Below are positions 1 to 61,644 of a stretch of DNA of 61,644 nucleotides, piece by piece (within the stretch, counting starts at the first letter, position 1; the number at the start of each line of letters is the position of its first letter). The position numbers were made by a program, and so were the translations under genes. The stretch spans positions 21,533-83,176 of the forward strand of contig PAJK01000034.1 of assembly GCA_002706025.1 (NCBI GenBank), in the 5' to 3' direction. The notes beneath the pieces are model-generated. The model did no database searches. It was not told where the DNA came from and saw only the letters and a list, made by a program, of their open reading frames with translations. The stretch is from Oceanospirillaceae bacterium. GTDB lineage: Bacteria > Pseudomonadota > Gammaproteobacteria > Pseudomonadales > Oceanobacteraceae.

Positions 1-1
1 T

Positions 2-121
2 TCTCTCGCTGTTGGTTTGAAACTGTTCAGTGAAGTTATGCTGGAAAATAAAGGCCACGACCTGTTCAGCGAGTTTCAGCCACACTTTGTCGACTTTATG
101 AAAAAGCTGAAAGGCAAATAA
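2..121 (+). CDS. 3' end of a small protein, DUF3861-like (partial, runs off window)
   Basis: Frame from base 2 reads SLAVGLKLFSEVMLENKGHDLFSEFQPHFVDFMKKLKGK* (TAA 119-121); resembles the C-terminus of DUF3861 proteins as I recall them. Confidence 0.6.
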   Translation, partial: SLAVGLKLFSEVMLENKGHDLFSEFQPHFVDFMKKLKGK

Positions 122-161
122 TTCGTTTCGCTTTAAGAAACACCGTAAGGCAAACAGTCGA

Positions 162-189
162 TAAAGCCCGGACAGATCGTGCGTCCGGG
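162..189 (-). terminator. Intrinsic terminator-like hairpin, minus orientation
   Basis: CCCGGAC/GTCCGGG stem (167-173/183-189); short U-tract (CTTTA) on the minus strand only. Confidence 0.5.
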
Positions 190-431
190 TACAGAGCTGG
201 TCATCCTGGCTATTTACTGTCGCCTGCTTCCGGGCTCCTAAATACTTTATCCATGCCGGTTTCCATCTGGCTTTATGTTCTGTTCTGCCTGGTCCTGTTT
301 TGCTCGGTTCCCTTCCTTTCCCTTCCCATACTTCACAACAGTAAGACCTGACTCCGGACCTTACACTATGTGCCCTATGCACCGTTTGTGTCTTCCGGTT
401 GCACAGGGCGGCCTGAGTTCAGACAGCTATC

Positions 432-484
432 GCCCTTTACTAGAAGCCCTTTACTACAAGCCTTTACTACCGTCCTTTATTGAA
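432..484. repeat. Four degenerate 12-14 bp tandem repeats (core CCTTTA[C/T]T)
   Basis: GCCCTTTACTAGAA GCCCTTTACTACAA GCCTTTACTACCG TCCTTTATTGAA. Confidence 0.8.
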
Positions 485-519
485 TAGTGCCAGACATGCA
501 AAAAACAGGAATCGCAGAC

Positions 520-548
520 AAAAAATAAGGCGGCAAAGCCGCCTTATT
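520..548 (-). terminator. Intrinsic terminator of the SYLF gene
   Basis: 11-bp stem AATAAGGCGGC/GCCGCCTTATT, 3-nt loop, U-tract on minus. Confidence 0.85.
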
Positions 549-573
549 CTGACCATAAAATTATCCGGTACGT

Positions 574-1170
574 TCACTTATCTTCATAACTGAAGGATTG
601 CCCGGCCAGGGCGGCCTCATACATCAGGCCACCTTTGGCTGCGGTAAAGGTTGCCATACCATTGATGTATGACGCCGACGCTGTCTGGCCACCATTATGA
701 CGACCGGCGCCGGCGGAATTACCACTCGTACTGGCTTTGGCATTAGCACCAACGGTCACAGCAACGGCCGAGGCTTCTGCTCCGAATTCGAAATTACCAT
801 CGGTAAATTTATCGTAAGCCTTTTTATCTTTAAAAAAGATAATTTCGCTGCAGGCCTGACCACCCAACTGAAAACCAATCGACAGCTGCGTCAATTTTGA
901 GTTACCAACATACTCACCGCCACGGTAAACACGTCCGGAACCATAGGCTGCACCGATACCGATACCTCCTTTACCTACGGTCGGAAACAAAGCGTAACCA
1001 TACGACTCATCAAAGAATTCCTGCGACTCCGCCGCTTTGTGAAATTCCTCCAGCGCCGCTGAATATTTATCCTGAGATGCCTGAGCGGGTGCAGCACTGA
1101 AGGCAAGTGCTGCAGCCAGCACTGCAACCCAGCCAGTGAACGATGACATACGCGATTTTGTTAACAACAT
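574..1170 (-). CDS. Exported lipid-binding SYLF/Ysc84-like domain protein
   Basis: Signal peptide (AAALAFSAAPAQA); GYALFPTVGKGGIGIG, SIGFQLGGQ and GGLMYEAALAGQ motifs; start moved to ATG 1170 behind AGGAGG. Confidence 0.8.
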   Translation of the reverse strand: MLLTKSRMSSFTGWVAVLAAALAFSAAPAQASQDKYSAALEEFHKAAESQEFFDESYGYALFPTVGKGGIGIGAAYGSGRVYRGGEYVGNSKLTQLSIGFQLGGQACSEIIFFKDKKAYDKFTDGNFEFGAEASAVAVTVGANAKASTSGNSAGAGRHNGGQTASASYINGMATFTAAKGGLMYEAALAGQSFSYEDK

Positions 1171-1350
1171 AACCATACCTCCTGCCCTTGTCTGCTCCGC
1201 AATGTCATTTACCACAGACGGGAGCCGGAGCTTCAGGGGATTCAATGAATTACCCGCCGTTGACATATTACGGGTAGGACTGTTAACCAGTGAAAAAATT
1301 CAGTGCAGGATGGATTCTTGCTTAAAGCAGTCTTCTGTTATTCCCAGCTA

Positions 1351-1399
1351 AAGTCAGAAGTCAGAAGTCAGAAGTCAGAAGTCAGAAGTCAGAAGTCAG
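1351..1399. repeat. Perfect heptamer tandem repeat (AAGTCAG)x7
   Basis: Directly readable; intergenic between the dnaE 3' end and the SYLF gene. Confidence 0.95.
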
Positions 1400-1585
1400 A
1401 AAGTAATCGCGGACAGAATCAGGAAAAATACGTGGAACACAATAAGCCTGCTCTTCCTTCAAGTGGAAGGGAAAAGAAAAAGGAAAAGACAAAGAAAATG
1501 GAAAGGATCAAAGCGAAAAAGACGTTAAAAATTCTGAAAAGAGCAGCGCAACAACAGCACGCAACTCTTTTCAGCCAATACCACC

Positions 1586-4500
1586 TCAGTGAAAAACCAG
1601 TTCCACAGATTCATCACCGTAGGCGTAGCGTAATTCCTGCAGCAGGTCGTCAGACGGGTTCACCCGCCAGCCATCACCAAGTCTGATATCGCAGCGGGCA
1701 ACGCTGTTACAGAAATCCAGCACAATCGGGCAGCCATCCTGCATCAGATCCAGCACCTGTTTCAGACCATTACAGAACTGATCTTCCGGCTGTTCGCCGT
1801 CTACTTTGATACGGATCGCTTTGGCAAACGTCAGTCGTGCCTGACTGATTTCCATGGCACTGCGTCCGGTTGCTTTCAGTCCACCGGAATAATCGTCGTG
1901 AGAGATCTGAGCTTCAACCACCAGCACGCGATCTTTTTCGACGACTTCCCGCACCTGTTCATAGACATCCGAAAAGAGCGCCACTTCGACCCGGCCGGTA
2001 CGGTCATCCAGTGTCGCGAAACACATATTGTCGCCACGCTTATTCTTCATAACGCGCATATCCACCACCAGTCCGGCAAGTTTCTGTGGTGCTTTCGCTT
2101 CCTGCAGCTGCGACAGTTTAGTCGGCACTAATTTGCGCACTTCTGCTTCGTATTCATCGAATGGATGGCCGGTAACAAACAGCCCCAGCGTGTCTTTTTC
2201 TCCCTGTAAACGCTCTTTCAGTGACCACTCACGCAGGCCCCGGAAACGTTCGTACGGGTCCGATGTTTCAGCCTCTTCTGCCTGTACTTCACCAAACAGG
2301 TCCATCATACCTGCAGCTTCATTCGCCGCAGACTGACCAGCACTTTTCATCGCATCTTCAATGCTGGCCATTAATACGGCCCGCGGTGCAGAGCGCTCCA
2401 GCCGGTCAAAGGCGCCACAACGTACCAGTGCTTCAAGCACACGTTTATTAATTTTTTTGCCGTCTACGCGCTGACAGAAATCAAACAGATCACGGTAAGG
2501 GCCATCCTTGCGGCCAGCTTCAATGGCATCAATCGGTCCTTCACCCACGCCTTTAACCGCGCCAAGACCGTAAACGATTGCACCGTCATCATTCACCGTA
2601 AAACCATAGTGACTCTGGTTAACATCCGGCAGGATGATCTCCAGTTCCATCTCGCGACATTCTTCGATAAAGGTCACGACTTTATCCGTGTTCTGCATAT
2701 CGGAGGTCAGAACCGCAGCCATAAATGGCGCCGGATAATGCTGTTTCAGCCACAGCGTCTGATAGGACACCACGGCGTATGCAGCAGAGTGGGATTTGTT
2801 AAAACCGTAACCGGCGAATTTTTCCACCAGGTCGAAGATTTTCATCGCCAGCTCAGGATCAACACCCTGCGATATAGCCCCTTCACGGAACGTATCCCGC
2901 TGTTTGGCCATTTCTTCCGGTTTCTTCTTACCCATTGCCCGGCGCAGCATATCCGCACCACCGAGGGTATAGCCCGACAGCGCCTGGGCGATCTGCATTA
3001 CCTGTTCCTGATAAACGATAACGCCGTACGTCGGTTCGAGAATTTCTTTCAGGTTTTCATGCTGGAAATCCGGATGCGGGTACGCCACCTGAGCGCGACC
3101 GTGCTTCCGGTTAATAAAGTCGTCCACCATGCCGGATTCCAGCGGTCCCGGACGGAACAGCGCCACCAGTGCGATCATATCTTCGATGTTATCCGGCTGC
3201 AGACGGCGGATAAGATCTTTCATACCCCGGGATTCAAGCTGGAATACGGCGGTGGTTTTCGCTGCCTTTAACAGGTCATAGGACGGCTGGTCATCCAGCG
3301 GAATATGGGCAATGTCAATTGCTGGCAGGCCCAGTTTTTCCTGCTTTTTATTAATCGTTTCCAGTGCCCAGTCAATAATGGTCAGCGTACGCAGACCGAG
3401 GAAGTCGAACTTCACCAGGCCGGCTTCTTCTACGTCGTTTTTATCGAACTGAGTAACCAGACCGGTACCATCCGCTTCACAGGCGGTGGCTGAAAAATCG
3501 GTTAATTTGGTTGGCGCAATCACCACACCACCGGCGTGCTTACCGGTCTGACGGGCAATACCTTCGAGCTTAAGCGCCATTTCCCAGATTTCCTGGGCTT
3601 CTTCATCTTCGTCGAGAAATTCTTTTAACAGCGCTTCACTTTCCAGCGCTTTTTCCAGCGTCATGCCCGGGTCACCGGGAATTAACTTGGATAATTTATC
3701 CGCCAGACCAAACGATTTACCCTGAGCCCGGGCCACGTCCCGCACCACCGCCTTAGCCGCCATGGTACCGAAAGTTACAATCTGCGATACCGCTTCACGA
3801 CCATAGTTATCCGCTACGTAAGCGATTACTTTTTCCCGATCTTCCATACAGAAGTCGATATCAAAGTCGGGCATGGATACCCGTTCCGGGTTCAGGAATC
3901 GTTCGAACAGCAGATCGTATTCCAGCGGATCAAGGTCCGTAATTTTCTGTGCATAAGCCACCAGCGAGCCGGCACCGGACCCCCGCCCCGGACCAACCGG
4001 AATATCGTGATCCTTGGCCCACTGAATGAAGTCCATCACGATCAGGAAGTAACCGGGGAACCCCATCTGGATAATAATATCCAGCTCAAATTTTAAGCGT
4101 TCGTCGTAAGGTTTACGTTTTTCCGCATATTCAGGGGAATCTTTGGGAATACCCGCCAGAATAACGTCCAGACGTTCTTCCAGGCCCACTTCGGAAATTT
4201 TGCGGAAAAAATCATCTTCATCCATGCCATCCGGAATCGGATAATCCGGCAGAAAGTAAGTACCCAGAAGTACTTCAACTGAACAGCGTTTGGCAATTTC
4301 GACGGTATTTTCGATTGCCGAGGGAATGTCACGGAACAGCTCCGTCATTTCTTCCGCTGAGCGGAAGTACTGCTGATCGGAATATTTACGCGGACGGCGT
4401 TTATCATCCAGCGCATAGCCCTGACCGATGGATACCCGGGTTTCGTGGGCCTCAAAATCATCGGCTTTGATAAAGCGTACATCGTTGGTAGCGACCAGCG

Positions 4501-5080
4501 GAATACCAAAAGAATGCGCCATGGCCAGACCAGCCTTGACCAGAGTTTCATCGCCGGGGCGACCGGTACGCTGTACCTCAAAATAAAAGCGGTCACCAAA
4601 ATGCTGCTGATATTCCTGCGCCAGCTGCTCAGCAGCCTCAACCTTGCCTTTAATTAAACGCTGACCAATATCACCATCACGGCCACCGGACAGCAGAATA
4701 AGGCCATCGTTTTTCTCGAACAGCCATTCTTTTTTAAGTATGGCCAGATCGTAGTGCTGGTTTTCCGCATAGCCACGGGAAATCAGTTCGCGCAGACCGA
4801 GATAGCCATCAGAATTCTGACACAGTGCGGTCACGCGGAACGGCTGAGTCATGTCTTCCGGGTTTTCCAGCCACAGGTCAGCACCGAGAATCGGTTTAAT
4901 CCCAGCCCCCAGGCACCCTTTATAGAACTTGACCAGAGCGTACATATTCATCTGATCGGTCAATGCCAGAGCTGGCATGCCGAGATCCGATGCTTTGCCG
5001 ATCAGTTTCTTTACCCGGATGGTGCTGTCATACAGCGAGTACTCAGAATGAACCCTGAGATGGACAAACCCCTGCGTCAT
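1586..5080 (-). CDS. dnaE: DNA polymerase III alpha subunit (DnaE1 type)
   Basis: PHP start FVHLRVHSEYSL; GRGSGAGS, PDFDIDF and FAGYGFNKSH motifs; OB fold and C-terminal domain; likely start MTQGF at 5080. Confidence 0.97.
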   Translation of the reverse strand: MTQGFVHLRVHSEYSLYDSTIRVKKLIGKASDLGMPALALTDQMNMYALVKFYKGCLGAGIKPILGADLWLENPEDMTQPFRVTALCQNSDGYLGLRELISRGYAENQHYDLAILKKEWLFEKNDGLILLSGGRDGDIGQRLIKGKVEAAEQLAQEYQQHFGDRFYFEVQRTGRPGDETLVKAGLAMAHSFGIPLVATNDVRFIKADDFEAHETRVSIGQGYALDDKRRPRKYSDQQYFRSAEEMTELFRDIPSAIENTVEIAKRCSVEVLLGTYFLPDYPIPDGMDEDDFFRKISEVGLEERLDVILAGIPKDSPEYAEKRKPYDERLKFELDIIIQMGFPGYFLIVMDFIQWAKDHDIPVGPGRGSGAGSLVAYAQKITDLDPLEYDLLFERFLNPERVSMPDFDIDFCMEDREKVIAYVADNYGREAVSQIVTFGTMAAKAVVRDVARAQGKSFGLADKLSKLIPGDPGMTLEKALESEALLKEFLDEDEEAQEIWEMALKLEGIARQTGKHAGGVVIAPTKLTDFSATACEADGTGLVTQFDKNDVEEAGLVKFDFLGLRTLTIIDWALETINKKQEKLGLPAIDIAHIPLDDQPSYDLLKAAKTTAVFQLESRGMKDLIRRLQPDNIEDMIALVALFRPGPLESGMVDDFINRKHGRAQVAYPHPDFQHENLKEILEPTYGVIVYQEQVMQIAQALSGYTLGGADMLRRAMGKKKPEEMAKQRDTFREGAISQGVDPELAMKIFDLVEKFAGYGFNKSHSAAYAVVSYQTLWLKQHYPAPFMAAVLTSDMQNTDKVVTFIEECREMELEIILPDVNQSHYGFTVNDDGAIVYGLGAVKGVGEGPIDAIEAGRKDGPYRDLFDFCQRVDGKKINKRVLEALVRCGAFDRLERSAPRAVLMASIEDAMKSAGQSAANEAAGMMDLFGEVQAEEAETSDPYERFRGLREWSLKERLQGEKDTLGLFVTGHPFDEYEAEVRKLVPTKLSQLQEAKAPQKLAGLVVDMRVMKNKRGDNMCFATLDDRTGRVEVALFSDVYEQVREVVEKDRVLVVEAQISHDDYSGGLKATGRSAMEISQARLTFAKAIRIKVDGEQPEDQFCNGLKQVLDLMQDGCPIVLDFCNSVARCDIRLGDGWRVNPSDDLLQELRYAYGDESVELVFH

Positions 5081-5338
5081 AAACCCGCAATCCTGAACCA
5101 AAAGAGCGATTGTAACTGATCGGCGCTGAACTCAGAACCGCATTCACCGACTTCCCGGCGATAACGGTCTGCGTACCGCCAGCCTGTCGGAGCCTTCTTT
5201 TCTGCACAGCTGCGGCGCTGTGCCGCATCCGGACGACTCATAGCTGAAGATCAGCCTGACACTGATCAAGATTTGCACAAAAAGCCACGATACACTCAGT
5301 AACCTGAAAAAGTGTATGGATATAACGGAGGGTACAGT

Positions 5339-5740
5339 ATGACAACGCCACTGATCGCGGTTGCAGTATTGAAGAACGGAACGGTATCCGGCCATGCCGG
5401 GCGCACCGTTAACTGGGATGTCTATGCCGTTAACGGCGCAGAACCGGAACTGGTGTGGAGCATCCGCCTGACGAAGCCTGGCAGCCTGCATGAATGGCAT
5501 GTGCGGGGTAACGGTGAGCGCCACCCTCTTCACAGCGTCGATGTCGCTATCTGTGGCTCGGCAGGAGAAGGGGTTACCCGGCGCCTGGCCGAGCGTGATA
5601 CCAAACTGATCACCACCTCAGAAACCGACCCGCTGAAAGCGATCGCAGATTATCTGAACGGCACACTGGCAGCAGGTCTGCCGCACGAAGAAGCTGAGTG
5701 CCTCGATCCGGATCACCGCAAAGAAGTCAGCGGTGCCTGA
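5339..5740 (+). CDS. NifX/NifB-like FeMo-cofactor-binding domain protein
   Basis: IAVA...VSGHAGR...DVAICGSAGEGVTRRL pattern; GGAGG RBS before ATG 5339. Confidence 0.65.
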   Translation: MTTPLIAVAVLKNGTVSGHAGRTVNWDVYAVNGAEPELVWSIRLTKPGSLHEWHVRGNGERHPLHSVDVAICGSAGEGVTRRLAERDTKLITTSETDPLKAIADYLNGTLAAGLPHEEAECLDPDHRKEVSGA

Positions 5741-5911
5741 TTCCCTGCACTGACTTTCACTGACCGGGGCGGACTCCCCTTTTACACCGGTCGGGATATG
5801 CGGAGATGCGGAGAGTAAGCGCTTGTGCGACTAAGTCTTAGCGCCCCTTATGAGTCATGCTTATAATAATCGTTATTGCAGGCATAACGATTCATAAGGG
5901 GCGAGCCAAAT

Positions 5912-6970
5912 ATGGCCGACACAAACGCCGGACGTGACAACCACACAGCAACCGCGATCACCATCGCTGGTATCAGCATTGAACCGGGGGAAACCCGGCA
6001 GATAGAAATGCCGGCCGGGAAGCTCTATACAGATACCGCTATGTCAGTACCTGTTTATGTAAAACGCGGACGCAAACCTGGCCCCGTACTCTTCCTCAGC
6101 GCCGCGATTCATGGTGATGAACTGAATGGCATCGAAATCATTCAGCGCCTGATCAACTCCCGTCAGTTCAGTAAACTGCGCGGCACCGTGATCGCTGTTC
6201 CCATGGTAAACGTATATGGCGTGCTCAATCAGAGTCGCTATCTGCCTGACCGCCGCGATCTGAACCGCTCGTTTCCCGGCAGCGAAAAAGGCTCACTGGC
6301 CGGACGCATGGCACACCTGTTTCTGCAGGAAATTGTCAGTCAGTGCGACTATGGCATCGACTTCCATACCGGTGCGATTCACCGCTCAAATCTGCCTCAG
6401 ATACGCGCCAATCTGGATGACCCGGAAACCTCCGAACTGGCCCATGCGTTCGGCGTTCCGGTGCTGCTCAATGCGAACCTGCGCGACGGCTCACTGCGTG
6501 AATCGGCCAATGAGATGGGCGTTAAAATCCTGTTGTATGAAGCAGGCGAAGCGCTGCGTTATGACGAACTGTGTATCCGCGCCGGTGAACGTGGCACGCT
6601 GAATGTAATGCGCCATCTGGGCATGCTGCCGCAGAGCCGCAGCCGCAAACAACAGATCGAACCAGTCACCGCCCGCACCAGCAGCTGGCTGCGCGCCACT
6701 GACAGTGGTTTTGTGCAGCATCTGAAGCAACTGGGCGACTACGTCGAAGCCGGCGAAACCCTGGCCTGTATCCGCGACCCCTTCGGCAAACTGCTCGATG
6801 AGGTGGTCAGCAGGAACGACGGCATCATTATCGGCAAGCAGAACATCCCATTGGTACAGGAAGGTGAAGCCATGTACCACGTCGCCTACTTCCGCCAGCC
6901 GGATGATGTGGTTGAAGGTATTGAACAACTGCAGGATCTGCTGCCAGACGACGGGCCTGTGGCTTCCTGA
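5912..6970 (+). CDS. Succinylglutamate desuccinylase/aspartoacylase (M14-like) family protein
   Basis: AAIHGDELNG, RRDLNRSFPG, DFHTG and YEAGE motifs; C-terminal biotinyl-like domain. Confidence 0.9.
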   Translation: MADTNAGRDNHTATAITIAGISIEPGETRQIEMPAGKLYTDTAMSVPVYVKRGRKPGPVLFLSAAIHGDELNGIEIIQRLINSRQFSKLRGTVIAVPMVNVYGVLNQSRYLPDRRDLNRSFPGSEKGSLAGRMAHLFLQEIVSQCDYGIDFHTGAIHRSNLPQIRANLDDPETSELAHAFGVPVLLNANLRDGSLRESANEMGVKILLYEAGEALRYDELCIRAGERGTLNVMRHLGMLPQSRSRKQQIEPVTARTSSWLRATDSGFVQHLKQLGDYVEAGETLACIRDPFGKLLDEVVSRNDGIIIGKQNIPLVQEGEAMYHVAYFRQPDDVVEGIEQLQDLLPDDGPVAS

Positions 6971-7078
6971 CAGATCCGGATCAGAAAAGTGCAACCCGCA
7001 ACCAGCGCTGGTGACTGGCTTGTCTGTCTGTGATTTCCTGCCATTTCTTTCACTGCTGGCCTGATACGACCACCACCC

Positions 7079-7126
7079 ATGACAAAATTCGTCACAACAG
7101 ACTATTTGCGTGACAAATTTTGTCAC
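7079..7126. promoter_or_regulatory. Two tandem (G/A)TGAC-N7-GTCAC operator-like palindromes
   Basis: ATGACAAAATTCGTCAC (7079-7095) and GTGACAAATTTTGTCAC (7110-7126), 83 bp upstream of the 7209 gene. Confidence 0.7.
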
Positions 7127-7208
7127 ATTTCACAAATACGCTGTCCCATAGTGAATACCATAGCCAGATTGATGTGCTCAAAGCACAGTCTCAGCAAGGA
7201 AATTCACT

Positions 7209-8039
7209 ATGCCGACTCTGCTCTCAGATGAAGCCAGCCAACATGGACGTAAAGTGCGCGCAACGCGCAGCACCACGAATACCGCCGGAAAAAGTACTGA
7301 TGCAGTTGCCATGGCACATGCCGCAGGCGCTCAGACCGAGGCTCTGCGCCCGGCAAACGTCATGGAACGAGGCCGCATTCAGGCGCTGTACAACGATGTT
7401 TACTGGGTACAGGGAGAAATGCCGGGCTATGGTAACGATCACCGCCGTAATATGGTGATTGTGCGCGATGGCCACCAGCTGACGCTGATTAACCCGGTGC
7501 GCCTGTCGCCACTGCAGGAGCGTAACCTGCAGTATCTCGGCCGGATCGCGCATGTGCTGCGTCTCGGTGATGAACCAACCGCCGACGAACACTATTACCG
7601 CAGCCGCTACTACGCCGCACTGTGGGCATTACCCGGCCAGGTTGATAAACCACGCCACAACATTCTCAAAGAAGATGCTCCCTTACCCATCGCCGGTGCC
7701 CGTCTGCTGAAGTTAGAGCACAGCCGGCGCTCACAAGCTGTCCTGTTGCTGGAACGTCATGGGCTGCTGTTAAGCGATGATCTGCTGCAGCATTACGGCA
7801 ACTGGCAGAACCTGAGCCTTAAAGACCAGCTGCTGATGCGCTTACAGGGCTTTCACAAAGGCATGAATCTGTCGCGCCACTGGCTGCGCTCCGCCACCGC
7901 GAAAGATTTCAGTTTAAAAGATGATATTCAGCGCATTCTGACGCTGAACTTTGACGCGCTGCTGGGTGCCAGCGGCACCCCCATGATGCTGGGAGCAAAG
8001 CAGGCACTGCATGGCGAAATTGACAACGTGTTTCACTGA
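7209..8039 (+). CDS. Hypothetical protein, DUF4336-like / metallo-beta-lactamase-like fold
   Basis: VYWVQG...RNMVIVRDGHQLTLINPVRL pattern; AAGGA RBS. Confidence 0.55.
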   Translation: MPTLLSDEASQHGRKVRATRSTTNTAGKSTDAVAMAHAAGAQTEALRPANVMERGRIQALYNDVYWVQGEMPGYGNDHRRNMVIVRDGHQLTLINPVRLSPLQERNLQYLGRIAHVLRLGDEPTADEHYYRSRYYAALWALPGQVDKPRHNILKEDAPLPIAGARLLKLEHSRRSQAVLLLERHGLLLSDDLLQHYGNWQNLSLKDQLLMRLQGFHKGMNLSRHWLRSATAKDFSLKDDIQRILTLNFDALLGASGTPMMLGAKQALHGEIDNVFH

Positions 8040-8129
8040 AGGCCGATAACTCCACTCGCTCAGGCCCTGCGCAAGCAGGGCTGTGATCAGGTACAATGTG
8101 TGCTCCACACATTGTTTATCTGATTGGTT

Positions 8130-8942
8130 ATGAGCAAGAAAAAGCGCCGCGACATCGTGCAGTACGGACTGCCGATCATTGAAACCCACTTCCACCTCGA
8201 TTACCTGAAAGAAGGCTCTCCTGCGGAAATTTTGCAGGCAGCGCGGGATATTGGCGTCGAACGCTTTATGACCATCAGTGTTGAGCCGGACAATATGCCC
8301 AGCGCGCTGGCACTGGCAGAAGCTCACGCCGACGTCTATGCCACCCTTGGCGTTCATCCGCATGAAGCGGCACTGTTCAGCGACGCTACCACAGCCTATA
8401 TCCGCACCCACGCTATCCATGAAAAAGTGACTGCCATCGGTGAAATCGGTCTCGATTATTTTTACGATCACTGCGACCGTGAAGTACAGCGTAAAGTATT
8501 TGCGCAACAACTGGCGCTGGCCGTGGAATGCGATCTGCCGGTGGTGATTCACACCCGTGAAGCCGATGACGACACCATGGCCATCCTGCGTGAATACGCA
8601 CCACAAATGAAACGCAAAGGAGTGGTGCACAGCTTTACCTCAGGCATGGAGCTGGCACAGGTCGCTATTGAGCTGGGTTTCTGTCTGGGTATTAATGGCA
8701 TTGTTACCTTTAATAAAGCCGACAACGTGCGTGAAGTCGTTGCCGCAACGCCAATGGAGAATCTGCTGCTGGAAACCGATGCACCTTTCCTTACCCCTAT
8801 CCCTTACCGCGGTATTGAAAATGCACCGAAATTCCTGCCTTTTGTCGCGGAAAAAATTGCTGAGGTAAAAGACCTGCCGATTGCCGATGTGCTTAAGCAG
8901 ACTTATCAGAACTCTCTGCGTGAGTTTTTCCCCGCTGGCTGA
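8130..8942 (+). CDS. TatD family hydrolase
   Basis: THFHLD, GVHPH, AIGEIGLDY, VIHTREA, HSFT and LLETDAPFL motifs. Confidence 0.93.
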   Translation: MSKKKRRDIVQYGLPIIETHFHLDYLKEGSPAEILQAARDIGVERFMTISVEPDNMPSALALAEAHADVYATLGVHPHEAALFSDATTAYIRTHAIHEKVTAIGEIGLDYFYDHCDREVQRKVFAQQLALAVECDLPVVIHTREADDDTMAILREYAPQMKRKGVVHSFTSGMELAQVAIELGFCLGINGIVTFNKADNVREVVAATPMENLLLETDAPFLTPIPYRGIENAPKFLPFVAEKIAEVKDLPIADVLKQTYQNSLREFFPAG

Positions 8943-9024
8943 CAACTGCAACTGACAGCGTGTAACGTCGGCCAGTGCTGAATTTATGGTTCAGGGAACG
9001 AACCAAAACGGAGATCCGCCAACC

Positions 9025-9360
9025 ATGTTCACTTGCCTGCCGCATTGCCAGATCAGCGAACTGGGATTACTGGATTGGGGCTTACTGATCGCCTTTGGCA
9101 TCAGCGTATTTATGTTATCCACTTTATGGCGGCGCTGGGCGTTCAGCCGCGAAAGCCATACGCCAGAACATTTACGCTGGCATTTACCAAGATTTATTTA
9201 CGTGCTGTTTGTAACAGCCATGCTGACGCTATTGCCGGTTGCCACCTTTCTTGGCAGCGACAGTGGTTACTGGTATGGGAAATTCTTTCTGTTGCCGACA
9301 GCGGCTGTCGCTTATTTCGCCTGGTTAATTGTCGATATAAACGATCCGGACAAACAATAA
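9025..9360 (+). CDS. Small hypothetical membrane protein (about 3 TM segments)
   Basis: Hydrophobic segments; GGAG upstream of ATG 9025 (alternative start 8986). Confidence 0.55.
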   Translation: MFTCLPHCQISELGLLDWGLLIAFGISVFMLSTLWRRWAFSRESHTPEHLRWHLPRFIYVLFVTAMLTLLPVATFLGSDSGYWYGKFFLLPTAAVAYFAWLIVDINDPDKQ

Positions 9361-9486
9361 GCCAGGCTAAAAATAGCGTATCAGCTCATCTGCGCGGGCG
9401 GCATCCGTGCCGCAGCGTTACATTATTTCCCGGACATTGTTTCTGGAGCGTTGTTTCTGGACAGGTTTCTGCCGTCGGGTGTCCTG

Positions 9487-10245
9487 TTATTTATTCATAC
9501 GATTACGGTACATAGGATCATTGGCCAGACCAAAGCCCATAGGGTCCAGCGACTTCAGACCGCGGGCCAGAGCCTGCGCGTATTCGCCAGAACGGGAACC
9601 AGTAAAACATACGTACAGACCGTGCATTTTTAATCCGGCCGGATCAAACTTCACCTTGCCTTTATATTCGTTCAGGGTTTTATCGTTGCTGACCAGATAA
9701 TTCATGACGCGTTTATCGACGACAGCAAGATCAACCCGCCCATCCAGCAGCTGATGGATATTCTCAACGTCATTACCGGATTTAACTACGGGGATACGTC
9801 CGTCAGACACGGCACTGTCAAAATTTTCTTCATTAGCATAACCACTGACCACGCCAACAACATGCTCCGCCAACGCTTCTAAACTGGTGTGATATTCCTC
9901 ACCATTACGTTTGGCAAAGCCCACCAGACTGGTACCGATTTCATCGGAAAATACGCACTTTTTAGCACGTTCTTCCGAATAATAGGCGGGGAAATAACCG
10001 GCAACTTCTTCGGTATTTTCGGCGCGGGCAACCGCTGTACTCCAGGGCTCGACCTCGACGTTAAGCTCATAACCAACGCGGGCGAATGCCTGTTTAACAA
10101 TCAAGCTGGTCATACCACCACCGGTAATAGCAGGAGAAGAAAAAGGAGGCCAATCAAGGGAGGTTAAGGTGATTTGTTCTGTTGCAGATACTGGCTGCAC
10201 TGCCGCAAAAACTGATGACAAGACTATAAACATTATTTTTTTCAT
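9487..10245 (-). CDS. Orphan periplasmic solute-binding protein (family 3-like)
   Basis: Signal peptide; DWPPF, PW, GVVSGY and GRVDLAVVD motifs. Confidence 0.85.
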   Translation of the reverse strand: MKKIMFIVLSSVFAAVQPVSATEQITLTSLDWPPFSSPAITGGGMTSLIVKQAFARVGYELNVEVEPWSTAVARAENTEEVAGYFPAYYSEERAKKCVFSDEIGTSLVGFAKRNGEEYHTSLEALAEHVVGVVSGYANEENFDSAVSDGRIPVVKSGNDVENIHQLLDGRVDLAVVDKRVMNYLVSNDKTLNEYKGKVKFDPAGLKMHGLYVCFTGSRSGEYAQALARGLKSLDPMGFGLANDPMYRNRMNK

Positions 10246-10468
10246 AGTAATTCCCCGTGATCAATTTGGATGGGGAAATCATACGGACTTTCATTCTGTA
10301 CATTATTCCACCAGCGACACAGGACGAATTATTTGAGTCGTTTTTAAACAAAATAACAAAGTCATTATTCAATCTGAACAATACTGTGTGGACTTTAGTG
10401 TTATTTCTGCTAACCAGTCCGCTCCACTGATCAAGATTAAATACACTGTTGAAACAATAGCGCTGCTG

Positions 10469-10478
10469 CCCCCCCCCC
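10469..10478. repeat. Homopolymer C10
   Basis: ctgctg-CCCCCCCCCC-ttgtt in a divergent intergenic region. Confidence 0.9.
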
Positions 10479-10705
10479 TTGTTACTGCTTTCATCACGTT
10501 CACAAATACCACGACCAGTGAGTCACCTGGCAACTGCTGTTTATGTTGTGTCCAAAACAGTCCTGTTTCTGCACGTCAGCCGTCGTGATAAAGCTCAGGT
10601 ATTTATCCACGACAGGGACAATCCGCACTAAAAACACAGTATTAATAGCAATGACCAGTGTTACACTGCTATCTGATTATTTTATGACCTGCCAGGACGA
10701 TTCAG

Positions 10706-11185
10706 ATGGAAGACATTATTATCAGCGACCTTTCGCAACCGGAACACGGCCAGGCCGTACTGGATCTGCTGACCGAATACGCTCACGGCGATACCGGCGG
10801 TGGTGAAGGCCTGCCGGAATACAGTCAGCAGAACCTGATTGCAGAACTGCAGTCGCGCAGCAATCTGCATGTCATTCTGGCGTTTGTGAATGATTATCCG
10901 GCAGCCTTGCTGATCGCCATCGACAGCTTTTCAACCTTCACCTGCAAACCCATCCTGAACATTCATGATGTCATCGTCAGTGCCGGCTTCCGGGGTCAGG
11001 GTCTGGCCAAACGTATCTTGGCCAAAGCAGAGGAGCTGGCACTGATCAAAGGCTGTGGCAAGCTCACACTGGAAGTGCTGGAAGGCAACACCACAGCGCA
11101 GAAAGTCTACACAGACATGGGCTTCGCCAACTACCAGCTGGACCCGGAAATGGGCCGCGCCATGTTCTGGCAGAAGGTCTTGTAA
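10706..11185 (+). CDS. GNAT family N-acetyltransferase
   Basis: LNIHDVIVSAGFRGQGLA (motif A) and LEVLEGNTTAQKVY. Confidence 0.92.
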   Translation: MEDIIISDLSQPEHGQAVLDLLTEYAHGDTGGGEGLPEYSQQNLIAELQSRSNLHVILAFVNDYPAALLIAIDSFSTFTCKPILNIHDVIVSAGFRGQGLAKRILAKAEELALIKGCGKLTLEVLEGNTTAQKVYTDMGFANYQLDPEMGRAMFWQKVL

Positions 11186-11306
11186 TAAACCTGTGGTGCA
11201 GCCACCGAAAGGCGGCTGTCTGCCGGACGCCATGACAGGCTTCAGCCTGATCATCAGCTGAATCCCAGAACGCCTCGCTCCGATATGGTACGCCAGCACC
11301 GTTCAC

Positions 11307-11354
11307 TGAAAGCCCCACTCATTGAAAGCGCCATTCAATGAAAGCGCGCTTGTC
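11307..11354. repeat. Three 16-bp-period direct repeats beginning TGAAAGC
   Basis: TGAAAGC at 11307, 11323 and 11339. Confidence 0.75.
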
Positions 11355-11586
11355 TGATCGTCATACAAAAGAGGTATTTCTTTCAGTGGCTCCGCCATTC
11401 CACCTTGATCTTGTATCAAAACAGGCCACGCCGCCCTATACTCTGCGCCACAACTACGTACGGTAAACTACTGACTCCTCAGAAGCAGAGTTAATCCGGG
11501 TCAAACCTCAATGACCTGTAGATATAACCGGCCGCAAACACCGGTTAAAACACACCCATTTAGAACAACCCGCTAAGGAGCTTGCT

Positions 11587-12345
11587 ATGAAGCTGCAGAA
11601 TAAAGTGATCGCTATTACCGGATCAGGCCAGGGCCTGGGTCGTGCTATGGCCGTGCATCTGGCGAAAGAAGGCGCCCAGATCGCTGTCATCGACCTGAAT
11701 CAGGAACATATGGACGAAACCAAAGCTCAGGTAGAAGCAGCAGGCAGTAAGGCAGCTACTTTTGTCTGCAACGTAGCGGATGAAGCTCAGGTAGAACAGA
11801 CGTTTCAGGCAGTCAGCGCGCAAATGGGCGGTCTGCACGGCCTGATCAACAACGCCGGTATTCTGCGTGACGGTCTGATGATCAAAGCCAAAGACGGTGA
11901 AGTGAAAAAAATGTCACTGGCACAGTGGCAGGCCGTCATCGATGTGAACCTGACCGGTGTATTCCTGTGTGGTCGTGAAGCGGCTGAACAGATGATAAAA
12001 ACCAATGAAGGTGGCTGCATCATTAACATTTCCAGCATCGCCCGTGCCGGTAACTTCGGTCAGACCAACTATTCTGCCGCCAAAGCCGGTGTAGCAGCGA
12101 TGGCGGTGACCTGGGCAAAGGAACTGGCACGCTATAATATCCGTGCCAACGCTATTGCTCCGGGCTTTATCGCAACCGAAATGACTGCCAGCATGAAACC
12201 GGAAGCACTGGAGAAAATCTGTGCCGGTATTCCGGCTGGCCGCATGGGCAGCCCGGATGAAATCGGTGATGCGGCAGTCTTCCTGCTGGCCAACGACTAT
12301 ATGTCCGGCCGCATCATTGAAGTCGACGGTGGTCTGCGCCTGTAA
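11587..12345 (+). CDS. SDR family oxidoreductase (FabG-like)
   Basis: TGSGQGLG, NNAGILRD, YSAAK and NAIAPG motifs. Confidence 0.93.
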   Translation: MKLQNKVIAITGSGQGLGRAMAVHLAKEGAQIAVIDLNQEHMDETKAQVEAAGSKAATFVCNVADEAQVEQTFQAVSAQMGGLHGLINNAGILRDGLMIKAKDGEVKKMSLAQWQAVIDVNLTGVFLCGREAAEQMIKTNEGGCIINISSIARAGNFGQTNYSAAKAGVAAMAVTWAKELARYNIRANAIAPGFIATEMTASMKPEALEKICAGIPAGRMGSPDEIGDAAVFLLANDYMSGRIIEVDGGLRL

Positions 12346-12383
12346 TCGTCAGGTCTGATGCATCCGTCATTCAGGAACAGACA

Positions 12384-12719
12384 ATGACTGACTCAACGAA
12401 TGCTCAGACCGATGCCCGCCAGCGTCTGTACACGGCACTGGCGGGCATTCCCGCTGGCTATGTCATTACCTACGGTCAGCTGGCAGCCCTCGCCGGATTC
12501 AGCCGTCGCGCCCGCTGGGCAGGCCAGGTACTGAAGCAACTTCCCCAGGACAGCCGCCTGCCATGGCACAGGGTCATTAACGCTCAGGGCAAAATCAGCC
12601 TGCCGGGCGACGCCGGTGAAAAGCAGCGTGCCTTGCTGGAAAGCGAGGGAGTGACCGTCAGCGATAGCCTGCGCATCGATCTGAGTTTATTCAGCTGGCA
12701 GAAAGCAGATACTGAATAA
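12384..12719 (+). CDS. Alkyltransferase-like protein (ATL/YbaZ, MGMT family)
   Basis: ITYGQLA; PWHRV with Trp in place of the catalytic Cys of PCHRV. Confidence 0.9.
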   Translation: MTDSTNAQTDARQRLYTALAGIPAGYVITYGQLAALAGFSRRARWAGQVLKQLPQDSRLPWHRVINAQGKISLPGDAGEKQRALLESEGVTVSDSLRIDLSLFSWQKADTE

Positions 12720-13032
12720 ACAGCTCATTTCCCGCCATGGCCGAATAAAACCCCCTTATTTACGCCAACCTGACTTCTGCTGTCCCTGCCTTCTTCATCG
12801 TTACAACGCTACTAAGAAGTTAGCTCACCTACCGTTCTGAACCAGAAAATTCAGACTGCAATAGCCTGAGCCAAAGAGAACTCATGCTCACGGCCGCAGT
12901 TAATACTGCAACTGTATGCCGGATAAGCACCGTGATTCATACAGATAATGACAGCACGGAACCTGTTTTCATCGGGCGTTCTCGCCGACAGTGGCAGCCA
13001 TAATAAAAAAGACTCCGCAGGGAGGACATAAA

Positions 13033-14556
13033 ATGGCAAACGAATATTTTGATGTAATCATTATTGGCGCGGGCTTATCCGGCATCGGGGCAGCCTGTCA
13101 CCTGAGCAAAGAATGCCCGGAGAAATCCTTCGCAATATTTGAAGGGCGCGATGCCATCGGCGGCACCTGGGATATTTTCCGCTATCCAGGCATACGCTCT
13201 GATTCTGACATGTTTACCCTGGGTTACGAATTCAAGCCGTGGACCAACCGCAAAGGCATTGCCGACGGTGCCGATATCCGTGATTACATCCGCGAAGCAG
13301 CCAATGAACACAGCATTACACCGCACATCCGCTTCGGCCATAAAATACTGTCTGCCGAGTGGCAAAGTGATCTGGCCGTATGGCAAATCACGGCCCAGCT
13401 GAATGACGGTGAAACCCGTTTATTCAGCTGCAATTATCTGATCAGCTGTACTGGCTATTACAGTTACGAGGAAGGATTTACACCGGAATTTAAAGGCCGT
13501 GAGCAATTCTCCGGCGAAATCATTCACCCGCAATTCTGGCCAGAAAACTACGACTATTCCGGTAAAAAAATCGTTGTCATCGGCAGCGGCGCAACCGCCG
13601 TAACCCTGGTACCGGCGCTGTGCGATAAAGCCCAACAGGTAACCATGTTACAGCGTTCACCCAGCTATGTGGTCAGCGTACCGCAGCAGGATCCGATGGT
13701 TTCCGCGTTGCGCAAAATTCTGCCACAGACATGGGCTTATCGCATTATCCGCGGCCGCAATATATCCATCACGCTGGCACTCTATAATTTCTGCAAAAAG
13801 TTTCCCCGTGCCGCACGCGGATTACTTCAGTTTGCAGTCAAAAGCCGTTTACCGAAAGACTTTGATATGAAGCATTTCACACCGAAGTACGCGCCATGGG
13901 ATGAGCGCCTGTGTGCAGTTCCTGAAGGCGATATGTTCAGGGCGATGAGCTCCGGGAAAGCACAGGTGGTAACCGACCATATTGATCATTTCACAGCGGA
14001 TGGCATCCGCCTTAAAAGCGGTAAGACGCTTGCTGCCGATGTGATTATTACCGCCACCGGCCTCAAAGTGCAGATGTTTGGTAATATGACGGTTAAAGTG
14101 GATGGTGACGTATTCGTACCGAATCAGAGTATGAGCTATCGCGGTGTGATGTTTGAAAATCTGCCCAATCTGGCCATGGTATTTGGCTACACCAATTCGT
14201 CATGGACGTTAAAAGCGGATCTGATTTCACGCTGGGTTTGCCGCCTGTTAAAAGCCATGGATAAAAAAGGTGCGCGCCAGGTAACGCCGCGTTGCAATTC
14301 CGCCGAAATGGAGCGTCTGCCATTTATCAATATGCAATCCGGCTATATCGCCCGGGTGAAGGATCAGATACCGAAACAAGGCAGTGAACGGCCGTGGAAA
14401 CTGTATCAGAACTATTTCGCCGATATGGCCCAGCTGCGTCTGGCGAGTATGAATGATCCGGCACTGGAATATCGATCGCCAAATCAGCATGGGTATAAAA
14501 ACCCGGCAGGCTCAGACAGCAGAGAAGAATCTTCGGCAGTAATGCCGAACTCCTGA
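13033..14556 (+). CDS. Flavin-containing monooxygenase, AlmA/EthA-type BVMO subfamily
   Basis: GAGLSG, GGTWDIFRYPGIRSDSDM, FSGEIIHPQFWP fingerprint, GSGATA; GGAGG RBS before ATG 13033. Confidence 0.88.
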   Translation: MANEYFDVIIIGAGLSGIGAACHLSKECPEKSFAIFEGRDAIGGTWDIFRYPGIRSDSDMFTLGYEFKPWTNRKGIADGADIRDYIREAANEHSITPHIRFGHKILSAEWQSDLAVWQITAQLNDGETRLFSCNYLISCTGYYSYEEGFTPEFKGREQFSGEIIHPQFWPENYDYSGKKIVVIGSGATAVTLVPALCDKAQQVTMLQRSPSYVVSVPQQDPMVSALRKILPQTWAYRIIRGRNISITLALYNFCKKFPRAARGLLQFAVKSRLPKDFDMKHFTPKYAPWDERLCAVPEGDMFRAMSSGKAQVVTDHIDHFTADGIRLKSGKTLAADVIITATGLKVQMFGNMTVKVDGDVFVPNQSMSYRGVMFENLPNLAMVFGYTNSSWTLKADLISRWVCRLLKAMDKKGARQVTPRCNSAEMERLPFINMQSGYIARVKDQIPKQGSERPWKLYQNYFADMAQLRLASMNDPALEYRSPNQHGYKNPAGSDSREESSAVMPNS

Positions 14557-14591
14557 TCCTTAAATCTACTGTCGACCGGACAAATTCAGAC

Positions 14592-14624
14592 AATAAAAAT
14601 GCCGGCTTAGCCGGCATTTTTATT
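14592..14624. terminator. Bidirectional intrinsic terminator
   Basis: AATAAAAATGCCGGC-TTA-GCCGGCATTTTTATT between convergent genes. Confidence 0.9.
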
Positions 14625-14647
14625 CTTCTTTTTTAATCAGGATAAAC

Positions 14648-17086
14648 TCAGAGCTTACCTTCCGGATAAGGGTGAGCAATCACGTCATACGGATCACCAT
14701 CACCACAGATCGCCGCCCACTCCTGCGAACTCAGCCATTCCAGCGGATCACGGCCACTCAGTTTGGCAAGCGCTGCCAGAGCATCGGCCCAGGTACAGCG
14801 ATTGGCGAATAACAGCGCTTCAGTATTCAGTGTACCGCCCTGATTGATATAACCCAGAGCAACCGTATGCGCAGGCCCTAAATCCAGCATACGTGCGTGA
14901 GCCAATAAAATTTCCGGACGGGTGTGAGTCATAAAAACACGCTGCTGAACCCGTGCCGGGAACAAGGCGTCCAGCACGGATGGATCCGCCTGAATATCAG
15001 ATTCATAACCATCGCGCGGAACCCTGAAACGGCCTGGTTCGAGCAGGTAAATCAGCGAGTGTGAAACGCCCTTCTGCTTCAAACGGTCTGACGCCTTTAA
15101 AGCCTGCTGTAACTGGAACGCCCCGCAGGCCACCAGCTGCAGATCTGCTGCGCAATTACCGCGTACACAAATAGCGCCGTCCTGCACCAGAGTCACTGCC
15201 TGGGCACCGCTAAAAAAGGTTGGTAAGACCGATTTCGGTACAACCATATTCCAGATCACACCGAGATCGCCGTAACAGGTTTTTAAACAGGCCATAGCCG
15301 TATTGCCATCTGCCGGGAAGACCACGCGCGACATATCTGACATCTCGCCCAGCATAGCTTCCGCCAGACTCGGGTCCTGATGGCTTTGCTCATTCTTTCC
15401 GTTTTCCCAGACATGGGAGGTCGAGATAACCGGCACACCCAACCATGGAGCAGGATCGTCAGCTTCTTTCTGATGGCGGGCAAAAATAATACTCTGCCGT
15501 AACGCTCCGAGCATTTTTGTGGCAAAGGCTTCATAAGAAACCACCAGATTTAAACCGCTCTGATTTGCCAGACAGGCACTGACCACGGCTTCTTCATTCA
15601 GCGCAGTAACTACTGCGCCATCAACCGCCTCAGCCACACCCTCTTCCGGATCAGTAACACGGTGTTTCAGCTGATCCAACGTCTGGTTCATGCGGTTGGA
15701 GCGCAGTTCATCCGGATTACCCACCCGGACTCTTAGATGAGGATTTACTTCGACAAGATCAATAAAATAATTATCAATCGCTGCCATCGGTGCGATCGGA
15801 TCTTTTTGCCAGTGCGGGTCATGGCGGTTAATGGTGACAGCAACCGGTGGCAGCGGCGCTTTCGGCTGCTTAAGCTCATTAACAGCTGAACGCCAGACAC
15901 TTTCCTCCTGCCACAGTGCTTTTGCACCGCGGACAAAATAGGCAAGCGCCTCAGAATCACGGCGCGGATTACTGCCCAAAGGTAAACCATGAGCGGCGTT
16001 CGTACCGGCTCCGGGGAAACCATAACCCTTAACTGTTTCAGCGATGCAGTAAGGCATTGGCACCGGATAACTGGCCATACCGCTGGCCACGGTTTCCGCC
16101 GCATTACTCAGGTGCTGTTCCATAAAATAAATGGCGCAAACAAAAGCTGCCGGGTCGCGCCCGTCAATAACAAAGGGCGCAAAACCCTGATTGCTCAGAT
16201 GCTCCATAAACCATTCACTGCCGCCCTGCTGAGCAACTGTTGTGCGCTGATCAATGCGACGGCCATTGGCAATCATCACCGGACTGACCAGACCACAGTC
16301 TTCAGCCCGCCACCAGCGTGCCGCCCAATCGCTGCCACGCTGCTCTTCAAATGCACCGTCACTTAAGAAAGCGACCAGTCGTTGTCCCGGTAATGGCTGG
16401 TGCACATACTGCAGCCCGGCAAAGCCCAGATAGCCACCTTCAAGACGCGCACCAGCGGTATTAACATTCACATGACTGCCTAGTGGCGACAGAGGCTTAC
16501 CATCCGGGCGTACGCGGTAATTATAAAAATCCTGCACGAAGCGACTGAGTCCTTCGTCGCTCAGCCCATATTCTTTTTTACGCTCTGGCAGCGCAGTACC
16601 TGTCAGCAATTGCAGGGCATCAATAGCAGCCACACAATGCCCCTGTCCCATCAGCCAGTCACGATGTTGGCCTGTAAGCGTATTGACCGCCATTAATGCC
16701 GCATAAGCCGGCACCATATTCAGTGATCCACCGGTATGCCCTTGTGGATCGCGTTTGAAATCCTCCGCGACCAGATCGCGGCCATCCAGGAATACGTGTT
16801 TGGTGTAGGTCATATGGACCACCAGCCACATCGCCTGGTTAGTAAGCTGATCCAGCGCCGTCAGCGTACGGTAACAGTCTGCCTTGCTTTGAATGAGACC
16901 ACCTTCCTCGAGGGCGGTAGCCAGTTCAAACACCTGCAATTGTGTAGCTGCAGTATGTTTAACCACCCCACACCCTTCCGCCCAGGCAGCAAATTCCTCG
17001 TCGTATTCCCGGTGTTGCCGGGCTTCCGCTTCGATTTCTTTCTGTTGATACTGCTGGCTGAGTTTCTGGTAAAGATTAAGACTCAT
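14648..17086 (-). CDS. Divergent ThDP-dependent phosphoketolase (XFP)-family protein
   Basis: GHTGG, GQGHC, EGGYLG, SDGAFEE...NGRRI, NPDELRSNRM, SYEAF and HVWENGKNEQSHQDP align with canonical GHWGT, GPGHG, EGGELG, GDGEAE..NG, GPDE..SNR, YEAF and HVWRQDHNGFSHQDP. Confidence 0.8.
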   Translation of the reverse strand: MSLNLYQKLSQQYQQKEIEAEARQHREYDEEFAAWAEGCGVVKHTAATQLQVFELATALEEGGLIQSKADCYRTLTALDQLTNQAMWLVVHMTYTKHVFLDGRDLVAEDFKRDPQGHTGGSLNMVPAYAALMAVNTLTGQHRDWLMGQGHCVAAIDALQLLTGTALPERKKEYGLSDEGLSRFVQDFYNYRVRPDGKPLSPLGSHVNVNTAGARLEGGYLGFAGLQYVHQPLPGQRLVAFLSDGAFEEQRGSDWAARWWRAEDCGLVSPVMIANGRRIDQRTTVAQQGGSEWFMEHLSNQGFAPFVIDGRDPAAFVCAIYFMEQHLSNAAETVASGMASYPVPMPYCIAETVKGYGFPGAGTNAAHGLPLGSNPRRDSEALAYFVRGAKALWQEESVWRSAVNELKQPKAPLPPVAVTINRHDPHWQKDPIAPMAAIDNYFIDLVEVNPHLRVRVGNPDELRSNRMNQTLDQLKHRVTDPEEGVAEAVDGAVVTALNEEAVVSACLANQSGLNLVVSYEAFATKMLGALRQSIIFARHQKEADDPAPWLGVPVISTSHVWENGKNEQSHQDPSLAEAMLGEMSDMSRVVFPADGNTAMACLKTCYGDLGVIWNMVVPKSVLPTFFSGAQAVTLVQDGAICVRGNCAADLQLVACGAFQLQQALKASDRLKQKGVSHSLIYLLEPGRFRVPRDGYESDIQADPSVLDALFPARVQQRVFMTHTRPEILLAHARMLDLGPAHTVALGYINQGGTLNTEALLFANRCTWADALAALAKLSGRDPLEWLSSQEWAAICGDGDPYDVIAHPYPEGKL

Positions 17087-17133
17087 CAGTTTTCTCCATG
17101 CTGGGCCCGTAAGGCCATCTTTGCTGTTCGCCT

Positions 17134-18114
17134 TCAGGCCAGCGGTTTTTGCAACATGCTCAGTAATTCATTACAAAGCAGCGGTGTAATATCAATTGCG
17201 TTGCTGGTGTGCGGAATGCAATTGCAGGTCACTATGCCTGCAACCGGGCCGGCCAACATTTCTTCTTCGGCACCGGGATTGCCATTTTCTCCCTGCGAAA
17301 AAACCGCATGCACACCAATACACAGAGGTGGATTCAACCCCTGCGCCACCAGTTCTTCCGCGGTACGCAACATGGTGCGCCCGGTAGAAATAATGTCATC
17401 CACCAGCACCGGCTGATGTTCAGAATATTTCTGCACATCCGGGATATGGATCACCACATCACGGTCGCCGGAACGTGTTTTACGCAGCACCAGAAATTCG
17501 CATCCGGCCACGCCGGCTACTTCACTGGCCCATTGTTCACTTTCTTCATCCGGCCCGACGACCAATGGGTTTCTGACCTGATTTTTCAGATAGTCACCGA
17601 TTAAATCGGTCGCATGCAAAGCCACCGCAGGAATACGGTAAATCTCACTGAGGGATTTATAGCGGTGCAGATGCGGATCGACGGTAATTAAATAATCGAA
17701 ACTCTGGTTAATCAGTTCGGCAAAATATTTCGATGTCAGACATTCGCCCGGCTGAAAGCGGATATCCTGACGCATATAGGCCAGATACGGTGCCACCAGT
17801 CCAACGCGGGCCACGCCCATATCGCGCAGATGATGGGCCATAAACCACAAAGCCAGCGTTTTATCGCTGGGCTGATGCAGATGGCAGACCACAATCACAT
17901 CGGCACCGGCCATATCCTGCGGCAGGTTAAAATACAGCTCACCATCGGGAAAATGGCGGCTCTCCAGTGCCAGTACCTGACACTCTCGTCCGGCATTTGT
18001 CAGCTGCATTGCCAGCGACCGTGCCAGCGACTCATGGCCATCAAGAGACAGAATACAGGTGCGCTTTACTGATGATTCAGCAGCCGCCTGAGCGCTTATA
18101 TTTCCGTTCGTCAT
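17134..18114 (-). CDS. Ribose-phosphate pyrophosphokinase (PRPP synthetase)-like protein
   Basis: FPDGE, PYLAYMRQD, VDPHLH, GPDEES and VDDIISTGRT motifs; ATGA overlap with the upstream gene. Confidence 0.9.
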   Translation of the reverse strand: MTNGNISAQAAAESSVKRTCILSLDGHESLARSLAMQLTNAGRECQVLALESRHFPDGELYFNLPQDMAGADVIVVCHLHQPSDKTLALWFMAHHLRDMGVARVGLVAPYLAYMRQDIRFQPGECLTSKYFAELINQSFDYLITVDPHLHRYKSLSEIYRIPAVALHATDLIGDYLKNQVRNPLVVGPDEESEQWASEVAGVAGCEFLVLRKTRSGDRDVVIHIPDVQKYSEHQPVLVDDIISTGRTMLRTAEELVAQGLNPPLCIGVHAVFSQGENGNPGAEEEMLAGPVAGIVTCNCIPHTSNAIDITPLLCNELLSMLQKPLA

Positions 18115-19628
18115 ACGACTTCCTCTTCAATACGGATCACATCAGTATGACCATCAAGAAACTCCAGAGCGTAGGCCAGCTCTCCCGGGGCTTCAGCATA
18201 GAGAGTAAATAAAGGTGCCCCGCAATCGATAACGTCTCCTGACGCTACATGCAGTTCAATGCCCGCAGCCTTTGCATTTGGAGCCCCGGCCAGCGATGCC
18301 AGCTTGGCCAGAAAGCGGTTATTGAAATAAGAAACGACGCCTTTTTTCTCCGCCCGGACACAATGACGGAATTCAGCCATCTGTGGCTCATGAAATCCGC
18401 CCTGAGCCTGACAGATAGCTTCAAATTTTTGCATGGCCGCACCACTGAGCAACGTACTTTGCGCCAGCTCATAGCCCTGACCATCCGCAACTTTACCCGC
18501 CATTTCCAGCAGAATACCGGCCAGCTGTAGTGACTTTTCGCGCAGATCCTGCGGCGCGTGACCATCATTGCGCAGCACCTGTAACACATCCCGGGCTTCA
18601 AGCGCCGGGCCAATACCGCGGCCAACAGGCTGACTGCCATCACTGATAACCGTACGCACATCCAGTCCCAGCGCCTGGCCGGTTTTTTCCAGCAGGCTGC
18701 GCAGCGTCTGCGCCATTGTCTGAGAGCGGACCTTGGCCGTTGGACCAACCGGAATATCAATCAGCACCTGTTTCGATCCGGCAGCGACTTTCTTGGAAAT
18801 AACCGACGCCACCAGCTGACCTTCACTGTCGAGATCCAGCGCCCGCTCAACACGAATGATGAGATCATCGGTTGGACTCAGGCTGACCGAGCCACCCCAG
18901 GCCAGACAGGCACCCTGTTCTTTTACGACGCTCTGCATGGCATCAAAGGACAATGCTACCGGCGTCATGGCTTCCATGGTGTCTGCCGTTCCGGCCGGAG
19001 AGGTGATCGCACGGCTGGATGTTTTCGGCATCAGCAGACCGTTAGCAGCAACAATCGCTACAACAATGGGGGTTGTACGGTTACCCGGCAGACCGCCGAC
19101 ACAGTGCTTATCGAGCACCACATCACTGTGCCAGTCAAACTGCTGACCAGCAGCAACCATAGCGCGGGTAATGGCGATGGTTTCATCCAGACTCAGGCGG
19201 TCGCCGGCGCAGGCAGTCACATAGGCAGACAGCTGAATGTCACTGTACAGGCCATTGTTAATATCACGCACAATCGCGGCGGCCGATTCATCAGTAAACG
19301 CCTGACCGTAGAGCTTGCCGCGCACAAACGACATGGAATCCACAGGATGGGCGTGACGGAAGGTCGCTTTGCTGCCTTCTTCAGGACAGCCCAGACGGTG
19401 CCACGCGGCCTCTGAAAGACCGGCCTGCTGGTGGGAAAGCAGTTCATTTGAAACCAGCACCAGGGTGGCGACGACACTTTTGTCCGCAACGCTGACCTCC
19501 ACCCGGGTGTGAGCAAAAAATCCCTCAGAAATGGCAACATGACAATCCTGTCGCATATATACGACAGGTTCCTGATGGGTATTCACGCCCAAACGATGGA
19601 GATAGAGATAATCGGGATTGGATTCCAT
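18111..19628 (-). CDS. AMP/NMP phosphorylase-type member of the thymidine phosphorylase family
   Basis: About 100-aa N-terminal extension; DKHCVGGLPGN, KTSSRAITSPAGTAD and GRGIGPALEA motifs; AGGA RBS before ATG 19628. Confidence 0.88.
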   Translation of the reverse strand: MESNPDYLYLHRLGVNTHQEPVVYMRQDCHVAISEGFFAHTRVEVSVADKSVVATLVLVSNELLSHQQAGLSEAAWHRLGCPEEGSKATFRHAHPVDSMSFVRGKLYGQAFTDESAAAIVRDINNGLYSDIQLSAYVTACAGDRLSLDETIAITRAMVAAGQQFDWHSDVVLDKHCVGGLPGNRTTPIVVAIVAANGLLMPKTSSRAITSPAGTADTMEAMTPVALSFDAMQSVVKEQGACLAWGGSVSLSPTDDLIIRVERALDLDSEGQLVASVISKKVAAGSKQVLIDIPVGPTAKVRSQTMAQTLRSLLEKTGQALGLDVRTVISDGSQPVGRGIGPALEARDVLQVLRNDGHAPQDLREKSLQLAGILLEMAGKVADGQGYELAQSTLLSGAAMQKFEAICQAQGGFHEPQMAEFRHCVRAEKKGVVSYFNNRFLAKLASLAGAPNAKAAGIELHVASGDVIDCGAPLFTLYAEAPGELAYALEFLDGHTDVIRIEEEVV

Positions 19629-19653
19629 AAGCTTTCCTGATTTATGAAGCAAA

Positions 19654-19723
19654 AGTGTAGAAGTCTGGCCGCTTAACCGCCTTGCGGTAAATCAACCAAG
19701 CTTCAGACTCTGTTTCCCAAAGT
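19654..19723. promoter_or_regulatory. Divergent promoter with FNR/ANR-type box
   Basis: TTGCG-GTAA-ATCAA (19682-19695); minus-strand -10 TACACT at 19659-19654 puts the box centre at -41.5; plus-strand CAAAGT (19718-19723) is at the mirror position. Confidence 0.65.
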
Positions 19724-19787
19724 GAAACGGGTCTGCCAAACTGCAGTCAGATGTGCATTATCCTTCAGAAGTTTCAGGAGTTACACC

Positions 19788-21155
19788 ATGCAAGCCCCAT
19801 TTCAGGTTCAGTTCATTGGCGCCACCGGAACCGTTACCGGCTCCAAATATCTGGTGAAATACGACCGCTATAAGATTCTTATCGACTGCGGCCTGTTTCA
19901 GGGGATTAAAAATGTGCGTAAGCGCAACTGGGCCGAATTGCCGTTTGCCGTTGAGGCACTGGATGCTTTATTGCTTACCCATGCCCATATAGATCACTCC
20001 GGTTATTTACCCGCACTGATGAAACAGGGCTTCCATGGTCCGGTTTACTGTTCAGAAGGAACACATGCTTTATGCAAAGTATTACTGCCGGATGCCGGTT
20101 ACCTGCAGGAAGAAGATGCCAAATACGCGAACCGTAAGCGCTTCTCCAAACACGATCCGGCAGAGCCTCTGTACACCGAAGAAGATGCCCGTAAAGTACT
20201 CAAACAATTTAAACACCAGCAGGCCGGAGAAGTACAGGAATTACCTGGCGGTATGACGGCAACATTTACTCCGGTGGGACATATTCTTGGCGCCAGCGCA
20301 ATTCGTCTGGAATATCAGGGAAAGAGCATCACCTTCAGTGGCGATGTCGGGCGCAGCAACGACATAATCATGTACCCGCCAAAACCGCTGGCCGCCACCG
20401 ACTATCTGGTGGTGGAATCTACCTACGGTGACCGTCGCCATGAAGAAATTGATGCCGAAGCGGCAATCGCAGACATCATTAACCGCACGGCCAAACGGGG
20501 CGGAATTGTATTAATGCCGGCATTTGCCGTGGGTCGTGCGCAGCTGGTCCTGCATATTCTGCAGAAACTGCTGGCAGAAAAACGCATTCCGACTATGCCC
20601 ATTTACCTCAACAGCCCAATGGCGATCCGCGCCACGGAAATTTTCTTTGACTTACATGAATCGCACAAATTAACCAAAGAAGACTGTGAGCGCATGGATG
20701 CGATTACCCACTACGTAAAAACGGTGGAAGAATCCATTGAGCTTAACAGCCGTAAATTTCCGTCGGTCATTATTTCCGCCAGCGGTATGGCCAGTGGCGG
20801 CCGTGTTCTGCACCATTTAAAAACCCTGATCAGTGATCCGAAAAACTCCGTGCTGTTTCTTGGTTATCAGGCTGCCGGCACCCGCGGAGACTCGCTTACA
20901 CATGGAGCCGAGCATATTAAAATTCACGGTGAGTACTATCCCGTAAAAGCAGAAGTTGCAAACCTGCAGGCGTTATCGAGCCATGGTGATTACGTCGAAA
21001 TCAGTGACTGGCTGAAGAAAATGCCAGGCCGCCCGAAGAAAGTCTTTGTTACTCACGGTGAAGCTTCCGCGGCTGACGCGATGCGCCGCCATTTACATGA
21101 CGAATTCCACTGGGATGTGGAAGTGCCGGAATACCTGGATATCGCCCTGCTCTGA
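19788..21155 (+). CDS. MBL-fold beta-CASP ribonuclease (YSH1/CPSF73-like)
   Basis: LIDCG, THAHIDHSG, SGDVG, ASGMASGGR, LSSHGD and VTHGE motifs; CAGGAG RBS. Confidence 0.9.
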   Translation: MQAPFQVQFIGATGTVTGSKYLVKYDRYKILIDCGLFQGIKNVRKRNWAELPFAVEALDALLLTHAHIDHSGYLPALMKQGFHGPVYCSEGTHALCKVLLPDAGYLQEEDAKYANRKRFSKHDPAEPLYTEEDARKVLKQFKHQQAGEVQELPGGMTATFTPVGHILGASAIRLEYQGKSITFSGDVGRSNDIIMYPPKPLAATDYLVVESTYGDRRHEEIDAEAAIADIINRTAKRGGIVLMPAFAVGRAQLVLHILQKLLAEKRIPTMPIYLNSPMAIRATEIFFDLHESHKLTKEDCERMDAITHYVKTVEESIELNSRKFPSVIISASGMASGGRVLHHLKTLISDPKNSVLFLGYQAAGTRGDSLTHGAEHIKIHGEYYPVKAEVANLQALSSHGDYVEISDWLKKMPGRPKKVFVTHGEASAADAMRRHLHDEFHWDVEVPEYLDIALL

Positions 21156-21180
21156 CAGCGCTGAAAATGTAAGGCAGATT

Positions 21181-22044
21181 ATGACAGACATAAAAACGCT
21201 CAGACTGTTTCAGGTGGATGCTTTTATCCGCCCGGCGCAGCGTATCGCCAATAGTGGAGTAATATTCTCCGGTAATCCGGCAGCAGTCGTGCCGCTGGAA
21301 CAATGGCTTCCTGATCAACTGATGCAGGCCATCGCAGCGGAGAATAATCTGTCTGAAACTGCATTTTTTACCGGCTCAGACGGCCACTACCATATTCGCT
21401 GGTTTACCCCCGAAACCGAAGTGGATTTATGTGGCCACGCCACTCTGGCATCTGCCTGGGTCATTGCACAACAACTTCAGGACCAGAATAGCGAATACAG
21501 ATTCACCACAGAAAGCGCAGGCGATCTGAGCGTTGTTGTAAGCGGCGAGCCATCTGATCCTCTGCTTGAACTTAACTTTCCTCAGCGGGTACCGGAAACT
21601 CTGGATGACGCTCAGTTAAAGAAAGAACTGAGCATTGCTCTTGGCCAGAATGTTGTCGCGCTGAGCAGCAGCCGTGATCTTGTGGTAGAACTTGAAAATG
21701 CAGAGGCGGTCATTGGCTGCATCCCTGATATGCACCGCATTGCTGAGCTGACATCAAAGTGGTTTGCGGTGATCATTACCGCCCGCTATGAAACACCTGA
21801 GTATGACTTCGTCAGTCGTTTTTTTGCGCCGTTGCAGGGAATAGCCGAAGACCCGGTGACGGGTTCGTCATTCTGCAGTCTTGCGCCCTACTGGGCTGAG
21901 AAGTTGAGTATCAGCCAGCTGAAAGCCTGGCAATGTTCAGCCCGTGGCGGCGATGCCGAACTGGAGATTCACGACGACAGGGTTAAAATCCGCGGACGCT
22001 GTTTTTCGTACCTGAGTGGTAACATTAACCTGCCAGCCAGTTGA
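21181..22044 (+). CDS. PhzF family epimerase/isomerase
   Basis: GNPAAV, NLSETAF, EVDLCGHATL and EDPVTGS motifs. Confidence 0.92.
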   Translation: MTDIKTLRLFQVDAFIRPAQRIANSGVIFSGNPAAVVPLEQWLPDQLMQAIAAENNLSETAFFTGSDGHYHIRWFTPETEVDLCGHATLASAWVIAQQLQDQNSEYRFTTESAGDLSVVVSGEPSDPLLELNFPQRVPETLDDAQLKKELSIALGQNVVALSSSRDLVVELENAEAVIGCIPDMHRIAELTSKWFAVIITARYETPEYDFVSRFFAPLQGIAEDPVTGSSFCSLAPYWAEKLSISQLKAWQCSARGGDAELEIHDDRVKIRGRCFSYLSGNINLPAS

Positions 22045-22051
22045 AACGATT

Positions 22052-22867
22052 TCAAAAATCCGTCCGCCACTGCAAAAGATAACGGTGAGACTGGGTACGA
22101 CTTTCAGGCTCATAGAAGGAGAGCGTACCGGCACTACCTCGCTCTGATGCCGCAGCCCAGCCATTGCGGAATCGGTAAGACAGCGACAGCTCGCTGGAGC
22201 GCCAGCTCAGCAGTGGATATTCTGCAGACAGCCACCATTCGTGGCCATCAGCCAGATCAACATCCGCCTTGCCGTAACCATAGTCAGTGAAATCCACCTC
22301 CAGCTCTCCGTTAAACAGCAGACGGTACCCACCCTTAACCTGCAGAAGGCGGTCGATGAAAACGACATCGTAGCCAAGACCAGCGGACACGAATAACCAT
22401 TGATAGTATTCATCCAGCGCACCGGTAATATTGTTGGCGCGAATCATACGCTGCCAATCGGTTTTACCAGCAGATAACAGTAAAGCTGGAATATAGCCAT
22501 CAGCATGGGTAAATGCCCCAACTTCATAGCTGCGGAAATTTTCATCCGTGGTTGTTCTGGAAGGCACACCCGACTGACTCTCGCCAATATACTGCAGTGA
22601 ATCATAAGAGCGATGAAAACCAACACGCCAGCTGACCGCCTGCGTCACAGGGCCTGCTACGGAGACACTCAGGCTCTTCATCCAGCCAACTTCCCGGTCC
22701 AGCTCACGGCCACGCTGGTCGTACTCATGATACGACATACGTTCAACACCAAAGCCTGCTACCAGCTGATAAGAAGAAACTTCATCCTGCTCAGCATAAA
22801 CGGCACAGCAGAAGACACTGCTCAGAAGCAGAAGCACGAAGCGGTTGTTACAAGTGTATGCAGACAT
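22052..22867 (-). CDS. Outer-membrane beta-barrel protein of unknown function
   Basis: Sec signal (AVYA|EQ), alternating amphipathic strands rich in Y/W/F, C-terminal QWRTDF. Confidence 0.7.
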   Translation of the reverse strand: MSAYTCNNRFVLLLLSSVFCCAVYAEQDEVSSYQLVAGFGVERMSYHEYDQRGRELDREVGWMKSLSVSVAGPVTQAVSWRVGFHRSYDSLQYIGESQSGVPSRTTTDENFRSYEVGAFTHADGYIPALLLSAGKTDWQRMIRANNITGALDEYYQWLFVSAGLGYDVVFIDRLLQVKGGYRLLFNGELEVDFTDYGYGKADVDLADGHEWWLSAEYPLLSWRSSELSLSYRFRNGWAAASERGSAGTLSFYEPESRTQSHRYLLQWRTDF

Positions 22868-23138
22868 CGTCTCTCTTTTATCCTTTGCCTTCTACTTTCT
22901 GACTTTAATCCTAAGCTTTTTAAAAAATAAGAAGCGACTGATTTCTTAAAACTACTCATCAATCACAGGCTCAAGGTTAATCATTACTGAAAACGGCCAA
23001 GTATTGATCAGAGCCGTGGCTTCCGTTTTATACCATATTTCCGCCGTGAATCTTTACAGCAATCAACGCAGGACTTAACCAGAGCACAGCACTGAAGCCC
23101 CATGCAAAAGAAAAAACATAAAGCACTTATCTCTGCGC

Positions 23139-23168
23139 AAAAAAATGGGGCTGCAATGCAGCCCCATT
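23139..23168 (-). terminator. Intrinsic terminator after lipoprotein 5
   Basis: AATGGGGCTGC-AAT-GCAGCCCCATT with U-tract on minus. Confidence 0.85.
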
Positions 23169-23192
23169 AATGCAATGAAGGTAATCGCCCGC

Positions 23193-24170
23193 TTACAGAG
23201 CAACACCGTCCAGTACGATAGTCGGTTCGTTACCACAACCGCTGAAAGTGACGCTCAATTCAGTGCCGTCATCATCGGTAAGCACGATGCTGCCACTGCC
23301 AATGCTGCCATCGCTACAGATGCTGATATTGCTGGCATCCAGTGTTACTGAACCGTATTCAGGATGGTAGAAGGTTGCTTCAACAGAGTACTGACCATCA
23401 ATAGAGCTTACGCTCGCATCACTCACCTGGTAAGTGGTACCGTCAGAGCCCACGAACTGGTCGTAGTAGGTACAGTCGTAGTTGCTGTTGCACGTCATTG
23501 AACCTGTGATGCGCACAGTCTCGCCATTCATTGTGTAGGTCAGATTCCAGGATGAATAAGACAGCTCGTATGATTGGCTATCTGATTCAATAACATAGGT
23601 ACCGTTAACAGTTTCAGTGATGCCCTCATAGGTGTACTGGAGGTTGTTGTAACGCAGAGTAGTACGTGTGGTGGAACCGCTGGTCGAGCTGGTAGCGTCC
23701 ACAGTACCGTTCATAGTCATACTGTATTCACAGTAGTCATTATAAGTAATAGTAAAGTCATTTTCGGAGCCGGAGTAATTAACAGAACCACCACAGCTAC
23801 CAGCGACGGTTTCGTCCACTGCCACAGGCATAGACAAGCTGCTCTGTTCAAAGCCAGCAACCGTTTCTGCGGTAATATCCAGCACAGTCTTCACTGCTGT
23901 AGAGTCTGCTGCTGCTAAAATACCGGTCGGAAGGTTGCCGACATCGGCACCGGATTCATCGCTTTCAATCAGATCACTGACGATCTCACTGGAGCTGGAA
24001 GCAAAATCAGAACTGTTATCGGTATCAAAACTGGCTGGCGTTGTGACACCATCGTACTCAACGATATCATCATCAGAACCGGAAGAGCTGCCGCCGCCTC
24101 CACCACCGCCGCCACACGCGGTAAGTACACCAGTCACTGCAAGTAATAAAAGATAATTATATTTTGACAT
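23193..24170 (-). CDS. Acidic Ser/Thr-rich lipoprotein (array paralog 5)
   Basis: Lipobox VLTA|C, Gly/Ser linker, GSCGG..YNDYC and C..DGS..G....TFSGC motifs; GGAG RBS before ATG 24170. Confidence 0.85.
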   Translation of the reverse strand: MSKYNYLLLLAVTGVLTACGGGGGGGGSSSGSDDDIVEYDGVTTPASFDTDNSSDFASSSSEIVSDLIESDESGADVGNLPTGILAAADSTAVKTVLDITAETVAGFEQSSLSMPVAVDETVAGSCGGSVNYSGSENDFTITYNDYCEYSMTMNGTVDATSSTSGSTTRTTLRYNNLQYTYEGITETVNGTYVIESDSQSYELSYSSWNLTYTMNGETVRITGSMTCNSNYDCTYYDQFVGSDGTTYQVSDASVSSIDGQYSVEATFYHPEYGSVTLDASNISICSDGSIGSGSIVLTDDDGTELSVTFSGCGNEPTIVLDGVAL

Positions 24171-24578
24171 TTTTTGTCTCCATGACAATACGAGGGCTTA
24201 GGCCGGGCAATATCCAGCAAATTGAATATACAACAGACATATTCCCAACACACCTCTGATTACACGATCAACATCATATTTTTACGCTGGGTAACAATTA
24301 ATTTGATATCTGTCATTCTGTGGCAGGAAATAACCCTGACTACGATAACAAATGAATTACAGATCCGACAGAAAGGCTGTCTGAGATTGTATGTAGCAGC
24401 ACTTTTAAAAATTCAGGTATTATTAATTTTATCATTACTTAATAACAACATAGTTATTAAGTAATAACTACTGAAATATACGTCGCGCACACGCTCTTTT
24501 CATACTTCAAAAATCTGACGCGAAACCTTGCGCAATGATTCGCCCGCTGACATCTGCTATTTGCTGCAAAACCCGTCT

Positions 24579-24593
24579 TTGACTAAGAGTCAA
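24579..24593. promoter_or_regulatory. Perfect palindrome TTGACT-AAG-AGTCAA
   Basis: Directly readable; partial copy TGACTAAG at 24623-24630. Confidence 0.45.
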
Positions 24594-24819
24594 TTATATG
24601 TCCTTATTGAGCGCCATATTTATGACTAAGGAATCAATGGTTGATCTGAGCTATAGTCTCTGTAGTGCCGTACACGGGTTTCATACTCAGCAGATGGTGA
24701 GCATTGCTCAGTAAAGATCAGTACAGAACAATTGCAGCCAGCACAGAGCAGTACTTATAACGCTTACATGAACAGAAGCCGCATCTAAGAGCGGGCGAAG
24801 AGCGGGTGACCAACAGAGA

Positions 24820-25128
24820 ATGAACGTCCTTCCAGGCAGTGTAATCTCAACAGCTTATGTCGATAACGCCAGCAGGAAACCTGCGTACGGTGACAGGCTG
24901 CCTGAGGAAGAGAACCAGGGTTCTCGTGAGCCATATGAGACCATCAGCAAGCCCCAGACCGTCGCCGAATACATTCCTGCCTACCCTGACGACACCGAGC
25001 TACAGCAGTACCGGGAACGCCAAAACCAGAACGAAAGTACAAATAATTTCAGTAAAACATTTATGGCGTTTTCTTCCGATATGCCCGACACCAACAGCAA
25101 GGGACGATTCGTTGATATCACAGTCTGA
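24820..25128 (+). CDS. Hypothetical 102-aa hydrophilic protein
   Basis: AGAG upstream of ATG, followed by a terminator; ends GRFVDITV. Confidence 0.55.
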   Translation: MNVLPGSVISTAYVDNASRKPAYGDRLPEEENQGSREPYETISKPQTVAEYIPAYPDDTELQQYRERQNQNESTNNFSKTFMAFSSDMPDTNSKGRFVDITV

Positions 25129-25162
25129 TAAAGGGATTTAAATCGAAGATAAAAACAGGAAG

Positions 25163-25195
25163 GAAAAGGGTCAGCAGTCCGCGCTGGCCCTTTTC
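25163..25195. terminator. Bidirectional terminator
   Basis: GAAAAGGGTCAGC...GCTGGCCCTTTTC between convergent genes. Confidence 0.75.
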
Positions 25196-25300
25196 TGTTT
25201 CATTTCCATTTTCTGTTTTAACTCTGCTCTGGTGCGCTTCTGCAACATTCCCTGCACCCATCCCTGCACCAAATAACACAACAGCAAAGAAGCTTTTCTG

Positions 25301-26461
25301 TTACCGGACTGCCGGCACAAGCTCCAATGAGTAGTCGTTGCAGCCATTAACGGTAACCCGCCAGGTGTCTCCAGAGCCTGTCATCGTGAACTGGCCAGAG
25401 CGCAGACCGGGTTCATCAAGGCACCGCTGCACACTGCGTTCAACAGCATAAGCCACCCGGCCAAAATCAGACAGATCAACCGCCCCCTGCTGCCAGCGAT
25501 AAACCTGGCCTCCCGCGGAGTAAAGTATATCCGTCTGAGCTGAATCATCTGAATCAAAGAATACCGTGGACTCCAGCAGGTGATTGCCGGCAATGACCTG
25601 TTCATTCACGACTCTGCGGTTACGATAACGAACGTCCCGGCCTGCAGTGCTACCGGATACCGTTGAGACATGAGACTCACCTTCCACCCTCAGACGGGCC
25701 TGATCGCCGTTATCGTCGATAGTAAAGTCACCAGAGAACTCTGCACTGCGAACCCGGTCGTTGTACGCCGGCATAACACCGTTATCGGTATAGGAATGAT
25801 CTGAATAAACAACATTTCCGCTGCCATCGAAAAAGACGCTGTCGTCGCAGAAACCAGTGAATACAACACCGGTATCTGTGTCCAGCTCCACTCTGTCTAT
25901 GCCGGCAGCTTCAGGCGCACTATGCTGATAATCCGCTGTAATCTGTACCGTACCGCCGCAGTCGCCAGGCTGGTTATCGCTGTATTGACTGTCTATAGCA
26001 GAAGATGGCGATGATACTGACGGCGCCAAACCCAAAAATACCGCCTGTTCAATAAATGGCAGATAATCCAGATTATTAACAAAAGCAGTCATACTGACGA
26101 TTTCCGGATCATAAATGATCTGAGAGTGTTGATAGTAATGATCGGATAGAGACTGCAGATACAGAAACTCTGCGACCTGCTCAGCGATCGCTGAGCTGTT
26201 GTCGCTGTTCAGTGCGGCTGGCGTACTATCGCCGGTAAACGTCAGGGTACGTACTTCCGGCACAGATGAATCACCGTTGCCTGTATTGCCGTTACCTGGA
26301 TCGCCGTTGTTGCCATCATCCGGATTAGCAGCGATATCTGTATCTGCACCACCGGAAGAAGCACCACCGCCTCCTCCGCCACCACACCCCGTCATCAACA
26401 AAGAAACGCTGGCGACAGCAATAAAAGAGAGAGACTTCAGACTGCTTATACTACTTCCCAT
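25301..26461 (-). CDS. Acidic lipoprotein (array paralog 4)
   Basis: Lipobox LMTG|C, poly-Gly linker, GDCGG..FTGFC and C-terminal C.....G....TVNGC. Confidence 0.85.
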   Translation of the reverse strand: MGSSISSLKSLSFIAVASVSLLMTGCGGGGGGGASSGGADTDIAANPDDGNNGDPGNGNTGNGDSSVPEVRTLTFTGDSTPAALNSDNSSAIAEQVAEFLYLQSLSDHYYQHSQIIYDPEIVSMTAFVNNLDYLPFIEQAVFLGLAPSVSSPSSAIDSQYSDNQPGDCGGTVQITADYQHSAPEAAGIDRVELDTDTGVVFTGFCDDSVFFDGSGNVVYSDHSYTDNGVMPAYNDRVRSAEFSGDFTIDDNGDQARLRVEGESHVSTVSGSTAGRDVRYRNRRVVNEQVIAGNHLLESTVFFDSDDSAQTDILYSAGGQVYRWQQGAVDLSDFGRVAYAVERSVQRCLDEPGLRSGQFTMTGSGDTWRVTVNGCNDYSLELVPAVR

Positions 26462-26560
26462 CTTATATCCTTAATTGTTCTGTATTGCTTAAGAATTTCG
26501 GTATATCTATTCGATTATCCCAATTAAACACAACCGGATAATTGGCATGACCAATTGTAT

Positions 26561-26588
26561 TTAAAACCGAACAATTGTTTGGTTTTAA
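26561..26588. promoter_or_regulatory. 28-bp near-perfect palindrome
   Basis: TTAAAACCGAACAATTGTTTGGTTTTAA, one mismatched pair, 100 bp upstream of paralog 4. Confidence 0.6.
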
Positions 26589-26778
26589 CTTCAAATTAAC
26601 TAATGAAACCTAGCGAATCAAATGAAATTCGTAAAGTTAAATATCCGAAAAAGATTTAAATAATGGATATCAAACAACTGCACTTAAACTTTCGAAAGGA
26701 TAAAGGCAAGAGGAAAGAAGTCGTTCAGGCAATCAATGTATAGAGATGATTATCTTTTCTTTATTCACTATCAGTAAT

Positions 26779-26815
26779 AATGGGATAACGAAGAATTCTT
26801 CTTCGCTATCCCATT
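26779..26815 (-). terminator. Hairpin after lipoprotein 3
   Basis: 17-bp stem AATGGGATAACGAAGAA / TTCTTCGCTATCCCATT with one G-U pair on minus. Confidence 0.7.
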
Positions 26816-26826
26816 CAATAATCAGC

Positions 26827-28065
26827 TCAGAACTCTGTAGGAGCCAAAGCGACAGTCGGTGCAACGCCACACCCATTAAAGGTAATCGTCGCAGCAGTAG
26901 AGAAAGCATCCCAGAACTCAATGGTTCCGGTATTAAAGCCAGAGCCATCGGCACAAAATGTTAGATCCTGAGCATCAGTGAATATTACGCCATAGCCGGT
27001 GTACGATGCTTCCAGACCGAGATCCAGATATCCCCCTTCTAAAGAGACACCTCTCAACTGGTGAATCAAAAATACTGATCCATCATAGGCGAGAATTTCA
27101 TCGTTGGTGTAAGATTCAATTTCACTTTCTGAGTCATATGAAGACAGGTGAATTTCAGAGGATTCAACGATCTGACCATTAATAGTCAATCGCTTGTTAT
27201 CGACTTGCTCACCATTACCAGCATAAACACTGGGGTCTGTACGGTTATCTGCATATTCAAGTCCGGAATTGGTCTTATTCTGCTGATAACGGCCGGTCAG
27301 CCCCTCTGCTGAGACAGTTACATCGACGATTAATTCAGCATTAACTTCGAATGAACCATAATCGTATCCACCTTCAGTACTGTCCGAATCGTTATAAAAA
27401 CTTACATTACCCGCAAATTCTGCGGTTCCGGTAAATACGGTAGCATTCTCATTGTCTCCAAAGGAGTCATATACACAGTAATCTTCAGAGAAGTTGGCAT
27501 TGGAATCTTGCGTAAGAAGGGTCTCCCAGGCAGCTCCGACCTCACTGTCTTCGCCATAGCGTTGCTCGACAGAGGATTCATAAGAGAGCTCTGCTGTCCC
27601 ACCACACTGTCCTGCCCGGGTTTCACTGCCAGACATGGTGTTCTGGCCGACAGTCTCCAGATCCAGATCTAAAGCTGAAGTTGAGCGGCGACTATAATCC
27701 TGAAAGTAATAACCACCGTCTTCACCTAACAATTCTTCTTCCAGAAATTGCATTTCTGCCAGGTATGGCTGTACGGTTTCAACAAGACCTCTGCCATAGG
27801 TGAGTTTTATAATCTCTGCTGCCACGACATCCAGATCAGCCTCTGAAAGATCCGCGTCATCATCTTCACCGGTAAATACCAATGTTTCTGGCTGAGGATC
27901 AACGATCGGCTCTGGTGTTGGTTCAGGTGATGGCTCCGGCGTTACAACGACATCAGGTTCTCCGGAGGATGAACTGCTTCCACCACCACATCCAGCCATT
28001 ACTAACGAACAGGTTCCTACCGCCACACATATAATATTTTTTAATAATTTTGATGAATCACTCAT
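26827..28065 (-). CDS. Acidic lipoprotein (array paralog 3)
   Basis: Lipobox VMAG|C, EP(S/T)P linker, GQCGG..EDYC and FCADGSGFNTGTIEF..ITFNGCG. Confidence 0.88.
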   Translation of the reverse strand: MSDSSKLLKNIICVAVGTCSLVMAGCGGGSSSSSGEPDVVVTPEPSPEPTPEPIVDPQPETLVFTGEDDDADLSEADLDVVAAEIIKLTYGRGLVETVQPYLAEMQFLEEELLGEDGGYYFQDYSRRSTSALDLDLETVGQNTMSGSETRAGQCGGTAELSYESSVEQRYGEDSEVGAAWETLLTQDSNANFSEDYCVYDSFGDNENATVFTGTAEFAGNVSFYNDSDSTEGGYDYGSFEVNAELIVDVTVSAEGLTGRYQQNKTNSGLEYADNRTDPSVYAGNGEQVDNKRLTINGQIVESSEIHLSSYDSESEIESYTNDEILAYDGSVFLIHQLRGVSLEGGYLDLGLEASYTGYGVIFTDAQDLTFCADGSGFNTGTIEFWDAFSTAATITFNGCGVAPTVALAPTEF

Positions 28066-28147
28066 ATACTTCCCTTAATTATTTCCTTTCAATTTAATTT
28101 CCCTACTATAAACAGGGCACCAAAGACATATCATTGCGACATATCAA

Positions 28148-29947
28148 CTATTGGCTTCTGACTACTCTGGGCTTACAGATTTCATCCAGTGTGAAATCAG
28201 CGCCCCAGACATTGCCATTACATGCATTTTTCAGATTTGATATAACTTTGGAGTCGTTCTCCTCCCCATCAGTAACGATCAAATCTGAAAACAGCGGAAA
28301 TGGCAAACCAGACATCAAAACGGAATCATCAGTCAGCGCAACAACCCCAAAATCACAATCCGCATCAGAAACGATCTGACGCCCTGCCTCAAAGAACTGG
28401 CACTCTGAACGGGACTGCCCTTCGTCAAATCGTGATATGTGCTTGTTGAAGTAAGCGACTGCTGATTTTCCTGCTTTCAAGGCATTATTATATAAACCCT
28501 CTGCCACACTATCTGCATCTTTCCCTGTCACTAACACAAGAGGGATCATGCCGCTGTTTTTTACAAGCTTTGCGAGAATCTTTTTATAAACGGAAAGGTC
28601 TGTGTAAGTGCCAATACCTGGCTGGGAATTTACCTCGCAGATAGCCGCACCGCTCTCCTTCCAGGATATTCTTATATCCGGAATCAATAAATCGACACCT
28701 GCCAGATCGAGTCTCAGCACTTTCACTGCTCTTATTGCCAACGCAGAATTATCAGGATGAACGTCATCAAAAACAGCAACAGGCATCCCCCCCGACGATA
28801 CGTTAGAAATTCTGCGGAGCGTCACGACCTGATCGGGCTTTGGGATACTTTTTTCGGTCAGTTTCTGTTTAGCCAACATGAATTTGGCTTCATCATCAAA
28901 CTCTATGCGCGTCAAAGCCGTACGTCGTTCATTTCCCCGCTCCGGACTTGCGTTAACCTGATCAATTAACTGCCTGACGGTCTTAACACCATCCCCTGTC
29001 ACCTGCGCCGGCTGACGTTCAATAGCCCAGACAAGTTCACCCTCAAAGACCGTAAGACGGTAATCTTTCCCAGAGAAATGCTTTTCAAGCATGATTCTCC
29101 GGCCTTTTTCAGCGCTTTTAGCATAGGCTTCACGCAGTTCTTTGTCATTTTTGATTCCGGCAATTACACCATAGCCACGGTCAAGATCCAGCGGTTTCAC
29201 TACAACCGGGTAACCCATTTTTCCGGCAAGATGTACAGCATCATTTACGTTATTCACGGTAACAGAAGGTTGAACCGGCAGCCCATTCATCCTCAGCATC
29301 TGAACCGTGGCCATCTTATTTTTGGCCATATTAGAGCCGACAACCGATGTCGTATCAGTAAAGGTACTGTCCAGCCAACGGCTGTTTGCGCCATAGCCAA
29401 TCTGATGAGCGCGGGCAGGCAATGAAAAATAAGGGAGATTCAACTCATATGCAGCCCTGAGAAAAGACCACATGGTTGTAGACTTTAACGCGACCGAACG
29501 AATTTCAGCGAATATTTTCTGAAAGTCCTGCTGACGGGTATAGCGGCTTCTTGTTAAATCTTTCTCATGCAAAAGTGAGATAAACCAGGCAATTAACTTT
29601 GTAGTAACCGCCGCTGAAGCCGGCGTTACAGGCACCAGCAACTCAGCTTCAGTCTCTCTACTGTCGAGCACCTGACCTGACTGCCACACCGGAACCATGG
29701 CATCCATCTGAATATTAAACACAGCCGCCAGAATAAACTCTGAAACATCATGCAGAAAGTCTGCTGCTTCCGGAAAAACATGTTCACTAAAGTCTATGCC
29801 AGAAAGCTGAGAAGCTGCCTGACAGTAGCTACTGAAGTCGACATTTCCTTCAAGGTCAGTGCGTACAGATACAATAATGGAAGGATTGGGTAATCCTACC
29901 CGATATGCAGAAGTGGAATACTTTTTTTGACTAACTTTCCAGTTCAT
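28148..29947 (-). CDS. Cyanophycin synthetase-like ATP-grasp protein with degenerate Mur-ligase domain
   Basis: IGYGANSRW, KNKMAT..LR..GLPV, YPVVVKP, GKDYRLTV, NVSSGG, AGVDLL and ICEVNSQPG; VTGKDADS where CphA has VTGTNGKTT. Confidence 0.75.
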   Translation of the reverse strand: MNWKVSQKKYSTSAYRVGLPNPSIIVSVRTDLEGNVDFSSYCQAASQLSGIDFSEHVFPEAADFLHDVSEFILAAVFNIQMDAMVPVWQSGQVLDSRETEAELLVPVTPASAAVTTKLIAWFISLLHEKDLTRSRYTRQQDFQKIFAEIRSVALKSTTMWSFLRAAYELNLPYFSLPARAHQIGYGANSRWLDSTFTDTTSVVGSNMAKNKMATVQMLRMNGLPVQPSVTVNNVNDAVHLAGKMGYPVVVKPLDLDRGYGVIAGIKNDKELREAYAKSAEKGRRIMLEKHFSGKDYRLTVFEGELVWAIERQPAQVTGDGVKTVRQLIDQVNASPERGNERRTALTRIEFDDEAKFMLAKQKLTEKSIPKPDQVVTLRRISNVSSGGMPVAVFDDVHPDNSALAIRAVKVLRLDLAGVDLLIPDIRISWKESGAAICEVNSQPGIGTYTDLSVYKKILAKLVKNSGMIPLVLVTGKDADSVAEGLYNNALKAGKSAVAYFNKHISRFDEGQSRSECQFFEAGRQIVSDADCDFGVVALTDDSVLMSGLPFPLFSDLIVTDGEENDSKVISNLKNACNGNVWGADFTLDEICKPRVVRSQ

Positions 29948-29990
29948 AAAGCCAGATAACCATATACAAAGTTATCAGTATATTACCATC

Positions 29991-30019
29991 AAAAAAAAAG
30001 AGGGCATAAGCCCTCTTTT
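29991..30019. terminator. Intrinsic terminator after lipoprotein 2
   Basis: AAAAGAGGGC-ATAA-GCCCTCTTTT. Confidence 0.85.
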
Positions 30020-30033
30020 CTTATCAAGCTACA

Positions 30034-31302
30034 TCATTCCGCTACAGGAACCGGAGCAACATACGGCTCGATAGTTGGAGCAGTGTCACAGCCGGTAAAA
30101 GTGATGGTGCCATAAGCGTCATCATAATCACCGAACATAAGAGTACCAGCGGAGAAGCCAGAGCCATCGTCACAGAGCGTCAGTTCGTCACCTTCGAAGT
30201 AAACATAGCCAACACCAGACAATGCAACACTACCGCCTTCACTCAAATCAAAGACATTGTAATCTGGACGCGAGATCGCTACGTAATCCACCAGGAAAAC
30301 CGAATCAGCAAAAGCAATCAGCTCTTCGGAATCACCAGTTTCGGTAGTTTCGTTATATACATAAGTTGATTTGTATGTGCGCTCAAGTGTCTGACCACGG
30401 AAAGTAAAGAGTTCATTATTAATCTCTTCATAATCCTCGCCGTAGCTAGGGGTTTCTGAACGTTCATCATCAAAATACGTGTTAGTTTCAGAGAAATCAA
30501 ACTGATAACGAAGCGACTCATCTTCAACTGTAAAAGTCAGGTCGCCAGACTTCTTAACAGAATATTCGTCACGCTCGAAACCATCCTCGCCATCATAGTC
30601 TTCGTAGTAACTTTCAGAGTATTCACCTTCTAAATGACCCGAAACTCCGATCTGAGGAGCGCTTTCAGCAAGCATGCCAGGGCCTCCGTAATAGCTAAGC
30701 GACTGACAATAATCGTCAGAGAACTCGGCATTTAAAGTCATATCCTCAGTATAATCTTCACCGTAAGCACCTTCTTCTTCTGCCATACTGAACTCGTAAG
30801 AAGATTCTTTAGCAGCTGTAAACGTACCACCACAGCTACCCGCAACGGTCACTGATTCAGAGTCAGAAGCACCGGCGACCAGTTCCAGATCCAGGTCCAG
30901 AGCGTCGGTAGCAGAATAAGGGCCAAAACCGATATTGCCGAGGTATTGAAGCGGCATTCCATTAAACACGTTATCTACTTGACGAGGAATGGAACTGGTT
31001 ACGTCATCAGCCATTTCCAGCAATACAGAAGCCAGAGTCACTTTAATTACTTCAGAACCCACGGCACTGAGATCAGCAGTACTGAAATCAGCATCATCTT
31101 CCGAGCCAGTGTAAGTCAGAGTCTGCGGAGTTGGTTCCGGAGTTGGTTCCGGAGTTGGTTCTGGTGTCGGTTCTGGTGTAACAACAGGATCCTGCTCATC
31201 AGACGATGAGCTGCTGCTGCCACCACAGCCAGCCATAACCAGAGAGCAACTGGCTACAGCAATGTAAGCAAGGTTTCTTAATGTTTTAGATGAGTTAGAC
31301 AT
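30034..31302 (-). CDS. Acidic lipoprotein (array paralog 2)
   Basis: Lipobox VMAG|C, (EPTP)x4 linker, GSCGG..DDYC and LCDDGSGFSAGT..ITFTGC. Confidence 0.88.
   Translation of the reverse strand: MSNSSKTLRNLAYIAVASCSLVMAGCGGSSSSSSDEQDPVVTPEPTPEPTPEPTPEPTPQTLTYTGSEDDADFSTADLSAVGSEVIKVTLASVLLEMADDVTSSIPRQVDNVFNGMPLQYLGNIGFGPYSATDALDLDLELVAGASDSESVTVAGSCGGTFTAAKESSYEFSMAEEEGAYGEDYTEDMTLNAEFSDDYCQSLSYYGGPGMLAESAPQIGVSGHLEGEYSESYYEDYDGEDGFERDEYSVKKSGDLTFTVEDESLRYQFDFSETNTYFDDERSETPSYGEDYEEINNELFTFRGQTLERTYKSTYVYNETTETGDSEELIAFADSVFLVDYVAISRPDYNVFDLSEGGSVALSGVGYVYFEGDELTLCDDGSGFSAGTLMFGDYDDAYGTITFTGCDTAPTIEPYVAPVPVAE
31126..31173 (-). repeat. 12-bp coding tandem repeat (EPTP linker)
   Basis: CGGAGTTGGTTC x3 perfect plus one degenerate copy. 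Confidence 0.9.
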
Positions 31303-31511
31303 GAAAATTCCCTTCAATTATTTATATGGTTTTATTCGTCATACGTTCGCTACGGAATATGGCACCCCGAAATCTGACCATATGGCTTTAAGCTCACAGC
31401 GAAACAAAATAACAACTCAAAAAGCTATCATCATGTTCATAAATCTGTTGATTTCTATTTTTGCGCCAGATGTGAATCATTTATTCTGATGAATACATCA
31501 GCACTTTGTAA

Positions 31512-31530
31512 GGAGGGCATTAAGCCCTCC
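31512..31530 (-). terminator. Hairpin after lipoprotein 1
   Basis: GGAGGGC-ATTAA-GCCCTCC, same stem core as the paralog 2 terminator. Confidence 0.6.
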
Positions 31531-31547
31531 CACGTATTTTTATATTA

Positions 31548-32780
31548 TTAGAGTGACACGATTGGCGTTACTGACGGCGCAACACCACAGCCATTGAATG
31601 TAATCAACATGGCCGTAGATTCGTCGTCATAAAACTCGATGGTACCGGTAGCAAAACCAGAGCCATCTTCACAGAAAGAAAGTCCGTTTCCATAAGCTTC
31701 GATCAAACCATACTCGGAATAATACGCATCAAGTTCAAGGCCGTAATCACCCTCATCCATCCACGCATCAGCGTAATCCAGAAGGAATACTGAGCCATCG
31801 TACGCCATTAAATCCTGCTCTGAGCTACTACTACTCTCGCCATTATAGCTATAGGAGTAGCTCTCTGTGGTTTCGATAACAGAACCATTGATGGTGAAAC
31901 GTTCATTCATAGCATTCGTATTTTGCTGGCTAACAGTACGCGTTTCGCCGCGGTCGTCATCGAGCAGACCGCTGGTCGTACTGGCATCGAACTGATAGCG
32001 GCCATTGAAACCGGTAGCCGCAACAGTAATGTCACCAGCCATTTCCGCTGATCCGCTCACACGGAAATAATACCCACCATCGACCTCAGGAGTATCGAAG
32101 CCCTGATCAATGTAAAAATCCATCTCCCCGTTAAAGCTGGCAGTACCATTTAACAGTGGTGATTCATCATTTACGTAATATTCATCATTACAGTAGTCAT
32201 CGGTCAGGGTAACCGAAGATGTACGTGACTCCTCATATTCCTCACCATAACCAATCGCTTCATCGTAACCAGAGTACTCACTGGCAACAGACTCATACTC
32301 AAATTCCGTAACGCCACCACAGGTACCAGCATAAGTTTCACTACCTGAATCAGAACCACTGATGACCAGAGCCATATCGAGGTCCAGAGCATCGGCGGAA
32401 CTGAGCCCACGGCCGAAGAAATATCCACCAAAGTCACCGGCTAATTGACTGATCAGATCGTCCATACCGTCGAGATACGGTTCAGCAACTTCAAGAGCCA
32501 CAGCAGCAAAAGACGCTTTGATAACCTCTGCCGCAACGGCATCCAGGTCTGCTTCAGACAGGTCTGAATAATCTTCAGAGCCGCTGTAAACCAGAGTTTC
32601 TGGCTGCGGATCAGGCGTTGGCTCCGGAGTAGGTTCTGGAGTAGGTTCTGGATTTACAATAGGATCTTGCTCATCAGCGGATGAGCTGCTGCTGCCACCG
32701 CCACAGCCAGCCATAACCAGTGAACCGCCGGCAACGGCGATGTAAGCGAGGTTTCGTAAGGTTTTGGATAAGTCAGCCAT
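31548..32780 (-). CDS. Acidic lipoprotein (array paralog 1)
   Basis: Lipobox VMAG|C, EPTP linker, GTCGG..DDYC and FCEDGSGFATGTIEF..ITFNGCG. Confidence 0.88.
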   Translation of the reverse strand: MADLSKTLRNLAYIAVAGGSLVMAGCGGGSSSSSADEQDPIVNPEPTPEPTPEPTPDPQPETLVYSGSEDYSDLSEADLDAVAAEVIKASFAAVALEVAEPYLDGMDDLISQLAGDFGGYFFGRGLSSADALDLDMALVISGSDSGSETYAGTCGGVTEFEYESVASEYSGYDEAIGYGEEYEESRTSSVTLTDDYCNDEYYVNDESPLLNGTASFNGEMDFYIDQGFDTPEVDGGYYFRVSGSAEMAGDITVAATGFNGRYQFDASTTSGLLDDDRGETRTVSQQNTNAMNERFTINGSVIETTESYSYSYNGESSSSSEQDLMAYDGSVFLLDYADAWMDEGDYGLELDAYYSEYGLIEAYGNGLSFCEDGSGFATGTIEFYDDESTAMLITFNGCGVAPSVTPIVSL

Positions 32781-32969
32781 AATACTTCCCTTCAAGTAGT
32801 TTTCTGTCTTTTTCTGTGTGTCGCGTCAGGCCAGCAATACGCGGCGAGCGATCTTTTCTGCTGCCCGATTTCGCCAACAGACAGGGCCAAAACCCGAACC
32901 ATTGTTCATCTCTCTGGACAGATAAATTTTGCACCGAGACAGTAACGCTTTGTAGCTGCTTAGTAAAGG

Positions 32970-33164
32970 ATGTAATTTTTTGTCACGGGTGACATTTTTT
33001 GTCACCCCGGATATTAAAAAATGCCCGGAAAGCGGAATGGCCTGAACCGGATCATACGATCCAGAATAAGCATCCGCCTTAAGACGGATATTGAGCGGAA
33101 AAATGCATAATTACGCAAGAAGTCAGCAACATAGGAAGGAAATCGTTGTGACAAATTTTGTCAC
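32970..33164. promoter_or_regulatory. GTGAC-N7-GTCAC operator cluster upstream of the lipoprotein array
   Basis: GTGACATTTTTTGTCAC (32989-33005), GTGACAAATTTTGTCAC (33148-33164), degenerate ATGTAATTTTTTGTCAC (32970-32986). Confidence 0.7.
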
Positions 33165-33448
33165 CAGCATGAGTATAAAGTCAGTCTGATTTTATAAATC
33201 ATGCGCAATTATGACATTGATCAAAGTGCCGCAGTTTTGTAACAGAACAGGTGGCAATCGGATGCAAAAAGCTGGCGAATCAGTTCAGAGAGGCAAACAA
33301 ATCATGGCTAAGATGCGGCGTCTCATTTGTCACCTTGAGTCGCACCTTTAAGTGATATTTCTCTTATTAAATACAACCCAAACTCCATTCCTTCGAACCG
33401 CTTAGCCAACACCTGATTAGCGACCATGCCTGAGTAATTTTCAGGCAT

Positions 33449-33475
33449 AAAAAAACCGCCCTAAGGCGGTCTTTT
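33449..33475 (-). terminator. pnp terminator
   Basis: ACCGCC-CTAA-GGCGGT with U7 on minus. Confidence 0.85.
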
Positions 33476-33507
33476 CATCGCTGTTCAGCGAAGGTATTCA
33501 GCCAGCA

Positions 33508-35616
33508 TTAAGCAGGCTGCTCTACACCTTTCATAGTCAGCTTAACGCGACCTTTCGGATCAACGTCAGCAACGTGTACGTTTACAACCTGACCTTCTTT
33601 CAGGTAGTCAGAAACGTTTTCTACGCGCTCTTCGCTGATCTGAGAAATGTGCAGCAGGCCGTCTTTGCCTGGCAGTACGGTAACGAATGCACCGAAATCA
33701 ACGATCTTGCTGACGGTACCAGTGTAAGTAACACCTACTTCGATCTCAGCAGTGATGCCTTCAATCATTTCTTTCGCTTTGTCAGCAGAAGCTTTGTCTG
33801 CTGCGAAGATCTTGATTTCGCCGTCGTCGTTGATATCTACAGAAGCACCGGATTTCTCGGTGATGTCACGGATGGTCGCGCCACCTTTACCGATCACGTC
33901 ACGGATCTTGTCAGAAGCGATCTTCATGCTGGTCATGGTCGGAGCGTTTTCAGACAGCTCTTTACGTGGCTCAGCAATCACAGCATTCATCTGTTCGAGA
34001 ATGGTGAAACGTGCTGCTTTGGCTTTTTCCAGCGCGATTTCCATGATCTCTTCAGTGATACCTTCGATCTTGATATCCATCTGCAGTGCAGTAATACCTT
34101 CGTCAGTACCGGCAACTTTAAAGTCCATATCGCCCAGGTGATCTTCGTCACCCAGAATGTCGGTCAGAACAGCGAATTTTTCGCCTTCTTTCACCAGACC
34201 CATAGCGATACCGGCAACCGGTGCTTTCATTGGTACACCAGCGTCCATCAGAGACAGAGATGCGCCACATACGGAAGCCATGGAAGAAGAACCGTTGGAT
34301 TCAGTAATTTCTGAAACCACACGCACGGTGTACGGGAATTCTTCGTGAGAAGGCATCATTGCCTGCACACCACGACGGGCCAGACGGCCGTGACCAATTT
34401 CACGACGGCCAGGAGAACCCATACGGCCAGCTTCACCTACAGAGTATGGAGGGAAGTTGTAGTGGAACAGGAATGGATCGTCTTTGGTGCCGTGCAGGAA
34501 GTCGATCATCTGTGCGTCACGGGCAGAACCCAGAGTGGTCGCAACGATGGCCTGAGTTTCACCACGGGTGAACATAGCAGAACCGTGAGTGCTCTTCAGA
34601 ACGCCGGTTTCGATGGTCAGTGGACGAACGGTGTCGTTGTCACGGCCATCGATACGTGGAGCGCCGTCGATTACGCGCTGACGTACTACTTCGTATTTCA
34701 GTTCGCCGATCATCTCAGCGATTTCGTCTTTGGTGAAACCTTCTTCACCTTCAGCAGCGGCCAGTTTTTCAACAGCAGCGGCTTTGATTTCGTCCAGCTT
34801 GCCGTAACGCTCCATCTTGTCGGAGATGGTGTAGGCTTCGCCGATGGCAGCAGCAGTTTCTGCTTTAACCGCTTCGTACAGGGCAGTGTTCTGCTCTGCC
34901 GCAGCCCAGTCCCAACGCTGAACGTTCAGCTCAGCAACCCACTCGTTGATGGCAGTAATGGCTGGCTGGAAGGCTTTGTGTGCAAATAGTACTGCACCCA
35001 GCATTTCGTCTTCGGTCAGTTCGTCGGCTTCGGATTCAACCATCAGCACGGCGTCCTGAGTACCGGCAACCACCATGTCCAGCAGGGAATCTTCCAGCTG
35101 AGAATATTTAGGGTTGAGGATGTAACCTTCGTCTTCGATGAAACCAACGCGGGCGCCAGCGATAGGACCATTGAACGGTACACCGGAAACAGACAGAGCT
35201 GCAGAGGTAGCGATCATGGCGCAGATATCCGGATCAACGTCTTTTTCAGAAGACATAACGGTCAGGATAACCTGAACTTCGTTCATGAAGCCTTCCGGGA
35301 ACAGAGGGCGGATCGGACGGTCGATCAGACGGGAAGTCAGGGTTTCTTTTTCAGAAGGACGCGCTTCACGCTTCAGGTAACCACCAGGGATACGGCCAGC
35401 GGCGTACATTTTTTCCTGATAGTGAACAGACAGTGGGAAGAAGTCCTGACCTGGCTTGGTGCTTTTCGCAGCAACAACAGTCGCCAGAACCTGAGTTTTA
35501 CCGATAGTGGCCAGAACAGCGCCGTCAGCCTGACGGGCAATGCGACCGGTTTCCAGAGTGACGGTATCGTTACCGAACTGGAAGGTTTTTGTGTTAGCAA
35601 CAGGTTTTGTGCTCAT
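33508..35616 (-). CDS. pnp: Polyribonucleotide nucleotidyltransferase
   Basis: [22 protein letters not shown] and GDMDFKVAG motifs; KH and S1 domains. Confidence 0.98.
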
Positions 35617-35800
35617 ACAGTATGTGTTTCCTTTACGATTTCAGATCATCCTGCGCACTGCCGGTACTTCTAAGGATTGGCTCTTTTGCGCCCATAAAAG
35701 GGCAAAAGCCAATGGTTAGAAGCACCACCACTCAATCAGTGGGGTTGGCACCACAGTCTGGCAGGTTGTATGTGTATAAAGAGGGAGCTATCAGCCAGAT

Positions 35801-35830
35801 ACAACAAAAGCCCCGGAGGGCTTTTGCTGT
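35801..35830 (-). terminator. rpsO terminator
   Basis: ACAACAAAAGCCC-CGGA-GGGCTTTTGCTGT. Confidence 0.75.
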
Positions 35831-35840
35831 AAGAGAGATC

Positions 35841-36110
35841 TTAGCGACGCAGACCCAGACGACCGATCAGAGCGGTGTAACGGGATGCATCTTTACGCTT
35901 CAGGTAGTCCAGCAGTTTACGACGCTGGTTAACCATGCGGATCAGACCACGACGGGAGTGGTGATCTTTACCATGCGCTTTGAAGTGGTCCTGCAGGCCA
36001 ACAATGTTGTGGGTCAGCAGTGCAACCTGAACTTCAGGAGAACCAGTGTCGCCTTCAGCAACCTGATACTCTTTTACAATCTCAGCTTTCTTTTCAGCAG
36101 ATAATGCCAT
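35841..36110 (-). CDS. rpsO: 30S ribosomal protein S15
   Basis: [27 protein letters not shown]. Confidence 0.99.
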
Positions 36111-36237
36111 CTTTCAAACTCCATAGAATGTGCATCAGGCTCAGCCTGACTGTTTAAAAAGCATTGCCACCGTGCACATTAACAGTGGTATGCGTGTGCC
36201 TGTCGGCACAGTTAAAAACGGGTTTTCATGACAAGGC

Positions 36238-37206
36238 TCAGACTTCAGGCAGGCTGACCTGCATAAGACGTCTCGCTTTGATCACGCCACCTTCGACAGA
36301 ACCAATGCCTATCATCTGGCGAATCCCGGATTCAACGGCCCATAATTGTACAGACGTTGCATCCGCCAGGCCAGTATTTATCGGCTGACCCTGCAGCATT
36401 TTAGCAGCTTCTGCTAATGTCAGCGGTACTTCCGGCCAATCAGGAATGGCACTGTGTGGCGGCAGCAGCAGATTATCCAGTGCAGAGAAGTCCGCGTCAT
36501 CGCCCTCTCCTGCCTCAATGGCCAGCTGCTCCAGTGCCTCAAGCGTCACCATCTGACCACTGTGATACGGCCCACAGGCGGTACGGTGCAGGCGGCTGAC
36601 GTAGGCACCACAGCCAATACTTTCACCGATATCTTCGACCAGGGTACGGATATACGTGCCTTTGGAGCAGCGCACAGAAAGATCCAGCTGGGTTTCCCGG
36701 CGTTGATTCAGTGTCAGTTCAAAAATGGTAATGGTGCGGCGTTTCTTTTCCGCCACCGCCCGCATTTCTGCTTCTGACATGCCCTGACGGGCCAGCTCAT
36801 ACAGTGGCTTGCCGTCCATTTTCAGTGCTGAAAACATCGGCGGCACCTGTTCGACATCACCGCGGAAGCGGCTGAGCACAGCCTCAACCGCAGCGTCATC
36901 CAGCTCAGGCACCTGCGCCGTGCGGAAGACTTCGCCTTCGGAGTCACCGGTAGAGCGTACTTCCCCCAGCTGGGCTGTGGTGTCGTAAGCTTTATCAGAA
37001 TCGAGCAGCAATTGGGAAAACTTGGTCGCCTCCCCCAAACAGATCGGCAATACCCCGCTGGCCTGAGGGTCCAGCGCGCCGGTGTGACCGGCTTTACGGG
37101 CATTGAAGAGGCGTTTCACCCGCTGCAGCACCTGATTCGAGGACAACCCCAGCGGCTTATCAATAACAATAATGCCGCTGATATCGCGGCCTTTTTTCTT
37201 ACCCAC
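36238..37206 (-). CDS. truB: tRNA pseudouridine(55) synthase
   Basis: KAGHTGALDP, QVPPMFSALK, CSKGTYIRTL. Confidence 0.97.
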   Translation of the reverse strand: MGKKKGRDISGIIVIDKPLGLSSNQVLQRVKRLFNARKAGHTGALDPQASGVLPICLGEATKFSQLLLDSDKAYDTTAQLGEVRSTGDSEGEVFRTAQVPELDDAAVEAVLSRFRGDVEQVPPMFSALKMDGKPLYELARQGMSEAEMRAVAEKKRRTITIFELTLNQRRETQLDLSVRCSKGTYIRTLVEDIGESIGCGAYVSRLHRTACGPYHSGQMVTLEALEQLAIEAGEGDDADFSALDNLLLPPHSAIPDWPEVPLTLAEAAKMLQGQPINTGLADATSVQLWAVESGIRQMIGIGSVEGGVIKARRLMQVSLPEV

Positions 37207-37214
37207 GCAGTCGC

Positions 37215-37625
37215 TTACTCCGCACTGTCGTCCTGCTGATCATCATGATGACGGGACTTATCTTCGTCCGTCGCCTTTTTGATCAGGGAAGTCAGTTTCA
37301 TACCGCGATCCAGGGTTTCATCATAATGGAAACGCAGGTGCGGTGTGATACGGGTACGCAGAATGCGTGCGAGTTCAGTGCGCAGGTAGCCTGACGCATC
37401 GTTAAGAATGCGTTCGGTCTGACGACGGATTTCGTCATCGCTTTCACCACGGGCACCCATCACTGTGAAATAAATATCGGCATACCCCAGATCTTTCGCC
37501 ACTTTAACGTGGTTCAGGGTCACCATACCCAGACGTGGGTCTTTCATTTCAAACTGTATCATCTGCGCCAGATCCCGCTGGATCTGCTCACCAAGGCGCG
37601 ATGTACGGCTGTAATCTTTTGGCAT
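37215..37625 (-). CDS. rbfA: Ribosome-binding factor A
   Basis: MPKDYSRTSR, DPRLG, TPHLRFHYD; GGAGG RBS before ATG 37625. Confidence 0.97.
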   Translation of the reverse strand: MPKDYSRTSRLGEQIQRDLAQMIQFEMKDPRLGMVTLNHVKVAKDLGYADIYFTVMGARGESDDEIRRQTERILNDASGYLRTELARILRTRITPHLRFHYDETLDRGMKLTSLIKKATDEDKSRHHDDQQDDSAE

Positions 37626-37657
37626 TTTATCCTCCGGTTTTACCGGCTTTACAGAGA

Positions 37658-37691
37658 CAGCAAAGCCCGACACTCTGGCCGGGCTTTGCTG
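37658..37691 (-). other. Intercistronic hairpin between infB and rbfA
   Basis: 12-bp stem CAGCAAAGCCCG/CGGGCTTTGCTG, weak U-tract. Confidence 0.55.
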
Positions 37692-37710
37692 CTGAGTCTG
37701 ATAATATGGG

Positions 37711-40284
37711 TTACAGCGTACGTGCCACTTCACGCACGTCGAAGACCTCAATCTGGTCGCCCGGGCGGACGTCCTGATAGTTCTTCACACCGATACCACA
37801 TTCCATACCCTGACGAACTTCCTGTACGTCGTCTTTGAAGCGACGCAGGGATTCCAGTTCACCTTCGTAGATCACCACGTTTTCACGCAGTACACGGATC
37901 TTCTTGTTACGGTAAACCGTACCTTCGATCACCATACAACCGGCAATCTGACCGAACTTAGGCGAGTTGAACACGTCACGTACTTCCGCAGTACCAACGA
38001 TTTCTTCACGCAGTTCAGGCTCAAGCAGACCGCCCATGGCTTTCTTAACGTCGTCCAGCAGATCGTAGATCACGCTGTAGTAACGCATATCAACGTCATT
38101 GGCTTCGACCACACGTTTGGCAGCGTTGTCAGCACGGACGTTAAAGCCGAACACCACGGCACCGGAAGCAACCGCCAGTGTGGCGTCAGTTTCTGTAATA
38201 CCACCCACACCGGAGGATACTACGTTCACTTTCACTTCATCGGTAGCCAGCTTCTGCAGTGAAGCCACGATGGCTTCCAGAGAACCACGTACGTCGGTTT
38301 TCAGAACCACGTTCAGAGAAGCAACCTGACCTTCGCCCATACCAGCGAACAGTGCATCCAGCTTGGCAGCCTGCTGGCGCTGCTGATGTTGTTCCTTCAG
38401 TTTGGTTTCACGGAATTCAGCAACCTCACGGGCTTTCTTCTCGCTTTCCACAACCATGAAGTGGTCACCGGCGTCCGGCGTACCATTCAGACCGAGAATC
38501 TCGACCGGAATGGATGGACCAGCTTCACCAGTCTGCTGACCATTTTCATCCAGCAGTGCACGGGCACGGCCGTAGCAGGTACCGGCCAGAACGATGTCGC
38601 CTTTGTTCAGCATGCCGTCCTGAACCAGCAGGGTCGCAACCGGACCACGTCCTTTATCCAGACGGGATTCAACCACAACACCCTGTGCCGGACCGACAAA
38701 GTGTGCTTTCAGTTCCAGCAGCTCGGCCTGCAGCAGAACCGCTTCAAGCAGCTCTTCAATGCCCTGACCAGTGTGTGCAGATACCGGGATGAATGGTACG
38801 TCGCCGCCCCAGTCTTCCGGAATCACATCACGGGCTGACAGTTCGTTTTTAACACGATCCGGATCAGCAGATTCTTTGTCCATCTTGTTGATGGCAACCA
38901 CCAGAGGAACGCCAGCCGCTTTTGCGTGCTGAACCGCTTCTTCAGTCTGAGGCATCACGCCGTCATCGGCAGCAACCACCAGGATTACCACGTCAGTAGA
39001 CTGAGCACCACGGGCACGCATGGAGGTAAACGCCGCGTGTCCCGGTGTATCCAGGAAGGACACCATGCCGTGATCGGTTTCTACGTGGTAGGCACCGATA
39101 TGCTGGGTAATACCGCCAGCCTCGCCAGAGGCCACTTTGGTACGGCGAATGTAGTCCAGCAGCGAGGTTTTACCATGGTCAACGTGACCCATAACGGTAA
39201 CAACCGGCGCACGGCTCTGTTCTTCGCTGTCGTAAGTAACGGATTCGGTAACATCCTGCTCCAGCTGGTTATCAGCAATCAGCTTGGTTACCTTGTGACC
39301 CATCTCTTCAACCACCAGAGAGGCAGTATCCTGATCCAGCGTCTGGTTGATGGTTGCCATAACCCCCATCTTCATCAGCTCTTTGATCACTTCACCGGCT
39401 TTAACCGCCATTTTACCTGCCAGATCACCAACAGTGATGGCTTCCGGCAGTTCAACTTCTTTGATCACCGGAGCGGTTGGCTTAGTAAACGCATGCTCGT
39501 TATTGCTCTGCTGCTTACCACGTCCACCACGACCACCTTTGGCAGACAGCTTTCCGCCTTTGGCTGGCTTAGCGCCTTTACCCGGACGACGACGGCTGTC
39601 ACCGCCACTGTTGTTGTCGTCATCATCGCGGAAACGGCTGTTTTCACGTTGATCGGTACGCTTTTTATCCGGAGTCTTGGTTTTCTTACGGGTATCTTCC
39701 TGACGTGCTGCTGCAGCTTCAGCTTCGGCACGCTTCTGCGCCAGTTCTTCTTCCGGAGTCAGTTCAGGTTTAGCGGCTTTAGCAGGTTTATCTGCTTTCT
39801 TCGCTTTTGCCTGTTCAGCCGCCGGTGCAGCTTCTTCAGCTTTTGCTTCAGCCACCGGAGCTTCTTCAGCAACCGCTTCTGCAACAACAGTTTCAGCTAC
39901 AGGCTCTTCAACAGCAACCTGTGGCGCTTCAGCTACAGCAGCTTCCAGCGCTGCTGCTTCTGCCTTAACGTCCTGTTCCTGCTCAAGCTCATCACGCTTC
40001 ACGTAAGTACGCTTTTTGCGGACTTCAATGGATACCGTTTTCTTACCGCCCTGACCAGCTTTCAGTGTTGTATTCACTTTACGCTTCAGGGTAATTTTCT
40101 TTGGCGCAGCCGCAGCATCACCGTGGCTTTTCTTGAGGAAAAGCAGCAGTGACTGTTTCTGTTCATCCGTCACAGACTGAGCAGCGTCAGTCTGTGGCAG
40201 GCCAGCTTCTTTCATTTGGGATAACAGGCGGTCAACACTGGTCCCAACCACGTCGGCGAGTTCTTTAACCGTTACATCTGCCAT
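37711..40284 (-). CDS. infB: Translation initiation factor IF-2
   Basis: [21 protein letters not shown] and NKMD GTPase motifs. Confidence 0.99.
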
Positions 40285-40310
40285 ACGTTTCTCCTATGCC
40301 GAGCGGTTGA

Positions 40311-41807
40311 TTAGTCATTGCCCTCGAACCAGGGCTTACGGGCGGTCATGATAAGCTCCGCCGCTTTCTCTTCGGTCATGGCTTCAATGTCCATAAGGTC
40401 ATCGATGGACTGCTCGGCAAGATCTTCCATCGTACAGATACCTTTACTCGCCAGACGCAGGGCGAGATGTTTTTCCATACCTTCCATATTCAGCAGGTCT
40501 TCGGCCGGCTCGGCGCTGTCCAGCTGTTCTTCAGAAGCAAGCGCCTGAGTCAGCAGTACATCTTTCGCGCGGTTACGCAGCTCGGTAACAACCTCTTCGT
40601 CCAGACCGTCAATCGCCAGCATCTCATCCATCGGAACGTAGGCAATTTCTTCCAGCGTGGTAAAGCCTTCTTCCACCAGCAGGGTGGCAAAGTCTTCATC
40701 CAGATCCAGGGAATTCATAAAGCTTTCGATAAAGCCGGATGCTTCCTGATTCTGTTTTTCAACCGCTGCTTCTTCGGTCATGACGTTGATTTCCCAACCG
40801 GTCAGCTCTGATGCCAGACGGACATTCTGTCCGCCACGGCCAATCGCCTGGGCCAGGTTATCTTCCGCAACAGCAACGTCCATGCTGTTGGTTTATTCGT
40901 CCATCACGATGGACGCTACTTCCGCCGGTGCCATGGCATTGATCACCAGCTGCGCCGGGTTGTCATCCCACAGCACGATGTCGATACGTTCGTTTCCACC
41001 CAGTTCGTTGGTTACAGCCTGAACACGCGCACCGCGCATACCCACACAGGCACCAACAGGGTCGATACGTTTATCGTTGGTTTTTACTGCAATCTTGGCG
41101 CGTGAACCCGGATCACGGGCAGCACCTTTAATTTCAATAACTTCTTCCGCGATTTCCGGCACTTCGATGCGGAACAGTTCGATCAGCATCTCAGGGCAGG
41201 TACGGCTCAGCATCAGCTGTGGGCCACGGTTTTCCGGACGAACAGCGTGCAGAATCGCACGCACACGGTCACCCATGCGCATGATTTCACGACCGATCAA
41301 CTGATCTTTCGGCATCAGGCCTTCGGCGTTATTGCCGAGATCGACGATAACGTTATCGCGTGTCACTTTTTTAACAGTACCGTTGATCAGTTCACCAACA
41401 CGGTGCTGGTATTGATCAACAATCTGCGCGCGCTCTGCTTCACGTACTTTCTGTACGATGATCTGCTTCGCTGCCTGCGCTGCAATACGGCCGAAATCAG
41501 GGTTTTCAATCTGAACTTCGTAGGTGTCACCCGGCTGCAGATTGGTATCAATTTCGTGAGCCTCTTGGAGAGTCAGCTCATCACCCAGACCTGGCACCAC
41601 GTCATTGCTGACCACCAGCCAGCTGCGGTAAGTCTGGTAATCACCAGTACGACGGTCGATATCGACGCGAATGGTGGCTTCCTCATCTTCGTAGCGCTTC
41701 TTTGCGGCCGCGGCCAGGGCTGACTCAATCGCTTCAAAAATAATCTCTTTTGAAACACCCTTTTCGTTGGAAACCGCTTCAGCGACCAGGAGAATTTCTT
41801 TGCTCAT
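40311..41807 (-). CDS. nusA: Transcription factor NusA, interrupted by a single in-frame TAA at 40895-40893
   Basis: Two in-frame ORFs (304 aa + 190 aa) joined by GAA TAA ACC AAC AGC ATG; together 498 codons with S1, KH and AR domains. Confidence 0.93.
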
Positions 41808-41829
41808 CTTCTAGCCTCGCTCTGCAACC

Positions 41830-42288
41830 TTAATCCTTGAATTGTGGAACAACATTGGCTTTTTCAATCAGTTCAATCGGCAGCAGATATTCGTGCTCAT
41901 CAACGACCAGCACTACATCTTCCTGTTCGACACCAATTAATTGGCCTTTGAATTTACGACGCCCGTCAAAGGGCATACGCAGACGCAACTCGATAATATG
42001 GTTTGCGTACTGCTTGAACTGCTCAAGCGTGAACAATGGACGATCCATCCCGGGGGACGATACTTCCAGTGTGTATTCCTGAGTAATCGGATCTTCCACG
42101 TCCAGAACCGCACTGATCTGGCGGCTGACTTCTGCACAATGGTCGACGGTGATTCCGTCCGGTTTATCTATAAAAACCCGCAACATTGAGCGCTTGCCGT
42201 TCGGCATAAACTCCAGCCCCCAGAAAGTGAATCCCATGGATTCCACCACTGGTGCCAACAGTTCTTTTAACTGCGCATCTTTTGCCAA
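41830..42288 (-). CDS. rimP: Ribosome maturation factor RimP
   Basis: LRVFIDK, LEVSSPG, RRKFKG; TTG start behind GAGGG. Confidence 0.95.
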
Positions 42289-42304
42289 ATATCTACCCTC
42301 ACCA

Positions 42305-42335
42305 CAAACAAAAACTGGGCCACTCAGTGCCCAGT
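42305..42335 (-). promoter_or_regulatory. rimP leader hairpin (attenuator-like)
   Basis: ACTGGGCAC-TGA-GTGGCCCAGT followed by TTTTTGTTTG just upstream of the rimP RBS. Confidence 0.5.
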
Positions 42336-42432
42336 CCGCTACCTGCCTTATGCAGACCGCAACCCGCGCCACAGCCCGGATTCCGGTACGCCTCAGCGAC
42401 TTATGCCGCCCGGGCCTGTGTCTGAAAAGCGA

Positions 42433-42470
42433 CTACTAAAAAGCCCCTGACTTGAGGGGCTTTTTAGTAG
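42433..42470. terminator. Strong symmetric terminator downstream of tRNA-Leu
   Basis: 16-bp stem CTACTAAAAAGCCCCT/AGGGGCTTTTTAGTAG. Confidence 0.85.
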
Positions 42471-42542
42471 TGCTCTATCAAAGCACGCGCATTATATGCG
42501 CTTTAAACAAAAAAAGCGAACCGTGTTCGCTTTTCAGTAATT

Positions 42543-42628
42543 TGGTGCGGATGGCGAGACTCGAACTCGCACGAGCTTAGCTCACCACCCCCTCAAGATG
42601 GCGTGTCTACCAATTCCACCACATCCGC
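42543..42628 (-). tRNA. tRNA-Leu(GAG)
   Basis: GCGGATG acceptor stem, D-loop GGAATTGGTAGAC, anticodon loop TT-GAG-GG, long variable arm, GTTCGAG T-loop, CCA end. Confidence 0.96.
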
Positions 42629-42646
42629 ACTAAAACTGTATGAGCC

Positions 42647-43036
42647 TTATTTTTCAGTCTCTTCGACTGCCGGCTCATCCGCATCAGAAGCATCCAGGTC
42701 GGGTGCATCTGAAGACGGCGCGTATTCTTCCACAACTGGGGCGTCCTGCTCAAGCTTTTCTATCACTTCCTGGCTAGGAATTCCCAGATCCTGCGAACTT
42801 TCTACCTTCTGACGGGCATAAATACCCAGAACCAGACTGGTTACGAAAAATAAAGTTGCAAGAATCGCGGTAGTGCGGCTTAAAAAGTTACCGGAACCAC
42901 TGCTGCCGAAAACAGTCTGGGACGCGCCACTGCCAAAAGAAGCACCTGCATCAGCACCCTTACCCTGCTGCATCATAACGAACGCGATGATGCCCACAGC
43001 CAGCAGAATGTGAACGATTAAAACAATGGATTCCAT
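42647..43036 (-). CDS. secG: Preprotein translocase subunit SecG
   Basis: QQGKGADAGASFGSGASQTVFG..GNFLSR. Confidence 0.97.
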   Translation of the reverse strand: MESIVLIVHILLAVGIIAFVMMQQGKGADAGASFGSGASQTVFGSSGSGNFLSRTTAILATLFFVTSLVLGIYARQKVESSQDLGIPSQEVIEKLEQDAPVVEEYAPSSDAPDLDASDADEPAVEETEK

Positions 43037-43044
43037 AACTTACC

Positions 43045-43785
43045 TTATGCCCGACAAATAGCTGTAAATTCCGCGGCGTCGAGAGAGGCTCCCCCGACCA
43101 GTCCGCCATCAATATCCGGCTGCGAAAATAATTCCGCCGCACTGGCAGCTTTTACACTGCCGCCGTATAAAATACGGGTTTTTTCCGCCACCGTATCACT
43201 GACTTTTTTCAGTTCGGAACGGATAAATGCATGCATCGCCTGCGCCTGCTCAGGAGTGGCAGTCTCACCGGTACCGATAGCCCAGACCGGTTCGTAGGCG
43301 ATGATAATTTTTTCCCAGTCTGCATTGCTCAGTTCAGCAATAAGCAGCGACAGCTGCTCAGAAACCACAGACTCTTCACGCACTGCTTTACGCTGCTCGA
43401 TGGTTTCACCCACGCAAACAACCGCAGTAATGCCGTTAGCCATCAGCTGACGCACTTTAACCAGCACATCATAATCCCGTTCGCCATACAGGGCGCGGCG
43501 CTCAGAATGACCAACCAGAGCCATGGAGCAGCCAATGTCGGCCAACATGGCAGCGGACACTTCACCGGTAAAGGCACCGGATTCTTCCGCAGCAACGTTC
43601 TGGGCTCCCACCATCACCGGCGTTCCTGCTGTTTCTGCAACCGCCTGAGTGATGTACGGGAACGGAGGGAACACAGCTATATCGCGATCGGCCGGTAAGT
43701 TTTCCAGGACACCGGTCAACAGACTGCCAGTCATCTCTGATGAGGCATTCATTTTCCAGTTTCCGGCTACCAACTGTCGACGCAT
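43045..43785 (-). CDS. tpiA: Triosephosphate isomerase
   Basis: AGNWKMN, GHSERR, AYEPVWAIGTG, LYGGSV. Confidence 0.98.
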   Translation of the reverse strand: MRRQLVAGNWKMNASSEMTGSLLTGVLENLPADRDIAVFPPFPYITQAVAETAGTPVMVGAQNVAAEESGAFTGEVSAAMLADIGCSMALVGHSERRALYGERDYDVLVKVRQLMANGITAVVCVGETIEQRKAVREESVVSEQLSLLIAELSNADWEKIIIAYEPVWAIGTGETATPEQAQAMHAFIRSELKKVSDTVAEKTRILYGGSVKAASAAELFSQPDIDGGLVGGASLDAAEFTAICRA

Positions 43786-43847
43786 AACGAGTCCCAAAAT
43801 TTAAAGAGCGCAGATACTATCTAAGAAGCTGTCCTGAGACAAGCAGA

Positions 43848-45182
43848 TCAGGCTAATACCCGCTCCACGACCCCAGCCAGCTCACTGGCTAATTGATGAA
43901 TCAGAGCAGAATCTTCACCTTCTACCATCACCCGCACAACAGGCTCGGTACCGGATGGACGTAACAACACGCGACCACGGCCTGCAAGCTTGTCTTCAAC
44001 AGCAGCGACGGCAGAAACGATTTCACGGTCAGAATTCACATCCACATTGCGGCTGCGCTTCACGTTAATCATGGTCTGCGGCATTTTGCTCATTTTAAGC
44101 TGCCAGTCAGACAGATCGGTTTCGGTATCCTGCAGCGCCTGCATAACCTGCAGTGCAGCGACGATTCCATCCCCCGTAGTATTGGCATCGAGGCACAGAA
44201 TATGTCCGGAGGATTCACCACCAAAACGCCAGCCCTGCTCATCCAGCATCTGCAACACATAACGGTCGCCGACTTTGGTACGCAGGAAATCGATACCCTG
44301 ATCCTTCAGGCCCAGTTCAAGGCCGAGGTTACTCATCAGCGTTCCTACCACACCGCCGTTCAGGCGCCCCTGGGCTTTGGCATGGGAAGCAATAATAAAC
44401 AGGAGCTGATCACCGTCGAGCAGCTCACCGTTTTTATCCACCATGGCAACACGGTCACCATCACCATCAAAAGCGATACCCAGATCGGCTGATACTTCCT
44501 TAACTTTCGCCTGCAACGCTTCAGGCTCGGTAGAACCCACCTGATTATTGATGTTCAGGCCGTCTGGCTGAGCACCCATCACCACGATTTCAGCTCCCAG
44601 CTCGGAGAACACCAGTGGCGCAATCTGATAGGTCGCACCATGGGCGCAGTCGAGCACGATTTTTAAGCCGCGCAGATTCAGCGCATTGACCGTGCCCTTA
44701 CAGAATTCGGTATAGCGCCCAGCAGCGTCATTAACCCGCCAGGCTTTACCCAGCGCAGAGGATTCAACACAGCTCATGGGTTTATCCAGCCAGGATTCAA
44801 TTTCCAGCTCGACCTCATCCGGCAGCTTACGTCCTTCACCAGAGAAGAATTTGATGCCGTTATCGTAGAACGGATTGTGCGAAGCACTGATGACTATCCC
44901 CGCCTGAGCGCGGAAGGTACGGGTCAGGTAAGCAATGCCCGGAGTAGGAATCGGGCCTAACAGACCGATATCCACACCGGCGGATGACAGCCCCGCTTCC
45001 AGCGCAGATTCAAACATATAGCCGGAAATACGCGTATCTTTACCGATGAGAATTTTACGCGCCCCCTGCGCAGCAAAGACTTTTCCTGCTGCCCAGCCAA
45101 GTTTCATGACAAATTCCGGATTAATCGGATAGGTACCAACCCGCCCACGGATACCATCGGTACCAAAATATTTTCTACTCAT
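43848..45182 (-). CDS. glmM: Phosphoglucosamine mutase
   Basis: [28 protein letters not shown]. Confidence 0.98.
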
Positions 45183-46017
45183 TCCCTTCCCTCAAGGTCG
45201 CACTCAGCACACGAATTGCCTGCGCGGTTTCTTTCACATCATGAACGCGGAGGATTTTCGCACCTTTCATTGCACAGATCACGGCACCAGTCACACTTCC
45301 GATCACACGCTCATCCGCGGCATCCACGCCACTGGCCTCGCCAATCATACGCTTCCGCGACAAACCGGTTAACAGCGGCAGGCCAAGTTCATGCAAAGAT
45401 TCGAGTCGGTTCAGCAGCCTATAGTTATGCTGATGGTTTTTACCGAAGCCAAAACCCGGATCGAGCAGGATTTTATCGCGCCCAATACCTGCGTCCTCAC
45501 AGACGCTGACACGCTGCTGTAAAAATTGCTTCACCAGTTCTTCGATCGGTTGCTGATATTCGGGTGCGTTTTTCACAGCCTGAGGATCACCATCCCAATG
45601 CATCAGACACACAGGCAAACCAGTCTGTGCTGCTGCCGCCAGGGCACCATCACGACACAGCGAGCGCACATCGTTAACCAGATGAGCCCCGGCCGCGGCA
45701 CTTTCCGAAATAACAGCCGGTGTACTGGTATCCACAGAAATGACAACATCAAAACGTTGCGCAATGGCCTCGACTGCCGGGATAACCCGCGCCAGTTCTT
45801 CCGCTTCCGTCACCGGATCAGCCCCCGGACGGGTGGATTCACCGCCAATATCGATCACTGTCGCACCGTCAGCAATCATTTGCTGCGCGTGCTGCAATGC
45901 CACATCAATGGAACTGAAGCGACCACCATCGGAAAAAGAATCCGGGGTTACATTGAGAATGCCCATCACATTGGGCACGGAGAAATCCAGCTCGCGGTTT
46001 CCGCATTGAAATTTCAC
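45175..46017 (-). CDS. folP: Dihydropteroate synthase
   Basis: [41 protein letters not shown]. Confidence 0.98.
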
Positions 46018-46069
46018 AGGCTATTCACGCTTAATATTGAGTATTACTGACACACATAAAAACAGACGT

Positions 46070-46096
46070 AAAAAAAGCGGCCGGGGCCGCTTTTTT
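46070..46096. terminator. ftsH terminator
   Basis: AAAAAAGCGGCC/GGCCGCTTTTTT. Confidence 0.8.
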
Positions 46097-46115
46097 CTTC
46101 AGATCAGTGACCGGA

Positions 46116-48038
46116 TCAGCTCTCTTCGCCAGCAGCATCACCGACCGCGTCATCATTCGGATCACGGGTCATATCACGGCTTTCTTCTGCCGGTGACGCA
46201 GGACCGGAACCATCACCACCCCAGGATTTAGGCGGGCGAGGTTTCTTACCGGACATAATGTCATCAATCTGATCCGTATCGATGGTTTCATATTCCATCA
46301 ACGCGTCTTTCATCAGCTCGAGTTTGTCACGGTTCTGTTCCAGCAGAGTGTAAGCACGCTGATAACAGGTATCCAGCAGACCTTTCACTTCGGAATCGAT
46401 CAGACGGGCAGTGTCATCAGACAGATGAGACAGCTGACCACCACCGGAACTGCCCAGGTAACCATTCTGTTCTTCTTCAGTAAACAGCTGAGCACCCAAT
46501 TTTTCCGACAGACCCCATTTGGTCACGTAGTTACGTGCGTACTTGGTCGCACGCTCAATATCGTTGGATGCGCCCGTGGTTACACCGTCTTTACCCAGTG
46601 TCATTTCTTCCGCAATACGGCCACCGTACAGAGAGCAGATATTGCTTTCGATACCGCGTTTGCTGATGGAGTGACGATCCTCTTCCGGCAGGAACATAGT
46701 CACACCCAGAGCCCGGCCACGGGGAATGATGGAGACCTTGTACACCGGATCGTGTTCAGGCATCAGGCGACCAATAATCGCATGGCCCGCTTCGTGGTAA
46801 GCCGTATTGGTTTTCTCTTTCTCAGACATAACCATGGTTTTACGCTCGGCACCCATCAGGATCTTATCCTTGGCTTTCTCGAACTCTTCCATGGTGACCA
46901 GATTACGGTTGGCACGGGCTGCAAACAGTGCCGCCTCGTTCACCAGGTTGGCCAGATCAGCACCAGAGAAGCCAGGTGTACCGCGGGCAATAACGGATGC
47001 ATTCACATCATCTGCCACCGGCACTTTACGCATGTGCACGCCCAGAATCTGTTCACGGCCACGGATGTCCGGCAGACCAACCACTACCTGACGGTCAAAA
47101 CGGCCCGGACGCAGCAGCGCAGGGTCCAGAACATCGGGACGGTTAGTCGCGGCAATGACGATGATGCCATCGTTAACTTCGAAGCCGTCCATCTCCACCA
47201 GCAATTGGTTCAGAGTCTGTTCGCGTTCGTCGTTACCACCGCCGATACCTACGCCACGGGAGCGACCCACGGCATCGATTTCGTCGATAAAGATAATACA
47301 TGGGGCCTGCTTCTTTGCCTGATCGAACATGTCACGCACACGGGATGCACCAACACCAACGAACATTTCAACGAAGTCAGAACCGGAAATAGAGAAGAAA
47401 GGTACACGGGCTTCACCGGCAATAGCTTTTGCCAGCAGGGTTTTACCGGTACCAGGCTGACCCACCATCAATACGCCACGCGGAATCTTACCGCCCAGAC
47501 GCTGGTATTTGCCCGGGTCACGCAGGAATTCAACCAGCTCTTTTACGTCTTCTTTGGCTTCATCACAGCCAGCTACGTCTTCAAAGGTGGTTTTGATCTG
47601 ATCTTCACTGAGCAGCTTGGCTTTGCTTTTACCGAACGCCATCGGGCCGCCACGACCGGAACTGCCCCCCTGCATCTGCCGCATAAACAGCATAAAGACG
47701 GCAATAATGATCAGAATAGGCAGAGACGCCAGCAGCAGCTGAGTGAAGAAACCGTCTTTTTCTGGTTTCTGACCCACCACCTGTACATGGTTATTCAGCA
47801 GAGTATCCATCAGCTTGTCATCATACGTCGGCATGATGGTCTCGAAAGACTCGCCACTGGAATTAAGACCGCTGATGGTCTGGCCGGATATGGTAACCCG
47901 CTCCACCTGACCGCTCTCTACCGCCTTGATGAATTCTGAGTAGGCGAGCTCATTCCCTCTTCCAACACTCTGGAAGTTGTTGAACACCATCATCAGAACG
48001 GCAGCGATCACTGCCCACAGTATGAAATTCTTTGCCAT
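46116..48038 (-). CDS. ftsH: ATP-dependent zinc metalloprotease FtsH
   Basis: Two TM helices, [28 protein letters not shown]. Confidence 0.99.
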
Positions 48039-48116
48039 CCGGCACTACCTCACTGGCTGTCGTTGCCCGGCCGAATGCCGGGGGCCTTGCTATCTGCTTA
48101 GCTTAGCAAGCAATTG

Positions 48117-48737
48117 CTAAGCGCGGAAACCTTTACCTACTATGTAAACCTCACGGGATCTCGCTCTGGAGGCCTTAGGTTTACGAATCATTACTTTACT
48201 GAACGAAGTCCTGACATCATCGAGATACTGATCAAACCCTTCTCCCTGAAAAACCTTTGCCACGAACTGGCCATTCGGGCGCAGTACCTGACGAGCCATA
48301 TCCAGCGCCAGTTCAACAAGATACATAGCGCCTGGCTGGTCAATTGAGGCCACTCCACTCATATTGGGGGCCATATCTGAGATTACAAGGTCTACCGGCC
48401 GACCATAGATAACAGCCATCAGCTCATCGAAGACAGATTCTTCCGTAAAGTCACCCTGAATGAAATTCACATCCTCTATCGGGTCCATTGGCAGAATGTC
48501 CGAGGCGATGATCGTGCCGTTGCCTTTCAGCAGCCGCGTTACCACCTGAGACCAGCCGCCCGGCGCCGAACCCAGATCGACGACGGTCATGCCCGGCTTT
48601 ATGAGCTGATCTTTCTCGTCCAGTTCAATCAATTTGTAACTGGCCCGGGTCCGGTAACCATCCTGCTGGGCTTTCTGCACCCAGATATCGTCAACATGTT
48701 CTTTCAGCCAGCCAGCACTGGTTTTTGAGCGCGCCAT
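48117..48737 (-). CDS. rlmE: 23S rRNA Um2552 methyltransferase
   Basis: [31 protein letters not shown]. Confidence 0.97.
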
Positions 48738-48845
48738 GCAGGTTTATGCTCCCGCCTAAGGTATAATGGTTCTAATCATACCCGGATCGTACATCCGGGC
48801 GTATGCAGAAGAATATTACCACTGAATAACCGAGCTTCCGAATAT

Positions 48846-49148
48846 ATGGCATTATCAAACGAGCAAAAGAAAGCCTACCGCGCTATTGGCCACACTCTGA
48901 ACCCTATTGTGACCGTAGCAGCGAATGGCCTGTCTGAGGGCGTGATCGACGAACTGAACCGCGCTCTGGACGATCATGAGCTGATCAAAATCAAAATCTC
49001 AGTGGGTGATCGTGAGGTCAAGAAGGCTGTGATTCAGGAAATTCTGCGCATCACAGGTGCGGAAATGCCACAACAGATCGGCAATACCGCCCTGCTGCTG
49101 CGTCACAATCCAAAAGCCAAGGCTAACCTGTCTAACCTGAAGCGCTGA
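48846..49148 (+). CDS. yhbY: YhbY RNA-binding (CRM) protein
   Basis: GHTLNP, L..HELIKIK, QQIGN. Confidence 0.92.
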   Translation: MALSNEQKKAYRAIGHTLNPIVTVAANGLSEGVIDELNRALDDHELIKIKISVGDREVKKAVIQEILRITGAEMPQQIGNTALLLRHNPKAKANLSNLKR

Positions 49149-49240
49149 CCCCTGACAGCAGGCCAAAGTCGTGAACTTTGCCTGCTGCATTTCCTGTAAC
49201 GGGCAAACCGCCTGAATCTCTGGCCGGTTACCGCCGCCAA

Positions 49241-49621
49241 TCAGCCATGCCGGCGATCACGCACCAGTACCTGAGCTGGCGCCATCATAAGCCAGATAAG
49301 CCCCAGCAGTGAGATGGTGTGCAACATCATCATCTGCAGCTTCCACCAGGGCATCAGGGCGAAATACATCAAAGACAGCACCATCATCACCAGCATGATC
49401 TGCAAAGGTGTTTCCCGCCACTGCAACGGTTGGGAAAATCGCGCCAACAACAGCATGATCGCGCCGCATACCAGCCCCAGACCATCCATTACATGCAGCA
49501 CCTCCATACCGTGCTGCGGAAAAAAGCCCCGGTGCTCTAACAGAGGCCGCACCAGATAAACACTGGCCCACAGCCCACCGAGCCAGAAAGTACGCAATAA
49601 AATCAGGTAATGCCGGACCAT
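49241..49621 (-). CDS. Four-TM membrane protein (DUF4149-like)
   Basis: FWLGGLWA..YLVRP.L pattern; GGAGG RBS; sits where this family lies in the greA-yhbY interval in pseudomonads. Confidence 0.6.
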   Translation of the reverse strand: MVRHYLILLRTFWLGGLWASVYLVRPLLEHRGFFPQHGMEVLHVMDGLGLVCGAIMLLLARFSQPLQWRETPLQIMLVMMVLSLMYFALMPWWKLQMMMLHTISLLGLIWLMMAPAQVLVRDRRHG

Positions 49622-49765
49622 AACACCTCCGTCCCGGGTGACCAGATCAGCATAACCCAAACGAAAGTTGGACGGGCGCACTTTTCCGGCGATAATGTGG
49701 CCAATCATAATAAGGGCCGCAACCCAGGCCCTGGCTCACAAAGTAAAATAAAGGTCACACAACAC

Positions 49766-50884
49766 ATGTCGAATATTGTTATTTCCGGTACCGGACTGTT
49801 TATCCCCCCACACGTCATCACCAACGAAGAACTGGTACAGGCATTTAACCAATATGTCGACAACTTCAATGCCCGCAATGCGGATGCCATTGCCGCGGGC
49901 GAAAAAGAAGCTCTGTCCTACTCCAGCCCGGAATTCATCGAAAAAGCCTCCGGCATCAAAGCCCGTTACGCCATGTATAAAGATGGCATCCTCGACCCGG
50001 AAGTTATGCACCCGGTATTCCCGATGACCGAGGAAGGCAAAACACCGGAAATGGTAACCATGGGTATTGGCGCAGCTAAGCAGGCGATGGAACAGGCCGG
50101 CAAAACGCCGGAAGACATCGATATGATCGTAGTCTCCGGTACCTTCCGCCAGCGTGATTACCCGGGCATGTCTGTGGAAATTCAGCGCGATCTGGGCATC
50201 AAAGGTTTCGCCTATGACATGGGCATCGCCTGCTCATCCGCAACCTTCGGCCTGATCAATGCGTACACGGCGCTGAAAGCCGGTACCGCCAAATGCGTAC
50301 TCTTCATCAACCCGGAGTTCACTACCCCGGGTCTGAACTTCAAAGACCGTGACAGCCACTTTATTTTTGGTGACGTCGCCACTGCAGCCATCCTGGAAGC
50401 AGAAGAAAACGCGAATCCAGAGCACGCCTTCCGTATTCTGAACACCAAACAGTTTACCCAGTACTCCGACAACATCCGTACGGATCAGTCCTACGCTGAT
50501 TACTGTTTCGACAATGTGCCGGAAGACCGCTATGCCTTTAAACAGCGCGGCCGCAAAGTATTCAAAGAACTGCTGCCACTGGTGACCAATTTCATTGAAG
50601 AACAGATGTCAGAAAACCAGATGACGGCTTCTGATCTGAAACGTATGTGGCTGCACCAGGCGAACGTCAACATGAACATGTTTGCGGCGAAGAAACTGCT
50701 GGGCCGTATGCCTGAGCCAATTGAAGCACCTGTGGTGCTGGATGAATTCGCTAATACGGCATCTTCTGGCTCCGTTATCGCCTTCCATCGCTACAGTGAA
50801 GACTTCCAGCCGGGTGAGCGTGGCCTGATCTGCTCCTTCGGTGCCGGCTACTCCATTGGCAGCCTGCTGGTCGAAAAAGTCTGA
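49766..50884 (+). CDS. Beta-ketoacyl-ACP synthase III, PA3286-like (acyl-CoA-primed) subfamily
   Basis: MSNIVISGTGL..FIEKASGIK..R; catalytic ACSS, HQAN and NT; FGAGYS. Confidence 0.88.
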   Translation: MSNIVISGTGLFIPPHVITNEELVQAFNQYVDNFNARNADAIAAGEKEALSYSSPEFIEKASGIKARYAMYKDGILDPEVMHPVFPMTEEGKTPEMVTMGIGAAKQAMEQAGKTPEDIDMIVVSGTFRQRDYPGMSVEIQRDLGIKGFAYDMGIACSSATFGLINAYTALKAGTAKCVLFINPEFTTPGLNFKDRDSHFIFGDVATAAILEAEENANPEHAFRILNTKQFTQYSDNIRTDQSYADYCFDNVPEDRYAFKQRGRKVFKELLPLVTNFIEEQMSENQMTASDLKRMWLHQANVNMNMFAAKKLLGRMPEPIEAPVVLDEFANTASSGSVIAFHRYSEDFQPGERGLICSFGAGYSIGSLLVEKV

Positions 50885-51050
50885 TAACGACATAAGCTCC
50901 CCAAACTGCAGGTCTAACCGGACCTGCAGCTCGCATATTCCCTGGCCTTTCCGGCATTCTTTCCTTTATTTCAAAAAAGCTTCATTAGCTATAGCTATGG
51001 TTTTGTGTCACTGTTTCGACATGAACATCCTTTAAGACCGAGGAAACTGA

Positions 51051-51566
51051 ATGACCCGCCAGGAAAGTTACAACCGCGAAGAATTATTGGCCTGTGGCCA
51101 CGGCGAATTATTTGGCGAAGGGAATGCACGCCTGCCTCTCCCGAATATGCTGATGATGGACCGCATTACAAAAATCAGCGAAGAAGGCGGCGAATACGGT
51201 AAAGGCGAAATGATCGCAGAGCTGGATATCGATCCTTCCCTGTGGTTCTTTGACTGTCACTTTGAAACTGACCCTGTTATGCCAGGCTGTCTGGGCCTCG
51301 ACGCTATGTGGCAGCTGGTTGGCTTCTATCTGGGCTGGCGTGGCAACCCCGGCTGTGGCCGCGCACTGGGTTGTGGTGAAGTGAAATTCCGTGGTCAGGT
51401 ACTGCCGACCGCGAAGAAAGTAACTTACCGCATCAGCCTGAAGCGCGTGATGGAACAGAAACTGGTAATGGGCATTGCCGATGCAGTAATGGAAGTCGAC
51501 GGTAAAGAAATTTACTGGGCGAAAGATCTGCGTGTCGGCCTGTTCACTTCAACCGACGATTTCTGA
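51051..51566 (+). CDS. fabA: 3-hydroxyacyl-ACP dehydratase/isomerase FabA
   Basis: [35 protein letters not shown]. Confidence 0.97.
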
Positions 51567-51694
51567 TCATTTCAGTCAGGTAACGTCCTGATTGTCCTGC
51601 CTACACATGGGTTCAGTTATCTGAGCGACTGAACCCATGTTCAGATACCTGATAATTCAGTTAAAATGGTATGACCGTAACATGAGGAAACCAT

Positions 51695-52213
51695 GTGGGA
51701 CATATCTCTGAAACTGTGATGACCGAACTGGTCACACCCGATCTGGCAAACTTCTCCGGCAAAATGCACGGCGGAGAATTACTCAAACTGCTGGATAAAG
51801 TCGCCTACACCTGCGCTATGCGCTACAGCGGTTATTACGCTGTTACCCTGTCTGTAGACAACGTTTTATTTAAAGAACCAATTTATATCGGTGAACTGAT
51901 TACCTGTCTGGCGACGGTGAATTTTACCGGTAATACCTCCATGGAAGTCGGTATTAAAGTCGTTGCAGAAAACATTAAGGAAAAGACTGTTCGCCACACG
52001 CACTCGTGTTATTTCACCATGGTTGCCATGGGTGATGATGCCAGGCCAACACCTGTTCCTAAACTGGAACCAATGGACGAAATTCAGATCCGTCGCTGGA
52101 ACAAAGCCCTGAAACGTCGCGAAGCACAACGCAAGCTGCAGCGCATGCTGAAAGCCATCGAGCAGGATGATGACGACGATTTTGAAGATCTGCCTTTAAT
52201 CCCCTGTCCCTGA
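51695..52213 (+). CDS. Hotdog-fold acyl-CoA thioesterase (YciA-like)
   Basis: ANFSGKMHGG..LLDK, TGNTSMEVG, FTMVA; GTG start. Confidence 0.88.
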   Translation: MGHISETVMTELVTPDLANFSGKMHGGELLKLLDKVAYTCAMRYSGYYAVTLSVDNVLFKEPIYIGELITCLATVNFTGNTSMEVGIKVVAENIKEKTVRHTHSCYFTMVAMGDDARPTPVPKLEPMDEIQIRRWNKALKRREAQRKLQRMLKAIEQDDDDDFEDLPLIPCP

Positions 52214-52246
52214 CGACTCAGCCTCAGTACCGAGTAAAAATCAGAC

Positions 52247-52279
52247 ATAAAAAAACCGCGCAATGCGCGGTTTTTTTAT
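52247..52279. terminator. Bidirectional terminator (thioesterase / greA)
   Basis: ATAAAAAAACCGCGC-AAT-GCGCGGTTTTTTTAT. Confidence 0.9.
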
Positions 52280-52295
52280 CGACGGAATTCAGCCC

Positions 52296-52772
52296 TCAGA
52301 GGTGCTGAACTTCATCAATTTCGTACTCCACCATGCCGCTTGGGATTTTCACCGCCACAACATCGCCTTCTTCTTTACCAATCAGTGCACGGGCAATTGG
52401 CGACGAGACAGAAATGCGATTATTTTTAATACTCGCTTCGTCATCGCCGACAATTTTGTACTGCACTTCTTCTTCAGTATCGACATTGATAATGCGAACC
52501 GTGGTACCGAACAACACCTTACCAGTGTGAGGGATAGTTTTAATATCAATCACCTGAGCGTTGGACAACTTTCCTTCAATTTCCTGAATACGGCCTTCAA
52601 TAAAACCCTGCTGTTCACGCGCAGCGTGATATTCAGCGTTTTCTTTCAGGTCTCCGTGCTCACGGGCCTCTGCAATCGCGGCAATTACCCTTGGGCGGTC
52701 TGTGGACTTCAGCTGCTGCAGTTCAGAACGCAGCGCTGCTTCCCCTTCTACCGTCATCGGAAATTTCTGCAT
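52296..52772 (-). CDS. greA: Transcription elongation factor GreA
   Basis: [32 protein letters not shown]. Confidence 0.98.
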
Positions 52773-52807
52773 ATCAATCTCCTTGTTTAATCACGCAACC
52801 TTACGAC

Positions 52808-55800
52808 TTAATTTACGGTTGCATGTAATTCTTGTAAGCGATGAACTTCTTTCAGACCTTCAGAACGCAGCGCTTCAACCACGGCTTCTGCCCCCGCCAT
52901 GGTGGTGGTGTAGTACACCTTATGCTGCAGCGCACTGCGACGGATATCCGCTGAATCAGCAATTGCCTGCGGACCGTCAGTGGTATTAATGATCAGAGAG
53001 ACTTCATCATTTTTGATCATATCAACGATGTGTGGACGACCTTCGGTCACCTTGTTCACGCGCTTAACGTCAACGCCAGCTTCTTTCAGTACACGACAAG
53101 TGCCTTCGGTAGACACCAGGCTGAAACCGATTTCAACCAGGCCTTTCGCCACAGCAACGACATTTTTCTTGTCGGCATCACGCACTGACAGGAAAGCCAC
53201 ACCTGAGTCCGGAATGCTTGCGCCGGCTCCCAGCTGAGCTTTGTAATAAGCTTCACCGAAAGTTTTACCTGCACCCATTACTTCACCGGTGGATTTCATT
53301 TCCGGTCCAAGAATCGGGTCAACACCCTGGAACTTGTTGAACGGGAACACGGCTTCTTTCACGGAGAAATACGGTGGAATAATTTCCGTGGTAAAGCCCA
53401 GTTCAGCCAGTGTTTTACCCGTCATCACTTTGGCCGCAATCGCTGCCAGAGAGGTACCGATACATTTGGATACGAACGGTACAGTACGGGATGCACGAGG
53501 GTTCACCTCGATCACATAGATCTCGCCATCCTGATAAGCCAGCTGAGTGTTCATCAGACCGACAACGCCCAGCTCCAGAGCCATGGCAGCCACCTGCTCA
53601 CGCATGGTGTCCTGCACGTCTTTTGGCAGACTGTAAGGCGGCAGAGAACAGGCGGAGTCACCGGAGTGAATACCAGCCTGTTCAATATGTTGCATGATAC
53701 CGCCAATCACTACCTGTTCGCCGTCACATACGGCATCAATGTCCACTTCAATGGCACGATCAAGGAAGTAATCCAGCAGAACCGGTGAATCGTTAGAAAC
53801 TTTTACCGCTTCCGTCATATAACGGCGCAGAGCAGTTTCATCGTTGACGATTTCCATCGCACGACCACCCAGAACATAGGAAGGACGCACAACCAGCGGA
53901 TAACCGATTTCCAGTGCCTTAACCACGGCTTCTTCAGCAGAAGTTACCGTCGCATTCTGTGGCTGCTTCAGTCCCAGACGCTGAATCATATGCTGGAAGC
54001 GCTCACGGTCTTCCGCACGGTCGATCGCTTCCGGTGACGTACCGATAATCGGCACACCGGCTGCTTCCAGTTCTTCCGCCAGCTTCAGTGGTGTCTGACC
54101 ACCATACTGTACGATCACACCTTTCGGTTGTTCTTTATCGACAATTTCCAGCACGTCTTCCAGTGTCACCGGCTCGAAATACAGACGGTCTGACGTGTCA
54201 TAGTCAGTGGACACAGTCTCCGGGTTACAGTTCACCATAATGGCTTCATAACCCAGTTCTTTGGACGCCAGCGCTGCGTGTACACAGCAATAATCGAATT
54301 CAATACCCTGACCGATACGGTTAGGACCACCACCGAGCACGATGATTTTTTCACGGTCAGACGGGTTTGCTTCACACTCTTCTTCGTACGTGGAATACAT
54401 GTACGCAGTATCAGTCGCGAATTCAGCCGCACAGGTATCCACACGTTTATAAACCGGGCGGATATTCAGTTTCTGACGGTATTTACGGAAGGTTTTTTCA
54501 GTAACACCCATCAGCTCAGCCAGACGCGCATCGGAAAAACCTTTACGCTTCAGGCGATAAATGCGATCTGCATCCAGAGACTGCAGGCTGCTTTGTGCAA
54601 CCGCAGCTTCTTCTTTGATCAGATCTTCGATCTGCACCAGGAACCACGGATCAATAGCAGAGTGCTCGTACACTTCGTCAACACTCATGCCAGCACGGAA
54701 GGCATCGCCCACGTACCAGATACGCTCGGAACGCGGTGTACGCAGTTCAGAAATAATTTTGTCTTTGGCACCAGCGTCGTTCAGATCCACTTTCGGATCA
54801 AAACCAACAGAACCCACTTCCAGACCGCGCAGTGCTTTCTGCATGGATTCCTGCTGAGTACGGCCAATCGCCATGACTTCGCCCACAGATTTCATCTGAG
54901 TGGTCAGACGGCCATCTGCCTGTGGGAACTTTTCAAAGGTGAAACGTGGAATTTTGGTCACCACGTAGTCGATGGACGGCTCGAAAGACGCCGGGGTTGC
55001 ACCGCCGGTAATGTCATTCTGCAGTTCATCCAGGGTGTAACCTACTGCCAGCTTGGCAGCCACTTTAGCAATCGGGAAACCGGTTGCTTTGGAAGCCAGT
55101 GCAGAGGAACGGGATACCCGCGGGTTCATTTCGATCACGACCATACGGCCGTCTTTCGGGTTCAGACCGAACTGAACGTTAGAACCGCCGGTTTCCACAC
55201 CGATTTCACGCAGTACTGCCAAAGAGGCATCACGCATGATCTGGTATTCTTTATCGGTCAGCGTCTGTGCAGGTGCCACGGTGATAGAGTCACCTGTGTG
55301 CACCCCCATGGCATCGAAGTTTTCGATGGAGCAGATGATGATGCAGTTGTCGTTTTTATCACGCACAACTTCCATCTCGTACTCTTTCCAGCCGATCAGT
55401 GATTCGTCGATCAGCAGCTCATTGGTTGGCGACAGGTCCAGACCACGGGTACAGATTTCTTCGAATTCTTCTTTGTTATAAGCGATACCACCACCGGTAC
55501 CACCCATAGTGAAGGAAGGACGGATAATGCATGGGAAGCCGAGGCCTTTCTGCACTTCACGGGCTTCTTCCATACTGTGCGCAATACCGGCACGCGGACA
55601 CTCCAGACCGATGGATTTCATCGCCTGGTCGAAACGGTCACGGTCTTCGGCTTTGTCGATGGTATCCGCGTTGGCACCGATCATCTCCACACCGAATTTT
55701 TCCAGTACACCAGCCTGTTCCAGACCCAGCGCACAGTTCAGTGCAGTCTGGCCGCCCATGGTTGGCAGCAGCGCATCCGGACGCTCTTTTTCGATGATCT

Positions 55801-56026
55801 TGCTTACCGCTTCAATGGTGATCGGCTCAATATAGGTCGCATCAGCCATGGCCGGATCGGTCATGATGGTGGCCGGGTTAGAGTTCACCAGAATAACGCG
55901 GAAACCCTCTTCGCGCAGCGCCTTACAGGCCTGGGCACCGGAGTAGTCAAACTCACAGGCCTGGCCGATAACGATTGGGCCAGCGCCGATAATCAGAATA
56001 CTTTTTATGTCAGTACGTTTTGGCAT
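52808..56026 (-). CDS. carB: Carbamoyl-phosphate synthase large subunit
   Basis: [17 protein letters not shown]; two ATP-grasp halves; MGS domain. Confidence 0.99.
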
Positions 56027-56045
56027 GTCTCGGTCTGTCCTGTTA

Positions 56046-57188
56046 TTACGCTTTGGCGGCTGTCATCAGTTCAATGAAGTGGTCGAACAATGGGGCAACA
56101 TCTTTCGGACCCGGGCTCGCTTCAGGGTGACCCTGGAAGCTGAAAGCAGGCTTATCGGTACGGGCGATGCCCTGCAGAGTGCCATCGAACAGCGATTTAT
56201 GAGTGGCTTTCAGATTGGCCGGCAGACTGTCTTCGTCAACAGCAAAACCGTGGTTCTGGGAAGTGATCATAACCTTGCCGCTTGCCAGATCCTGCACCGG
56301 GTGGTTACCACCGTGGTGACCATGACCCATTTTTACAGTCTTCGCTCCGGAAGCCAGCGCCAGCAGCTGGTGACCAAGGCAGATACCAAAAACAGGGATT
56401 TCGGTTTCCAGAATATTCTGGATGGCAGTAATAGCGTAATCACATGGCTCCGGGTCACCAGGGCCATTGGACAGGAAAACACCGTCCGGATTCATCGCCA
56501 GTACGTCTGCGGCCGGAGTCTGGGCCGGAACAACCGTCAGCTCACAACCACGCTCCGCTAATAAGCGCAGAATGTTGCGCTTCACACCGAAGTCATAAGC
56601 AACGACTTTGAATTTTGCATCTTTCAGTTCGCCGTAACCTTCGCCCAGAGTCCAGTCTGTTTCTGTCCACTGGTAGGCTTCTTTAACAGTCACTTCTTTC
56701 GCCAGATCCATGCCTTTCAGGCCAGGGAATGCCGTTGCCTGTGCCTGTGCTTCAGCGATGTTGTCTTCGCTGTAAGCGTCTTCAGCCACCAGAATGCAGC
56801 CATTCAGAGAGCCTTTTTCACGCAGAATGCGGGTCAGGCGACGGGTATCAATATCAGCAATACCACAGACGTTGCGTTCTTTCAGATAAACATCCAGAGC
56901 CTGTTCGCTGCGGAAGTTAGAAGCGATCAGAGGAAGATCGCGGATGATCAGGCCTTTGGCAAAAATGGCGGCAGATTCTTCATCTTCGCTATTGGTGCCG
57001 TAGTTACCGATGTGTGGATAGGTTAAAGTGACAATCTGGTTAGCGTAGGATGGATCAGTCAGAATCTCCTGGTAGCCCGTCATGGAGGTGTTAAATACAA
57101 CCTCTCCAACAGCGTGACCAGTTGCACCAATGCTGGTGCCCTTAAAGATACTGCCGTCCTCAAGCGCTAGAATGGCTGGCGTAGACAA
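56046..57188 (-). CDS. carA: Carbamoyl-phosphate synthase small subunit
   Basis: [33 protein letters not shown]; TTG start behind GGGGA. Confidence 0.98.
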
Positions 57189-57258
57189 AGTTAATTCCCC
57201 GAACAAAGAAACAAAATCTGCAGATGACGCACCGCTGAACCGCCTAGGCTCTGGCCGT

Positions 57259-57296
57259 AAAAAAGCGGAATGGTGACATTCTGACTCCATTCCGCT
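57259..57296 (-). terminator. Terminator hairpin inside the carA leader (attenuator candidate)
   Basis: AGCGGAATGG/CCATTCCGCT stem followed by a U-tract, between the promoter and the start codon. Confidence 0.7.
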
Positions 57297-57359
57297 AATT
57301 TCGGGCTGTTTTCGGCGGCTTTTCAAAGTAACCGCAGTACGTGCTTTAATTAACCCTAA

Positions 57360-57388
57360 AGGATACTGAAAACAGTGGCTTATGTCCA
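57360..57388 (-). promoter_or_regulatory. Sigma70-type carA promoter
   Basis: TGGACA-N17-TATCCT on minus. Confidence 0.6.
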
Positions 57389-57547
57389 TTCATAAAGTAC
57401 CCTTAAGTAGCAGCCCTCTTGTCCGGCAACGACGCCGCAGTCCTCATTTCTCCGCACACACTCCCACAACCCCATACACCCGGTAACAACCACCCGGGCG
57501 CGAAAATTCAGCGTGAAATATCAGTACTTCTACCGACTCAATGACAG

Positions 57548-57689
57548 ATTACATATTGTTACAATATATTACATACAAATTTACACTCGATAAAACTTCA
57601 CTCCATCGCCTGAGAGTTCTTAAATAATCGTTATTGAGAGGGTTAACTACTGAGAGAACCTACAATAGTGAAAACCATTCTCAATAACG
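57548..57689 (+). promoter_or_regulatory. Complex upstream region of the HapR-like gene
   Basis: Three 10-bp-period TTACA repeats; inverted repeat 57629-57689; Fur-like 7-1-7 at 57669-57683. Confidence 0.5.
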
Positions 57690-57762
57690 CACATTTTCAC
57701 TGAAAGACCGGGCAGACCGTGCTGTCCGCCGATACACAATACAATATTCTAAGAGGTACTTT

Positions 57763-58371
57763 ATGCCCGTAGCTGTCGAAGGTCGTCGCCGCCTGCAACC
57801 CGAAGAGCGCAAAAAACTGCTGCTGAGAGACGCCGTTGAAGTGTTCGCAAAACGCGGCATCGGCCGTGGTGGTCACACTGAAATTGCCGAACTGGGTGGT
57901 GTATCCGTTGCCACCGTGTTCAATTACTTCAAAACCCGCGAAGCGCTGGTTGATGCTGTCCTGACCGAAGTGGAAGACTACCTGCTGGGCATGGCCGAGC
58001 AGATCAACGAGGAATACAGCAACCCGGTTGAAGCGATCCGCGCCAACGTCAATGGCTTCCTGCAGGCCTGTGAAGACAACCCGGATTACATCAAAGTATG
58101 GCTGGAGTGGAGTGCTTCGGTACGCGATGAAATCTGGCCTCAGTACCTCGCCTTCCAGAATAAAATTCTGGATATCTTCAGTGATCAGGTAGACCGCGGT
58201 ATCAAAATGGGTCTGCTGGATATGGGCCTGGCACCGCGCGAACGTGCACGCTGGGCACTGGGTAACTCACAGATGCTGGTGTCGATGATCTTTGATCCGG
58301 CCGGTAAACCAGCGGGCATGGAGCAGATGGTCGAGCGTGGTTTCGACCATATCCTCGGTGTAAAGCACTGA
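57763..58371 (+). CDS. TetR-family regulator of the Vibrio LuxR/HapR/SmcR/LitR quorum-sensing master-regulator type
   Basis: EVFAKRGIGRGGH..IAE...VSVATVFNYF.TRE.LVD.VL and KVW.EWSAS.RDE.WP match the HapR/LuxR signature. Confidence 0.88.
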   Translation: MPVAVEGRRRLQPEERKKLLLRDAVEVFAKRGIGRGGHTEIAELGGVSVATVFNYFKTREALVDAVLTEVEDYLLGMAEQINEEYSNPVEAIRANVNGFLQACEDNPDYIKVWLEWSASVRDEIWPQYLAFQNKILDIFSDQVDRGIKMGLLDMGLAPRERARWALGNSQMLVSMIFDPAGKPAGMEQMVERGFDHILGVKH

Positions 58372-58387
58372 TCTGAAAAAGCCTCAC

Positions 58388-58425
58388 CCATAAAAAAACC
58401 GCTCAATTGAGCGGTTTTTTTATGG
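58388..58425. terminator. Bidirectional terminator (tetR / dapB)
   Basis: CCATAAAAAAACCGCTC-AATT-GAGCGGTTTTTTTATGG. Confidence 0.9.
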
Positions 58426-58450
58426 CGTTCTCAATACAGGTAAACCGGCA

Positions 58451-59284
<834 letters not shown>

Positions 59285-59374
59285 CTAAGGATATAGCGAT
59301 TGAACGTCAGATGCGAGGCGCCCGGGCCATGCCGGGCCACCCCACTCAGTTATCGGACCAGCGCTGGCTGGTGA

Positions 59375-60496
59375 TCAGATGTCTTCGAAGAACTTCTTCA
59401 CACCTTCAAACCAGCTTTTCTTCTGTGGCGAGTGTTTTTCACCGGTCAGCGATTCCTGGAACTTCATCAGCAGATCTTTCTGCTCTGAGGTCAGGTTAAC
59501 CGGCGTTTCTACCTGCACACGACACAGCAGATCACCAGCCGGGCCACCACGCACCGGGGTGACACCTTTACCACGCAGACGGAAAAGTTTGCCGGACTGA
59601 GTTTCGGCGGGAATCTTCAGTTTGACCCGGCCATCCAGTGTCGGCACTTCCAGCTCACCACCCAATGCTGCATCAACAATGCTGATCGGCACATCACAGT
59701 ACAGGTTACGGCCATCACGGTGGAACAGATTATGTTCACGCACGCTGACCTGCACATACAGATCACCAGCCGGACCACCCATGGCACCCGCTTCGCCTTC
59801 ACCTGCCAGACGAATACGGTCACCGGTATCCACACCTGGCGGAATTTTCACCGACAGGGTTTTGGTTTCTTCTTTTACACCGCGACCGTGACAGCTGGTG
59901 CACGGATCATCAATCATAGTGCCCTGACCACGACAGCTCGGACAGGTCTGCTGCACCGAGAAGAAACCCTGCTGCATACGTACCTGACCAGCACCGTTAC
60001 AGGTGGTACAGGTTTTTGGCTTGGTACCCGGTTTGGCACCGGTACCATCACAGGTTTCACAGGATGCCAGCGTCGGGATGCGGATTTTCTTCTCGATACC
60101 GCGCACCGCTTCTTCCAGCGTCAGCTCCAGCGTATAACGCAGATCGGAACCACGTTGCGGGCCGCCGCGACCACCGCCGCCGCCACCAAAAATATCGCCG
60201 AACACATCGCCGAAAATATCGGAAAAGTTGGCACCACCTGCACCACCACCAAAGCCACCACCGGCCTGACCATCAACGCCAGCGTGACCAAACTGATCAT
60301 AAGCCTGACGTTTCTGCGCATCGCCCAGCACTTCGTAGGCTTCGGTCGCTTCCTTGAATTTTGCATCGGCGTCTTTATCGTCCGGGTTACGGTCCGGGTG
60401 ATACTTCATCGCCAGCTTACGATAAGCTTTTTTCAGTTCTTTCTGGTCAACGTCACGGCTGACTCCAAGAACCTCGTAATAATCTCGTTTTGACAT
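59375..60496 (-). CDS. dnaJ: Chaperone DnaJ
   Basis: J domain with HPD, G/F region, four CxxCxGxG repeats. Confidence 0.99.
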
Positions 60497-60687
60497 ATTG
60501 CACCTGTTGTTAATCTGCTGCCTGCGATGTCGTTCAGATCAGCAGGAACACAATCGGCTGTAACTTTTTCTATCAGATTTCTTTCTGGCTTTTTGCGAGT
60601 TTTCTTCAGGCAAAACAAGCAAAAAAACGCGACAGCCCTCGTAAAGGAAGACTGCCGCGTTCTCAGATGATCAATTCAAGGAATTGA

Positions 60688-61644
60688 TTACTTGTCTTTC
60701 ACTTCTTCAAACTCGGCGTCCACAACATCGTCATCCTGGCTGGAAGACTGGCCACCGGCGTCGGCGCCAGCAGCTTGCTCAGCCTGAGCCTGTTCAGCGT
60801 ACAGACGCTGCGCCAGACCACTGGATGCTTCAGTCAGAGCGTTGGTTTTCGCTTCGATGTCAGCTTTATCGGAACCTTTCAGAGCTTCTTCCAGATCTGC
60901 GATGGCTTTTTCGATTGCTGTTTTTTCATCGTCAGTCACTTTGTCTTTGGCATCTTCCAGCGTTTTCTTAGTCGCATGGATCAGGCCATCGGCAGTGTTA
61001 CGTACCTGTACCAGTTCTTCGAATTCACGGTCCGCTTCTGCGTTTGCTTCTGCATCGTTAACCATTTTTTCGATTTCATCGTCACTCAGACCAGAAGACG
61101 CTTTAATCACAATGGACTGCTCTTTACCGGTCGCCTTGTCTTTCGCGCTTACATTCAGAATACCGTTAGCATCGATGTCGAAGGTTACTTCAATCTGTGG
61201 CATTCCACGTGGCGCTGGCGGAATATCAGCCAGGTCGAAGCGGCCCAGAGATTTATTCTGCGAAGCCTGCTTACGCTCACCCTGTACCACGTGAATGGTT
61301 ACAGCAGTCTGGTTGTCGTCTGCGGTTGAGAACACCTGAGATTTCTTGGTAGGAATCGTGGTGTTTTTCTCGATAACCGGAGTCGCTACGCCACCCATGG
61401 TTTCAATACCCAGAGTCAGCGGAGTTACGTCCAGCAGCAGAACGTCTTTCACATCACCGGACAGAACCGCACCCTGTACCGCAGCACCAACGGCTACTGC
61501 TTCATCCGGGTTCACGTCTTTACGTGGCTCTTTACCGAAGAAATCAGCAACGCTTTTCTGTACCAGTGGCATACGGGTCTGACCGCCCACCAGGATCACT
61601 TCGTCAATCTCAGACGCTGACAGACCAGAGTCTTTCAGCGCGAT
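60688..61644 (-). CDS. dnaK: Chaperone DnaK (C-terminal part, runs off window)
   Basis: [43 protein letters not shown]. Confidence 0.99.

Follow-up and report, generated by a model that had tools for sequence, protein, structure and literature searches.

Four adjacent genes in the chromosome of an Oceanospirillaceae bacterium, which encode a beta-CASP nuclease, an archaeal-type phosphorylase, a PRPP-synthase-like (PRS-like) protein and a divergent phosphoketolase (XFP-like), constitute a real, widely conserved and uncharacterised bacterial module. They lie together, in several different orders, in many phyla, far beyond what chance would give. We propose, with moderate confidence, that the module would salvage nucleotide ribose for ATP formation at the substrate level under low oxygen or energy stress; if this is true, cells burn their own nucleotide ribose for ATP when oxygen runs out. 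No published description of such a pathway was found in the literature searched.

Organization of the locus

The genes (Table 1) lie in a window, i.e., the whole stretch of DNA that was analysed, of 61,644 nucleotides, the rest of which is core chromosome (dnaE, pnp, truB, infB, nusA, tpiA, glmM, folP, ftsH, carAB, dnaJ). The arrangement described in the first-pass annotation was confirmed: three co-oriented genes share a divergent promoter region, of 159 bp, with the nuclease gene. The phosphorylase gene starts with the ATG at 19628, as it does in gene calls made independently on identical marine contigs. Its stop codon and the start of the PRS-like gene overlap by ATGA (GTATGACG), and the PRS-like gene is translationally coupled to it; a 47-bp spacer with a GGAG ribosome-binding site follows, and then the XFP-like gene. 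The hairpin beyond is likely to be a bidirectional terminator for the phosphorylase-PRS-XFP operon and a convergent FMO-like gene.

Table 1. Positions of the module genes and associated features in the window
Feature	Position	Strand	Description
Perfect 15-bp stem hairpin	14592-14624		AATAAAAATGCCGGC-TTA-GCCGGCATTTTTATT, A/T runs on both sides
XFP-like gene (phosphoketolase family)	14648-17086	-	812 aa, deep-branching clade
PRS-like gene (PRPP-synthase-like)	17134-18114	-	326 aa, NF005537/PRK07199 subfamily
TP/AMP-phosphorylase-like gene	18111-19628	-	505 aa, NP-II family, archaeal NMP/AMP-phosphorylase type
Divergent intergenic (promoter) region, phosphorylase operon/beta-CASP gene	19629-19787		159 bp
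CRP/FNR(FixK)-type box, candidate	19682-19695		TTGATTTACCGCAA on phosphorylase strand
Beta-CASP metallo-beta-lactamase nuclease gene	19788-21155	+	455 aa, TTHA0252/CPSF73 type, RMMBL domain
PhzF-family isomerase-like gene	21181-22044	+	Pfam PhzC-PhzF 192 bits

The PhzF-like gene, which starts 25 bp 3' of the nuclease gene, may be co-transcribed with it. It is present at the matching position in loci L086-L088 and missing from the other loci; because it is kept there only in the closest relatives, it is not considered a core part of the module. The earlier remark that the window holds neither an isomerase nor a RuBisCO was borne out, as a search of its large ORFs gave no IF-2B/R15P-isomerase or RuBisCO domain. 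An R15P-converting isomerase, phosphatase or kinase was found neither in the window nor among the recurrent neighbour families scanned. An ack gene was likewise not found in the window, and an acetate kinase gene is present elsewhere in the same genome.

Sequence features of the four proteins

Catalytic residues are conserved in all four proteins. The nuclease contains the Pfam domains Lactamase_B, Beta-Casp and RMMBL, and its top PDB match is the RNase TTHA0252 of T. thermophilus (E value 3e-68), followed by Cas14 and aCPSF1. The residues H65xH67xD69H70, H165, D186, E210, H399 and H423 do not vary among 52 homologues.

The phosphorylase is annotated as a thymidine phosphorylase family protein and scores 655 bits with NF003338 and 574 bits with TIGR02645. 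Its top PDB match is the AMP phosphorylase of T. kodakarensis (Tk-AMPpase; PDB: 4GA5/4GA6; E value 2e-93), with which the alignment begins at residue 37 and therefore includes the extra N-terminal domain. The blocks GGLPGNRT and TSSRAITSPAGTAD are invariant across 80 homologues and are common to Tk-AMPpase. The first assignment to the archaeal AMP phosphorylases stands with respect to the nearest relative and the N-terminal domain, but not with respect to the curated AMP-phosphorylase model TIGR03327 (AMP_phos), with which the protein scores 470 bits, below the cut-off of 535.

The PRS-like protein scores 362 bits with NF005537 (cut-off 322) and is, by sequence comparison, nearest to the archaeal class III PRPP synthases, the M. 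jannaschii enzyme (PDB: 1U9Y) being its top PDB match (E value 5.5e-33). The motifs FPDGE, RQD and VDPHLH, the K-x-R loop and the DD..T ribose-5-phosphate loop are kept in 67 homologues. The protein looks like an ordinary PRPP synthase, better suited to synthesis or salvage than to catabolism; because every PRPP-synthase motif is kept, a catabolic role can only be guessed.

An alternative is that the two proteins form a PRPP-dependent biosynthetic pair, in which the PRS-like protein would supply PRPP and the NP-II enzyme, having the TrpD fold, would catalyse a phosphoribosyltransferase or pyrophosphorylase reaction with some base or metabolite, yielding a stress nucleotide or ribosylated product. 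The Pfam domain Glycos_transf_3 is common to the NP-II family and TrpD, and it is the usual logic of biosynthetic operons that translation of a PRPP-producing enzyme is coupled to that of a ribosyl-transferring one. The matches of the phosphorylase to TrpD are, however, weak (E value about 6e-10), far behind that to Tk-AMPpase, with which it shares AMPpase-type phosphate-site blocks, and no candidate acceptor pathway recurs among the neighbours. We consider this alternative improbable.

Members of the XFP-like clade are named by NCBI either "xylulose 5-phosphate 3-epimerase" or "phosphoketolase family protein". The window protein matches Pfam XFP with 155 bits and XFP_N with 46 bits, and no Pfam match to XFP_C was found; with the best NCBIfam phosphoketolase subfamily model it scores 129 bits versus a cut-off of 777. 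A profile of the clade, however, covers all three domains of Bifidobacterium XFPK (E value 3e-33). The residues H64, H97, H142, H320, E437, S440, E479, Y501, N549, H553 and K605 are kept, and ten of the 13 published pocket residues are unchanged, the exceptions being Q321G, Q546N and H548K. An AF2 model (pLDDT 79) has a TM score of 0.70 to phosphoketolases versus 0.54 to transketolases. The protein therefore keeps the ThDP and catalytic residues and, in the model, the phosphoketolase fold. With three pocket residues changed, it may act on a substrate other than Xu5P or F6P.

Conservation of gene linkage

Two sets of loci were surveyed: 80 from genomes, at the species level, with the phosphorylase as anchor, and 23 from metagenomes, well flanked and non-redundant, with the divergent phosphoketolase as anchor. 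The PRS-like gene lies directly 3' of the phosphorylase gene in approximately 67 of the 80 genome loci, and the nuclease gene is adjacent in 52, on the same strand in 44. In the metagenome set, the phosphorylase is present in 17/23 loci and all three partners in 15/23. The first-pass annotation had mentioned similar trios in other proteobacteria; the four genes do co-occur, and loci with the phosphorylase-PRS-like pair span not only the Gamma-, Alpha- and Betaproteobacteria but also the Bacteroidota, Verrucomicrobiota (Lentimonas), Planctomycetota and Myxococcota. The genes are arranged in at least six orders, among them tight four-gene operons carried by a conjugative plasmid of Sulfitobacter and a plasmid of Agrobacterium. 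An acetate kinase gene adjoins the XFP-like gene in 15 of 61 loci and a transaldolase gene in five, the latter in the order transaldolase-XFPlike-(AckA); in L009 and L046 the order is TP-AckA-XFP-PRS.

Seen from the phosphorylase, the XFP-like gene lies within 10 kb in only 10 of the 80 loci (about one in eight) and a canonical Xfp gene in five, and many loci have neither the nuclease nor any phosphoketolase. In the Bacteroidota, the nuclease-phosphorylase-PRS trio resides in islands with a canonical Xfp, AckA, D-2-hydroxyacid dehydrogenase, PFK, class I aldolase, a GAPDH-like gene and USP. That only the phosphorylase and PRS-like genes form an invariant core would be expected if the module served adenylate-pool homeostasis or salvage: at low ATP the phosphorylase would remove excess AMP or NMP, much like AMP nucleosidase (Amn) in E. 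coli, and the PRS-like protein would be a stress-specific PRPP synthase for re-salvage of the base on recovery, the nuclease and phosphoketolase being merely co-regulated in a low-oxygen regulon. The complete PRPP-synthase motifs, the NF005537 score above its cut-off, and the separate locus of the phosphoketolase-ack operon in Bradyrhizobium agree with this explanation. It would, however, leave unexplained both the association of the divergent phosphoketolase with the trio in about three-quarters of the well-flanked loci and the presence in L009 and L046 of ackA and the XFP-like gene as an insertion that separates the phosphorylase gene from the PRS gene, and R15P would have no fate if PRPP were made from R5P and ATP. 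We therefore regard homeostasis as possible but rather unlikely.

The core pair is linked to P1B heavy-metal ATPases at least as often as to a phosphoketolase. Such an ATPase is present in 35/80 loci, in many cases accompanied by genes for MerR-type regulators, ICMT, DUF2933 or RND efflux, and HMA proteins also occur nearby; the ATPase gene of Martelella overlaps the stop codon of the PRS gene. The module, moreover, is found on 126 plasmids. The pair might accordingly support the P1B (YHS-domain) ATPase or detoxification, e.g., via nucleotides, phosphate or a ligand, with the link to fermentation being secondary. However, no ATPase or metal gene is near the operon in the window, and a biochemical logic leading from NMP phosphorolysis to metal export is absent. 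Because metal efflux systems belong to the microoxic FixK2 regulon of Bradyrhizobium, their co-location is explicable by shared low-oxygen control, and a role in metal stress seems quite improbable.

Frequent carriage on conjugative plasmids, and the relationship of the nuclease to Cas14 of type VII CRISPR systems, would also be compatible with mobile-element cargo that acts in conflict, for instance as a nuclease effector or by depleting nucleotides against phages; nucleotide-degrading enzymes do occur in defence systems. None of the four proteins, however, matches a PADLOC model, the window copy is in a core chromosomal region, the genes nearby have metabolic and stress functions, and oxygen controls expression in Bradyrhizobium. 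This explanation is very improbable.

Low-oxygen regulation

The candidate box in the divergent region is centred 60 nt 5' of the phosphorylase ATG and 99 nt 5' of the nuclease ATG. It agrees with TTGAT-N4-ATCAA at 8/10 positions, and its half-sites are identical to those of the published FixK2 box TTGATCCAGCGCAA. When 15 divergent intergenic regions were aligned, no block other than a FixK/FNR-type box was conserved; boxes matching at 8/10 or more are present in 9/13 non-redundant divergent regions versus a background of 23%. Matches of 8/10 are common (56 in the window), and no enrichment was found relative to other intergenic regions of the same loci. A Crp/Fnr regulator gene adjoins the Agrobacterium plasmid cluster.

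In B. diazoefficiens, the operon bll3117-3116-3115 (TP family, PRS, MBL) is induced by microoxia at both the RNA and protein level, and its expression, like that of the likewise microoxia-induced bll2518-2517 (phosphoketolase family, acetate kinase), drops 6.6- to 30-fold in a fixK2 mutant; these genes are equated with the module by identical NCBI family names and operon structure only. With this analogy and the positionally conserved box, the idea of low-oxygen survival put forward at the outset is in agreement, and the shared promoter is probably driven by an FNR/FixK-type oxygen-responsive activator.

Proposed pathway

In the scheme that we infer, substrates and direction of flux included, nucleotide ribose would be salvaged as follows. 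The beta-CASP nuclease would trim RNA to 5'-NMPs, RNA being suggested as their source only by the family of the nuclease. The phosphorylase, judged by homology at the level of 4GA5, would convert NMP and Pi to the base and ribose-1,5-bisphosphate. The PRS-like enzyme would handle the ribose phosphate, either as an ordinary PRPP synthase or, more usefully, by working "backwards" to give ribose-5-phosphate, an adenine nucleotide receiving the C1 phosphoryl group, which is speculation. Housekeeping Rpi/Rpe, or transaldolase, would then provide a ketose phosphate. The XFP-like enzyme would cleave this to acetyl-phosphate and glyceraldehyde-3-phosphate or erythrose-4-phosphate, a step suggested by its conserved catalytic residues, its fold and its ack and transaldolase neighbours. 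Acetate kinase, encoded elsewhere in the genome, would finally yield ATP.

The route from RNA via NMP, R15P and pentose phosphate to acetyl-phosphate that was first suggested is therefore plausible in view of the linkage, the catalytic residues, the FixK2 data and the promoter box, but only partly supported: the module itself, the type of phosphorylase and the phosphoketolase features agree with it, while the step from R15P to a ketopentose phosphate and the role of the PRS-like protein do not yet find such support.

Comparison with known systems

In the archaeal "NMP shunt" or pentose bisphosphate pathway, an NMP (AMP) phosphorylase (TK0352) is followed by an R15P isomerase (TK0185) and a form III RuBisCO (TK2290) (PMC9700705). 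The module begins with the same kind of enzyme, with the N-terminal domain and phosphate-site blocks of Tk-AMPpase, and shares the idea that a phosphorolytic step feeds nucleotide ribose to central carbon metabolism. It differs in that neither isomerase nor RuBisCO is found in the window or in recurrent neighbourhoods, the fixed partner is the PRS-like protein, the exit would be a phosphoketolase (with acetate kinase), and the hosts are aerobic bacteria with probable low-oxygen control. In haloarchaea, homologues of the NMP phosphorylase occur only in species with RuBisCO, and a non-carboxylating pathway employs guanosine phosphorylase, R1P kinase, R15P isomerase, RuBP phosphatase and Ru1P aldolase (PMC9700705). 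The latter is a precedent for pentose bisphosphate variants with a RuBisCO-free exit, although all of its enzymes differ, it keeps the R15P isomerase, and it has neither phosphoketolase nor PRS-like protein.

With the phosphoketolase pathway (Xfp and acetate kinase; XFPK from Bifidobacterium, PDB: 3AI7/3AHC; XPK from Lactococcus, PDB: 6GUA), the module shares the fold, the ThDP motif SDG...N, the residues H64, H97, H142, H320, E479, Y501, N549, H553 and K605, and the ack and transaldolase neighbours. The XFP-like protein is, nevertheless, only 17-20% identical, falls far under every curated phosphoketolase model, carries E156Y in addition to the pocket changes, has an N-terminal extension of roughly 50-70 residues, and is associated with nucleotide enzymes and not with genes for sugar uptake.

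The RNase TTHA0252 has the domain set and metal-binding motifs of the window nuclease, but no connection with nucleotide phosphorolysis has been reported for it. The E. coli enzymes Amn and PhnN (R15P kinase) are a functional analogy only, in AMP removal under energy stress and the link between R15P and PRPP; their families are unrelated to those of the module, and Amn removes AMP hydrolytically and conserves no phosphate bond.

For the B. diazoefficiens FixK2 regulon, published work on FixK2 and microoxia assigns no function to bll3117-3115 or bll2518-2517. The phosphoketolase operon is unlinked there and is likened to the module by annotation only, but three families of the same annotation share one operon, a phosphoketolase-acetate kinase operon accompanies it in the regulon, and the FixK2 boxes of the two operons, at -74 and -89, are matched by the window box at -60.

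Gene arrangement and genomic setting

The four genes lie as described in the first-pass annotation, and the open reading frames, the domains, the ATGA overlap of the phosphorylase stop with the start of the PRPP-synthase-like (PRS-like) gene, the 47-bp spacer between the latter and the phosphoketolase-family (XFP-like) gene, and the divergent intergenic region of 159 bp were all confirmed. The spacer includes a GGAG site. The same start codons are used in gene calls made independently on marine metagenome contigs of identical sequence, one of them a TARA scaffold. The window is otherwise core chromosome (dnaE, pnp, truB, infB, nusA, tpiA, glmM, folP, ftsH, carAB, and dnaJ), and the closest protein matches are to the Oceanospirillales relatives Bacterioplanoides, Bacterioplanes, and Bermanella.

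Features of the window, with positions and strands
Feature	Position	Strand	Remark
Phosphoketolase-family gene (XFP-like), 812 aa	14648-17086	minus	
PRPP-synthase-like gene (PRS-like), 326 aa	17134-18114	minus	
NP-II phosphorylase, 505 aa	18111-19628	minus	
beta-CASP nuclease, 455 aa	19788-21155	plus	
Perfect 15-bp hairpin	14592-14624		end of operon
Candidate FNR-type box	19682-19695		60 nt upstream of phosphorylase ATG
PhzF-family isomerase-like gene	21181-22044	plus	25 bp past nuclease; kept there only in nearest relatives (loci L086-L088)
Gene for MGMT-like protein, 111 aa	12384-12719	plus	
Low-GC stretch	24000-33000		beside pnp

A domain search bore out the earlier statement that neither an isomerase for ribose-1,5-bisphosphate (R15P), as judged by IF-2B/R15P isomerase domains, nor RuBisCO is encoded in the window; an ack gene is likewise absent from it. 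The PhzF-family gene was considered as the missing isomerase and rejected, since it occurs only in the nearest relatives. Metatranscriptome contigs span the locus, but the coverage is uninformative on regulation because one contig of 11.4 kb has flat depth across convergent genes, and it may include DNA.

Two other features of the window were recorded. The low-GC stretch (44-47%, against about 52%) has five large open reading frames (386, 412, 599, 427, and 415 aa) for which Pfam searches were blank apart from a weak ATP-grasp match in one, and may be a horizontally acquired island. The MGMT-like protein consists of the DNA-binding domain only, and the catalytic PCHRV is replaced by PWHRV, as is characteristic of alkyltransferase-like (ATL) sensors of DNA damage.

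Conservation of the cluster

The survey of gene neighbourhoods suggested by the first-pass annotation was carried out, and the genes do co-occur. The phosphorylase-anchored genome scan comprised 80 species-representative loci (50-66% identity) from Gamma-, Alpha-, and Betaproteobacteria, Bacteroidota, Verrucomicrobiota (Lentimonas), Planctomycetota, and Myxococcota. In about 67 of the 80, the phosphorylase is followed immediately by a co-oriented PRS-like gene. The nuclease gene accompanies the phosphorylase in 52 loci, 44 times on the same strand, and the usual order is nuclease, phosphorylase, PRS; only the closest relatives of the window share its divergent layout. The divergent phosphoketolase was found within 10 kb of the phosphorylase in 10/80 loci, and a canonical Xfp in 5/80. 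A metagenome scan anchored on the XFP-like gene gave 80 loci, 61 of which are non-redundant. Flanks of 5 kb or more on each side are available for 23 of the non-redundant loci. The phosphorylase is found in 17 of these 23, the PRS-like gene in 16, the nuclease in 15, and the full set of three in 15. Such lasting linkage in a shifting gene order is a classic sign of functional coupling, and the cluster is real.

Gene orders observed (CASP, nuclease; TP, phosphorylase; PRS, PRS-like; XFP, XFP-like; AckA, acetate kinase; <>, divergent)
Order	Where found
CASP<>TP-PRS-XFP	window
CASP-TP-PRS-XFP, 4-bp overlaps	Sulfitobacter conjugative plasmid
TP-PRS-CASP-(AckA)-XFP	many metagenome loci
PRS-XFP-CASP-TP	Agrobacterium plasmid
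XFP-CASP-TP-PRS	loci L012, L052
TP-AckA-XFP-PRS	loci L009, L046

Nuclease and phosphorylase

The nuclease is a beta-CASP enzyme of the TTHA0252/CPSF73 type with an RMMBL domain. MBL motifs 1-4 and beta-CASP motifs A-C are all present, and the metal and catalytic motifs are invariant.

The phosphorylase passes NF003338 (655 bits; cut-off 434) and TIGR02645 (574 bits; cut-off 434.6), two models which NCBI labels 'thymidine phosphorylase family'. The first-pass annotation had called it an NMP phosphorylase and set it beside the archaeal AMP phosphorylase, and this reading holds in part. By far its top solved relative is the AMP/NMP phosphorylase of Thermococcus kodakarensis (PDB: 4GA5/4GA6; E value 2e-93), followed by pyrimidine-nucleoside phosphorylases (E value about 1e-37), but the score with the AMP-phosphorylase equivalog TIGR03327 (470 bits) is below the cut-off of 535. 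For activity, the T. kodakarensis enzyme depends on an extra domain N-terminal to the NP-II core. Such a domain is present here as well; the alignment with 4GA5 starts at chain residue 37 and query residue 45, while the Pfam core begins at about residue 110. The motifs GG(L/V)PGN(R/K)T and TSSRAITS(P/A)AGTAD are common to the archaeal enzyme and invariant in 80 bacterial homologues. By these similarities the phosphorylase would convert NMPs by phosphorolysis to the free base and R15P. A Cys/His motif of the N-terminal domain, DCHVC, was examined as a redox or metal site and rejected; it is confined to close relatives, and the window has DCHVAIS.

Phosphoketolase-like protein

The XFP-like protein scores at best 129.5 bits with the curated NCBIfam phosphoketolase models, far under the cut-off of 777, and its identity to solved phosphoketolases is merely 17-20%; sequence comparison places it on a deep branch of the family. 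A profile of the clade covers all three domains of the Bifidobacterium XFPK (E value 3e-33). The top 20 Foldseek matches of an AF2 model (pLDDT 79) are phosphoketolases without exception (TM 0.68-0.71 over about 800 columns), whereas transketolases give TM 0.51-0.57, and the predicted three-domain fold is nearer to phosphoketolase than to transketolase.

A published mechanistic model (PMC10547157) specifies 13 pocket residues, ten of which are kept (H64, H97, H142, G155, H320, S440, E479, Y501, N549, and H553), as are K605 and E437. The ThDP-binding motif and the catalytic residues are invariant or almost so across the clade. The changes within the pocket are Q321 to G, Q546 to N, and H548 to K, and the sequence EGGELGY has become EGGYLGF (E156 to Y). 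On the basis of the kept and altered residues, the predicted machinery for cleavage, dehydration, and phosphorolysis looks intact, while the sugar specificity may differ. The H548K change would put an extra positive charge into the pocket and, as a speculation, could suit a bisphosphate substrate. NCBI labels proteins of this clade (P0136-P0142 and plasmid matches H26-H40) 'xylulose 5-phosphate 3-epimerase', which looks like a propagated misannotation, since both fold and residues point to a ThDP phosphoketolase.

PRS-like protein

The PRS-like protein passes NF005537 (362 bits; cut-off 322), and its nearest relative is an archaeal class III PRPP synthase (PDB: 1U9Y; E value 5.5e-33). FPDGE, RQD, VDPHLH, the K-x-R catalytic loop, and the DD..T ribose-5-P loop are kept in all 67 homologues. 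These motifs were located against what we take to be the E. coli Prs sequence, and the alignment to PDB sequences gives the same ones. By such measures the protein looks like an ordinary PRPP synthase, and three options may be considered for its role. It could be a stress PRPP synthase serving base salvage, which would make adenylate homeostasis a rival explanation of the module. Alternatively, R15P and AMP could be converted to R5P and ADP, i.e., PRS chemistry reversed with the phosphate conserved. This is our own inference and has no precedent; by a rough estimate the reaction is uphill, and a pull could come from the strongly exergonic phosphoketolase step. Finally, the phosphorylase might use PPi to form PRPP, from which a reversed PRS would form ATP, thermodynamically the least likely of the three options.

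Evidence for probable oxygen control

The sole experimental data found on such genes are in two papers on Bradyrhizobium diazoefficiens, whose operons were matched to the module by their annotation only. The products of bll3117-bll3116-bll3115 (thymidine phosphorylase family, ribose-phosphate pyrophosphokinase, and MBL fold hydrolase) belong to the core microoxic proteome. In microoxia the respective protein log2 fold changes are 2.1, 4.4, and 2.9, and the RNA fold changes 5.1, 7.7, and 15.4. Expression of these genes is down 6.6- to 30.6-fold in a mutant of fixK2, which encodes an FNR-type regulator, and a FixK2 box is located at -74. A second operon, bll2518-bll2517 (phosphoketolase family and acetate kinase), drops 10-fold in the same mutant and has its box at -89.

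The window has a candidate box, TTGATTTACCGCAA, whose half-sites are identical to those of the published FixK2 box TTGATCCAGCGCAA and which matches the TTGAT-N4-ATCAA-type consensus at 8/10 positions. It is the single alignable block across 15 otherwise unalignable divergent intergenic regions, and a box of at least 8/10 is present in 9/13 non-redundant regions against a 23% background (P about 5e-4). Matches at 8/10 are themselves common, with 56 in the window against 33 expected. Upstream of module genes, FNR boxes seemed 10-fold enriched relative to mononucleotide shuffles, but this excess vanished when actual intergenic sequences from these loci served as the control, and a general enrichment was discarded. 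For these reasons we rely only on the positional conservation and the Bradyrhizobium data; the module is probably oxygen-controlled. In locus L086, a close relative, the intergenic region (about 4178-4324) has another perfect palindrome, TTACGTTGACGTAA, where relatives have the FNR-type box; this may be the site of a different regulator.

Wider neighbourhoods and plasmids

An acetate kinase gene adjoins the XFP-like gene in 15/61 non-redundant metagenome loci. In five loci (L104, L108, L110, L148, and L149) a gene of the transaldolase/FSA family is directly upstream of XFP-like, and in three of these AckA is downstream, giving a compact Tal-XFP-Ack unit without nucleotide genes. In Bacteroidota, the nuclease-phosphorylase-PRS trio is found inside long co-directional islands together with canonical Xfp, AckA, a D-2-hydroxyacid dehydrogenase, PFK, class I aldolase, a GAPDH-like protein, NDH2, USP, and an ATP-cone/Mrr-domain protein. 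Fermentation and stasis form one theme of these wider surroundings, and metal export forms the other. Over the 160 loci, the recurrent neighbours are a P1B ATPase, MerR, ICMT, USP, the ATP-cone/Mrr protein, MFS, 2-hydroxyacid dehydrogenase, PFK, aldolase, a GAPDH-like gene, NDH2, SPFH proteins, and transaldolase. R15P isomerase, RuBisCO, Rpi, and Rpe are absent among these recurrent families, as is any kinase or phosphatase for R15P.

The P1B ATPase has a YHS domain (TIGR01525, 660 bits) and is present in 35/80 genome loci. It is sometimes translationally coupled to PRS, and in Martelella the ATPase start codon overlaps the stop codon of PRS. Around it are genes for MerR-type regulators, ICMT-family proteins, DUF2933, and RND efflux, and the phosphorylase-PRS pair often stands inside such metal-efflux cassettes (e.g., loci L010, L011, L163, L164, and L166). 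We found no explanation for a link between nucleotide phosphorolysis and metal export.

Two further proteins recur, mainly in Bacteroidota. One is a protein of about 280 aa with ATP-cone and restriction-endonuclease-like Mrr_cat domains, which could be a nucleotide-sensing regulator or a nuclease of the same system; its gene directly precedes that of the beta-CASP nuclease in 15 loci, most of them from this phylum (among the 15 are L016, L029, L035, L037, L038, L040-L043, L054 at 17283-18128, L064, L070, and L072). A 216-aa protein, for which Pfam and NCBIfam searches were blank, is always encoded behind PRS-like on the same strand in locus L041 (12406-13056) and 12 other Bacteroidota loci; beyond it are an open reading frame of about 97 aa and then the P1B ATPase.

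A homologue of the phosphorylase is carried by 126 PLSDB plasmids, 48 of them conjugative, and the XFP-like gene by 15. The hosts of the phosphorylase plasmids include Legionella, Ralstonia, Cupriavidus, Sphingobium, and a Criblamydia (Chlamydiae), and Legionella plasmids are among the conjugative ones (examples from matches H1-H40 are NZ_CP114577.1 and NZ_LK031773.1). Such carriage points to frequent horizontal transfer within the amoeba-associated and environmental bacteria. A role in anti-phage defence was rejected, as PADLOC models match none of the four proteins.

Proposed pathway and its significance

The first-pass annotation had proposed a route from RNA through NMP, R15P, and pentose phosphate to acetyl-phosphate. 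In this scheme the beta-CASP nuclease would release 5'-NMPs from RNA, the phosphorylase would convert NMP and Pi to base and R15P, and R15P would be transformed to a ketose phosphate. The XFP-like enzyme would then cleave the ketose phosphate to acetyl-phosphate and a triose or erythrose phosphate, and acetate kinase would form ATP. The route would be redox-neutral if joined to a lactate-type dehydrogenase of the kind encoded in the Bacteroidota islands. The microoxic regulation, seen in operons that carry the same family annotations, is established, as are the gene linkage and the retention of catalytic residues, and the proposal is partly supported. Its weak point is the step after R15P: the recurrent neighbours include no isomerase, kinase, or phosphatase for this compound, and the PRS-like protein resembles an ordinary PRPP synthase. 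We give an even chance to the general reading, in which nucleotide ribose is converted to acetyl-phosphate under low oxygen; it is the most economical reading of the cluster, albeit one whose substrates are all inferred.

A more specific version can be proposed for the weak step. The PRS-like protein would act in vivo as an R15P:AMP (or ADP) phosphotransferase, handing the phosphate gained in NMP phosphorolysis to an adenine nucleotide with release of ribose-5-P, which amounts to reversed PRPP-synthase chemistry on a substrate with one phosphate fewer, and together with the XFP clade and AckA would constitute a redox-neutral 'RNA/nucleotide fermentation'. We consider this version improbable. 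If true, this fermentation would need no oxygen and would yield several ATP per nucleotide; the pentose bisphosphate pathway would then have a third variant, this one bacterial, which plasmids would have carried from aerobe to aerobe as a kit for surviving anoxia.

Long survival of obligate aerobes under anoxia or energy starvation is common, and its mechanism is poorly understood; examples of such aerobes are rhizobia, Legionella, Ralstonia and Burkholderia relatives, marine Oceanospirillales, and flavobacteria. By joining an archaeal-type nucleotide phosphorylase to a phosphoketolase, the conserved and plasmid-borne module offers a directly testable route along which rRNA and nucleotides, the largest internal store of cells, could yield ATP without respiration. 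It would give a function to a very large gene pair now misleadingly annotated 'thymidine phosphorylase family protein' and 'ribose-phosphate pyrophosphokinase', define a new deep phosphoketolase clade of interest to metabolic engineers, and bring the pentose bisphosphate pathway, held to be essentially archaeal, into common bacteria.

Comparison with known systems

In line with the first-pass annotation, which knew of no characterised pathway for such genes, a literature search found no characterised bacterial route of NMP phosphorylase, PRS, and phosphoketolase. Papers on the Burkholderia cenocepacia lxa-locus and on anoxic survival do not mention the module genes. The combination of genes is new in the sense that it is absent from the literature found. 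The closest known systems include the FixK2 microoxic regulon and the non-carboxylating haloarchaeal variant of the pentose bisphosphate pathway. With the archaeal NMP shunt, or pentose bisphosphate pathway, the module shares the first enzyme type, but its phosphorylase falls short of the equivalog model and neither R15P isomerase nor form III RuBisCO is nearby. With the Xfp-Ack phosphoketolase pathway it shares the fold and the catalytic residues, whereas the XFP-like protein misses the curated models and differs at three pocket positions.

Follow-up and report, generated by a model that had tools for sequence, protein, structure and literature searches.

The HapR-like gene that lies between carA and dapB in our window (the whole stretch of DNA that was analysed, 61,644 nucleotides) is best read as encoding an autoregulated DNA-binding regulator of the LuxR/HapR type with non-Vibrio inputs. 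This explanation, to which we assign as a whole a probability of roughly 0.55, makes the protein a TetR-family regulator of LuxR/HapR type that is neither a classical local TetR repressor nor an equivalog of the curated HapR. The motif and family matches are far beyond chance, and the protein is, as predicted from its structural model, a close structural cousin of the quorum-sensing master regulators of Vibrio. The initial annotation had seen in it a homolog of these regulators, standing alone in a non-Vibrio genome as part of an ancestral or rewired circuit. It is borne out in part: the kinship, the locus and the host were rightly called, but the gene is no lone oddity and its ancestral status finds no support.

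The gene, its product and its host

The gene and its protein have the following features:

57763..58371, + strand: open reading frame with an ATG start, encoding the HapR-like TetR-family regulator of 202 amino acids
57751..57756, + strand: Shine-Dalgarno-like ribosome-binding site AAGAGG, read from the sequence, 6 nt 5' of the ATG
Protein layout: N-terminal arginine arm at residues 8-10, helix-turn-helix at residues 20-66, all-helical C-terminal domain

The observation from which this work started is confirmed, with a TetR-family open reading frame for 202 amino acids flanked by carA and dapB, and the motifs EVFAKRGIGRGGH, VSVATVFNYF and KVWLEWSASVRDEIWP all present verbatim in the translation. 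Membership of the TetR/AcrR family follows from a TetR-type helix-turn-helix (Pfam TetR_N, PF00440, residues 20-66; E 2.8e-9, 37 bits with the cut-off at 24) joined to an all-helical C-terminal domain of about 130 amino acids. Ten helices are seen in the AF2 model (pLDDT 90.4). In each of the 17 upstream regions compared, a purine-rich GAGG-type block aligns 5' of the start codon. In IMG, proteins of this clade carry the label 'hemagglutinin/protease transcriptional regulator'.

The host is not a Vibrio, as had been proposed. The closest genome locus is that of Thalassolituus sp. UBA1087, with 96% identity in CarB, 97% in DnaJ and 86% in the TetR protein, and Thalassolituus is placed by the NCBI taxonomy in the Oceanospirillaceae of the order Oceanospirillales.

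Kinship to the LuxR/HapR proteins

The top NCBIfam model for the protein is NF040929 (quorum_TF_HapR, E 1.3e-34). The score of 119.6 bits stays far below the equivalog cut-off of 350, with only residues 6-131 aligned, whereas the Vibrio representative used as a control (P0162) reaches 398.6 bits; this is a weaker match than the initial annotation implied. Two further controls, from Thaumasiovibrio and Vibrio sp. qd031, gave 218.7 and 236.7 bits. Sub-threshold scores were also obtained for Agarivorans (142 bits), members of the window clade (120-130 bits) and uncharacterised marine HapR-like TetRs (111-142 bits).

By sequence and predicted fold, the protein is nonetheless nearer to the LuxR/HapR proteins of Vibrionaceae than to any other characterised TetR. 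A phmmer search against the PDB retrieved 18 LuxR/HapR/SmcR/OpaR sequences with E values from 7.7e-37 to 2.1e-28, the next entry being a generic TetR at 6e-10. With Foldseek, the best 43 matches were all LuxR/HapR/SmcR structures (TM 0.72-0.91 over 182-199 columns), followed by generic TetRs. Among solved structures, the nearest are HapR of Photobacterium marinum (8ZF2), a code of which no mention was found in the literature searched, and SmcR of P. profundum (8ZF3). Below the LuxR group, the fold matches include AibR, KstR2 and a FadR-like protein, which are TetRs sensing acyl-CoA or steroids.

DNA-reading residues, polymerase contact and ligand pocket

Crystal structures of LuxR with DNA show base contacts by Ser49, Ala51, Phe54 and Asn55 together with contacts to the backbone, and a 12-residue N-terminal arm whose Arg9 and Arg11 read the minor groove (PMC8034623). 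This arm has been called unique among TetRs and is described as specific to LuxR proteins (PMC8034623), and N55 is required for flexible site recognition (PMC8191795). Residue numbers in the window protein are those of the Vibrio proteins minus 1. All four base-contacting residues are identical (S48, A50, F53 and N54 for Vibrio S49, A51, F54 and N55). The arm is also present, as G-R8-R9-R10-L, with R8 and R10 aligned to Arg9 and Arg11; throughout the window clade R10 never varies, and at least 90% of the proteins keep R8. Among the nine backbone positions listed, seven match (window R16, R31, R35, T51, Y55, T58 and R59, corresponding to Vibrio R17 through R60), Pro58 is replaced by Lys57, and Ser49 was already counted with the base contacts.

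The surface that touches RNA polymerase is different. The changes S76A, L139R and N142D each abolish the contact with the alpha subunit in SmcR, LuxR and HapR (PMC8191795), and the window protein has L75, I138 and D141 at these places. S76L and N142D are clear changes, the latter being itself the contact-abolishing substitution of SmcR, and L139I is conservative. Relatives carry L/I/T, I/L/M and K/E/T/D at the positions of S76, L139 and N142. With these residues replaced, the protein would be mainly a repressor, or an activator working through a different surface. Activation may nevertheless persist, since the lineage's own alpha subunit could have co-evolved.

The C-terminal pocket has changed even more. 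In SmcR, the pocket for Qstatin and thiophenesulfonamides is presumably formed by F75, L79, I96, M100, F115, N133, Q137, H167, C170 and Y171, a list drawn in part from the titles of PDB entries. All 10 of these mapped Qstatin/PTSP positions are replaced in the window protein (by L, A, N, F, L, Q, L, L, S and Q), the alignment being less certain past residue 150. The clade nevertheless conserves W113, L114, E115, W116, R121, W125, Y128, R161 and W164, among other residues of the C-terminal domain. Given the replaced pocket and the diverged domain, a small-molecule ligand and induction in the classical TetR manner may be possible. The protein could be a ligand-gated regulator of a distant and specialised regulon, for instance in hydrocarbon or lipid metabolism, with only its DNA-binding module in common with the Vibrio proteins. 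The pocket positions, all replaced and yet kept within the clade, would agree with this, as would the acyl-CoA and steroid sensors among the next-best fold matches and the hosts themselves, which titles and abstracts in the literature describe as hydrocarbon degraders. Against it, those sensor matches are far weaker than the ones to HapR and SmcR, and the conserved residues may serve dimerisation instead; we regard this alternative as a minor possibility.

A fixed locus between carA and dapB

The neighbourhood of the gene comprises:

52808-56026, - strand: carB, open reading frame
56046..57188, - strand: carA, divergent neighbour, likely TTG start at 57188 (open reading frame and synteny)
57254-57306: attenuator-like hairpin in the carA leader (inverted repeat and fold)
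57388-57360, - strand: promoter-like match, carA's own promoter
58451..59254, - strand: dapB, convergent downstream neighbour (open reading frame and synteny; Pfam DapB_N and DapB_C in the orthologous loci)
59375-60496, - strand: dnaJ, followed by dnaK

The position between carA and dapB had been noted as that of a gene sitting alone, and the place is right, but it is a shared one: the order carB-carA, TetR gene, dapB-dnaJ is found in 45 of the 47 clade loci recovered, down to 41% protein identity, and the two exceptions are contigs too short to show the arrangement. These loci come from Thalassolituus, Bacterioplanes, Bacterioplanoides, Oleispira, Oceanobacter, Parathalassolituus and related MAGs. 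Vertical inheritance at one fixed locus is thus shown for the Thalassolituus/Bacterioplanes/Oleispira/Oceanobacter group.

Such constancy could mean that the protein is a local, ligand-responsive TetR regulator of the adjoining operon, with carAB (pyrimidine and arginine supply) as the first candidate and dapB as the second. Escherichia coli has a precedent in RutR, a TetR pyrimidine regulator acting at the carAB promoter. In favour of this, the gene and carA diverge, RutR models come second among the NCBIfam matches (E 2.9e-10), and the pocket residues are unlike those of the Vibrio proteins, which are reportedly ligand-free. However, the RutR scores of 40.4 bits (TIGR03613) and 37.1 bits (NF011584) are far under the cut-offs of 368 and 230, and the LuxR arm and recognition helix indicate sites of the LuxR type. 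The carA-TetR intergenic region measures 385-900 bp across the loci, whereas divergent TetR pairs usually lie close together, and carA comes with a conserved promoter and an attenuator-like leader of its own, its RNA contigs ending at 57334-57336, about 270-300 bp from the TATTGA box (block B, below). On the other side, several loci of Oleispira and of Thalassolituus maritimus type have 1-8 kb of other DNA between the gene and dapB. Moreover, carB-carA-dapB-dnaJ-dnaK is a conserved housekeeping block, in which an insertion can persist without any functional link. We therefore hold a local role to be unlikely. The DNA inserted before dapB encodes a GLUG-motif protein of 2582 amino acids (Oleispira) or one of 254 amino acids without a Pfam match, neither of which qualifies as a signalling gene.

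HapR-like TetRs form a large radiation, with 26 clusters (at 50% identity) at E<=1e-30 and 222 at E<=1e-10, and it spans Agarivorans, Pelagibaculum and MAGs of Alphaproteobacteria and Binatia. In a neighbour-joining tree of 55 sequences with 200 bootstraps, the Vibrionaceae formed a clade in 199/200 replicates with the window protein outside it. The window clade grouped with P0125, P0126 and P0129 in 106/200 replicates, and the Agarivorans group fell inside the smallest clade joining the window and Vibrio clades in 171/200. An exclusive sister relation to the Vibrionaceae, as suggested by a first tree, was recovered in just 6/200 replicates, too few to support it or the 'ancestral' status that had been proposed. 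Two outcomes that would have overturned the initial annotation did not occur, as the protein groups apart from generic TetRs and its host does not belong to the Vibrionaceae.

Upstream region, transcription and termination

The following elements surround the coding sequence:

57541-57570: sigma70-like match ATGACA-18-TATATT, promoter candidate
57547..57601, + strand: block A, GT(T/A)ACA repeats phased every 10 bp, followed by GTTACATACAA...TTTACAC...CTTCAC
57631..57653, + strand: block B, TTATTGAGAGGGTTAACTACTGA, whose left half agrees with the LuxR/HapR half-site TTATTGATA at 8 of 9 bases
57629..57689, + strand: inverted repeat I2 (CGTTATTGAGA pairing with TCTCAATAACG), an RNA hairpin where the 5' UTR begins
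58386..58428, bidirectional: intrinsic terminator A7-CCGCTCAATTGAGCGG-T7, common to the convergent TetR gene and dapB

Block A is conserved across three genera (alignment A2) and also in Oceanobacter, Parathalassolituus and the locus L050, and its exact pattern is seen a single time in each locus, always here. No convincing conserved -35/-10 pair was found within it. It is probably a promoter with a binding array for an activator or a repressor. Readings by eye as a sigma70, sigma54, sigmaE/ECF, TyrR, CRP or CpxR element did not survive. A likeness that did, also by eye, is that of the 10-bp-phased GTTACA repeats to the sites of the OmpR/PhoB family.

In block B, TAtTGA is nearly invariant in the 17 upstream regions, about 104-143 nt 5' of the ATG. 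The LuxR consensus with its half-site of this type is that of PMC8034623, and LuxR repDNA is TTATTGATAAAATTATCAATA. The Oleispira upstream region has CTATTGATGAACTTATTTATGA at -132, where a TATTGATGA box is also read, and palindromic TAgTGATAAgcTTATCAgAAT (about -245) and TGATAAgcTTATCA boxes. Block B is thus a candidate autoregulatory operator, located at or just past the 5' end of the transcript. The resemblance is limited to its left half: over the upstream regions, the best match to a LuxR-type site TTATTGATA-N4-TATCAATAA averaged 12.1/18 against 11.4/18 in shuffled sequences, and no match to the full 22-bp LuxR consensus with <=3 mismatches was present anywhere in the window, so that the complete 22-mer is not clearly enriched.

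The hairpin at 57629-57689 is predicted to fold with -22.2 kcal/mol (z -4.6) and is variable between lineages. RNAalifold gave no consensus structure for 16 sequences of the 5' UTR, and roughly half of the orthologous regions have a partner arm (mean of 7.5 pairs against 6.9 in shuffles). A family-wide RNA structure was therefore discarded, despite some arms that seem compensated.

In marine metatranscriptomes the TetR gene is transcribed as a single-gene unit, at a depth that ranges from about equal to carA up to 2-6 times that of carA and dapB. For the TetR gene, carA and dapB, contig depths were 1647, 624 and 293 in X13 and 431, 181 and 70 in X16. High-depth contigs begin at 57633, 57648 and 57686 and low-depth intergenic contigs end at 57632 (two runs), which places the start of the abundant RNA at about 57600-57633 and gives a 5' UTR of about 130-160 nt, as read from assembled metatranscriptome contigs with flat depths and no strand specificity. 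At the other end, RNA contigs stop at 58417-58421 in X9, X13 and X16, at the terminator, whose + strand folds with -26.7 kcal/mol (z -8.0) and whose - strand also folds strongly. Weak matches to terminator-type leaders of Rfam were also seen at 58386..58428.

Search for a quorum-sensing circuit

The kinship to LuxR/HapR proteins, the identical DNA-contact residues, the long 5' UTR and the high expression would all suit a true quorum-sensing master regulator, with its mRNA under LuxO-dependent Qrr-type sRNAs, or under an equivalent density-sensing phosphorelay encoded elsewhere, and driving group behaviours at high density. The Rfam Qrr family, which is not known outside Vibrionaceae, gave nothing in the window at the gathering threshold and nothing at E<=10 in 57100-58500. 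A pairing site for an sRNA should be conserved, and the upstream alignment has no block conserved across genera between block B and the ribosome-binding site, which counts against a Qrr input. A Qrr-pairing pattern gave nothing beyond chance in the window and nothing in the loci, those of Vibrionaceae included, and we attach no weight to this result, which had no positive control. Among the 20 window ORFs scanned, none encodes a LuxO-type/sigma-54 activator, an HPt protein or an autoinducer synthase. The hpt context of Vibrionaceae is absent as well, the score is under the curated HapR cut-off, and no link of HapR with Thalassolituus, Oleispira, Bacterioplanes or Oceanobacter was found in the literature searched. 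Nothing in this analysis demonstrates a connection to quorum sensing, and we hold such a role to be very unlikely. A circuit rewired to different inputs, as the initial annotation proposed, may exist, the search for genes of the Vibrio circuit having covered the 61.6-kb window.

Proposed model and its implications

According to the explanation that we favour, the protein would bind as a homodimer to AT-rich, partly palindromic sites of about 22 bp, of the TTATTGATA-N4-TATCAATAA type, at many promoters. It would feed back on its own promoter via the TATTGA box at the transcript start, as LuxR and HapR do, and, judging from the changed polymerase-contact residues, it probably represses for the most part, or else uses another surface for activation. 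Its level would be set at transcription by a factor bound to the phased GTTACA array, and not by a Qrr near the ribosome-binding site.

A bolder and speculative proposal, which we put forward with little confidence, is that the LuxR/HapR DNA-reading module (arginine arm and recognition helix) predates the Vibrio quorum-sensing circuit or spread beyond it. In Thalassolituus, Oleispira and Oceanobacter it would serve as an abundant global regulator whose level is set at the promoter, by an OmpR/PhoB-type response regulator at the phased GTTACA repeats and autorepression at TATTGA rather than by LuxO and Qrr. If true, this would be a natural 'Qrr-free' master regulator, showing the role of the protein before sRNA control.

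A homologue outside the vibrios is not surprising by itself, given the HapR-like label already in IMG and the large radiation. However, LuxR/HapR is the output switch of quorum sensing in Vibrio and a drug target, and it has hitherto been seen as a speciality of Vibrionaceae. Here, the same apparatus for reading DNA is fixed in another marine order, including the main oil degraders of cold and coastal waters, and is strongly expressed at sea, whereas the polymerase-contact patch, the pocket, the locus and the upstream control region differ. Followed up, the clade would offer a natural separation-of-function series, in which properties of the DNA-binding module can be told from Vibrio-specific wiring, and it may identify a major unstudied regulator of the hydrocarbon-degrading Oceanospirillales.

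Comparison with known systems

With LuxR, HapR, SmcR, OpaR and LitR of Vibrionaceae, the window protein shares a length of about 200 amino acids and a full-length TetR fold (TM 0.8-0.9). It is 43% identical to the Vibrio cluster representative across residues 8-153, and has in common with the Vibrio regulators the identical recognition helix VSVATVFNYF, the motif W(L/F)EWSAS and the two-arginine arm. The TATTGA-type box in the gene's own upstream region may be a further likeness. In contrast, the C-terminal domains are only about 20-30% identical, and the Vibrionaceae regulators are under post-transcriptional Qrr control governed by LuxO/LuxU, with AphA acting reciprocally, whereas the window gene has neither a Qrr match nor a conserved pairing block. 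The loci differ as well. The hpt neighbour expected for Vibrionaceae was indeed seen in an Enterovibrio locus (L066), where a hpt-like gene for a phosphoribosyltransferase of 176 amino acids lies divergently beside the HapR-like gene, while the window clade has carA and dapB, and no adjacent hpt, in 45 loci.

RutR of E. coli is likewise a TetR-family protein associated with carAB, and is matched in the PDB at E of about 5e-8. It is not a leading fold match, however, and is not known to carry a LuxR arm. The RutR box is TTGACCAnnTGGTCAA, and the box upstream of the window gene is of the TATTGA type and not of this one.

The other marine HapR-like TetRs, from Agarivorans, Pelagibaculum and MAGs, include an Agarivorans protein with the UniRef name 'Quorum-sensing regulator of virulence HapR', and none has carA or dapB beside its gene. 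The window clade is set apart by a conserved C-terminal helix of its own, ERARWxLGNxQMLVSM, and by the ending GFxHxLG.

The regulator and its place in the HapR-like family

The HapR-like TetR gene is an ATG-started open reading frame of 202 codons, set among the following features.

57763-58371, plus strand: HapR-like TetR coding sequence
6 nt upstream of its ATG, plus strand: AAGAGG, read from the sequence
Upstream, minus strand: carB and carA
Downstream, minus strand: dapB, dnaJ and dnaK

The three motif strings quoted in the initial annotation are present in the translation, which carries a TetR-type helix-turn-helix at residues 20-66 (Pfam). Its top NCBIfam model is NF040929, the LuxR/HapR/OpaR equivalog (E 1.3e-34; 119.6 bits, cut-off 350), with residues 6-131 alone aligned. 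The 18 top PDB sequence matches are all HapR, SmcR, LuxR or OpaR (E 7.7e-37 to 2.1e-28), and the next is a generic TetR at 6e-10. According to these NCBIfam and PDB matches, the homology to Vibrio HapR-family regulators proposed initially is real and was rightly called, and the placement between carA and dapB was also borne out. The NF040929 score drops stepwise from canonical Vibrio to the window clade (Thalassolituus, Bacterioplanes, Bacterioplanoides, Oleispira, Oceanobacter and relatives) and Pelagibaculum.

Table. Bits against NF040929 (cut-off 350)
Canonical Vibrio (cluster representative P0162): 399
Divergent Vibrionaceae: 219-237
Agarivorans: 142
Window clade: 120-130
Pelagibaculum: 111

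A full HMMER pass over 1.84 billion representatives matched 2182 clusters at E<=1e-3, of which 222 reached <=1e-10 and 26 reached <=1e-30. The nearest clusters with names come from Agarivorans (one with the UniRef name 'Quorum-sensing regulator of virulence HapR'), Pelagibaculum, Thaumasiovibrio and Vibrio sp. qd031, and many others are unnamed metagenomic proteins. Further HapR-like loci from the genome scan belong to alphaproteobacterial, Binatia and Nevskiaceae MAGs.

In an initial neighbour-joining tree the window clade adjoined the Vibrionaceae clade. Bootstrapping (neighbour-joining, 55 sequences, 200 replicates) recovered a Vibrionaceae clade without the window protein in 199/200 replicates, the window clade together with the cluster representatives P0125, P0126 and P0129 in 106/200, and Agarivorans-type proteins within the smallest clade common to the window clade and Vibrionaceae in 171/200. 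The exclusive sister relation to Vibrionaceae, suggested by the first tree, appeared in 6/200 and was rejected; the 'ancestral' circuit suggested initially has thus not been demonstrated. As references, the trees used HapR and SmcR sequences that agree with the PDB alignment lines, P0162 and P0168. The window protein is part of a HapR-like shell surrounding the Vibrio regulators, outside the equivalog group.

Host and synteny

Among 5.8 billion proteins searched, orthologues of 55-85% identity occur in Thalassolituus, Bacterioplanes, Bacterioplanoides, Venatoribacter, Oleispira and Oceanobacter; IMG often labels them 'TetR/AcrR family hemagglutinin/protease transcriptional regulator' and NCBI plain TetR/AcrR. 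A locus scan with one genome per species gave 77 loci, the best being Thalassolituus sp. UBA1087 (TetR 86% identical), and the window CarB, CarA, DapB and DnaJ were placed onto the recovered loci by tblastn. The order carB-carA, a gap of 385-900 nt, the TetR gene and then dapB-dnaJ was found in 45/47 clade loci, the remaining two being short contigs, and it is kept down to 41% TetR identity (locus L050). Because of this synteny and the identity of CarB (96%) and DnaJ (97%) with those of UBA1087, the host is a Thalassolituus-like member of Oceanospirillales. The gene is an old trait of the host's family, vertically kept. Although a literature search found no paper treating the non-Vibrio HapR-like homologues of the clade, they are numerous and already labelled in IMG.

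The gap between the TetR gene and dapB is enlarged by extra DNA in some Oleispira and T. maritimus-type loci. In three Oleispira genomes there are ~7-8 kb (L020 10717-18465; also L022 and L023), and the L020 insert encodes a 2582-aa protein whose sole match is a GLUG motif (adhesin-like). The T. maritimus-type loci L040-L045 have ~1 kb extra, which in L044 holds a 254-aa ORF without Pfam match. Neither insert product is a signalling gene.

Predicted structure and DNA-reading residues

The AlphaFold2 model, built with a 21-sequence clade alignment, has ten helices (pLDDT 90.4, pTM 0.85). Its first 43 Foldseek matches in the PDB are all LuxR/HapR/SmcR chains (TM 0.72-0.91, 182-199 columns, 29-37% identity), led by Photobacterium marinum HapR 8ZF2, P. 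profundum SmcR 8ZF3 and V. alginolyticus LuxR-DNA 7AMN, and are followed by acyl-CoA and steroid-sensing TetRs. Residues were mapped from the lists of the LuxR-DNA crystal structures (PMC8034623), window numbering being Vibrio numbering minus one. In Vibrio numbering, the arm arginines R9 and R11, the base contacts S49, A51, F54 and N55 and the backbone contacts R17, R32, R36, T52, Y56, T59 and R60 are identical in the window protein, and the sole differing contact is P58, which is K. Invariant within the clade (window numbering) are R10, R16, R31, R35, S48, A50, T51, F53, Y55 and R59. Judged by these residues, the clade retains the LuxR DNA-reading module.

Window codon 8 (57784-57786) encodes Arg, the counterpart of the LuxR minor-groove Arg9, whereas P0001, a representative from a 1549-nt ENA contig that was listed as 100% identical to the window protein and used in the residue mapping, has Leu; natural variation or a sequencing discrepancy may account for the difference.

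Other surfaces have diverged. The residues contacting RNA polymerase alpha (positive control) are S76, L139 and N142 (PMC8191795), which are L, I and D in the window protein, and N142D in SmcR is a loss-of-contact mutation (PMC8191795). All ten mapped positions of the Vibrio pocket differ, and clade-specific conserved C-terminal features are present in the 21-sequence alignment.

Transcription of the TetR gene and carA

The region is present in six marine metatranscriptome runs as assembled RNA contigs, in which the TetR gene is read as well expressed in situ.

Table. Contig depth in individual runs (flat, without strand information): TetR / carA / dapB
X13: 1647 / 624 / 293
X16: 431 / 181 / 70
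X20: 22 / 28 / 10

The features of this transcription unit and of the carA leader are as follows.

58386-58428, both strands: bidirectional terminator common to the TetR gene and dapB, a 16-nt GC-rich palindrome between A7 and T7
57388-57360, minus strand: sigma70-like carA promoter match TGGACA-17-TATCCT, a conserved sequence match
57254-57306, minus strand: carA leader hairpin followed by a U-run, a strong predicted fold

The plus strand of the terminator has a fold of -26.7 kcal/mol (z -8.0), and the minus strand folds strongly too. RNA contigs of the TetR gene stop at 58417-58421 in three runs and at 58367-58389 in the remaining ones. High-depth contigs of the gene start at 57633, 57648 and 57686, and one contig in X15 starts at 57477; in two runs the low-depth contigs of the intergenic region stop at 57632. 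We place the start of the abundant RNA at about 57600-57633, which gives a 5' UTR of ~130-160 nt. Between the carA and TetR transcripts, RNA over 57358-57632 is of low depth (7.5 in X16, 7.3 in X15, none in X20). Since this stretch is covered at low depth only, the two starts are separate and well spaced, with no shared compact control region.

The carA start codon is most likely TTG at 57188, and therefore the intergenic region is 57189-57762. Contigs of carA end at 57334-57336 in three runs, and its RNA is read as starting separately near 57335-57350, in agreement with the promoter match and the U-run leader hairpin. The leader (57240-57320) folds at -32 kcal/mol (z -4.5) and resembles an attenuator of carAB transcription. 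Relatives share the hairpin sequence AAAAAGCGGAATGG...CCATTCCGCTTTT, and a weak Rfam match to Pseudomonas sRNA P31 (24 bits, below cut-off) overlaps it on the plus strand.

Conserved upstream blocks and probable autoregulation

Across three genera, 17 aligned upstream regions average 40% identity, yet two blocks stand out as sharply conserved; a 5' UTR hairpin is listed with them.

57547-57601, plus strand: block A, GT(T/A)ACA repeats at 10-bp spacing, then GTTACATACAA...TTTACAC...CTTCAC
57631-57653, plus strand: block B, TTATTGAGAGGGTTAACTACTGA, conserved in the 17 regions
57629-57689, plus strand: 5' UTR hairpin of the TetR mRNA, formed by two TATTGAGA boxes in inverted orientation

Block A also occurs in Oceanobacter, Parathalassolituus and L050 and was not found in Oleispira upstream regions. 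Each 20-kb locus contains its exact pattern a single time, upstream of the TetR gene, and the GT(T/A)ACA array is kept from Thalassolituus to Oceanobacter (L005 9793-9813; L006 9797-9817; L011 9782-9802; L036 9804-9824; L037 9826-9846). No conserved -35/-10 pair could be assigned within block A, and we take its phased repeats to resemble OmpR/PhoB-type response-regulator sites.

Block B lies ~104-143 nt 5' of the ATG across the 17 regions and, according to the RNA contig starts, at the transcript start. HapR represses its own promoter at the transcript start. LuxR inhibits its own transcription (PMC8034623). From this shared position, autoregulation through block B as a candidate operator is a reasonable inference. 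The left half of block B has 8/9 bases of the LuxR half-site TTATTGATA and the right half 4/9 (consensus from PMC8034623). The full LuxR 22-mer scored barely above shuffles on the upstream regions and had no site within 3 mismatches in the window. In Oleispira, CTATTGATGAACTTATTTATGA stands at -132, and TAgTGATAAgcTTATCAgAAT, a palindromic box, at about -245.

The hairpin (-22.2 kcal/mol, z -4.6) arises where the block B box has an inverted copy 37 nt further downstream, as in the window and its nearest relatives. The window, L004, L009, L013, L015, L016 and L017 have it, and L006-L008, L001, L010 and L014 lack it; no consensus structure was found across the clade, in which it is not generally conserved. 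In several lineages both arms differ from those of the window yet pair.

Comparison with the Vibrio quorum-sensing circuit

No Qrr or other relevant RNA family was found in the window, nor at E<=10 in 57100-58500, and the stretch between block B and the ribosome-binding site shows no conservation between genera in the 17-region alignment. Of the other 20 ORFs scanned in the window, some lack a Pfam match and the rest have housekeeping or metabolic functions (dnaE, tatD, phosphoketolase, PhzF-like and others), with no sigma-54 activator, HPt protein or autoinducer synthase among them. On the minus strand, 22052-31317 is an uncharacterised cluster, with ORFs of 270, 330, 385, 411 and 426 aa without Pfam match at E<=1e-5 and, among them, a 598-aa protein (28148-29947) that matches ATP-grasp weakly.

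The gene is a member of a family-wide, syntenic and expressed HapR-like clade. Its product is most likely an autoregulated LuxR-type DNA-binding regulator, which would be controlled at its own promoter; a role in quorum sensing is a less likely possibility. The hpt neighbour ascribed initially to Vibrionaceae holds in the Enterovibrio control locus, where an hpt-like gene flanks the HapR-like gene, whereas it is missing beside the gene in the window. Relative to the Vibrio regulators, the clade differs in its genomic locus, in the control region upstream and, on the protein itself, in the pocket and the polymerase-contact patch.
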